Shown one piece after another: positions 1-52,449 of a stretch of 52,449 nucleotides of DNA (position 1 is the first letter of the stretch; every line of letters begins with the position of its first letter). Under the pieces are notes generated by a model. The model ran no database searches. It worked only from the letters and a program-made list of their open reading frames with translations, and was not told the origin of the DNA. A program made the translations under genes and the position numbers. The stretch is from Nemertoderma westbladi (Eukaryota > Animalia > Xenacoelomorpha), in contig JAUCBJ010006428.1 in assembly GCA_032718475.1 (NCBI GenBank), positions 1-52,449 of the forward strand, given 5' to 3'.

Positions 1-658
1 TAAATGCCGACTTTCTATAGAGTAACAGAATGATTTAGAGTTGAATTTCTTCAGCTTTGAAATTTGTCCATCATCGCGGATGATTCTTTAACCCGGAGTA
101 AAAAGACATCAACAATAAAGTACACATATTTGAAATAAAATTTGCATGACATCATTTTACGGATGGATAAATAAACGTTGATACAAAATTTAGTGCAGTT
201 AACTATCAGATAACAATATATTGTGCAGTTCCTGCTGTCGGTTAAAATATCTCCCAAGGATAATTTTTACATATATAAGCTATAGATATGGAAGCATATT
301 CATTATTTACTCACAAAAGTAACCAAACTTTTGAAATGTATTTGTGTGTTTATTATTAGTATTAAATTTGTCGACAATTAAGAAAATGATTGAAAAAAAG
401 AAAGTATTGAATATGCAAAATGATAAAGTTACAGGTAATAAATAACCAATGGTACTCAGTAATGGGCCCCCTTTCGTTGCATCACAGATGAGATGCATAA
501 ATTTAGTCTGAAATATATTTAAATATAAAATTAAAATGTGAGAAAACATAAACAAGGATCATTTAATAAGACAGAAGGAACTGGACTATATAAAATTGGT
601 GTAAAGTTGAAAATGAAATTTCTGCGGGTATATATTTACAGAGTGACTTCGGTGGTCT

Positions 659-695
659 TCAAAGGGATGTAAATAATCCAAATGATGACATTATG
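659..695 (-). CDS. Candidate short terminal exon of INPP5E (IMSSFGLFTSL*)
   Basis: Acceptor TTTTTAACAG gives a phase-compatible N-IMSSFGLF, with the I....GxF spacing of the INPP5E last exon. It is short and lacks a CaaX box, so it may be chance. Confidence 0.3.
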
Positions 696-990
696 CTGTT
701 AAAAAGAGGGGTTGTGTGTAAAGAAATTCTGTATTTTAAATTTTTTTATTAACGTTAAAAAAAACATTTATATATAATTGTAACATTATTTTATATTATT
801 TCGTGAATCACTTTATTTAAATAATATTATAGAGCCCCATGACTTAGGGTCAAGGTTACATGGATTTTATTTAGGGGGATGGGGAATTCCGAGCGGGGGG
901 CATTTTCGCCTGTGGCTGTAAGACCGGAACAATATTCATTACTTCAAATCCTAAAAGCTTAAGCTAATGAAATAAATTAAGCAGACTTAC

Positions 991-1127
991 TTTTCCCGAC
1001 CAGGTCTTATTGCACATCGAAATATAGCGTAAACTGGCTTATGATCCGAAGATGTAATTGAATGGCTACACCCATAGGCCAAACAATCCATATCTTTATT
1101 TCTCCGGCTCTTATATAAAACTCGATC
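991..1127 (-). CDS. INPP5E: INPP5E exon 9 ([45 protein letters not shown])
   Basis: Acceptor TTCTAG, donor AA|GTAAGT. DRVLY and SDHKPV motifs. Confidence 0.94.
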
Positions 1128-4100
1128 CTAGAAAACAAATTTACAGAATAAAAAAATATATAACAATATATTTTGATACAGTTTGGGGTAGGGCGGGTTG
1201 ACCTCAGGTGACTAATGAAATGAATAACAACAGTTATTACAAGCTTTCTCCCAACAGGGCATCTTCAGGTAATTATGGAATCAACATATGAAAAAGAGAA
1301 ACTGCACTAATCTAAGACAGTATGTAATATAAGGTCTACTAACTCAGTACTTTATATTACATAGTCCTGTCTTAGTTTTAGTGCAGTTTCTCATTTTCAT
1401 ATGTTGATTCCATAATTACCTGAAGATGCCCTGTTGGGAGAAAGCTTGTAATAACTGTTGTTATTCATTTCATTAGTCACCTGAGGTCAACATGCCCTAC
1501 CCTATAAACTGTATCAATATGATCACCACGGTGACGAGAGCGAGAGAATTCCCTCATTAACAAGATATTTTATATCTCTAAATATAAGTCAGGTCGGGAT
1601 CATGAGAGAATATCGGGATTCTGGGATTATGATGAGTTAATCCCAGGATTATATTCCTTCTCTAAATAACCTAATATATCGGCCCTTAAATAGTAGTAAA
1701 TGATAGATAGATAGATTTATTTATACATTATGTAAAAACAATAACAAATACACCAAACAATGTACCGGTATAAAGGTATTGTCCAACATAACATATAGGA
1801 TTACCCCTAATCCTAAAGCTTTGCAGCTTATTTCCAAGGGGGTCCTTTATATGTTACTTGGTTACAAATACAATATTACACTACGCTAACCTAAAACCAA
1901 TATAAAACGTAATTACACTATGTACATGTACAACTTTACCAAGAGCGTGACAATGCCAGACTCAACGATAAAGATGTAATGTACAGAACAATTTAATATA
2001 AAACATAATTACAGTATAAATAGTAAATAATTAATAAACTACTAAAATGAGTACAGGAGTTTCCTCTGGGGAGTTTAGTTCTGGGGGGGGGGGGACCTCA
2101 CTGCTTTTAATGTTGATACTCTCAACAAATTATAATACAGAGTGGAACAATTACTTGGCCTAACGAGCCTAAAAGATTACCCCACTCATTTAATGTTGAT
2201 ACTGATTTAGGAAATACTCTTTCTTGTACTGGTGTCAGAAACAAATTTATGTGTAATAGTATGCCGGTAACCTTTGATAAAGACATAATAGTTGTGTTAT
2301 GTCCGTTGAGATATTAGCAATGAGATTTTTTCGGTTGCTGAATAACCCGACGTCTTTATTCAGAGGAAGTAAACATATTTTCAAATACAGTCTACAGTAT
2401 ATTCCAGAATTGATGGGTTGATGGGTGTACCGGTACAGTACACTGTACAGGGTGGTCTGTTCCATTGAACATACTGTAGTCTTATTTTCGTACTGAACCG
2501 CACTTCACTGAAATACTAATGGTATGTAATAACTGTATACGCGTAGCTACGCGTAGGTCGAAAGGGTTTACCCTTAACTACGTTACTGATTACAGTAGGC
2601 CTAGTGCAGTAGTGCTATCAGGCTATACTGTATATCTGTATGTGCGTTTGGTAAAGCTGACAGAGTGACAGGTATATAGACATACAGTACCGTAGTCAGG
2701 CAGTACCGGTAGTCTAACTAAACATGCCAAACTCAGGGAAGCGTAAAGGGGAATCTGCGGAGGAGATAGTGGAAGGCTTCAACGAATTGCGACTGGAACA
2801 ACGGAACTTAATAACGAAGATGAATGAGCTCGAGGCGGAGGTAGACGAACACGAACTGGTTATCACGACACTAAAGAAAACGGACAGCGACAGACGATGC
2901 TTCCGAATGATAGGCGGAGTTCTAGTGGAACGCCAAGTTAAGGATATCCTCCCCTCCTTGGAGTCGCACAAGGAAAACATTAAACAACTCATCGTTAGTC
3001 TAAATACGGCGGCGGAAGGGAAGGGTAAGGAAATGCAGGACTACGTAGCCAAACACGATCTAAAGAGGAATTTATCGATGAATGAGGGAACTAGTAAAGA
3101 GGATGATAAACGAGTTAGCAAAGCAGATGGACCCATCAGTCAGAGCGTTTTAGTAGAGAATGTTGAAGAAATGGATTAATAATATTTCTTTTCTTTTGGT
3201 TTTATAGCATATTTACACGTTATTACAGTATTAAACACACATGAGTTGTACCACTTCCGTGATCGGATTTCCCCAACGTACGGAGGTCGAAGGATGCGGA
3301 TATTTGCGCGAGTTAAGGCTACCTTAAAAGTACTGTAAAACTCTGTGTTTGGCCCTCGTTGTAACTCTCTTTGGCAGCTACCGGTCCCATACCAGCAGCT
3401 AATGGTACAATAAATTATTATACTTCATTCAATTTGTTGTTTGTTTTGCTGCTGTGCATAAAATAATTCCTGCCGTTCCCTATTTATTTGTATTTAATGG
3501 TTTAAACTGAAAATGAAGCGAAACCTTATATTGTAATAATAGAAATAAAAATAGTTTCAACTTGATGGAATATAACTTGATTTTATAAGTCAAAAGTAAT
3601 TTGCAACATGTATGTATGCCGTTTTATTCTATAATTATAATGTTGGAGACAGACATGTTAATTATCAATTAAGGGAAACGAGCAGGTTATGGTGGCACGT
3701 TATTGTAACCAAAACAATAAACGAAAGTCAATTGAATTGGTTGCAGTCTTATATTTGGGAGTAATCAGCTGTTATTTGCGTAAATTTCTCCTTAGAGAAG
3801 GACGAATTTTGATTGCGTCCGCTCCACAGTCTCCAAACCACAATGCAAGTAGAAATGCTAGTTTCACATTGACAGCGGTTGGCCTAAGGATAATCAGGGA
3901 ATGGGGGATGAAGAGTCAGTACGGGCTGCTGTTGAGGAATACAAGACTGAACTCAGCATACGTGAGGTGGCTAAAAGTATAATAATATGTACGAAGTTAC
4001 AGGTTTCAAAGGTTGCGTGTGATAGAACACCAAGGCCTTCGCGCAGCACGAGGCTAAGATCAGAGACCAGGGTATGGGAACCACACTATTGTACTTGGAG

Positions 4101-7100
4101 TTAAGTACTGCCCAGAACATTATCGAATATATAATGTTAGATTGCATCCCCTCATGTATGTATCTTTAAATAAATAGCAGTTGCGGGGAGGGAGGTTGGG
4201 TACACGCCGCCTCCGCTTTGCAGGACATTGTTTTCGCCGCGAGGAACTAACAGTCAGTGCACAATATTGTGCTTTGTCAGTCCCATGGAGTAAATAAATA
4301 ATGTGGGGACAGCCCATGACTTTCGTGAGACGCATCTTAAAGGACACTGGCCTTGAATATGTGGATAATCTCGCGAAAATCATGGGTGGTAGGGAGTTGT
4401 GGCGGCGCAATTTTGTCGATAATCCGGCCTAGCATTCTTAATGCACACTGCATTGGCAAAGATATTTTTGTTAAGCCAGCGGCCGATTATAGTAGTTTAT
4501 CAAATTTTCATTCAACCGATTCACCACAGAGTAGTTTCTATCCGCCTCAATCACCGAAATCCGGCAGTATCCTTCGGTTGTTGCGTGAATTATAACAGAG
4601 GCGTCAGATTAGGCAGTTAGGTAGGACTACTACTACTGAGCTGCGATATTCCACACTTGAAACTATGTTTTTTATTTACCACACTTGTTTTTGTTTTACC
4701 CCATTTTGGGGTTAAAAAAACATCACCTTTTTGACCATAATTTCTTTAAATATACGTTCTGGGTGATATTGTTTGATGGTCATTCAATTACACTTTTGAT
4801 TAGCTTTCAGACAATACGAAATTTATTTAAATCCATGGAATATTAACAATTTTATCGACAAAAAAAGGAAAATTGTTTTTTTTACCCCTAATGACTATAT
4901 AGAAATTTTAGCTTAATTAAAAAATCAATATTTGATTTTGAAAACATCGTTAATTCGGTTTTTTAAGTTAATTAATGAGTAATTCCAATTCATTCAAAAG
5001 CAAACAGTGGGCCAGAGGCGACCGGTTCTGTATATTATTTCGAAATTTCCTCATGAAGTACCAAAAGGACCGTAACTTCATGAATTGTACTTGAATTTTG
5101 GGTCTATATATTTAAAAATAACACCAATTACTCGAAACCTACCGTGTAAGAAGGAGTTCTCTGTTTATAAGACGTATCATAGGTGTTGGAATCAACATCG
5201 AACTTATAACTAGGGTTGAAAGTTATCGGTGCTTCTTGAAAACCTCGCAGATGTTTAGACGTTCCTGAACAATTACAATGAACATAACAACTATAATATG
5301 TAAGATTATCATTAACAATTATATATAAACAATCCATAATATTAAATTAACGATATTTAAAATTACAAGCCCCAACCCTAAACACACTAAAGTGACTGGC
5401 CTACATTATACTAATTGCATTTATACGGTACTACAGGCAAGTTAGTAAAGGTATACGTTACATTGGCGTGTTGGGGCTTGGGGGAACCAAAACAATAAAA
5501 TAAGTTACATGTTTTACAAGATTACACAAATGTCTTGGAATTATAGTGTCTTATCTTGGTACGAGGTACCCCCTGAATAACGACACTCATCTGGTTCTGA
5601 TCTAGCACATCACCTTTGATTAGAGTTTATCTCAATTAGTACTGAGGAACTCAGCGACGAGCTATTCGTACATTGAATAGCTAAGTAACTAGTATAATTA
5701 CAGAGATAATACATTGTTGCCCAGCTACGTATGAGATAAACGAATGTTTCAGATGGTGTATGAAATAGCTTTCGAACGTTCATTTCTCATCTATTTTTTA
5801 ACGAATTTCAGATTGTGTTACATATTTGGAATCCTTGCATGACCAGCATTCCATCAGAACAAACAATTCACAATAAAGAATAGAAAATTTGGAAATAACT
5901 TCGGTGTAACTGGTGCAATATCGGCGAAGACACTTTTTCAAAAGATTAGCTAAAGAATGAAAGCGAAAATAAAAATTCTGGCTCATCGACGAAGGAGGAG
6001 GGAGGTGAAATAATTTATGTTTCAAATTTCATGCAATCTTAATAAGATTTGTAGACCTTGTTTGGTGGGGGAGGGGGGGGGGGGGGCATATACCTGAATA
6101 AAGACACTATAGTGTATGACATGGTGTATTCAGGTTGCTAGGTGGTTAAGATGGTATTTAGATGGTGTTGCCCTTGGGAGGGGATTCTACCACAAGTGAT
6201 GGAGTTCTGCAAAGGATCTATTTTGCCACGCCGGCCAAGTGACATGGTACTATTCGGAGGTGGGGGATCGGGATAGTACAAAAATGATCCGGAGGTTCTC
6301 GAAGGGAGGGGGTGTACAATACTAAATATATGTACTGGAGACATGAAAACAATCAGTGATAAATTGAAATTGATAGTGTTTCATGCGGTTGTGCAGCTGA
6401 TCTGTATTTACTCACCGTGTTTCATACAGTTGTGCAGCTGGTTTTTATTTACTCACCGTGTTTCATACAGTTGTGCAGCTGGTCTGTATTTACTCACCGT
6501 GTTTCATACAGTTGTGCAGCTGGTCTGTATTTACTCACCGTGTTTCATACAGTTGTGCAGCTGGTCTGTATTTACTCACCGTGTTTTATACAGTTGTGCA
6601 GCTGGTTTTTATTTACTCACCGTGTTTCATACAGTTGTGCAGCTGATCTGTATTTACTCACCGTGTTTCATACAGTTGTGCAGCTGGTCTTTCTCCAGAA
6701 CTCGGCTCACGAACTCGGACCCGGTACAGTCGGACAGTATCGAATCGACTTCCTGTCGATCCAACTCTATCCGGAAGTTGAGATCGCCCATAAGGAACAC
6801 GTAGTCGAACTTGGAAGTGACATCGGCTAAATATACAAGATATTAAGTAGGAGGTACAAAAATATCACGTGGCGTACTGACGACAATTCATTTAGCTCCG
6901 TACGTGCACAGTCGTGAGTCTTGTCGTGTTCACTGCCATCATTCAATCTGCGACACGAAACCTATCGGGCATATCTTACAGAATCATACAAAATGTGGGA
7001 GATTTGAAATGGAGATTTGGATGAAGACAGTAGTTCAAGGAAATTAATTTACAAAGAAACGTAGTTTTCAATTAGTATTACTTCGGGGATGGAAAATTCC

Positions 7101-10100
7101 AATCCGAGCGCACATTTAATAATAATTGCGCCACAAGTCCCGGGGTGTCGACACTATTAAAACATGTGTGGATGGCATTTAGTAAAATATATAAAGTCTA
7201 ACAAAAAAGGTGTCAAAAATGGTGTTTGAAAGGGGAAAATGTATGATTTACTTACACTTGACTGCGAGATACTCATTTGTGTTGGGTAACTGTCTCGGTA
7301 GTTCCATATATTTGCATATCCGTTTAATATCGACGAGTCTCTGGGGGTTCCGTTCAACGTTCGACTTGCAGTGGCTGTTGATAAAGAGGAGAGAAGTTCC
7401 GAAGAAATGGAAACATACCCCGATCGCGCCTTTGGTTTTATACATCGTTCCCGCACGGGTAGTCACAGCGGACTGCTCCACAACTAAAATATTAATAGTA
7501 TAACTGTTCTAAAACTAGCTGGAGAACTTGGGGATAATATAACGAGAGGTTGTCTAGCCTTTTACTTAATATTTTTCTTAACATTTATTTCATCATGATA
7601 ATCTGTGTAATCATTATAACGTATATTTATTAAATTATAAATATGAAAAACAATTGGTGAGCGGGGGAGGGATATAAATTGCATTGCAATATCCAAATTG
7701 GTAACAGGCAGCAGGCGTACCTACCAGCTGCCACGCTACCAACCAAAAAGACGGTACTTTATATCCCGGTATTAAAATGCATTTCTATAGGACACTTTAT
7801 CTCCAGAGGGAGTAAAATATCAATCTTGATTTTGCAACTCCCGGCTATAATTCGAATAGTAAGGCAATGTTGCGCCTGTGCTCTGATAGAAGTGGTTAGT
7901 TGTTCCTGTAAACCATGTGAGGGAGGTGCTACTTGTTCTTAACCTTAAGCATATTAAACCACTATTAGGGGCCGTTGTGAATAGGAACAACATCTCACCT
8001 ATTGGGATTCTAGTTTGATTATTGAAACCCAAAACATTAAAACCCACCATTATTTAAAGATTAATTAAAGAAAATCGTTAGAATAAATGTTATACAGCAC
8101 ACAATTTACATATTCATCATAATACGAGAATAGATATAACTTATGATTGTATTGAATACAATACAACATTATTATTATGATATGATATGAGAACATAGAA
8201 TTGTAAACAATAAAATATCAATATAATATAATAAACAAAAGTTTGTTTGGGTTTGATAAACAGTAATCTCCATTAACATCATAAGACGCACCAAACATGG
8301 CCTATTATTTCAATAACAGTTCATTACATAACAATAAACTATAATAATACCGGTAAATAAATAAAATACATTAATATAAAACAAATCCAACCTAACTTGT
8401 TCTACCCTAAACGTAATGTTGTCTGATTCTTTTTCCCTAACTGTGGGCCCTTACCCACGGCGCAATCTAAAGACGCCTTGAGGGATCGTTTATCGAATGT
8501 CTTCTCGCCGGCCATCCTTTCCCGTAGATCCTGTGACGCCTTGGCGAGGGCCCGCAACTCATCCTGGGCAACGGAACGCTGCATCTGTAACGAGGTGTTC
8601 CGCCGATCCTTGTTCTTTATCGTCTCCTCATGCAACATAGTCTTCAACTGGTTATCCTCACGAACTCTCTCGTAATTCTTGCTATGTCGGTATTCCTCCC
8701 CGAAGCGTTTCTGCGCGGTGCGCAACGCGCGTTGCGCCAATAAATCCTCGCTGGCGCGGGTCGCGCGACTCGTCTCGTGGAACCGACGGTCTCGTATCGC
8801 CTGTCGCCATCGATCTTGGTCGCGTTCACGCCCTCGTCTCGCTTCCGCGTTCCGATACGCTTGATCCGCCTTTATAAGAACCCGATCTCGCCGCTGCTGT
8901 TCTACTCGCAGCTGATTGGCTAGCATTAAATCGCGCGCGCGTTCCTCCCGTTCCCCTGCTTCACGTCGCATCTCCAACGCCCTTTGTTCCTTCTCACGTT
9001 CCACCGTTCGCCACCTCCGCATATGCTCCGCAATGCGTTCCTCGTTCTCCACCCGCCGTTTCGCGTTCTCCAACCAGACCCGCTCCTCCCTGTCCTTCGC
9101 TCCGCGTCGCAACTCATCCTTGGAACTCTCTCCCAGTAACTTCCGGTACGATTTCTCCTCAGCCGACATCACCCGCCTACTCTGCAGCGCTCTTTTCTCT
9201 CGATCGTAATCGTCGATGTGTCGCCTCTCCATCCGGTAGTAATAATCCTTGTCTTTCGCTCTCCTATCTGCTGAACTGACGTCGTAGTCATAATGTCGAT
9301 CTAGAGACCGTGAATCACCATGGTCACCGCGGCGGTCATATTTACCCGCGTGAACGATATTATCATCACGATATCTGGTATTGTCATCATGATGTCTGGT
9401 ATTGTCATCACGATATCTGGTATTGTCCTCACGATATCTGGCATTGTCATCACGATATCTGATACTGTCATCACGATATCTGGCATTGTCATCATGATAT
9501 CTGGTATTGTCATGGTATCTGATATTCTCATCAGGATAACTGGTATTGTCATCACGATATCTGGTGTTGTCATCACGATATCTGGTATTATCATCATTAT
9601 TTGCGATATTATTATCATCACGATATCTGGTATTGTCATCACGATATCTGATACTGTCATCACGATATCTGGCATTGTCATCATGATATCTGGTATTGTC
9701 ATGGTATCTGATATTCTCATCAGGATAACTGGTATTGTCATCACGATATCTGGTGTTGTCATCACGATATCTGGTATTATCATCATTATTTGCGATATTA
9801 TTATCATCACGATATCTGGTATTGTCATGGTATCTGGTATTCTCATCGCGATAACTGGTATTCTCATCACGATATCCCTCCTTCCCTCCCCGATATCCCA
9901 CATTAGATTCCCATATCTCATCTACAGAGCGCGGGATATCGCCAGCACTACTTGACCGCCTCAACCCGCCCCCACGACGGTTCCCCTCAACCTCACCTGA
10001 CCAATCAACACTCTTTCCCAATCCCCGCCCTCGCACCACCGGGACCTCCCCATTACTGTCGCTCTCGTACCGCCGCCACGCCGGCTTCCTCCTATTGGAT

Positions 10101-13100
10101 GTCTCCTTGACAACCTCCCATGCATCTTCCCTCCGTTCTACAGGAGTCTCACTAAACTCCTTCCTACTCTTCCCGCCTCTATGGGACCCCGATTTATTAC
10201 CGTGACGAAAATGAGAGGGCGATGTATCTATGACGACGTTATGGGACCGAGAAGGAGTCCCCTTAGCATCTACTTTGCGCATTATATTAGACGGTGTTAG
10301 TCCCCTAGTAGACTCATCGTACACGGACACGCCGTACTTTAGGAAATGCTTCCGATCTTCCTCTAACACCAGGTCCCTTTGTTCCCGACATCTACGTAAC
10401 TTCCTCAACCTCTCCCTTTCGCATTCCTCGTATATAGCGATGATAACACCTCGTGGTTTTCGTAACGGTTTCAGTTCATCCGCAAACTCGCTGTATGGCT
10501 TGTGAAGCAACTCTAGCGGCCGAACCCCGACCCGGGAGCAAGCCTCCAACGAACGGGGACTCGTGAGAACGAACCGACTGTTCTCCGTCCAGGATTCCTC
10601 GAAGTTATACAGATCCAGTTTAGGTATTGGATGCGGCCCGCCTTTATTGCCGTGGTCCACTTTACTCTTGACTGTGGATATATTGCGACGAGTTTTACCC
10701 CGGGAGTCGTTAAACATTTTATTCAATTCGTAATCGTCTACACTACCTGAGGTCACCGTGGCGAACATTGTATCAAACCGCGCGGATGGATTTATAAAAA
10801 GAGAAAACAAATTGGATTAACCTCTGAAATATAGACAAAATACTAAAAACCAAAACGAAAATGAAAGAGAAAATTGTACAATGTATGTTTTTCAGGATTA
10901 AACGTTGGCGAGCTCAACACACTATGTATTGTTGTTGTTTGTAGGTTGTCCTAGTAACCCTGCTATGATTGGTCAATGCTGGTGGAGGAGAGTTGGCAAT
11001 GATTGGCCCGATGAACAGTAGAGGCGGTTATTCTTAAAATGCATTCACAAGCCTTTCTTTCTATATAGGCAATGCGGCATTCTCTGCTGTAGCTGTAGAT
11101 AGGTAGGGATCTATTGGTGCCCAGGATGTGCGTCTTATTTCAGTGGAAGATTATTGTGCTTTATTATACTTAAATCGCCACCCACCCTAAATTATTGAAT
11201 TAGGTCCCAACGTAGTGGTTAAATTCGTTGCATTGAATTCGTAACTCTCAGGAGGTCGTTTCCGCCGTCACTTTTAACGGTTTTTACGTTCACTTTTAAC
11301 AAAACCTACTATGTCTACTACTACTACTACTACTGCCTGTTGGTTTTTCTGTCCGTCCAGCGATCTGTCTGTCAAAGTAATAGGAATAGGAACATACCAA
11401 CTACATAAAAAAAAATGGATATGGGGGTTTTCGTGGTTGGTGATTCTATTTCCGATGTCAGATTTCATGTTTGGCGCCATCCACATTGTCTGTTTTTTCC
11501 GTTCAGCTGTCGGTTAAATTTTGACGGACAAACAGACAGCAATTTAATAAGACATGGCGCTGTCAAATGAGAAAACTGACTTTAGAAATGAAATCATCGA
11601 CCCGGAAACCCCTTGCAATTGTTAGCTGGGTTATGTTTGCATAACATTTGAATGCAGAAACTTTAAATTACACCAAACCATAAACTTTAAATGCGTTTTC
11701 CGAAAAATAATATTAAATTTCAAAATGCAATGTCTTTTCCAAAAATGAAAAAATTTGTGAGAGATTTAGCATGAATGATGACTGGTTGATGCTTAACCCC
11801 CTTATGACTACTTTTTCAAATTTTTTGTTGTAGCTAAAAATTTAACAAAATGTGTCAATTTCTGGTCAAAAATGTGGCAAAAACTATGTTTTTTTAAATA
11901 ATTTTTAAACATGAGCATTTATCACAATTCTGCTCATAGGGTCATTTTATGATGCCATTGTGCACAAATGGTGAAATTTTGGGCACTTGATGACCAACCA
12001 TCTAGAAGCGTTTGCTATAAGAAGACCGTCCATAAACAAACGTAATGTAGTTGGGTCCCTACCCATTGTACAGCTTACAGTCCGAGAGAGAGAAATCTCA
12101 GCGCCTAAAAGTTATTATTAACCTATAAAACATTTGAACGGCCCAGTGCTTGAAATTCAATCAGCTGGCCTCCCACCTAACATAGCCGTGAGCAACCTTA
12201 TAGATGTTCCTATAGGATGCACTGGGAAAAGTATTCAGCTGGCGGACTTGTCTGGGATAGAGTGAGAGAGTAATAAGCTTGGCAAGTAATATACTTACTT
12301 CTCTGCAGTCTGGGCCTATCCATTCAATCAATAGTAGTAGCTTAATAGGCCCACATGAGCACCAGTAGCTGGTGTTTCTATCATTGAGTCTATGCCAAAT
12401 TTCGTGTTATGGGCTATTTTTCGATATACCGATACCGATACCGATTATATTCGGAAAAAAAGACACTTTAATAAATTATTTCGAAACTTTATTTTCACAT
12501 CCTGGGGTTGAGCTGCGTCGATTGATATAACTTTCATTGACGGACGAGCTATAGTTTCGGAGGAGTTCACCCGATATACATATATACATAGATAGATAGT
12601 AAATACTTTTAAGGTATGAAATCCTAACGGTCATCTAATTATGATAATTAGGAAAAAAATTAAAAATTTCCAAAATTTTTTTAAAATTTTTTTTATCCAT
12701 CTATTGTACATACTACATGTGTACCAAATGTCAATAAATTGGCATTGGGGTAAGTGTAGTATAATGCCATAGCCGATGGCCTACTAACTACTTTAGTTGG
12801 ACTAGGTCATGGTGGTACCTTTTATGTAAGTTAACTACGGTGTTTTCTAAATACTCACTGGAACAGAACCAAATAAGATCCCTTCGTATGAACAACGATA
12901 GATAAAGAACTCCATGTAATCCTGAGTGGAGTAGAACATGGGAAGAACCTAGTGTTTCCTGCATTCGAACCTCCCATTCCCTCCTGTAAATTAGTTGAAT
13001 GCGATTAACATTTTATACATTTATTATAGGAAGAAATAACTTATCTTTTATTGGCGCAATTGTGGGTATAATCCCATCACATGCGTACTTTTTAACCGGG

Positions 13101-16100
13101 TAGTGTACAAATTTAGGAATCGCGTAATTTTTCTTGAAATTAATATCTCATATCTCTCCAAACCACGTACGCGTTTCGACCTTACTGGGTCTCATCAGCG
13201 TGGTGTCGGATTCGAACCTGGGACCTCGAGACTCGAAACTCGGGACCTATGTGATGGGATTATACCCACAATTGCGCCAATAAAAGATAAGTTATTTTCG
13301 GTAAAATAAACTTATCATTCGAGGTTAAGACCCCTAGATCCCTTCCTATAATAAATGTATAATAACAAACACCTCGAAAAATACAGCTTGCCAACACATT
13401 GTTACTATCAATTAACATTTTAGCATTTTATGTTCAAAAATGTAAGCAGTAAAGAGAGACAATTACAGTGAAAAATGTGTTATATAGAATATTAAAACAA
13501 CATTCAACGCTAAATGCCATTACAGTTACTGTGAATGGGTATGTATGCCAAACAATTCTACGCGCAAACGTTTATACGTAATTAATTATTCGTGATATTT
13601 ACGGACTTGCTTCTAACAACCATAATGATAACACGGTAAGATAATAATATGTGTAAACGGTACCTATAAACGCTAAATACGTGTAAACGTTACCTATAAA
13701 CGCTAATACGCGTAAACGGTACCTATAAACGCTAATCCGCGTAAACGGAACCTATAAACGCTAATCCGCGTACACGGTACATAAAAGCTAAATACGTGTA
13801 AACTGTACCTATAAACGCTAATACGTGTAAACGTTACCTATAAACGCTAATACGTGTAAACGGTACATAAAAGCTAAATACGTGTAAACGGTACCTATAA
13901 ACGCTAATACGTGTAAACGGTACCTATAAACGCTAAATACGTGTAAACGGTACCTATAAACGCTAATACGTGTAAACGGTACCTTTAAACGCTAAATACG
14001 TGTAAACGGTACATATAAACGCTAATACGTGTAAACGTTACCTATAAACGCTAATACGTGTAAACGGTACATAAAAGCTAAATACGTGTAAACGGTACCT
14101 ATAAACGCTAATACGTGTAAACGTTACCTATAAACGCTAATACGTGTAAACGGTACATAAAAGCTAAATACGTGTAAACGGTACCTATAAACGCTAATAC
14201 GTGTAAACGGTACATAAAAGCTAAATACGTGTAAACGGTACCTATAAACGCTAATACGTGTAAACGGTACCTATAAACGCTAATACGTGTAAACGGTACC
14301 TATAAACGCTAAATACGTGTAAACGGTACCTATAAACGCTAATACGTGTAAACGTTACCTATAAACGCTAATACGTGTAAACGGTACATAAAAGCTAAAT
14401 ACGTGTAAACGTTACCTATAAACGATAATACGTGTAAACGGTACATAAAAGCTAAATACGTGTAAACGGTACCTATAAACGCTAATACGTGTAAACGGTA
14501 CCTATAAACGCTAATACGTGTAAACGGTACCTATAAACGCTAAATACGTGTAAACGGTACCTATAAACGCTAATCCGCGTAAACGGTACATAAAAGCTAA
14601 ATACGTGTAAACTGTACCTATAAACGCTAATACGTGTAAACGTTACCTATAAACGCTAAAACGTGCAAACGGTACCTATAAACGCTAATACGTGTAAACG
14701 GTACATATAAACGCTAATACGTGTAAACGTTACCTATAAACGCTAATACGTGTAAACGGTACCTATAAACGCTAAATACGTGTAAACGTTTCCTATAAAA
14801 GCTAATACGTGTAAACGGTATCTATAAACTCTAAATATGTGTAAACGTTACCTATAAACGCTAATACTTGTAAATGGTACCAATAAACGATAATACGTGT
14901 AAACGTTACCTGCTATAAACGCTAATATGTGTAAACGGTTCCTTTAAAAGCTTAAACGCGTAAACGGTACCGGTACCTATAAACGCTAGTACGTGTAAAC
15001 GAAAGAAAACGGAACCTATAAACTTTCAATTACTTTGTTTCTTGAGACGTTTTTTGAAAATTACATTTCATCAAATATTATTTAGATTTTTGATTTACGG
15101 CGGTTTTTTGGTGTTTGTAATTAGGTGGAATTCATATAAAATAATTTAGAAATTTTAAACTTGTTTTTTTCGGCGGGTGCCATATTTTGGTGCCAGCACC
15201 AAAATTTGAGAATGTCAATTTTGTAAATTGATTGTGTGAAGGCGAACCTGTTTTTTGCGCAATAGGGGTTTTTTGATGGTTTTTGATGATCAATATCCGA
15301 AGTGGATGTAAGCCCCTACAGTATTATAATAATTATTAGTAAATTAAAAATGATTAAAATAATTAAATGGTAAACATATATGAAAGTCGTACGTACATAT
15401 GTATAGGCCTAGTGATAAAAATGTAAAATATTCTCGTGATTATGGGTGTGCATACGGAGAAATCGGGGGCAGTGAATTTAAAAAGAGCGCCAACTCTAGA
15501 GGGTTTGAGCGGGTGTTGAGAGTTGAGCAGACCCAAACATGAGTTACATCGTCTGCTCGCTCATGACACAACGGTGAAATAGGGGTTTATTGGGGTTCTG
15601 GTTTAGATGGAATATGTGCGAGTTGCACCAGTCGTATCAAACTTATATTTTTCGGCGCAGGGTACAAAATTTGGTTATCGCACGAAATTTTGAAGATCCT
15701 TTCAATATTTATTTCTCGTATTTTAGAGGTTTATGGCGGTTCTGAATTCAATATAATAAATAATTATCTAACTAGACATCTCAAACATGTATTTTTCGGA
15801 AGTGGGTGTAAAATTTGGTGCTAGCACTACATTTTGTAACCCATAAAATATATAAATTGTGTCATCAATTATGTGTCCCCTAGTTTCTTGCGTTATACGG
15901 GTTTGTGAGGGTCCTGAACCTTGTATTTTTCGGCGGTGGGTGAAAAGTTTTGTGCCATCGGCACAAATTTTTGAAAATAAGCAAATGGATCAATAGATAG
16001 TATCATCTTGTTTCTTGTTATACGGGTTTATGAGGGTCCTGAATCCGATGCAATCAATAAAAACAGCACTGAACATCTCAAAGTTGTACTTTTGGTGATG

Positions 16101-19100
16101 CGTACGAAACGTGGTGTTAGCACCAAACAAACGCAGTTGGGAATCTGAAATTTTATGACCGATATATATATATATTACGCCGAAAAATAAGATTAGCAAT
16201 GATTTGAAAAATTAGAAATGTATTCCATTAGAATCAGCGCCCCAGAAAACCTAAAAATGTGAATTTATAGCATTGTATAAGTCAATTAAAATTTTTGATT
16301 TTTTTTAAATTTTGTTCAAACTGAAAAGTGATGGTTACCTGTTTTTTCATTTTTTGCCTACGTAGAGGACTAAAACGGCCATTTATAGAAGTCAGATCAT
16401 TTTGAAATATTATCTAATGGATTCAGCGCCCCAGAAAACCTGCATTGAAAAATTATTAGCCGAAAATTGTAACTTTCATATTTTTTGAAAATTGTTCACT
16501 ACTGTTCACTTGTAATTTTGGTGCTGCAAAATAACCATCCCAGTTCTGATTCAGACTAGTGAAATCTACGTACAAAATCCATACGTTTTCGTTAAAATTT
16601 GTAGATTTTAGAGGGGGGGGGGGGGGGGGGGGGGTGTCATATTGACCACCACCCCCCCCCCCCCCTCCCCCCTAAAATAGACTATAATATCGTACTTTAC
16701 CCGGTATTTGTACAACATTTTATAGCCCGGTACTAATAGGGTTAAGGCAGTTTAACATCACCATTTGTTTCGTTAAGTTACAACATTTCGGCATATATCG
16801 ATATGTTCCGTACCTTCTTAGAGAGTTTAACAAGAGTCATGACAACGTGTGACACAGCAGCAGTCCACATGGATCACATGAAAATGTGTGTGACGTGTTA
16901 GTTGCATTTAATTATTGGGCTTATCATTGAATTATGTGAATTTGCGCTTTTAAAGTTTATCTATTAATATTTATAACAACGTCAGTCCAGTATAATGGTA
17001 TACCTACTTGTCTTGCATGCTCTCCTGTGTACCAATCGCGTAGATATCGCAAACTGATCCAATATCCATGGGCAACAAGAAATCGTCCAATGAGATGGGA
17101 AGCAGTCGCCCGGTATTCATATTCCACGTACCAACAAATATTGTTACTTTCCGATCGGGAAAATATCTCAACATCTCATCTTGGCCCAGAAGACCTTCCT
17201 TGGCTGCACTTCCCGTTAAATATGATCTGCATAAAGTATTCAGGATTATTCTCAGTATTTTAGTGGTGATGGATGCAGTATTGTTATTTTTGTTCTCAGG
17301 GTATTATTTTATTGGTACATTACATTAAATATTTTTGGAAACAAAAAAGGGAAGAAGCGATATTTCAGACTCGACATTTGGTGCGAGAGTAAATTATTGT
17401 GGTGATATAAATGGCAATTTTGGTATGATACGTAAAAAACCAACGAAATGTACACATTAATCCCGGACTAAGATAATGTAAAGACAAAAACACCACAGAG
17501 ATTATACTAAATATACTAAATACAGCCATGCGTTGAACGCGTTTCTAATAGCGAAATACAGCGAAGCCATCGGCATGCGACCAAAGCAACAGATGCTGTG
17601 CCTAGCATCACAGTCAACCTAGCTATGAACTAGGAACTAGTTGAATTGTAGAATTAAGAATGTCAGCATCGAAAACTTAAGCGAACCAATCTAGCCAAAA
17701 AAGGCTATCAACCCATAACAAATTCGCAAATAATCCAAATTAATTGTTTTTATATTACCTTCTTAATACCCCCAAAAAAGTATATAAAAATATATTTATT
17801 TGCCCGTATGCATAAAACACTTACGACCGTCGTAATCCTCCGATCGTCGCATGTCAGCAGATACGACTATCGTAAACAAAATCTATATGCATAAAAAATT
17901 GTCAGACCCTTTGATTGAAAACTTACGATTCATTTCAATCGTAAATTTAAGGGTGCTCCCTATCGAGTATTAAAGTTACGATCTGCCCCAGTTTACATTG
18001 AACTCAATTTTTATTGTCTAAAAGGTAGTATAGGGTACTGTTGCTAAGGCTACCTATAAAACAATACAACAGTCGTGAATTATATTGTAATAATAAGGAA
18101 CATAATAGGAATCTATTGTTTACAGAGTTGCCCAGCAACACAAAATAGCATCGTAAAAATAGCATCGTAACTAAACTACGATAATCGGAAGCACGATTAA
18201 TCGTAAACAGTTTTATGCATACCAATATACGATAATCGTGGCTACGATAGTCGTAATCCAACATACGATTCATTTAGAGTTACGACGGACGTAAATTTAC
18301 GACTGTTTATTGCATACGGGCCATTGTTAAATTTTACATTATTTACAGCTCAGTCAATGGGCTAGCGGTAAATAATATTTGAATTATTTTCCTAGGTAAA
18401 TGGGGATTATTGCTCTTTAATCAGCCAACTTTGTATTGTAATAAATACTATTCTGGGGCATTTAATTTATTTAATGAGTAGCTACGACTAGTAAAATGAC
18501 ATCAACTAATTAATAATCTTTAAATAAATAATATGTTCCAGAATATTGTGTATTTATTAAATATAATAATTTTATACCTTTAATTACTATTTATTTAATA
18601 TTTTTATTTAACTAATACCATTTTATACCTAATTTTATAATTTTATAATAATTTTACCTCGCTCGCTGCGCTCGGTCGGTAAATAATAGATCTCGGGATA
18701 AACGGTAAATAGAGCATATTTTATTTACCGTACAATAAATAGTTATAAACGGATCACTTTCAATTTCTTGTTTCTTTCCTTAGCAACATGGATTTTATAT
18801 AGCAGCAACTAATTGGTTGGGTTTCTCCGAACTTGTCGTAGACTATCTTTAGTCCAATGACGATCGATTGACTGAACTATGCACTACTACATGGTTACCA
18901 ATTTAGTTACCGGAGCAACGGAAATTGATAATAATTTTTCTCGTTTTTACAACCATTTTGGCTGGTACAAAATGGGATGCTTATTAACACTAGGCCTACT
19001 TCTCTACAAAACAAGGGTATCTACCCCAAAAACCATTACTCCCAAAAAATTCCCGCCATATGATATACTATTGTGATTTTTAAACTAAAACAAATAAATT

Positions 19101-22100
19101 AATTACACTTAAATTCAATACAGCAATCCTAATTTTAATATGTGAAAAATCTTCGCTAACATTAAAGGAAAATATTACCCTTCCCTGCAGTAGAATTATA
19201 TAAAATTTTTTTACATATTTAAAAATTAGATGCGACATCTGGTTACCGAGATATAGCAATTAATATGTAACACGCCAGTGGAAATATTATTAATTTCCCA
19301 TTGAATCACAGCTTATTGTGAAATTAATTAAATTATTCTGGTATATTACTAATTTGCTACTTGTATTGCTACTTTTCCCTACTGTTCCTTATGTTTGGCT
19401 TGTGTTATGCAAATTTACGCAGAATTTCCATGAATAAACATATGATCCGCAAAATAAAATTTTATAGACTTTTTTGTGGCATTCGCAAGGTAAATATAGA
19501 ATCCAAAATATGTGGTTCGGATTAATTGCGAAATACTTTTCGGGTTTTTTTTTGCTAGATTGACTCGACTAACTTACCATGATAAAAAAATCACCCTGAT
19601 AAATATATAATAATTGAGAGTTTTGGAATCACATCCATGTTTTTTAATCAGGATAACAACTTTGATAATGTTTAGTCTTATATTCAATTAACACCAAAAA
19701 AAGGTGACATTTATTATACTTATTACATGTAGATGTTACACGTTGTTCATGTTCAATGACTGAGCACCGACTAATTAACAAATTTATGAGAGATTCATTG
19801 ACCAGCTACAGACAGACCAATATTGTGACATATATTTTAGTTTAATGTTTGATTCAATTAGAGGCACAAATTAAAAAGGCTACAAATATATAGGGAGGGG
19901 TGAATAATTAAATTAGTCACCCATTAAAAGGTAGCCAAATATAAGTTGCAATCTACATAAATTTTTAAATTCAGTAGTGTGCGTGTGTTGTGTATTGATT
20001 CCGCAGATTTCATAATGAAAAAGCGTTCACTAATTCAAGATGTTACATATAAATAATAATAAATAAAATTATACTTGTTATCTCTATTAACTGTTTTCCA
20101 CTTCATCGAAAACGAGTTATACATGTGCGAAATTTGCAATTTTTGATGAAATGCAGGCAGATGCACCAAATACTACCGCGGTACGGATATTATTTGCGAA
20201 CATTGTTTATTATATAAATACTATCTATACTTTACTTCATGCTAACCAGCCGAGGTACCTCCGATAACTAACCTGTAATTATTCCTAATAGACGGCAAAA
20301 AGTTAAATATATAATTTAAACATTTATTCGAATAGTGTGCCTGAATATATACTGTAGTAGTATAGTTTTTTTACTAGATAAATTCTAGTATAGTAGTAGA
20401 TAAGTATAGGTTAGTAGTAGATAAAGTACAGTATAGTAGTAGATAAAGTACAGTATAGTAGTAGATAAAGTATAGTATGGTAGTAGATAAAGTATAGTAT
20501 AGTAGTAGATAAGTATAGGTTAGTAGTAGATAAAGTACAGTATAGTAGTAGATAAAGTACAGTATAGTAGTAGATAAAGTATAGTATGGTAGTAGATAAA
20601 GTATAGTATAGGAGTAGATAAAATATAGTATAGTAGTAGATAAAATATAGTATAGTAGTAGATAAAGTATAGTATAGTAGTAGATAAAGTACAGTATAGT
20701 AGTAGATAAAGTACAGTATAGTAGTCGTTAAAGTATAGGTTAGTAGTAGATAAAGTATAGTATATTAGTAAATAAAGTATAGTATAGTAGTAGATAAAGT
20801 ACAGTATAGTAGTAGATAAAGTACAGTATAGTAGTCGTTAAAGTATAGGTTAGTAGTAGATAAAATATAGTATAGTAGTAGATAAAATATAGTATAGTAG
20901 TAGATAAAGTATAGTATGGTAGTAGATAAAGTATAGTATAGTAGTAGATAAAATATAGTATAGTAGTAGATAAAATATAGTATAGTAGTAGATAAAGTAT
21001 AGTATGGTAGTAGATAAAGTATAGTATAGTAGTAGATAAAATATAGTATAGTAGTAGATAAAGTATAGTATAGTAGTAGATAAAGTAAATTTTAATAGTA
21101 TATAAAGTATAGTATAGTAGTAGATAAAGTATAGTATAGTTAGTAGATAAAGTATAGGTTAGTAGTAGATAAAGTATAGTATAGTAGTAGATAAAGTAAA
21201 TTTTAATAGTAGATAAAGTATAGTATAGTAGTAGATAAAGTATAGTATAGTAGTAGATAAAGTATAGTATAGTAGTAGATAAGTATAGGTTAGTAGTAGA
21301 TAAAGTATAGGTTAGTAGTAGATAAAGTATAGTATGGTAGTAGATAAAGTATAGTATAGTAGTAGATAAAGTATAGTATAGTAGTAGATAAAGTATAGTA
21401 TAGTAGTAGATAAGTATAGGTTAGTAGTAGATAAAGTATAGGTTAGTAGTAGATAAAGTATAGTATAGTAGTAGATAAAGTATAGTATAGTAGTAGATAA
21501 GTATAGGTTAGTAGTAGATAAAGTATAGGTTAGTAGTAGATAAAGTATAGTATGGTAGTAGATAAAGTATAGTATAGTAGTAGATAAAGTATAGTATGGT
21601 AGTAGATAAAGTATAGTATAGTAGTAGATAAAATATAGTATAGTAGTAGATAAAGTATAGTATAGTAGTAGATAAAGTAAATTTTAATAGTAGATAAAGT
21701 ATAGTATAGTAGTAGATAAATTATAGTATAGTAGTAGATAAGTATAGGTTAGTAGTAAATAAAGTATAGTATAGTAGTAGATAAAGTATAGTATAGTAGT
21801 AGATAAAGTATAGTATAGTAGTAGATAAAGTATAGTTTAGTAGTAGATAAAGTAAATTTTAATAGTAGATAAAGTATAGTATAGTAGTAGATAAAGTATA
21901 GTATAGTAGTAGATAAAGTATTGTATAGTAGTAGATAAAGTATAGTATAGTAGTAGATAAAGTATAGGTTAGTAGTAGATAAAGTATAGTATAGTAGTAG
22001 ATAAAGTAAATTTTAATAGTAGATAAAGTATAGTATAGTAGTAGATAAAGTATAGTATAGTTAGTAGATAAAGTATAGGTTAGTAGTAGATAAAGTATAG

Positions 22101-25100
22101 TATAGTAGTAGATAAAGTATAGTATAGTTAGTAGATAAAGTATAGTATGGTAGTAGATAAAGTATAGTATGGTAGTAGATAAAGTATAGTATAGTAGTAG
22201 ATAAAGTATAGTATGGTAGTAGATAAAGTATAGTATAGTAGTAGATAAAATATAGTATAGTAGTAGATAAAGTATAGTATAGTAGTAGATAAAGTAAATT
22301 TTAATAGTAGATAAAGTATAGTATAGTAGTAGATAAATTATAGTATATAGTAGTAGATAAGTATATGTTAGTAGTAAATAAAGTATAGTATAGTAGTAGA
22401 TAAAGTATAGTATAGTAGTAGATAAAGTATAGTATAGTAGTAGATAAAGTATAGTTTAGTAGTAGATAAAGTAAATTTTAATAGTAGATAAAGTATAGTA
22501 TAGTAGTAGATAAAGTATAGTATAGTAGTAGATAAAGTATTGTATAGTAGTAGATAAAGTATAGTATAGTAGTAGATAAAGTATAGGTTAGTAGTAGATA
22601 AAGTATAGTATAGTAGTAGATAAAGTATAGTATAGTAGTAGATAAATTATAGTATAGTAGTAGATAAGTATAGGTTAGTAGTAAATAAAGTATAGTATAG
22701 TAGTAGATAAAGTATAGTATAGTAGTAGATAAAGTATAGTATAGTAGTAGATAAAGTATAGTTTAGTAGTAGATAAAGTAAATTTTAATAGTAGATAAAG
22801 TATAGTATAGTAGTAGATAAGTATAGTAGTAGATAAGTATAGGTTAGTAGTAGATAAAATATAGTATAGTAGTAGATAAAATATAGTATAGTAGTAGATA
22901 AAGTATAGTATAGTAGTAGATAAGTATAGGTTAGTAGTAGATAAAATATAGTATAGTAGTAGATAAAGTATAGTATAGTAGTAGATAAAGTAAATTTTAA
23001 TAGTAGATAAAGTATAGTATAGTAGTAGATAAAGTATAGTATAGTTAGTAGATAAAGTATAGGTTAGTAGTAGATAAAGTATAGTATGGTAGTAGATAAA
23101 GTATAGTATAGTAGTAGATAAAGTATAGTATGGTAGTAGATAAAGTATAGTATAGTAGTAGATAAGTATAGTAGTAGATAAGTATAGGTTAGTAGTAGAT
23201 AAAATATAGTATAGTAGTAGATAAAGTATAGTATAGTAGTAGATAAAATATAGTATAGTAGTAGATAAAGTATAGTATAGTAGTAGATAAAGTATAGTAT
23301 AGTAGTAGATAAGTATAGGTTAGTAGTAGATAAAATATAGTATAGTAGTAGATAAAGTATAGTATAGTAGTAGATAAAGTAAATTTTAATAGTAGATAAA
23401 GTATAGTATAGTAGTAGATAAAGTATAGTATAGTAGTAGATAAAGTATAGTATAGTAGTAGATAAGTATAGGTTAGTAGTAGATAAAATATAGTATAGTA
23501 GTAGATAAAGTATAGTATAGTAGTAGATAAAATATAGTATAGTAGTAGATAAAGTATAGTATAGTAGTAGATAAAGTATAGTATAGTAGTAGATAAAGTA
23601 TAGTATAGTAGTAGATAAAGTATAGTATAGTAGTAGATAAAGTATAGTATAGTAGTAGATAAAGTATAGTATAGTTAGTAGATAAAGTATAGGTTAGTAG
23701 TAGATAAAGTATAGTATAGTAGTAGATAAAGTAAATTTTAATAGTAGATAAAGTATAGTATAGTAGTAGATAAGTATAGGTTAGTAGTAGATAAAGTATA
23801 GGTTAGTAGTAGATAAAGTATAGTATGGTAGTAGATAAAGTATAGTATAGTAGTAGATAAAGTATAGTATGGTAGTAGATAAAGTATAGTATAGTAGTAG
23901 ATAAATATAGTATAGTAGTAGATAAAGTATAGTATAGTAGTAGATAAAGTAAATTTTAATAGTAGATAAAGTATAGTATAGTAGTAGATAAATTATAGTA
24001 TAGTAGTAGATAAGTATAGGTTAGTAGTAAATAAAGTATAGTATAGTAGTAGATAAAGTATAGTATAGTAGTAGATAAAGTATAGTATAGTAGTAGATAA
24101 AGTATAGTTTAGTAGTAGATAAAGTAAATTTTAATAGTAGATAAAGTATAGTATAGTAGTAGATAAAGTATAGTATAGTAGTAGATAAAGTATAGTATAG
24201 TAGTAGATAAGTATAGTAGTAGATAAGTATAGGTTAGTAGTAGATAAAGTATAGTATAGTAGTAGATAAAGTATAGTATAGTAGTAGATAAGTATAGTAG
24301 TAGATAAGTATAGTTAGTAGTAGATAAAGTATAGTATAGTAGTAGATAAAGTATAGTATAGTAGTAGATAAAGTATAGTATAGTAGTAGATAAAGTATAG
24401 TATAGTAGTAGATAAAGTATAGTATAGTAGTAGATAAGTATAGGTTAGTAGTAGATAAAGTATAGTATAGTAGTAGATAAAGTATAGTATAGTAGTAGAT
24501 AAAGTAAATTTTAATAGTAGATAAAGTATAGTATAGTAGTAGATAAAGTATAGTATAGTAGTAGATAAAGTATAGGTTAGTAGTAGATAAAGTATAGTAT
24601 AGTAGTAGATAAAGTATAGTATAGTAGTAGATAAAGTATAGTATAGTAGTAGATAAAGTATAGTATAGTAGTAGATAGTATAGTATAGTATAGTAGTAGT
24701 ATAAAGTATAGTATAGTAGTAGATAAAGTATAGTATAGTAGTAGATAAAGTATAGTATAGTAGTAGATAAAGTATAGTATAGTAGTAGATAAAGTATAGT
24801 ATAGTAGTAGATAAGTATAGTATAGTAGTAGATAAAATATAGTATAGTAGTAGATAAAGTATAGTATAGTAGTAGATAAAGTATAGTTTAATAGTAGATA
24901 AAGTATAGTATAGTAGTAGATAAAGTATAGTATAGTAGTAGATAAAGTATAGTATAGTAGTAGATAAGTATAGGTTAGTAGTAGATAAAGTATAGTATAG
25001 TAGTAGATAAAGTATAGTATAGTAGTAGATAAAGTATAGTATAGTAGTAGATAAAGTATAGTATAGTAGTAGATAAAGTATAGTATAGTAGTAGATAAAG

Positions 25101-28100
25101 TATAGTATAGTAGTAGATAAAGTATAGTATAGTAGTAGATAAAGTATAGTATAGTAGTAGATAAAGTAAAGTTAATAGTAGATAAAGTATAGTATAGTAG
25201 TAGATAAAGTATAGTATAGTAGTAGATAAGTATAGGTTAGTAGTAGATAAAGTATAGTATAGTAGTAGATAAAGTATAGTATAGTAGTAGATAAAGTATA
25301 GTATAGTAGTAGATAAGTATAGGTTAGTAGTAGATAAAGTATAGTTAGTAGTAGATAAAGTATAGTATAGTAGTAGATAAAGTATAGTATAGTAGTAGAT
25401 AAAGTATAGTATAGTAGTAGATAAAGTATAGTATAGTAGTAGATAAAATATAGTATAGTAGTAGATAAAGTATAGTATAGTAGTAGATAAAGTAATTTTA
25501 ATAGTAGATAAAGTATAGTATAGTAGTAGATAAAGTATAGTATAGTAGTAGATAAGTATAGGTTAGTAGTAGATAAAGTATAGTATAGTAGTAGATAAAG
25601 TATAGTATAGTAGTAGATAAAGTATAGTATAGTAGTAGATAAAGTATAGTATAGTAGTAGATAAAGTATATTTTAGATAGTAGATAAAGTATAGTATAGT
25701 AGTAGATAAAGTATAGTATAGTAGTAGATAAAGTATAGTATAGTAGTAGATAAAGTATAGTATAGTAGTAGATAAAGTATAGGTTAGTAGTAGATAAAGT
25801 ATAGTATAGTAGTAGATAAAGTATAGTATAGTATAGATAAAGTATAGTATAGTATAGATAGTATAGTATAGTATAGTAAGTATAGTTAGTAGTAGTAAGT
25901 ATAGTTAGTATAGATAAAGTATAGTTAGTAGTAGATAAAGTATAGTATAGTAGTAGATAAAGTATAGTATAGTAGTAGATAAAGTATAGTATAGTAGTAG
26001 ATAAAGTATAGTATAGTAGTAGATAAAGTATAGTATAGTAGTAGATAAAGTATAGTATAGTAGTAGATAAAGTATAGTATAGTAGTAGATAAAGTATAGT
26101 ATAGTAGTAGATAAAGTATAGTATAGTAGTAGATAAAGTATAGTTATAGTAGATAAAGTATAGTATAGTAGTAGATAAAGTATAGTATAGTAGTAGTAAG
26201 TATAGTTAGTAGTAATAAAGTATAGTATAGTAGTAGATAAAGTATAGTATAGTAGTAGATAAAGTATAGTATAGTATAGTATAGTATAGTATAGTATAGT
26301 ATAGTATAGTATAGTATAGTATAGTATAGTATAGTATAGTAGTAGATAAAGTATAGTATAGTAGTAGATAAAGTATAGTATAGTAGTAGATAAAGTATAG
26401 TATAGTAGTAGATATAGTATAGTATAGTAGTAGATAAAGTATAGTATAGTAGTAGATAAAGTATAGTATAGTAGTAGATAAAGTATAGTATAGTAGTAGA
26501 TAAGTATAGTATAGTAGTAGATAAAGTATAGTATAGTAGTAGATAAAGTATAGTATAGTAGTAGATAAAGTATAGTATAGTAGTAGATAAAGTATAGTAT
26601 AGTAGTAGATAAAGTATAGTATAGTAGTATAGTATAGTATAGTATAGTATAGTATAGTATAGTATAGTATAGTATAGTAGTAGATATAAGTATAGTATAG
26701 TAGTAGATAAAGTATAGTATAGTAGTAGTATAGTATAGTATAGTATAGTATAGTATAGTATAGTAGTAGTAAAGTATAGTATAGTAGTAGATAAAGTATA
26801 GTATAGTAGTAGTATAGTATAGTATAGTAGTAGTATAGTATAGTATAGTAGTAGATAAAGTATAGTATAGTAGTAGATAAAGTATAGTATAGTAGTAGTA
26901 TAGTATAGTATAGTATAGTATAGTATAGTATAGTAGTAGTATAGTATAGTATAGTAGTAGATATAGTATAGTATAGTAGTAGATATAAGTATAGTATAGT
27001 AGTAGATAAAGTATAGTATAGTAGTAGATATAGTATAGTATAGTAGTAGTATAGTATAGTATAGTAGTAGATATAGTATAGTATAGTATAGTATAGTATA
27101 GTATAGTAGTAGTATAGTATAGTATAGTATAGTATAGTATAGTATAGTAGTAGTATAGTATAGTATAGTATAGTATAGTATAGTATAGTATAGATAATAG
27201 TATAGTATAGTATAGTATAGTATAGTATAGTATAGTATAGTATAGTATAGTTAGTATAGTATAGTATAGTATAGTAGTAGTATAGTATAGTATAGTATAG
27301 TATAGTATAGTATAGTATAGTATAGTATAGTATAGTATAGTATAGTATAGTATAGTAGTAGTATAGTATAGTATAGTATAGTATAGTATAGTATAGTATA
27401 GTATAAAGTATAGTATAGTATAGTAAGTATAGGTATAGTATAGTATAGTATAGTATAGTATAGTATAGTATAGTATAGTATAGTATAGTATAGTATAGTA
27501 TAGTATAGTATAGTATAGTATAGTATAGTATAGTATAGTATAGTATAGTATAGTATAGTATAGTATAGTATAGTAGTAGTATAGTATAGTATAGTATAGT
27601 ATAGTATAGTATAGTATAGTAGTAGTATAAAGTATAGTATAGTATAGTATAAAGTATAGTATAGTATAGTATAGTATAGTATAGTAGTAGTATAGTATAG
27701 TATAGTATAGTATAGTATAGTATAGTATAGTATAGTATAGTATAGTATAGTATAGTATAGTATAGTATAGTATAGTATAGTATAGTATAGTATAGTATAG
27801 TATAGTATAGTATAAGTATAGTATAGTATAGTATAGTATAGTATAGTATAGTATAGTATAGTATAGTATAGTATAGTAGTATATAAAGTATAGTATAGTA
27901 GTAGTATAGTATAGTATAGTAGTAGTATAGTATAGTATAGTATAGTATAGTATAGTATAGTATAGTATAGTATAGTATAGTATAGTATAAAGTATAGTAT
28001 AGTATAGTAAATAGTATAGTATAGTATAGTATAGTATAGTATAGTAGTAGTATAGTATAGTATAGTAGTAGTATAGTATAGTATAGTATAGTATAGTATA

Positions 28101-31100
28101 GTATAGTATAGTATAGTATAGTATAGTATAGTATAGTATAGTATAGTATAGATATAGTATAGTATAGTATAGTATAGTATAGTATAGTATAGTATAGTAT
28201 AGTATAGTATAGTATAGTATAGTTAGTATAGTATAGTATAGTATGGTATAGTATAGTATAGTATAGTATAGTATAAAGTATAGTATAGTAGTAGTATAAA
28301 GTATAGTATAGTATAGTATAGTATATTTTAGTATAGTATAGTATAGTATAGTATAGTATAGTATAGTATAGTATAGTATAGTATAGTATAGTATAGTATA
28401 GATATAGTATAGTATAGTATAGTATAGTATAGTATAGTAGTAGTATAGTATAGTTAGTATAGATATAGTATAGTATAGTATAGTATAGTATAGTATAGTA
28501 TAGTATAGTATAGTATAGTAGTAACCCAGACCGGACTCACCCAGACCGGACTCAACCAGACCGGACTCACCCAGACCGGACTCACCCGGACCGGACTCAC
28601 CCAGAGCGGACTCACCCAGAGCGGACTCCAGGACCGGACTCATTCAGACCGGACTCACCCAGACCGGACTCGACCAGACCGGACTCACCTGGACCGGACT
28701 CACTCAGACCGGACTCACCCAGACCGGACTCACCCAGACCGGACTCACCCAGACCGGACTCACCCAGACCGGACTCACCCAGACCGGACTCACCCTGACC
28801 GGACTCACCCAGACCGGACTCACCTCGACCGGAATCACCCAGATCGGACTCACCCAGACCGGACTCACCCAGACCGAACTCACCTGGACCGGACTCACCT
28901 GGACCGGACTCACCCAGACCGAACTCACCCAGAGCGGACTCACCCAGACCGAACTCACCCAGACCGGACTCACCTGGACCGAGCTGATTTTACTGTTATC
29001 GGACGAAGTAAACTGGAGGTCGACATAGAGGTACTTATACTTTCCACATCGGATTCCAAGTCTGAGGTTTGGCGATCCGATTTAAATCTGAGTAGATTAG
29101 GTAAACTGCGGCGTAGAGACGGAACCGCAATCTTCAATCCACCGGAAGCTAAAAATAAACAATCAAGCAATTATTGGCAAACACAATTTAAATCAGAGTC
29201 ATTATTCAGTCTCATTTATTGATATTTACATAATATATAGACACGACCAATACAAAAGTATAAAAATTTTATAGGCAATTCTTTAAACTTATCTTACTTT
29301 TCAATATTTGTGATTTAATCACAATTTATATATATATATATTAATTTAAATATAATTTATCCAGCGTTAGTCGTCAGATTTACAGCCATGTTTCCCCTTT
29401 GCAGCACGGGGAGCTCCTCGATAGTGGCAAAGGATGTTGGCCCTTAAAAGGGCCGTTTTGGTTTGAGTTCAGTTTGATTATGCCACAGAATCACGACCTC
29501 TCTCTAAAAGTAACATCTCTGATCCTGTCAACCATACGTTTTTCTTCAGAGTCATCGAAGATTGCACTGGAACTTGTCATTTTAATTACTTCTGTTAGGC
29601 CTAATTCAGTAAAATTACCAAAGAAACACTACAGCACTAATACCGGTAACTGAATACTGTAATATATTGCAATACAGCAAAAGTCAGGCAGTAATAACTG
29701 TTTAAACAGGGCTGCAACCTGCAAAGCTGATGACTAACGCTGGATAAATTATATTTTTTTAAAATTGTGATTAAATCACAAATATTGAAAAGTAAGATAG
29801 GTTTAAGAATTGCCTATAAAATTTGTATACTTTTGTATTGGACCCTAAATTTTTGCATGCAAGCTCAGAATTAAATTATCTTTCGAATGGTATATTACTA
29901 CTAAGGTCATGCATGTCTGACAGTTTTGGCTGGCCAGGGGGGTGGGGGGATCATTATGGAACACCCGGTATATCTGCCCAGTTACAGCTGAAATGGATAA
30001 CAAATAACGAAATGAGAGAAGGTTTTTACTTTCAGATATTTCGATCTCTACCGGTATACTGTAGAAGTGTTATGGAGTACCGTCCAACAAAGAAGTTTTT
30101 TAGAACATGGGCTGTCTGTCCACCATGCTTATTTATTCCATCCCATCATAGTAGACATGTACCGAACAACAAGAGTCCCACAAGAAATGAAAACAAATAA
30201 GTTGGTGCCAGTTCCCAAGAAGGGCAACCTAACACTCTATGGTTCTTTTCGGGGAATCTCATTGATCTCGATTGCTGCAAAGCTATACAATAGGATTCTA
30301 TTAAATCGCACCAGGGATCCCATTGAGAGACTGCTCCGTGGAAATCAGAATGGGTTCCGTAAAGGTCGTGGGACCATGGAGCCCATTTTGGCACTTAGAA
30401 GGATAATTGAAGAATTATCAAAAAAGAAAGACAGGCATATCTGGCTGTTATCTTTGTTGACTTCTTCAAGGCCTTTGATTCAGTCTCTCGCTCACGTATG
30501 TTCAGCATACTTTCATTACATGGGATTCCTGATGAAATTATTGCAGCAATCAGATCAGTATACGATGGTTCGACAACATTTGTGTCTACTGTTGACGGTG
30601 ACACAGAACCATTTGAAGTGTTATGGGGCGTCCTCCAAGGAGACACACTTGCACCATTCTTGTTCATTATTGTAGTTGACTATGTTCTACGCATGTCCTT
30701 AGATCATCATAATGATGATGGGGTGATGATAACTCCACCTACTGGCTCCAGAAGTCGAGGAAATCCTGCCAAGTACCTAACTGATCTAGACTTTGCTGAT
30801 GACTTAGGAGTACTCTCAGAATCATTAGAGGGAGCCCAACGGCTCCTCAGCTCATTAGAACATGCTGCTTCTAGTGTTGGTCTTTTTATTAACTCCAGAA
30901 AGACCAAAATTCTGACAGTTAACTTTGAAAGTCCTCAGCAAGTCTCTGATTGGATGAGCATAAGCTCAAAGGATGGTATGCTTGAACATGTGGACGACTT
31001 CTGTTACCTGGGATCATGGATCCGGAAGTCAGGTGAGGACCTTCGAATACGTAAGGGAAAGGCATGGGCAGCCTTGAATAGGCTTTCCAGGATTTGGAAG

Positions 31101-34100
31101 TCACCGAGAATTAATCGGAAACATAAGGTCCGATTATTTAGAGCAGCAGTAGTTCCAGTACTCCTCTACGGGAGTCCATGCTGGGCTCTAACTGCTGAGG
31201 ACTCCAAATCTTAGGATGGCACATTCACAAGAATGCTACGCCGGGTTCATTGTGTCAAGTACAATGCACACATCTCCAACCAGACACTATATAACATTGG
31301 AGGTGTCTCATTGGTTCCCCCAAGCTTGACACTAGAACAAAATCGCCTCCGCTTTGCAGGTCATTGCTTTCGCCGTGAGGACCAGCCAGTGCATAATCTT
31401 GTACTTTGGCAGCCTCATGGAGTGAATAACCATGGTGGACAGCCCATGACTTTCTTGAGACGCATCTTAAAGGACACTGGCCTTAAAGATGCGGATGATC
31501 TAGCAAATGTCATGGGTGATAGGGAGTTGTGGCGGTGCAATTTTGTTGACAAGCCGGCACAGCATTCTTAAAAATGCAGCTGCAATGCAGCATGCCGATA
31601 CTAGTAGTAGTATTTATTCCATGATGCCGCCAAAGCACAAGATTATGCACTGGCTGGTCCTCAGGGCGAAAGCAATGTCCTGCAAAGCGGAGGCGGTACA
31701 GGTTAAAGTGTCAAGGTAGGGGAGACTAATTGAACACCTCCAATGTTGTATAGAGTCTGATTGGAGATGTGTTCATTGTACTTGACACAATGAACCCGGC
31801 GTAGCATTCTTGTGAATGTGCCATCCAGAGATTTCGTATCCATCTGCAGATAGAGCCCAGCATGGACTCCCATATAAGTCAATTGGGAATTCCTAGCTTT
31901 ATTCATATTCGCACTGTTGCAATCCGTAGTCTTTTTAAGAGATTACGATTTATGTCTGTAATATTGTTTTACCGGTTTTTACAATGGGCAGTATTGCGCG
32001 GTATAAATAATCGAACCTTGAGGTTCCGCTTTATTCTATGTGTGGGACTTACAAATCCTGGACAGAGTATTCAATGCTGCCCATGCCTTCCCCTTACGTA
32101 TCCAAAAGTGTTCAGCTGACATCATCCGCGTGCTCAAGCAAGTTTCCAATATTATATACCGAGTTTCCGATTAAACGAATTAAAATCAAGGAAACGGTGA
32201 AAGGTTTTCACTTTCACACATTTCGCCCTCTAGCGGCAGACTGGAAAACTGCAGTCGATAACAGAATTGGAGAAGGATTTCACTTTCAGACACTTCGCGC
32301 TCTAGCGGCAGACTACAGAACTGTAGATGGATTATACTCCTTTGAATGACTCACCTAACGGTGTAATACAAATCAGCCAAGCTTCAGCTTGAACGGATTA
32401 CAATTTTTTGTGCGTATTACTACTTATATATCATATTATCTTATACTGTTTTCTTTTGATTTCACATTTTTTTTCTTCCCAAACATTGGATTATAGGCTG
32501 GTTTACCGCCGGTTTATTTTCTTTTCTACACATCTGTGTTTTGTTTCTGTTATATTCTATATTGGTCGTATGTATGTTGTACTACACTCAGTTGTATATG
32601 TATGCTGTACTACACTCAGTTGTATATGTATACTGTACTACACTCAGTTGTATATGTATGCTGTACTACACCCAGTTGTATATGTATGCTGTACTACACT
32701 CAGTTGTATATGTATACTGTACTACACTTAGACAATGTTTAGTGTTAATCCTTCCATTACAACCGAAATTCTCAAATTTTACTTTCTATTTGCATGCCCC
32801 CCCCCCCCCCCCCCCCCCCCCGCTCTATCCAAGCTACTTTGGGGTCTGAATCTCTGATATGGATTCAGTGCGTTGTAACTACTTACAACTTAGCTTCTAG
32901 ATTAATAAAAACCGACTGTTATTACAGTTGCAATTAACATAAAAGGTAGATATGGGTGGAGTGGTTTTTTGAAGGGGTTGAGTAGTTGAGTGAATATTAT
33001 GGTTAATATATCCGCTAATTTTGGGCGTAGCTTGTTTGTGGCATAATATTGTACCTAAATCGAAGCCATTCAGTTTGAATTGTATTGTTTTGCTGTAAAG
33101 ATGCATTAAATGGCTACGCCTTCATTCGATACTCCCTAAAAGCATTCCTTAGTGGTTCAATCTATGAACGGAATTATAAATTTCGTTGTACAAAAATATC
33201 TGTACCTGAGATGAGACAACTGGTGGACACAAATTCCATGCCGGCGAATTAATATCTCATCTCAAAGTTGAATTAAAAATTAAGTGAAGGGTGCAGGTTA
33301 AAGTCGCACATTATTCTAACCAAAACAATAAACTACGGTGAATTTAACAGCTCACAGATTTTTTTCACCGGAGAGGAATGCATTTTGATTGCTCCCAGAG
33401 TTCCAGTTCCCCCCCCCCCCCCCCCCCCCTGCAAGAGTTTTAAAATTGGGTTTGGCTGGAAGGTTGCGTTGCAGAGATTCCCGTAAAGACATGCCAATAT
33501 TGCGTGCAAGATTCACAAGTTGGGTAGCAGTAGTAGTAGTAGTATAACCAGAGAGTTTTATTTTATCGTTATTATTTAGTCACTTAACCACGGTAATATA
33601 ATAATCAGTACGTGAATGACCCATTCTGTTGTAGAACGTGACAATTGCTTCCCCCGGAAAATTTACCTCCGGACAATTGCCCCCGGGGACATCTGCCCCC
33701 CCCGGACACCCCTCCCGGACAATTTCTCCCCGGACAATTGCCCCCCAGACAATTGCCCCCCGGACAATCATTACAATAAACATAAAATGTTGTGTGAAGC
33801 CATTAATTTACGTCATAAAAAGCTATAGCTAGCATAAAGACAATCAAATTGTTTTAGATACAAAATCGTGCATATTTTGTAAAAATATAAATATTAAAGT
33901 GTTTTACAGTTTAGAATTAGTGATCAAATCAAATTGTCAAATCAAATCAAATCGTAAAATCTTTGATTTTTCGAAAAAAGCATAACAATTTAAAGTTTAG
34001 AAGTGTTAATCACGGTTAAGGCCCGTTTCCGCAGTGCTATGTTATATGTAAGGTATTCTGAGCTTTTTTGAGCTGTTTTTCAACCCTTTTTTGAGTTTTT

Positions 34101-35297
34101 TTAGAGCTTTAATTCCATATTTTAGGTTTTAGCATTTCAAAATTCTCAGATTCATCTTGAAGCAATTAATTTCTAGAAATTGTTTTAACTAAAAAAAGCT
34201 TGAAATAAAACTCAAAAAAAGTAGCGCGGAAACGACCATACGGGTCTGTGTGTCAGGTGTATTGAATTGTACTGAATTTATATACATTTACTATACATTT
34301 CTCACTCAATCTTTTTTAAGATCCCGGTACTTCATTTGTTCGCATTTTATGGGTGGTGGTCGTATGTATATTTCATGTTTTATTATTAAAAATTATTATT
34401 TGATTACAATAAACTTCACTTTAAGAAAAACCTGTACTACTTGCGTTCCAATATTAATTGAGCATTTCTATTAATTATTATTACACATTAATTATTAGTA
34501 AGGCGGTGTAACTAACTCGCTCCGTTGTCTGCGCTGCCCGGATCAGCGTCCAACTCATCCCCGGAGCATGGGGGCGTCGATTCGCTGGACTGCGACGATC
34601 TGTTGTCTTCCAGCTCCTCCAACACACTACCCACGGCGCCAACAGCTGTGGCAACAGCGCCATCCCTGGGGGAGGGCACCGGAGAAGTTTCAGTGGATAA
34701 GGGAAAAGGTAAAGGCGAATTCCGTCTGGTGATAAATAGATGAAGGAGGAAGCGTTACAAAAGTCACAATCATAACTAAAATAATTTATAGTGATAAACA
34801 ATTAAGAATTAATAGTTCCACTAGTATTATGTATTAAGTAAAAACTATCACTGCCGCCTCGACCTGTTTTCCAAATAGTTTTCGGTTAATTATCATTTTC
34901 CTAAATTTGTAGTCCTATTTTTTATAAAAACAGTAGAAAATGACTAATGGGCGTATTTATTATGCTTAAATAAAATGGCGTTGCTAATTAATATTTCACT
35001 TATATACCTGAATTCGTCGATTGAAATTTTCAGATCAACCGCATTACTGCTGTTCGCTCTCTCCTTCCCTTTGCTTGGGAACGGGGTGCGAAGACTATCT
35101 GAGTCAGTTTGGGGTAACCCTGGGCTCATTGTGTGTCTCCTAATACCGCGGGTATGAGAGTTAGTATCTCCGCCTGTCTGGCCGCCACCGATTTGAATAT
35201 ATGGCATGTTTAATACGGAAACTCGGCCTGTAGGAACCGGGGAAGGTTGAATTAGTTCGCCCTCGTCGCTTATGTCATCAGTCGTAACTGATGCCAT
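991..35297 (-). CDS. INPP5E: INPP5E-like inositol polyphosphate 5-phosphatase, whole multi-exon span (9 exons listed separately; terminal exon uncertain)
   Basis: Hand-spliced exons 35297-35008, 34725-34517, 29148-28974, 17226-17008, 12983-12859, 7483-7256, 6826-6662, 5264-5143, 1127-991 all have GT/AG boundaries with compatible phases. They give the 5-phosphatase motifs GTWNM, IGTQE, KTKGA, GDLNFR, PSYKFD, RTPSYTDRVLY and SDHKPV, plus INPP5E-like RRDLIWFCS and RPGRE. Confidence 0.92.
1173..1517. mobile_element. Near-perfect palindromic element (~148-bp arms), Penelope-LTR-like, each arm carrying a minimal hammerhead-like motif
   Basis: 1173-1320 is the reverse complement of 1367-1517 with few mismatches. 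Confidence 0.75.
1415..1452 (+). ncRNA. Minimal type I hammerhead ribozyme-like motif (mirror copy at 1236-1273 on minus)
   Basis: ATTAC CTGAAGA T GCCC TGTT GGGA GAAA GC TT GTAAT: stem I ATTAC/GTAAT, both core boxes, palindromic AGCT stem III, CUU triplet. The first pair of stem II is a G-A mismatch. Confidence 0.6.
2724..3179 (+). CDS. PFDN2: Prefoldin subunit 2, intronless, nested antisense in an INPP5E intron
   Basis: 151-aa ORF with GFNELRxEQR, EHxLVIxTLK and [21 protein letters not shown], characteristic of PFDN2. Confidence 0.95.
   Translation: MPNSGKRKGESAEEIVEGFNELRLEQRNLITKMNELEAEVDEHELVITTLKKTDSDRRCFRMIGGVLVERQVKDILPSLESHKENIKQLIVSLNTAAEGKGKEMQDYVAKHDLKRNLSMNEGTSKEDDKRVSKADGPISQSVLVENVEEMD
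3901..3985 (+). pseudogene. Remnant of pogo/Tigger-type transposase N-terminal HTH_psq
   Basis: [23 protein letters not shown] resembles a pipsqueak HTH. No downstream DDE domain is visible. Confidence 0.4.
4208..4445 (+). mobile_element. Degraded 3' fragment of the RTE LINE family
   Basis: CGCCTCCGCTTTGCAGGACATTG...GGACAGCCCATGACTTTC...AGCATTCTTAA matches 31344-31571. Confidence 0.85.
5143..5264 (-). CDS. INPP5E: INPP5E exon 8 ([34 protein letters not shown])
   Basis: Acceptor TTCAG, donor ACG|GTAGGT. PSYKFD and RTPSYT motifs. Confidence 0.94.
5500..6128. mobile_element. Degraded copy of the CACCATG-ended foldback/MITE family
   Basis: 5890-6128 resembles the right arm of 36984-37871, including the poly-G tract and CATGGTGTA end. 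Confidence 0.65.
6376..6690 (-). repeat. 41-bp tandem repeat (~7.7 copies) duplicating the end of INPP5E exon 7 plus its GTGAGT donor
   Basis: Unit CCGTGTTTCATACAGTTGTGCAGCTGGTCTGTATTTACTCA starts at 6415, 6456, 6497, 6538, 6579, 6620 and 6661. Confidence 0.95.
6662..6826 (-). CDS. INPP5E: INPP5E exon 7 ([19 protein letters not shown]...[10 protein letters not shown])
   Basis: Acceptor TTTAG, donor G|GTGAGT. Catalytic motif GDLNFR and DQL. Confidence 0.93.
7256..7483 (-). CDS. INPP5E: INPP5E exon 6 ([37 protein letters not shown]...NTNEYLAVK)
   Basis: Acceptor TTTTAG, donor T|GTAAGT. KTKGA and FFGTSxLFIxSH motifs. Confidence 0.93.
8402..10768 (-). CDS. CCDC177: CCDC177-like coiled-coil protein (788 aa from first ATG), intronless, nested on the same strand in an INPP5E intron
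   Basis: LDLYNF...[25 protein letters not shown]...[19 protein letters not shown] matches the conserved CCDC177 N-terminal block. Long R/E-rich coiled-coil C-terminus. First ATG at 10768 with an in-frame TAA upstream. Confidence 0.85.
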   Translation of the reverse strand: MFATVTSGSVDDYELNKMFNDSRGKTRRNISTVKSKVDHGNKGGPHPIPKLDLYNFEESWTENSRFVLTSPRSLEACSRVGVRPLELLHKPYSEFADELKPLRKPRGVIIAIYEECERERLRKLRRCREQRDLVLEEDRKHFLKYGVSVYDESTRGLTPSNIMRKVDAKGTPSRSHNVVIDTSPSHFRHGNKSGSHRGGKSRKEFSETPVERREDAWEVVKETSNRRKPAWRRYESDSNGEVPVVRGRGLGKSVDWSGEVEGNRRGGGLRRSSSAGDIPRSVDEIWESNVGYRGGKEGYRDENTSYRDENTRYHDNTRYRDDNNIANNDDNTRYRDDNTRYRDDNTSYPDENIRYHDNTRYHDDNARYRDDSIRYRDDNTRYRDDNNIANNDDNTRYRDDNTRYRDDNTSYPDENIRYHDNTRYHDDNARYRDDSIRYRDDNARYREDNTRYRDDNTRHHDDNTRYRDDNIVHAGKYDRRGDHGDSRSLDRHYDYDVSSADRRAKDKDYYYRMERRHIDDYDREKRALQSRRVMSAEEKSYRKLLGESSKDELRRGAKDREERVWLENAKRRVENEERIAEHMRRWRTVEREKEQRALEMRREAGEREERARDLMLANQLRVEQQRRDRVLIKADQAYRNAEARRGRERDQDRWRQAIRDRRFHETSRATRASEDLLAQRALRTAQKRFGEEYRHSKNYERVREDNQLKTMLHEETIKNKDRRNTSLQMQRSVAQDELRALAKASQDLRERMAGEKTFDKRSLKASLDCAVGKGPQLGKKNQTTLRLG
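9355..9875 (-). repeat. Coding 21-bp minisatellite (YRDDNTR-type) with a 189-bp higher-order duplication
   Basis: About 23 heptad-like units. The block [15 protein letters not shown]...YRDDSIR occurs twice, 189 bp apart. Confidence 0.92.
10945..10958. promoter_or_regulatory. RFX X-box-like motif upstream of the CCDC177-like gene
   Basis: GTTGTCCTAGTAAC, with two ATTGG (CCAAT) boxes at about 10968 and 11002. Confidence 0.6.
12859..12983 (-). CDS. INPP5E: INPP5E exon 5 ([41 protein letters not shown])
   Basis: Acceptor TTTACAG, donor A|GTGAGT, 125 bp. Very close to the INPP5E segment REWExRLQETLG...[11 protein letters not shown]. Confidence 0.94.
13016..13360 (-). mobile_element. tRNA-headed, hammerhead-containing SINE/retrozyme-like element with inverted duplication of its 5' part
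   Basis: Inverted arms at about 13034-13081/13250-13297 and 13016-13034/13342-13360. The minus strand reads A-box-like TGGCGCAATTG, then B box GGTTCGAATCC (13218-13208), then the hammerhead. Confidence 0.78.
13162..13204 (-). ncRNA. Minimal type I hammerhead ribozyme
   Basis: ACCACG CTGATGA GACC CAGTAA GGTC GAAA CGCG TA CGTGGT: stem I ACCACG/CGTGGT, intact core, stem II GACC/GGTC, palindromic ACGCGT stem III, GUA cleavage triplet. Confidence 0.9.
13646..15021. repeat. 29-30-bp minisatellite (~46 copies)
   Basis: Unit TACGTGTAAACGGTACCTATAAACGCTAA(A), with recurring variants. Confidence 0.97.
17008..17226 (-). CDS. INPP5E: INPP5E exon 4 ([36 protein letters not shown]...[12 protein letters not shown])
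   Basis: Acceptor ATGCAG, donor AA|GTAGGT. Contains RYFPDR, TWNM and IGTQE. Confidence 0.92.
17802..18321. mobile_element. MITE with GCCCGTATGCA...TGCATACGGGC termini (Harbinger-like)
   Basis: Terminal inverted repeats and internal TTACGA/TCGTAA sub-repeats. Confidence 0.6.
20386..28523. repeat. 8.1-kb satellite: 22-bp unit AGTAGATAAAGTATAGTATAGT grading into (TAGTA)n
   Basis: Read directly. It is almost free of C on the plus strand. Confidence 0.98.
28524..28981 (-). repeat. 15-bp tandem repeat (~30 copies) duplicating the INPP5E exon 3 end and GTGAGT donor
   Basis: Minus-strand unit CGGTCTGG-GTGAGTC. The first copy, CGGTCCAG|GTGAGTC, is the exon junction. Confidence 0.95.
28974..29148 (-). 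CDS. INPP5E: INPP5E exon 3 ([18 protein letters not shown]...[13 protein letters not shown])
   Basis: Acceptor TTTTTAG, donor CAG|GTGAGT. The end resembles the LLxPI...RSR segment preceding SYLxGS in INPP5E. Confidence 0.82.
29247..29841. mobile_element. Internally deleted TIR DNA transposon (Tc1/mariner-like)
   Basis: Inverted arms at about 29247-29376 and 29726-29841. The interior minus strand reads [27 protein letters not shown], reminiscent of a Tc1-type transposase N-terminus. Confidence 0.6.
30142..31610 (+). mobile_element. 5'-truncated RTE-clade LINE (reverse transcriptase pseudogene) with 12-bp TSD
   Basis: RT motifs [48 protein letters not shown] and FCYLGS. One frameshift near 30430, a TAG at 31212, a (TAG)n tail, and TSD TATTTATTCCAT at 30130-30141 and 31611-31622. 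Confidence 0.93.
31611..32115 (-). mobile_element. Older antisense copy of the same RTE family (continues at ~30105-30141)
   Basis: Reverse complement encodes [32 protein letters not shown] and matches the [11 protein letters not shown] region. Confidence 0.88.
32569..32728. repeat. 28-bp tandem repeat (~6 copies)
   Basis: Unit CTGTACTACACTCAGTTGTATATGTATG. Confidence 0.92.
33639..33768. repeat. ~15-bp GC-rich tandem repeat (CGGACAATTGCCCCC)
   Basis: About 8 imperfect copies. Confidence 0.8.
34517..34725 (-). CDS. INPP5E: INPP5E exon 2 ([19 protein letters not shown]...ADNGA)
   Basis: Acceptor TCACCAG, donor A|GTTAGT, GC-rich open frame. Phase 2 in and phase 1 out fit both neighbours. Confidence 0.65.
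35008..35297 (-). CDS. INPP5E: INPP5E coding exon 1 (MASVTTDD...SIDEFR), low-complexity N-terminus
   Basis: ATG at 35297, open frame, donor TTCAG|GTATAT in phase 2 matching the next exon. Assignment rests on phase and position, not on a conserved motif. Confidence 0.65.
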
Positions 35298-35885
35298 TAT
35301 CTGATTTGTACACGTGTAGTACCGGTAGGCCTATAGCCTAAATGTCGGAACAGCTACCGCCCTATACTGTAGATAGACACTCGCTGCATTAAAATCAACC
35401 ATAAATAGTTCCAAAAGTATATTGGTATATAAAGGATATTCAGTCATAATACCCGAGTTCACCGATCCCGATCATATAAAATAATGCCAAGCTATACTAG
35501 CCTACTAGCCTACTACTCAGCTACTCCTAATGAACACCGATGGAAGACGTGTGGAAGTAACTCTACCGGCACGCCGTGCGGTACATTACCGGTATCGTAC
35601 ACCAGTGGATAGCACCGCAATGCGGTACAACAAAAAATCACTACACTAGCTCAATAAATGTCGAGCAGTTTAAACCTAATAAATACTTTTAGTAGACTTA
35701 CAAACTCTACAAATTGTTCTTCATTGGATGTTTCAGGTACATGGGTGTAGATAACCTGCTTATTGGGTAAGCAGTACAACTGATTTTGTTACTAACTAGT
35801 AGGTAAAAGTAAATAGTTGCCGCCGCGGACAGCCTGTTATGTAATCAGACATTCTGAATACCATCCGTATGCATTGTTGTATATT

Positions 35886-35898
35886 GTTGCTAGGTAGC
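35886..35898. promoter_or_regulatory. X-box-like motif upstream of INPP5E
   Basis: GTTGCTAGGTAGC, one mismatch from GTTGCTAGGTAAC, about 590 bp before the ATG. Confidence 0.4.
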
Positions 35899-36476
35899 GT
35901 GCCGGTAGCGCTGGTTACAGTTTTGTCCATTTTAATGGACAAACTATTTTTTCTTAAGTACTAATATAGTAAGTAGTAAATACTTAAAGTCACCCATTAC
36001 TGTAATTAATCAAATATGGCATAGCCCTAGATAAACTCATGTCACTTTTTACCAACTTTAAATTCTAATTATATAGGATAGGCCAGGCGGAGAATATTTA
36101 ATTAGTAAATTAAATAATGGTAAAACTCAAAAACGAATATAAATTTATTTAAATCAAATTGCAATACAAAATAATGTAAACGAAATAAATGGAAACTAAA
36201 TATCATACTAAATAAATATTTTTTAAAGTTTACATATATATATTTGGACTTTGACGGCTAATAAATGGGCAATTTTACACAAATAAACAGCTCTTTGTGG
36301 ATTGGATTTTATACAATCACTTATAAGAGGCCGAGCGCATCAGAAATCTCTACGCCCTGAAGTTCTGACGAATTAATTGGATCAGCTTTCCCTCCACTTC
36401 CCTCCATATCAGCCGCACACACAACTACACTACCAGCCCTATCAATTAATTTTGTCAATCAAATAACATAACCGTC

Positions 36477-36518
36477 AGCCAATCACAGTCCCAACATTGT
36501 CTTGCGTTGCTAAGTAAC
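36477..36518 (+). promoter_or_regulatory. CCAAT box plus RFX X-box, probable androglobin promoter
   Basis: AGCCAATCAC at about 36477 and GTTGCTAAGTAAC at 36506-36518. Confidence 0.55.
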
Positions 36519-36983
36519 GACTATACACAAAATTACGTTTCAAAATTCAAACCGAAAATTGTAGGCCTATTTAGTAGTTTTAGCATAGATATATCGTACT
36601 CTAATGCTGTGCAAAGAGATACATATTGAAATTATAAAATAAACTACTAATAGACAATTACTGTACATTTATTTACTGTAGTTTATTTATCCGATATTTC
36701 ATACGGAAAACAATGACACGGTTCATTTTTCCAAAAGTGGATTTTATATTCTCATATTACATATTTCGTCGTTAAATACGCTATACTATGTTCGGTAGGC
36801 TATGATATCTCAAACTCAAAAAATGTAATAATTAGAATAAATTGTAATTTTTTTGTAAAAGTGTATTACCGGTATTGTTGTTAAATTATAGTCTAAAAAT
36901 TACGTTTATTTATAGAATGTATAATACAAATAAAGAGTTTTTTTTAGACAAATTTGTAACTTTTATATTTCTGCATTTGTATA

Positions 36984-37871
36984 CACCATGCCCCGGAATA
37001 TAGAGACGTAATTCAATGACACGACCCCAACCCCACCCCCCTATTTTGTCTACAAATCTTAATGAGATTGCATGAAATTTGAAACAGAGATAGTTTCACT
37101 TCCCGACCACTTAGCGGGTGAGCCGTAATTTTTATTTTTGTTTTCAATCTTTAGCTACAAGCATTTGAAAAAAGTGTCTCCGGTGAAATTGTTGCACCAG
37201 TCACACCACAGTTATTCTTCAACCTCATAGTGATTTATTGGTATTGTTAGAAAGATGACAATGATTCGAAATATGTATGAATTTCGTCGTAAATAGCTGT
37301 GATATGGGAGTTCAAAAGTTGCATGGTTTTGCATCTGCGCTAGGCTATTTTATTATATTTAATAAATGCATTATTAGAACATTTCATTTATCCAATACGT
37401 AGCTGGGCAGTGCATTACATCTTTAATCATACTATTACGTAGCTATTCATATCTTAACATAATGTTCCAGAATATGGTTTATTATTTAATAGAACAAAAT
37501 AACCTATCCTCGCACAGACAAAACCATGGAACATTTGAACGCTCAGATCTCTGCTATTTCTCAACCAAATTCAAATATTTTTACATATTTGCAATCCTTG
37601 CACGGCCAGCTTTCTAACAGTACCAATAAACAGCTACAAAGTAGAGGAATAATTGCGGTGCAACTAGTGCAATATTGCCGGAGACACTTTTTTAAACGCT
37701 TGTAGCTAAAGATTGAAAGCAAAATAAAAATTCTGGCTCACCCAGACAGTGGTGGGGAGGTGAAACTATCTCTGTTTCAAATTTCCTGCAATCTCATTAA
37801 GATTTGTAGAAATTTTTTTTTTTGGGGGGGGGGGGTGTCACTGAATTACGACATTATTCCGAGGCGTGGTG
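36984..37871. mobile_element. Foldback/MITE with ~400-bp imperfect inverted arms, CACCATG termini and TA flanks
   Basis: TA-CACCATGCCCCGGAATA...TATTCCGAGGCGTGGTG-TA. The arms are mutually complementary. Confidence 0.85.
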
Positions 37872-38046
37872 TAAGTAGGCCTAAACTCAGTACGTCAAAT
37901 TATATTTAAATCGAGGCTATAATTCAGATCAATATTCAGTAAACTAATAAATCGTTTTTTTTTCTACACAAACCTTCTGCAGTAGATTAGGATTGTATAC
38001 TAAATAGCACAATAAATAAACGCTCAGTTTTATATGCTGTAGGCCT

Positions 38047-41000
38047 ATGGCGTCAAAGGGCGGAAAGAAGAAAGACGGTGGCGGCCGAAGCAATTCAGGG
38101 GCCAAAGATTCAGCAGCACCACATAGCGGAGCTGACAAGAAATCAGGGCGACATTCAACTCCACCTATATGGCCTGAGTGGAATGACGCAGACATTAACT
38201 CGGAGAAATGGGAGGCCCTGAAAGGCGGAAAAGTGGACAAAGATAAAGGCAAAAGCCCCAGTCTCAATTTCTTCGATGACCCAGAAGGGAAACTCGAGTT
38301 GCCGAAGTCTTTAAAACCTCGAGTTTCTGTATGGCGTCGACCGATGGATATCGTTGGCGATCGAACTGCTAGCGTGGTTGATGACTCATCCGCTGTGTTT
38401 GATATTTTAACCCCTAATGAACACCTCCACGATAGCGAACTAATGCGCTGGATAATCTCGCAAATCACCACGCTATTCTCATTGAACACAAAGTCTTCCA
38501 TCGGCACAGATCAGTTGGTCACACAGTCTTCTGATTTAGGTGCCTGGAAGCCGTGGGAGAATATATACTCTTTATGCAAAGTCGGCAAAGGGCCGCATCT
38601 TCCATTGTACAACAGTTATGGTAAATATGTGGTACGTCTTTATTGGATGGGATGTTGGCGTAAAATTGTTGTGGACGACAGTCTACCCTACGATGAACAG
38701 GATAATTTGTTGTTACCAGCCACTACAAACGTCCATGAACTTTGGCCTATGTTACTCTCTAAAGCTATAATAAAAGTTGCCGCTTTAGATTTCAGTGGAG
38801 GGAGCAGTCATTGCGAGTTTGGAGAAGTGAGTGTCCTGCATCTACTGACAAGTTGGCTCCCCGAACCAGTTCCACTTCATTACAACATGTCAGAACAGAT
38901 TTGGGATTTATTAAAATCCTCATTGCCTGAGTTCAAATTGCCGACAGCACCTGAACAGCCTACGCCTCCCGACTTGGGACCAAAACTCGACGCACCTCAA
39001 TCACCCAAACGCGTGAAGAAATATGATGCGAAAGCTTCAAAGGATCGCTTATCATTTTCATCAGCACAAAAAGATGAACCACCAGAGGTGTTAGTTTACG
39101 CTGGTTATCACCATGAACCGACATCACCCATTCGTGTATCAAAGCTTGGGGAAATGGCTGATGCATCGGAAACCTTGCGGCAATTCGGTTTGTCTCATGT
39201 CTATCCCCATCCCTTGCTTTTAAGAAAAACAAGAAGTTGCCCACTTGTTGCCCCGCCTTTACCACCTATTGTACCAAGATGGAAGATGATTCGAGAACGT
39301 AAACAAAAACCCCCGCTGAGAGATGAAGCACCAAAACCGGAAGTGAAACCCTCTGAGAAATATGTGTACTTAACTTCGCCATATTTGAATTATAAAGTAA
39401 AGCCGATAACTGTAAGTTCTGGAACTAAGAAAATTTCAAGCAGTTTATCCAAGAGCGGGTCCAGGCCATCAACTGCCCCCTTAGATGTTGTAACTGAAGA
39501 CGAAGACAATATGAGTGAGGATCTCAATGACAAAGCTATGGAATTAGTAAAAGCCGTGGATGGTGAAATTATACAAGAAAGTCCCAGAGGCGATGAGCTT
39601 AAAAACAATCCTCCAAGTGCCACAACTAAGCTGGGAGCTGAGGGGAAAGCAAAAAACCAGTCAGCCAATAGGAAGCCCCCGGGAGAAGTTAAGATAGTGT
39701 CAGATAAGAAACGTGAAATATCAGCAGATAAAAGGGCTGATCTGAAGCAGTCCAGTGGTAAGTCCCAGACTTCAGGATCTGTTGCAAAAACGGAAGTTAC
39801 AACTCCAGCAGCAAATGGTACCCACACCCACAATGAAGCTGTCAGCGCAGATGATGCTTTAGTAGATTCACTTAAAGAAACCGTCTTAGAAGAACTCCCA
39901 GAAGCTAATGTTGCATCAGCAGTCGCCCCTCCCAATGATCCCATCTGGATGCATTATGATGATTTGTGTAAATGTTTTCGTACTATCTATATTTTTCATA
40001 AACATTCAACATACAGTTTTAACCATAAAGTTTCTGATTTAAAATTGGCCTCTAGTGCTCCAACGACAGGCAAAAAAAGTGGCGGACTTGATAAACAATC
40101 GAAAGGGGCAAGTCCATCGGCTACAGGAAGTGCTTATGATGATAAATCTGCACAGTATTTATTCGCTGATAGTTTAAAACCAATAAATATTGTCGTCAGT
40201 TTTCAGGTGCTGAGCAAATGGTTAGACCCACTTGATGATAAAAGTGGCAAAGAATCTGTTCAGAGTGAATCGCCCAGCCAAGATACATCCACACGCCCCA
40301 GACTGCAACCAGGGACATTAATGGCTGAACCATATTCATGGAAGAGCCTAGTAACTGGCCAACCTGTTCTATGTATTTCTACTACAGGTGTGAGATCGGC
40401 CATGCTAATGTTACCTGCGGGCCGCCATGTACTGAGATTTATTGCTAATGCACCAGTTGGGTGGCATCTTCACTTCTGTTCCACTATACAGTTTGTTTAT
40501 GGCGATGAAGACAGCATTATGCCACTTTTGGTAAAAGAAAGTACCCGATTTGTCAATCATGCTTCTCAGATCATAAAATCCTTTAAAACCGCATTGAGTT
40601 GCTTCAACGACACCAATGCGTTTACTGACGCCATGGCTATGTTACGAAAGTCGTATATGCCAGATCTTCCAGAAGAGAAAAACACACCAAAAAGTGTTAG
40701 TGTTAAAAATAAACAAATAGCTACAGATGTTTTCAATATATCTTTGTATAAAGCAATAGGTCCACTTACTGGCGAATCAACACCCGATCTTATATTTGCA
40801 CTAAGAACACTGAGTTTTGATTTTCACAGCAACATAAGTCTTCTTCTAAGCGGTAAGAATTCTTCTGCAAGTTTAGGAGCAGCATCAGATACAGCCATTG
40901 ATATCAGTGAACCTTCTGATGCTGAAATAGCTGCAGCAAACTCAATTAAGGCTTTATTCAAGGGACATCATGTGAGAAGGGCAAAGCGAGCTCGTTTCAA

Positions 41001-42882
41001 CTTACATGTTGATGACTCTACGAGAGTCAGAGAGAATCTATCCAAACTACACACTGTTGTGGAACAAAACCAGGACCAGCTTGGTATACATATTTTACGA
41101 ACCATGTTGAAATCAGAACCACATTTGCTTGAACGCTTTTCCTTTTCTCGTGACGAATGGAACAAAATAGCATACTCCGACTATAATGGGTCATATAGCG
41201 ATCAACCTGCCAACCATTGGTTTGTTGTCTTCAGATCACTGTTCTATTCAGAGGAGTCTGTAATCGTTCTGCCTAAAGTATACTGTTCTATACCAACATG
41301 TCAATTGGCCGTTATTGATAATGACACCAGAGAGGAAATACCGAAAATATTTCAAAAGGTTTCACCTCACATCTACCTCCCTAATATCAATGGGTACACG
41401 TTTGTTGCCTATGCAAGAACAACCGAGTTCCCACTACTTTCTGGAAAATGGAGAATGCGACTCATTGGTGGGTTTAACCCATTACCAACTCCCAAACATG
41501 ACACAGTCAATACTGACTTCACACCAAGAGAACTAAAAGGGTATTACATTCCCAATGAGAAAGCTGTATTATTTCGTTACACCATCAAATCATCAAATGA
41601 TGTATTGGCTAGTATTCAAGTCAATACAAGCAAACCCAGTGCATACATAAAACTACAAGTGCTAAAGAATGAAGTTGAAATAGTTTCTAGGGTTGGTAAG
41701 GGGTATGTTGTCCTTCCAGCTTTTATATTTGATAAAGATGAGTCCTTGAAACGAGCACAAAGTAGTAAATCATCACTGGATAAAAAGTCCAGTCGTAGAG
41801 GAAGTTCCCCTGCTCCAATTGTCTCTTCCCAGAATTATATTATACAGGCATTGGTGTTACAGAATAGTTGGCCACTCTCAGCGTCTGATTGGAAGCATGT
41901 TGAGACGTTGAAAACGCAACAGATGGAAGATTTAAAGGTATTTTCAGGTGGAAGACCGCCATCATCAAAGCAATCAGTAACACCTGCAGCATCAATATCT
42001 TCATCAGTGTCAACAAAACCATCTCCAAGTAAAAAAGGCAGCCGCGATAAGTCAAAGGAAAAGGTTTCCTCAAAGCCATCGTCAGCACGTGTGGATGTGG
42101 ATAAAGCACACTATGTGATGCGATTTGTTTGCGATGCTGAGGATACGAGTAGTGTTAAAGTCGACGTTGATACCGGTAGACGTGATGAGATCAAGGCCAT
42201 CAAGCAAGCATGGGAGCTGGCTGAGCCAGGTAGAGCTGTCAAGGCAGCTGAGGCCAGGCAGAAATTCTTAGAAGACAATTTTATCCCCAGAGAAGTCGTA
42301 GAAGAAAACATAGAAATCCCGCCAACGGCTGCAGAGAGTAGTGAATCTATCCCACGATCTCGCAGTGATGTTGGCGCAGAAAGTGATGGTGACAGTCCGG
42401 TAGTGGAGCCTTTAACCTTGGAACCGCCACCCAAGCCGCTTCCGGCAATGGTTCTAAAACCGGTGGATGAGACCGCATTTCTAACAACATGTTATTCCAC
42501 TCCGCGAGTTATTGATAATGACGAGAGGGAGAGATTGATGGATGAACGAATGGCGGATGTGATGGAATGGCGTCTCTATCGCAAGGAACTTAGACAATGG
42601 CGTCGTGAGCAGGGCCACGAGAGAAACCGCTTGAAATACAAGCAGATCGAGGATTGTGAGAAACTCCAGGAGTTTACGGACACTAATCGTCAACTAGTGG
42701 CAGAGCCGAGGGAGGCGGTACGACAACGGATGTTGGAGGCCGAAAGGGTACGGCTGGAGGCACTGCAAGCACTGGAGAACGAGATTAAGGATGATGGCAA
42801 AGGGAAGAAAGCGAGGGGAAAGAGCCCTAAAGGAGGAAGTGGGAAGGGGAAGAAGGGTAGTGGAAAGGGAAAGAAAAAGTAG
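38047..42882 (+). CDS. ADGB: Androglobin (calpain-like domain + circularly permuted globin + IQ motif), single-exon ORF
   Basis: 1611-aa ORF with PIWPEWNDADINSEKW, FFDDPEGKLELP, SELMRWIIS, YNSYGKYVVRLYWMGCWRKIVVDD, ELWPMLLSKAIIK, PYSWKSLVTGQP, GRHVLRF and the C-terminal DEIKAIKQAWE..EPGRA, all typical of androglobin. Confidence 0.95.
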   Translation: MASKGGKKKDGGGRSNSGAKDSAAPHSGADKKSGRHSTPPIWPEWNDADINSEKWEALKGGKVDKDKGKSPSLNFFDDPEGKLELPKSLKPRVSVWRRPMDIVGDRTASVVDDSSAVFDILTPNEHLHDSELMRWIISQITTLFSLNTKSSIGTDQLVTQSSDLGAWKPWENIYSLCKVGKGPHLPLYNSYGKYVVRLYWMGCWRKIVVDDSLPYDEQDNLLLPATTNVHELWPMLLSKAIIKVAALDFSGGSSHCEFGEVSVLHLLTSWLPEPVPLHYNMSEQIWDLLKSSLPEFKLPTAPEQPTPPDLGPKLDAPQSPKRVKKYDAKASKDRLSFSSAQKDEPPEVLVYAGYHHEPTSPIRVSKLGEMADASETLRQFGLSHVYPHPLLLRKTRSCPLVAPPLPPIVPRWKMIRERKQKPPLRDEAPKPEVKPSEKYVYLTSPYLNYKVKPITVSSGTKKISSSLSKSGSRPSTAPLDVVTEDEDNMSEDLNDKAMELVKAVDGEIIQESPRGDELKNNPPSATTKLGAEGKAKNQSANRKPPGEVKIVSDKKREISADKRADLKQSSGKSQTSGSVAKTEVTTPAANGTHTHNEAVSADDALVDSLKETVLEELPEANVASAVAPPNDPIWMHYDDLCKCFRTIYIFHKHSTYSFNHKVSDLKLASSAPTTGKKSGGLDKQSKGASPSATGSAYDDKSAQYLFADSLKPINIVVSFQVLSKWLDPLDDKSGKESVQSESPSQDTSTRPRLQPGTLMAEPYSWKSLVTGQPVLCISTTGVRSAMLMLPAGRHVLRFIANAPVGWHLHFCSTIQFVYGDEDSIMPLLVKESTRFVNHASQIIKSFKTALSCFNDTNAFTDAMAMLRKSYMPDLPEEKNTPKSVSVKNKQIATDVFNISLYKAIGPLTGESTPDLIFALRTLSFDFHSNISLLLSGKNSSASLGAASDTAIDISEPSDAEIAAANSIKALFKGHHVRRAKRARFNLHVDDSTRVRENLSKLHTVVEQNQDQLGIHILRTMLKSEPHLLERFSFSRDEWNKIAYSDYNGSYSDQPANHWFVVFRSLFYSEESVIVLPKVYCSIPTCQLAVIDNDTREEIPKIFQKVSPHIYLPNINGYTFVAYARTTEFPLLSGKWRMRLIGGFNPLPTPKHDTVNTDFTPRELKGYYIPNEKAVLFRYTIKSSNDVLASIQVNTSKPSAYIKLQVLKNEVEIVSRVGKGYVVLPAFIFDKDESLKRAQSSKSSLDKKSSRRGSSPAPIVSSQNYIIQALVLQNSWPLSASDWKHVETLKTQQMEDLKVFSGGRPPSSKQSVTPAASISSSVSTKPSPSKKGSRDKSKEKVSSKPSSARVDVDKAHYVMRFVCDAEDTSSVKVDVDTGRRDEIKAIKQAWELAEPGRAVKAAEARQKFLEDNFIPREVVEENIEIPPTAAESSESIPRSRSDVGAESDGDSPVVEPLTLEPPPKPLPAMVLKPVDETAFLTTCYSTPRVIDNDERERLMDERMADVMEWRLYRKELRQWRREQGHERNRLKYKQIEDCEKLQEFTDTNRQLVAEPREAVRQRMLEAERVRLEALQALENEIKDDGKGKKARGKSPKGGSGKGKKGSGKGKKK

Positions 42883-43574
42883 GTCATTCAACTGATCCTG
42901 TTATAAATTGGTTGCATTTCGTAAAAAACAATATAGGCCCACGTTATTAATGAACAACTTATAGTAATAAATAATATTAAATTGTTTCATTTTAGAATAT
43001 AAACTTTACTATAATGATGAGAGTATTCTGTGTTAGGTATTGATATAGACTACATACCGTGCTACATAACATTCTACATAGAATGCTTCATAGCACTGGA
43101 AATAGCTTGGGAAGGTGTTTGAAATTGATGTACAATAAATATACCATTTATCTGCCGCTAATAGAAAAGATTAAACTTAAAATATTTACAAAAGTAGAAA
43201 CTGCCTGTGGCATTGAAGAATGGTTTCCTTTGGAAAGCTGTAATTTTTTTAAGTGGTGGCAAAATAGTATACTTTTTGTGGAGCATGATATTTGGATAAT
43301 ATTATTATAGTATTTTATTACAAATAAGAAAGCAAAACAAAAAATGCTACTATTTGCCACCACTTACGCCGTTTTATATGTTGTAAGTCTTCTCACTTTT
43401 ATCTGGGCCTATTTCAGCATAAATATCGTCCATCGAAGATTCGTATTCGCATTACTACACCTTGGCTACCCATAGTTTGACCAATTTTTTCATATGAAAA
43501 AGGCTTTTATCATGAGGTTATTTATTCGAGAACAAATGTTTGACCTTCTGAAAGTAGGATGGTAATTTTTTTCT

Positions 43575-43900
43575 AAAAAATGTTCTAGAAAAAATGTGTT
43601 CTAGAACAAAACTATTCATCAAAATTGATAACTAACACGTGTTCTATAACATAAAAAGGTAGAAAAAACTAGCTAGTATAAAAAATAAAAAATGTGTTCT
43701 AGAACAAGAACATTTATCAAAATTGATAACTAACTTTCTAATTTTCTACTTAACTAATTTTCTGTTGTGTTATATAACATTTATAAAAAAAAGTAGAAAA
43801 ACCTAGCTCGTATAAAAAATAGAAAATGTGTCCCAGAATAAAGAAAATGTGTCCTAGAACAAACAAAATGTGTTCTAGAACAAAAATATTTATCAAAATT
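43575..43900. repeat. Irregular repeats of AAAATGTGTTCTAGAAC with duplicated longer blocks
   Basis: The motif recurs about 7 times and TCAAAATTGATAACTAAC is duplicated. Confidence 0.7.
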
Positions 43901-44509
43901 GGAAACATAAAAAATCAATGTAATGGAAATTACTTTGAAATTTAATTTCACATTAACGACTTTGACAAAAAAAAGTGACTTACAACAAATAAAATTTAAT
44001 AAAGATCAGTAGAAATAACATTCCATACTTTTAAAATAGAGCTCCTTAATTGCACCATTATTTCTATATTTAACAGATTTAGTTAACCGTCCAGGTACTT
44101 TACACCTCAGTACATGTCCTCCTTATCCTTTGTTATTTTAATGACATATTCGCAAAAATACATTGCAGTAACATATTATTATGAACGATAATTACTGGAA
44201 AACAAGTTTGATTTATGCGTTACTACCCCTATCCGTGTTGTTTCTGGACGTTGAACTTGTCATTACTGCCTCGTACAATTCGTTAGGATTATTTGATAAA
44301 AATACTATCATGATGGATTGACAAACTAAAAACTCACACTACTTGAGTTGAATCGTGGATATTTCGTAATGTTAGGCTAATATTAAAATTTATATAAATA
44401 TAGTGGGGCAGCATAACATCACAGCGTGTGAGCATGATTTATTATGGTAGTAATGCTATTAACTATAGTTACAAACTATCCATGAATAGAGTAGTAAATC
44501 AGATACAAG

Positions 44510-44830
44510 GACCCCCCCCCCCCCCAAATTTTTCTACAAATCTTTATCATATTGTTTGAAATTTGAAACACAACTAGTTCAACTCACCGTCGTTGTTACC
44601 ATGAAGTAGGAATTTTCGATTTTGCTTTAAATTTTTTTATAAGCGTTTTAAAAAAAGAGACTTTTTCAAAATTGTACCCTTGGTTTCGCCGCCATTTTTC
44701 AAATTAATCGTGATTTATTTACATCTATAGGTAGGTTACTTTGCCAGAATTCCAAATATGTAACAATAGCTCTTTTTCGTTGAGAAACAGCTGAGATATA
44801 GGCGTTTAAAGATTGCAAGAATTATCGTAC
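44510..44830 (+). mobile_element. Solo arm of the CACCATG foldback family
   Basis: Matches 45085-45408 (poly-C, CAAATTTTTCTACAAATCTTTATCATATTG...AGATTGCAAGAATTATCGT). Confidence 0.8.
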
Positions 44831-45045
44831 CTTGGAGTGTGGGGCGAGCCACTAAAGCAAGCGAGCTCATACGGGTACCACTAAATCTATTGGTGTGTCT
44901 GTCGTTCTGTAATTTTGCTGTTTTGTCGTTCTGTTGTGTCCAATTTTAAACATTAATAACTCGGCCAATATTTTATGAAACCTATCCAAACTTTAATATT
45001 TCTTACAAATTGGGTCGTCGCCACGCCTAAAATATATTTAATATA

Positions 45046-45953
45046 CACCATGACCCGTAATATAGTGACATTTTGTGATGACATGGACCCCCCCCCCCCC
45101 CCCAAATTTTTCTACAAATCTTTATCATATTGCATGAAATTTGAAACACCACTAGTTCAACTCACCGTGGTTGTTACCATGAAGCCGGAATTTTCGATTT
45201 CGCCTTTAAATTTTATTTATAAGCGTTTTAAAAAAGTGTTTTTTGCGAAATCGCACCCTCTGTATCATTGCCATTCTTCACTTTAGTCGTAATCAATTTC
45301 ACATCAATAGAAAGCTTGCGTTGCAAGGATTCCAAATTTGTAACAATGTCTGAATTTCGTTGAGAAACAGCTGAGAAATAGGCATTCAAAGATTGCAAGA
45401 ATTATCGTTCGCTGCAGGCCATTTATTCTATTTAATAAATACACAATATTCTGGAACAATTTGTTTATGTATGATTAGCTACGCAATATAGATATCGTAT
45501 AGGCATACCGCTGTTGCCTACCAACTCATAAAATAAATAACACGTTCTAGAATTTTGTGTATTTATTAAATAGAATAAATGGCTTGCAGCGAACAATAAT
45601 TCTTGTAATCTTTGAACGCCTATTTCTCAGCTGTTTCTCAATTAAATTCAGATATTGCTACATTATTTGGAATCCTTTCAACACAAGCTTTCTATTAATG
45701 TGAAAAAATTACGACTAAAGTGAAGAATGTCAATGATACGGAGGGTGCGATTTCGAAAAAGACACTTTTTTAAAACGCTTATGAATAAAATTTAAAGGCG
45801 AAATCGAAAATTCCGGCTTCATGGTAACAACCACGGTGAGTTGAACTAGTGGTGTTTCCAATTTCAAGCAATATGATAAAGATTTGTAGAAAAATTTGGG
45901 GGGGGGGGGGGTCCGTGTCATCAGACAATGACACTATATTACGGGTCATGGTG
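45046..45953. mobile_element. Foldback/MITE with ~410-bp inverted arms, CACCATG termini and TA flanks
   Basis: TA-CACCATGACCCGTAATATAGTG...CACTATATTACGGGTCATGGTG-TA. The arms are highly similar. Confidence 0.92.
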
Positions 45954-46522
45954 TATTAATTTTAAAACACAATTTTTTTGTTAATCCTGTCTTTCATCAA
46001 TCCTTTGTACCTCTTTGAGTTGGGGTGTTGAAGGGGAGGAACGTTTCCCTTTTCTTTACTTTATTGGCGGTTTGGTTAAATTTCTTAAATACCGATTTTG
46101 TGAAAGAATTGCTCAATTTAAATTTTTATCTCATAACTGAGCCTCGTGCAGCGCGAAGACCCCACTAACGTGTACTTATTCTAATTAATAAATACGCAAC
46201 ATTCTAGAATGTATTATTAATCTCAGCGTAAGTGTGCAACAACGCCATGCCTTTGAAATACCTCTATTGCTAAGCTACACATACATAAAAAAAGTGTACC
46301 AGAACGTTGTGTATTTATTAAATAGAATAAATGGCAGCGTACGATAATTTTACAATCTGTTTCTGAAGGGGCGGGGGGGGGGGGGGGGAGGGGGTGGGTT
46401 CAGTCTCGTCCCAAAATGAGATTATATTACGGGTCATGTTATATACGTATTGCACTGTTACCCTTATTCTTATAAGGAAAATAACATGTTCCAGAATATC
46501 GTATATCTCAAAAATAACTGAG

Positions 46523-47470
46523 AATAATAATAATAATAATAAACTATTATTTATATAGCGCCAAACTCTATAAATAGATTCTAAGGGGCTCATGACCCAT
46601 TTAGATATTAAACGCTCTATTATAGAGTTCTGCTTTTAAACCGACTTTAAAGTGTTTTATTTGAGTAGCAGTTCTTAGGTTAACTGGGAGGCTATTAAAA
46701 ACCACTGGCGCGGCGTAACTGAAAGATCTGGTCCCAAAGCTTGATAGTTTGAAGGCAGGGACCTTCAGGGTCCACACATACTCTGTTCTCGTAGAGTTGT
46801 AGTTGGGCTCTAACATATCGAGTATATATGTCGGAGCGAGACCGTTTCCACGTTAAAAGCGCGATTTTATAGTCTATCCTGATTCCTGAATGAGATTGGA
46901 AGCCAGTGCAATTCCCGTTGGAGGTGTCTCATTGGTTCCCCCAAGCTTGACACTAGAACAAAATCGCCTCCGCTTTGCAGGACATTGCTTTCGCCGTGAG
47001 GACCAGCCAGTGCATAATCTTGTACTTTGGCAGCCTCGTGGAGTGAATAAGCATGGTGGACAGCCCATGACTTTCTTGAGACACATCTTAAAGGACACTG
47101 GCCTTAAAGATGCGGATGATCTAGCAAATGTCATGGGTGATAGGGAGTTGTGGCGGTGCAATTTTGTCGATAAGCCGGCACAGCATTCTTAAAAATGCAG
47201 CTGCAATGCAGCATGCCGATCCTAGTAGCAATTCCCGTAGCACTGGTGTTATGTGCGACCTGCGTCCTTGCCTCTTTATCAGCCGAGCACAAGATTTTTG
47301 TGCAATTTGGAGGCGGCTAAGGAGAGTCTGTGGGAGACCATACAACAAACAATTATTCATGTCAAGTCTTGAAACAACAAGCGCATTGACCAGTTTCTTG
47401 GTATTGTCTTCTGATAGGTGACCCCGTGCCGTATATGTCTAATATTTCTGAGATGATAGTTTATGGATGA
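46523..47470 (-). mobile_element. 3' fragment of L2/CR1-type LINE, interrupted by an RTE insertion
   Basis: Minus strand: LVNALVVSRLD..NCLLYGLP..LSRLQ..Q.SCARLI....RRSHITPVLRE|LHWLPI, then FGTRSFSYAAP..FNSLP.NLR, ending in a (TTA)n tail. Confidence 0.88.
46919..47227 (+). mobile_element. Short 3' RTE copy with 11-bp TSD
   Basis: Nearly identical to about 31298-31607. TSD GCAATTCCCGT at 46908-46918 and 47228-47238. Confidence 0.93.
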
Positions 47471-47636
47471 TACAGTGAATTTATAATATAAGCTGTACTT
47501 ATTCTGTTACCTAGGCTACTGAAACATAAATTAATATTAATCAACTATAAGGGAATGGTTCAATGTCTTTAGCTAAGAATGCTGCTAATAAATAATATTT
47601 TTATGTACTGAGCACAATTTATTAATTGTCGATAAA

Positions 47637-49658
47637 TTAAGATAATATGTCTTCTTCTGCATCTATAAAACGATCCATTATTTCAAGTTCAACTTCTTCT
47701 GTTGTCCCTGATTTATCGAAATCAAATGTGTCAAAAACTGTATCACTAAATCCAGTTGTTGATTTTACCTCTTTGGAATCAACTCTAGGATTGTCCGAAT
47801 TTGTATCAGTATCCATGTTCCATACAGCCCCTTTTAAAGGATGTCGCCGTCCCTTAATCAGCTTCTTAAGTTTCTTCAGAAAGTATCTCGCAAATATGTG
47901 ATCACCGACTCGCTCCTCTTTGTCATCTGCCTTAACTTTGCTGTACGTGTCATTAAGTATAGCTAGAAACATATTCATGAGAACGAAAAAAACAACAAAA
48001 ACGTATAACATAAAAAATAAAGGCCCCTGAAGTGGACTTGCATTCTCTAAGGAGCGGTAATCAAAGTCGCCAAGGATTATCTGAAATAGGGCGAATATAC
48101 AAGTAAATAAGTCGCTGAACTCTTCAATTTGATCTCCAAAGAGTAGCCAAGCTAGTTGCGCAAATGCAAAGAAAACTATGAAAAAGAACAAGCCAAAACT
48201 CATCAGTTCTTTAGAACACTCGACCATGGTGCTGCCGAGTTGAATCATGGTTTTATTGAAAGTCACATACTTGAATACTTTCATCAGCGCAAGAAAAGTG
48301 TTCCAGGCAGAAAAATTATTCATCCATGTTTTGCTATAACCTATTTTTTGAAAAGATATGTGTGGTGAACGCATGTTTTCGGAAACACTCGACTTTGCTT
48401 TATCTAATTCATACAGTTTCTCGGCAATACGAGTTTCCACTAACATGTTCCAGCTCAAAATTCCCAGAGTAGAACCTATAATGAACAAATCAAAAATATT
48501 CCAAAAATTCTTCAGGTACACCTTCCAGGTCTTGTATATCTCTACACATTCCTGGAGGAAGTAAAGCCCACACATAATGAATAGCGCTATGTGCATGTAA
48601 TATATGTATTGATCCTGGGGTCGCATATAGTTTAGCAGCCTCACTGTGTGGAACTCCCAGTATGGAACTGCCCCACCAATAGTGGGGAACTCAATCACTA
48701 ATTGGACAATGCAGAATAGATTAACATTGGCGTTATAGACAGTAAAATCTATAAATAAGGCTCTTGTTTCCCTGGTGATCCAATCATTTGCCTTCAAATA
48801 TGATATAGCGTCGTGAGCCGCAGCCTTACTTTGTGGTAGATCGTAAATGAATCCATTCGCCGAGTAGTACCCCCTTCGACCAGAATAGGTCATTTGTTCG
48901 GATGAATCAACACCTTTATAAATAAATGCACCTTTTACTTCATTAATAATATTTTCAGTATTTTCTCCTACAGATTCAATATTTTCTCCGAAAGATTCAA
49001 TATTTTTTCCGAAAGGTTCAGTATTTTCGTTGTTTGAATTCGGCATTGATATACAAGAACCGATTTTATCTTTGAATATTTCGGGCACTGTGCATCCCTC
49101 GCCTATTGCAGTTCTTACTTGCCGCATCCTCGGTCGGCTCTGTAACTCGTTCTCGAAGTAAACAAGACCAGTATTATCATTATTCTCATTCTCTATCTGG
49201 TTGTACCACCGTTCCACGTACAACCCATCTATTAATGTTGTCTCTAAAAACTCCCAAACATCTTCGTGATTCCTAATATCTCTGAAACTCTGTCCATCTT
49301 CATCTAAGAATACCGATTCCATCGCATGTGTTAGGTCGTACATGTCTGGGGACAATTGGTTATACGTTACCCCTAGAAGAAAACCAACGAAGACAATATA
49401 CAAAAATAATTGCAATATTTTCTTCTTAAAACTTCGAAATTGTTCTTTTCTGGCCTGTAGATTGAATAGGTTTTCTAATGATTCTTTATTAGTTGGCTCA
49501 GCCTCAGCCTCAGCCACCGTTAATGTAGTCGGTAATACTGTATTACTTATTGGTATTTCAGAAAAGTGGACATGTGCTGGCGGTTCCTCAGCGTTTCCAA
49601 TCACCACATTTACAATAGGGTCAACAGGTTCAGGCACAGATCGATTCTGTTTATCCAT
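47637..49658 (-). CDS. Polycystin-2 family (TRPP; PKD2/PKD2L1-like) cation channel, single-exon ORF
   Basis: 673 aa with six TM segments, TOP domain (PRMRQVR, WITRETRALFIDFTVYNANVNLFC, EFPTIGG), pore QIILGDFD, S6 YVFVVFFVLMNMFLAILNDTYSKVK and a terminal EF-hand-like DFDKSGTTEEVE. Confidence 0.93.
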   Translation of the reverse strand: MDKQNRSVPEPVDPIVNVVIGNAEEPPAHVHFSEIPISNTVLPTTLTVAEAEAEPTNKESLENLFNLQARKEQFRSFKKKILQLFLYIVFVGFLLGVTYNQLSPDMYDLTHAMESVFLDEDGQSFRDIRNHEDVWEFLETTLIDGLYVERWYNQIENENNDNTGLVYFENELQSRPRMRQVRTAIGEGCTVPEIFKDKIGSCISMPNSNNENTEPFGKNIESFGENIESVGENTENIINEVKGAFIYKGVDSSEQMTYSGRRGYYSANGFIYDLPQSKAAAHDAISYLKANDWITRETRALFIDFTVYNANVNLFCIVQLVIEFPTIGGAVPYWEFHTVRLLNYMRPQDQYIYYMHIALFIMCGLYFLQECVEIYKTWKVYLKNFWNIFDLFIIGSTLGILSWNMLVETRIAEKLYELDKAKSSVSENMRSPHISFQKIGYSKTWMNNFSAWNTFLALMKVFKYVTFNKTMIQLGSTMVECSKELMSFGLFFFIVFFAFAQLAWLLFGDQIEEFSDLFTCIFALFQIILGDFDYRSLENASPLQGPLFFMLYVFVVFFVLMNMFLAILNDTYSKVKADDKEERVGDHIFARYFLKKLKKLIKGRRHPLKGAVWNMDTDTNSDNPRVDSKEVKSTTGFSDTVFDTFDFDKSGTTEEVELEIMDRFIDAEEDILS

Positions 49659-49746
49659 TATCCCTGCAATATCAGAAATTCTTTCACAAGCCGAACGTTA
49701 TGTAACAATGTTATTTATTAATAGTATTCCAGAATAAGTTAGCATA

Positions 49747-49760
49747 GGTAACGTGGCAAC
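49747..49760. promoter_or_regulatory. X-box-like motif upstream of the polycystin-2 gene
   Basis: GGTAACGTGGCAAC (minus strand GTTGCCACGTTACC), about 90 bp before the ATG. Confidence 0.45.
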
Positions 49761-49778
49761 GGTATTGTCGGTATATGA

Positions 49779-50370
49779 CACCATTTCCTGGAATATAGTG
49801 TCGTTATTCTTGTACATGGAACCCCCCCCCCCCCCCCTCCCCCCCAAATTTGTCTATAAATCTTAATGCATGAAATTGGAAACTGAGTTAGTTTCATCTT
49901 CCTCTCCTCCTTAGTGGGTGAGTCAGGATTTTTATTTTCGCTTTAATTCTTTAGCTAAAAGTGTTTGAGAAAAGGTTTCTCCAGCGATATTGCACCAGTC
50001 TTACTGAAATGATTCTTCAACCTTATATTGATTTATGGATTTGTACTAGTAGAAAGCTGGCCGTGCAAGGATTCCAAAATGTAAACATATTTGAATTTGG
50101 TTGGGAAATAGCCGAGATATGAGCATTGGAAAGTTACATGCTTTTGCTTCCACTGCAGGCCATATTTTTCTATTTAATAAATACATTATGTTCTATAACA
50201 TTTTGCTTTTATATATGAATAACCATACTTGTATTATCATAAACCATGTGCTGGAATATAGTGTCGTTATTCAGGTATCCCCCCCCCCCCCCCCCCCCCC
50301 CCAAATTTGCCTACAAATCTTAATGAGATTGATTGAAATTTGAAACAGAGATAGTTTCACCTCCCTCTGT
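49779..50370 (+). mobile_element. Two tandem partial arms of the CACCATG foldback family
   Basis: CACCATTTCCTGGAATATAGTGTCGTTATTC + poly-C at about 49779 and ACCATGTGCTGGAATATAGTGTCGTTATTC + poly-C at about 50243, both similar to 36984-37110. Confidence 0.8.
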
Positions 50371-52449
50371 TCCCAGCGATAAAGACCCTTGTTTATTTAT
50401 GTAAACCTCCCTCGCTGCGCTCGCTCGGTACATAAATAAACTCGGGTCATAATGCTGCAAAGTGCTTCTTTGCATACAATGATGTAAATAGTTATAATTC
50501 CTAAATTGTAACATTACTCAACGCCGTTAGTATTAACATCGAGTTGTTATTTAGCACTTTACAACTTTAGAGGACATTACAGCATTGTATTGGCCTGTAC
50601 ATTTAGTATTTTATTTGGTGTTATTGTTCACGCAGTAACCCATGACGGCGTTAAGTAATGTTCACTAAGGGGACATTACTTAACGCCGTCATTGGATACC
50701 ACGTAAACAATATGTGGAAATTTGCCTGACAGCCAGATAGGCCTACAGCATTACCTACCGGTAGGCGGGGTATAGCTATTAATAACCAGTAGGGCCAGTA
50801 GGGCTTTCCGGCTATTCGCTAATCCAAATTAGCCAATGAGTGACCACTTCTTGTTCTTTCAGGTTTAGACATGCTATTTAAACGGTATATTCTTTGTCTC
50901 CGCCAGACTTAAACTCCTAACATTTAAGAACATGTACCTATCCGTATAGGTCATACAATTAATAGCTGGTCGAAAGATCTTTGGTAAATTATCTGCGGTG
51001 CAGATTGTCTGCAGTGTGAATTATTTTGCCATTAATTATAATTATCTTACGTTAAATATTATATATCATTTATCTATGTACCTTTATATTATTGTGCTGT
51101 TGTGTTTTTTGTTATAATGGATTATTATGCTACAGAATTGTAAATAACGAAAGTCCTCATGATAATCAAAGTTTGTTTCCCAAATCAATAACAGAGGTTA
51201 GTGGGTTGACATTGTTAGACATATAATCAGCGGTTAAATCGAATTGTTTGTGATGCGGCAGATAATACTTCCGTTTAATTATTGGCCAACCGTAATATAT
51301 CATAAATCACAATAAATTCCCAAAAATTGAAACATTTCAGTAACATCCTTTGCAGTGTTGAGTTCTCCCATATTTATAGTAAGCATTCTATTGACAGTCG
51401 ATAGTACATATTACCCCCAAGACCTTATATAATATTGATTGATGCGGTAATTGATAGTGTGGCAGAAGAATTAGGACATTGTTTGACATTATTGCGATAG
51501 TGTGTGACAGTATTCTTGGGGTGTATATAATAATAACGTAGCAGCGACTGACTGTTCTCCCCGGCGGCCCGTTACAACGCAAGGCCTTATTTTAGCGCAA
51601 CCCGACATATTCACAGTCAATGCTATATAGACCATATTCGACCTACGGTTCCTGTTGTTTAGGACTCCTTAATAAGGATAGTGGTGGATAATTAACTGTC
51701 CGGACAAAAAAGCGCTAGCAGCTTTTTCTAACCAAAACAATAAACGATGTAATTAACAATATCTTTTTATAAAAATATATTTGATTTATATATATTGCCT
51801 ATCTAGTATATCTATTCACTAGCGCTTATATCCTGCAACTGCAAATAATATTCAATATGGGGTGGAGTGGGGGGGGGGGGGCAGAAATCACTAAGGTGTG
51901 GGGGGGGGGGGGGGGGGGGCGGGGGGGGGGGGGGGGGGGGCACGTAACAGGAATGGTTGGGGGTATAAGTGTAAATTTGATGGGGGTGTAACAGGAAAAA
52001 CACGGTATATGCACTTGATGCTAATGAAAATTTACGCTAGTTAAAACAGTACCGTTACATTAGCCTTACAAATGAACCTAGAGTGCAATATTGAGACAGG
52101 ATACAAAAACTTTGTCTATCGTAATAGTCTAACTAATAGATAGCTGCATCAACGATTGACTATATTTTCTCACAGGTAGTCAATATTTTCAGGGAAATTG
52201 GATCGTGTGACTTCTTATCACATATCTAAATCAATGAAGAAGGTCCAAATGGTTCGAATGTCCGAATGGAACGAGGTCCGAATAGGTAGATTAAGGGACA
52301 TGACATGAGCAGAGAGCAGGTTGCAGTGGCAAGTTATTCTAACGAAAACGACAAACAAGAGTGGATAGTTACAGTTAAATTCTTGACACGACAAGGACCT
52401 CTTCGTTCAATACGATTGCAACCGCTCGGCACTCTTTGGCTTGATTGTT

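What the first reader, a model, noticed from the sequence alone, without database searches (positions are those of the whole stretch)
13016..13360. tRNA-headed hammerhead ribozyme element in sense orientation just upstream of an INPP5E 3' splice site
Seen: a textbook minimal hammerhead at 13204-13162 (minus) with all core nucleotides and a GUA site (cleavage between 13168 and 13167). A perfect Pol III B box lies 3 nt upstream of it and an A-box-like motif further up, all wrapped in an inverted duplication of the element's 5' part. Known: minimal type I hammerheads with a palindromic stem III occur in Penelope-like elements, non-LTR retrozymes and Schistosoma Sm-alpha repeats, and usually cleave as dimers. 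Inference: this is a non-autonomous Pol III SINE/retrozyme family, possibly undescribed. It lies on the pre-mRNA strand about 180 nt upstream of the exon 5 acceptor, so it could cut the host intron.
Basis: partly seen in the sequence, partly recalled or inferred. Interest (0 to 1): 0.8.

Follow-up and report, generated by a model that had tools for sequence, protein, structure and literature searches.

The report
Polymorphic tRNA-headed hammerhead retrozyme insertion
This is one recent insertion, present in one sampled animal and absent in another, of an abundant 411-base non-coding jumping repeat that carries a predicted self-cutting hammerhead RNA behind a tRNA-like promoter, a design known from blood flukes; its mirror-image layout suggests a Penelope-type enzyme likely pasted it, and it probably does little to the host gene.

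Summary
The hammerhead and B box are real and at the stated places (0 descriptor hits in 600 shuffles). It belongs to a young repeat of order 10^3 copies (rough); one contig gives a closed 411-nt unit. The inverted arm copies the element's 3' part, not its 5' part. The proposed A box is antisense body sequence; the family's A box lies in a 99-nt head missing from this copy. The ribozyme is the canonical retrozyme type, not the minimal Penelope type. The layout (head-to-head inverted copy, one-sided 51-nt tail, ATT target, 7 further head-to-head junctions among 15 shown) matches Penelope-like insertions. Verdict: a new member of the Sm-alpha-like non-LTR retrozymes, likely moved by a Penelope-like element; partner, expression and cleavage untested. 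A lone copy is predicted to cut the INPP5E intron poorly. The scan has already noted 411/412-nt elements of this design elsewhere in this genome.

The parts
13016..13410 (-). Whole insertion, 395 nt, 38% GC, absent in sample S2
   Evidence: X3 contig runs 12712-13003 then 13411-13660 without a gap (record 17); X2 contig leaves the window at 13411 (record 16); GC
13411..13422 (+). Target-site duplication, 12 nt, begins with ATT (copy upstream on the pre-mRNA)
   Evidence: exact 12-nt match to 13004-13015
13004..13015 (+). Target-site duplication, downstream copy; holds a branch-point-like YTRAY with its A at 13005, 21 nt from the acceptor
   Evidence: branch-point role inferred
13249..13410 (+). 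Inverted, 5'-truncated copy of the unit's 3' part (162 nt), head-to-head with the main copy, ending at the family's main terminus
   Evidence: X5 contig order; many contigs leave the element at 13406-13412 with long, unlike flanks
13360..13410 (+). One-sided 51-nt tail (22 A, 13 C) between the secondary and main ends
   Evidence: secondary ends at 13353-13355 in other copies (table 7)
13231..13248 (-). 18-nt junction insert, an imperfect copy of the B-box region, private to this copy
   Evidence: depth drop at 13228-13260
13208..13230 (-). Surviving 3' half of the tRNA-like head (part of anticodon arm, variable loop, B box 13218-13208); the A box is lost
   Evidence: loose ends behind 13230 in X1-X3
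13162..13204 (-). Canonical type I hammerhead, predicted cut 13168/13167; no other letter reaching 3% of depth in X1-X3 and none in the X5 contig
13034..13161 (-). Body of the main (sense) copy; 13082-13034 pairs with 13249-13297; both arms share three letters that differ from at least 98% of family depth
   Evidence: table 3
13016..13033 (-). 3' end of the sense copy, after a 44-nt internal deletion; ends near the secondary terminus
12858..12983 (-). INPP5E coding exon downstream; host intron 17006-12984 (4023 nt)

Best explanation
This is a recent, presence/absence-polymorphic copy of an abundant 411-nt non-coding repeat with a tRNA-like head followed by a canonical type I hammerhead (an Sm-alpha-like non-LTR retrozyme), likely pasted by the reverse transcriptase-endonuclease of a Penelope-like element (PLE). 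Shown: insert limits, 12-nt TSD, empty allele, many other copies, unit order, head-to-head inversion, one-sided tail. Inferred cycle: intact head-to-tail copies are read by Pol III from A and B boxes; hammerheads pair up through the palindromic stem III and cut multimers to unit length, which may close into circles. A PLE protein nicks AT-rich DNA at ATT on both strands and starts cDNA at two internal sites about 50 nt apart. The two cDNAs are joined head-to-head. The template was uncut or re-ligated RNA, because the copy runs through the cleavage site into the head. This copy lost its A box and is likely a dead end. In the INPP5E pre-mRNA it is predicted to cut slowly; any splicing effect more likely comes from the 70-bp fold-back that ends 8 nt upstream of the putative branch A.
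For: Empty site in S2 and exact 12-nt TSD. Summed contig depth 2e5-9e5 inside against 25-48 in flanks; rough bounds 740-33,000 copies, about 1,600-2,100 after allowing for contig overlap (the tool warns depth is no copy number). 1342, 3174 and 1771 contigs laid in X1-X3. The X5 contig of 441 nt overlaps itself by 30 nt, giving a closed 411-nt unit with 99 nt not in the window. Loose ends behind 13230 agree in X1-X3 (agreement 0.80-0.91); the X2 consensus reads as an exact TGGCNNAGTGG A box 42 nt before the B box, tRNA-like spacing (consensus recalled). A joint 13230/13408 in S2 DNA reads as head-to-tail. 7 of the 15 joints shown (77 in all) are other head-to-head junctions, 4 of them in both samples. 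Both arms share three rare letters, so one source template. PLE hallmarks in print: inverted 5'-truncated copy and one-sided tail (PMC8557442), head-to-head junctions and 8-10 bp TSDs (PMC3846280), ATT cleavage, two internal RT starts and unprocessed template (PMC11167929).
Against: No partner PLE was found or could be searched for (no genome held). The tail is 51 nt against the 30-40 nt reported, and it does not fold as a stem-loop (-1.5 kcal/mol) as the PAc start site does. The 411-nt unit rests on one contig from a run only guessed to be RNA and labelled as another organism. The main end lies in an A-rich tract, as a LINE-mobilised SINE's would. A T4 run at 13295-13298 could stop Pol III before the tail. 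Joint sides are short (23-50 nt) at 82% likeness. No covariation was seen: no hammerhead position varies at 3% or more. An unreviewed scan note (e1-10596620) reports a 412-nt array joined to a LINE tail.
Confidence: 0.68

Rival explanations
1. Same retrozyme family, but moved by a LINE (RTE, L2 or CR1 type); the inversion arose by twin priming on a multimeric or circular RNA.
For: 12-nt TSD, AT-rich target and an A-rich end fit target-primed reverse transcription; RTE-like RT remnants lie in the window (30016-31568); scan note e1-10596620 (unchecked) describes a LINE-tail fusion.
Against: Both arms end at recurrent family termini about 50 nt apart and overlap in sequence; classical twin priming (recalled) gives non-overlapping segments and one fixed 3' end. 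Head-to-head junctions are frequent (7 of 15 shown). blastn found no sequence shared with the window's LINE pieces.
Confidence: 0.13
2. The sequence is the terminal repeat (pLTR) of a coding PLE with a tRNA-derived promoter, and the short copies are its truncation products.
For: All insertion hallmarks are those of PLEs; an ATG-started 19-codon frame spans the tail, as PLE ORFs begin in the pLTR and tail (PMC3846280); unreviewed scan notes found this in other genomes (e1-8796959, e1-9598556, e1-8842326); the 2026 preprint derives retrozymes from pLTRs.
Against: The X5 contig closes as a 411-nt unit with no ORF; DNA loose ends at both ends of the missing piece agree with that contig at 13230 and begin like it at 13412; the hammerhead is canonical, not the PLE minimal type. 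A 19-codon frame is within chance.
Confidence: 0.12
3. A MITE or fold-back DNA transposon that captured a hammerhead-SINE fragment.
For: Perfect inverted arms of 49+21 nt.
Against: The arms are not terminal (51 nt more on one side), are internal parts of a colinear 411-nt unit, and junction positions differ from copy to copy.
Confidence: 0.03
4. The insertion matters for the host: it cuts or mis-splices INPP5E pre-mRNA enough to lower expression (this can hold together with the best explanation).
For: Sense orientation, intact core, stem I probability about 0.9 while only 7-30 nt past the ribozyme are made; abundant family RNA could supply the dimer partner in trans; a long hairpin abuts the putative branch point; retrozymes are depleted from introns in Xenopus.
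Against: Stem I probability falls to 0.07-0.13 in the full intron context; an axolotl hammerhead with 1 bp plus palindromic tetraloop cleaves 6% in 1 h as a monomer (PMC7229834); hammerhead-cut introns were still spliced (as reported in PMC2995048); the TSD keeps the acceptor region intact; the S1 contig is unbranched from 13386 to 13660, which suggests, but does not show, a homozygous carrier.
Confidence: 0.12

Closest known systems
Sm-alpha / Sj-alpha SINE-like hammerhead retroposons of Schistosoma (passages in PMC6765202, and PMC2770079; original papers not read)
   Same: tRNA-derived Pol III-type promoter followed by a type I hammerhead, tandem units, thousands of copies; single copies lose the promoter.
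   Different: Another animal lineage; 411-nt unit; B box only 3 nt from stem I and overlapping its predicted distal extension; parent tRNA looks different (loop with UCC by eye, untested; Sm-alpha is linked to tRNA-Gln). Sequence homology to Sm-alpha was not tested.
Metazoan non-LTR retrozymes (Cervera and de la Pena 2020, PMC7229834, parts 1-3 of 6 and passages; Li et al. 2026, 10.64898/2026.07.22.740005, parts 1-3 of 5 and passages; supplements not seen)
   Same: Canonical type I hammerhead, unit within 150-450 bp, GC under 45%, no LTR or ORF seen, TSD longer than 4 bp, PLE mobilisation proposed.
   Different: Neither main text holds 'Pol III' or 'polymerase III'; Li et al. has no 'tRNA' and argues from co-occurrence and pLTR similarity, not from insertion junctions. 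Circular RNA is not shown here.
EN+ Penelope-like elements (PMC8557442 passages, PMC3846280 passages, PMC11167929 parts 1-2 of 4)
   Same: Inverted 5'-truncated copy head-to-head, one-sided tail, TSD of about 10 bp, AT-rich ATT target, two internal ends.
   Different: No RT or GIY-YIG ORF, canonical rather than minimal hammerhead, tail 51 nt rather than 30-40 nt, tRNA-like head.

Membership tests
Canonical metazoan type I hammerhead | Core CUGANGA, GAAA, UH | tested here: met
Canonical metazoan type I hammerhead | Helix I 6 bp, helix II 4 bp, helix III 1-2 bp with palindromic loop (PMC4209133) | tested here: met
Canonical metazoan type I hammerhead | Loop 1 - loop 2 tertiary contact | tested here: inconclusive
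   loop 2 and a distal stem I align to HH9, but the internal loop is 2 nt shorter
Canonical metazoan type I hammerhead | Rfam gathering score | tested here: not met
   best 26.6 bits against 52 for HH9
Canonical metazoan type I hammerhead | Self-cleavage | not testable with these tools
   needs an in vitro assay
Minimal PLE hammerhead (min-HHR) | Helix II 7-8 bp, helix I 4-5 bp, extra base 5' of stem II | tested here: not met
Non-LTR retrozyme | Multi-copy unit of 150-450 bp with type I hammerhead, low GC, no LTR or ORF | tested here: met
   411-nt unit, 38% GC, many copies; 39 of 411 nt were never seen
Non-LTR retrozyme | Head-to-tail tandem copies in DNA | tested here: inconclusive
   one head-to-tail joint in S2 and matching loose ends; no array seen directly; arrays reported only in unreviewed scan notes
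Non-LTR retrozyme | TSD longer than 4 bp | tested here: met
   12 nt with empty allele
Non-LTR retrozyme | Expressed as unit-length linear and circular RNA | tested here: inconclusive
   self-overlapping X5 contig fits a circle or a tandem; the run is only guessed to be RNA
Sm-alpha-type tRNA-headed SINE | A and B boxes at tRNA spacing upstream of the hammerhead | tested here: met
   for the family, from loose ends; this copy lacks the A box
Sm-alpha-type tRNA-headed SINE | Pol III transcription | not testable with these tools
   no raw RNA reads listed
Sm-alpha family proper | Sequence homology to Sm-alpha | not tested
   no Sm-alpha sequence was fetched
PLE-mobilised element | Inverted 5'-truncated copy, head-to-head | tested here: met
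   this copy and 7 of 15 joints shown
PLE-mobilised element | 30-40 nt tail at one end between two RT start sites | tested here: inconclusive
   one-sided tail present but 51 nt; two end clusters seen
PLE-mobilised element | AT-rich (ATT) target with TSD | tested here: met
PLE-mobilised element | Partner PLE sharing cis sequence | not testable with these tools
   no genome held; no match in the window
MITE | Terminal inverted repeats at both ends | tested here: not met
   arms are internal and unequal

The most novel reading that the evidence does not exclude
An active Penelope-dependent SINE: a Pol III circular-RNA retrozyme whose polymorphic insertions record a Penelope enzyme priming both target strands at two fixed internal sites on uncut or re-ligated RNA. 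That would be junction-level evidence for how animal retrozymes move, so far argued from co-occurrence and pLTR similarity.
Probability: 0.45. Interest if true: 0.6.

Novelty: new member of a known kind. Interest (0 to 1): 0.4.

Why it matters
How animal non-LTR retrozymes are copied into DNA is still inferred, not shown (PMC7761336 passages; Li et al. 2026). A young family with filled and empty alleles, fixed ends and recurrent inverted junctions makes the Penelope hypothesis testable from one long-read genome, and names the RNA segment (the 51-nt tail) to test with a PLE protein. It also extends the Schistosoma promoter-plus-hammerhead design to another lineage. The locus offers a natural filled/empty pair for asking whether an intronic retrozyme affects splicing, though a large effect is unlikely.

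Tried and rejected
No whole genome held, so no direct copy count, array search or PLE search. ARAGORN found no tRNA in the window. Rfam at gathering level: none. A B-box-plus-hammerhead pattern gave 0 hits in viral contigs and 11 in metagenome contigs, none a hammerhead: 3 of 11 are bacterial-type tRNAs followed by a chance match, the rest chance. Family-specific patterns gave 0 in prokaryote genomes and 0 in viral contigs. No RNA holder on record was listed, which says nothing on expression. X1 had no cover at 12700-12996, so its right junction was not seen, and its left-junction contig has only 25 nt on the element side, under the tool's 31-nt rule. Covariation could not be tested: aligned copies were not obtainable and no hammerhead position varied at 3%. 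The A box at 13279 was rejected as the family promoter; that it substitutes in this copy is not excluded. MITE rejected. An AC-rich stem-loop at the tail was not supported. Host: an animal; androglobin's best hits are hemichordates at 50-57%; species not established. A xenacoelomorph is my untested guess, and a paper search on that name plus hammerhead gave 1 unrelated paper. Not-in-print claim rests on searches (0 papers), 53 and 66; Repbase/Dfam and subscription papers were not searchable. PMC3365414 and PMC10886601 (passages) added nothing.
Full report
Observation. The minus strand at 13204-13162 holds a complete type I hammerhead: 6-bp stem I, CUGAUGA, 4-bp stem II, GAAA, palindromic ACGCGU stem III and a GUA site. 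It is the only hit in the window and 600 shuffles gave none. Rfam sees it weakly (HH9, E=2e-4, below gathering). The B box at 13218-13208 is exact and unique. It is sense to INPP5E, 184 nt upstream of the exon at 12983-12858 in a 4023-nt intron. By PMC4209133 (part 1 and passages) these helix lengths define the canonical metazoan form, not the minimal Penelope form.

True limits. A 12-nt direct repeat flanks 13016-13410. In sample S2 one contig runs 12712-13003 and continues at 13411, and a second run of that sample leaves the window at 13411. This is the empty site, 407 nt shorter with one copy of the repeat. S1 has the element-flank junction, with 25 nt on the element side, and may be the window's source. 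So the insertion is polymorphic and recent.

Family. Summed contig depth is 2e5-9e5 over the insert against 25-48 in the flanks in X1-X3. Overlapping contigs inflate this; my bounds are 740-33,000 copies, about 1,600-2,100 after a slope correction, and the tool warns that depth is no copy number. Dozens of contigs leave the element with long, unlike flanks. The single X5 contig (441 nt) reads 13356-13249, then 13083-13230, then 99 nt absent from the window, then 13412-13327. Its ends overlap by 30 nt, so the unit is a closed 411 nt, either a tandem or a circle. In hammerhead sense the order is tRNA-like head, hammerhead, body, tail. Loose ends behind 13230 agree across X1-X3 and contain an A box 42 nt before the B box. 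No hammerhead position varies at 3% of depth, so the family is homogeneous and covariation could not be assessed.

Anatomy of this copy. On the pre-mRNA strand: TSD, an inverted 162-nt piece of the unit's 3' part (13410-13249), an 18-nt junction resembling the B-box region, the sense copy from mid-head (13230) through the hammerhead to 13034, a 44-nt deletion, 18 nt more, TSD. Both arms share three letters that differ from 98% or more of family depth, so they came from one source. The inverted arm ends at the family's main terminus (13406-13412, running a few bases into an A-rich tract). The sense arm ends near a second cluster (13353-13355 in other copies), leaving a one-sided 51-nt tail. Of 15 joints shown (77 found), 7 are other head-to-head junctions, 1 another inversion, 1 head-to-tail, 6 same-orientation.

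Mechanism. These features match Penelope-like insertions: an inverted 5'-truncated copy with a one-sided 30-40 nt tail (PMC8557442 passages), head-to-head junctions with 8-10 bp TSDs (PMC3846280 passages), cleavage of both strands at ATT and RT starting at two internal sites on unprocessed RNA (PMC11167929 parts 1-2). The TSD here begins with ATT. The copy crosses the intact cleavage site, so the template was uncut or re-ligated. Pol III transcription, dimer cleavage (stem III duplex -7.5 kcal/mol), circularisation and the PLE partner are inferred, not shown. Against: the tail is longer than reported and does not fold, the end is A-rich, a T4 run precedes the tail, and no partner could be searched for.

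Host effect. Stem I forms with probability about 0.9 for a short window during transcription and 0.07-0.13 afterwards; the minimum-energy fold of the whole insert is a long hairpin without stem I. A monomer with such a weak stem III cleaved 6% in 1 h in axolotl (PMC7229834), and hammerhead-cut introns were still spliced while a fast HDV ribozyme blocked splicing (as reported in PMC2995048 passages; originals not read). The acceptor and a branch-point-like motif survive in the downstream TSD. I rate a meaningful effect at about 0.12; the hairpin next to the putative branch point is the likelier route.

Comparison and novelty. A tRNA-derived promoter followed by a hammerhead in tandem SINE-like units is the Sm-alpha design. 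Non-LTR retrozymes are widespread in animals, with PLEs proposed as movers, and a 2026 preprint supports this by co-occurrence and pLTR phylogeny (supplements closed and may bear on this). I found no paper on this family, nor relatives in viral, metagenome or prokaryote collections. Unreviewed scan notes already describe 411/412-nt tRNA-headed hammerhead units on other pieces of this genome; I could not confirm by sequence that they are the same family (empty), and my reading was fixed before I saw them. Verdict: new member of a known kind, interest 0.4; its value is the junction evidence for PLE mobilisation.

Noticed in passing
window 38020-42879 (+): Androglobin encoded as one unbroken frame of about 1,610 codons (Pfam; best hits hemichordates); androglobin is multi-exon in vertebrates (recalled), so wholesale intron loss or a retrogene.
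   Followed up: partly
window 47640-49697 (-): Polycystin-2-like channel in one frame of 686 codons, also apparently without introns.
   Followed up: partly
window 8405-10816 (-): An 804-codon frame nested in an INPP5E intron on the same strand, with a 21-nt tandem repeat inside; no Pfam hit.
   Followed up: partly
window 2718-3176 (+): Single-frame prefoldin subunit 2 nested antisense in the last detected INPP5E intron.
   Followed up: partly
window 1186-1502 and 29247-29841: Other fold-back inserts (125-nt arms 98% complementary; 45+43-nt arms); no TSD of 8 nt or more, no B box and no hammerhead found.
   Followed up: partly
window 30016-31841 and 46890-47438: Decayed RTE-like RT pieces (label from my recall of the motifs), the first with an inverted 3' segment.
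   Followed up: no
window 13645-14971 and 20375-28523: Minisatellites of 29 nt (46 copies) and 22 nt (379 copies, 8 kb, almost no C on the plus strand); the first lies 220 nt from the insertion.
   Followed up: no
window 44500-46450, 37031-37860: A dispersed repeat family in nested inverted arrangements (204-nt arms at 45090-45293 / 45708-45911, 97%).
   Followed up: no
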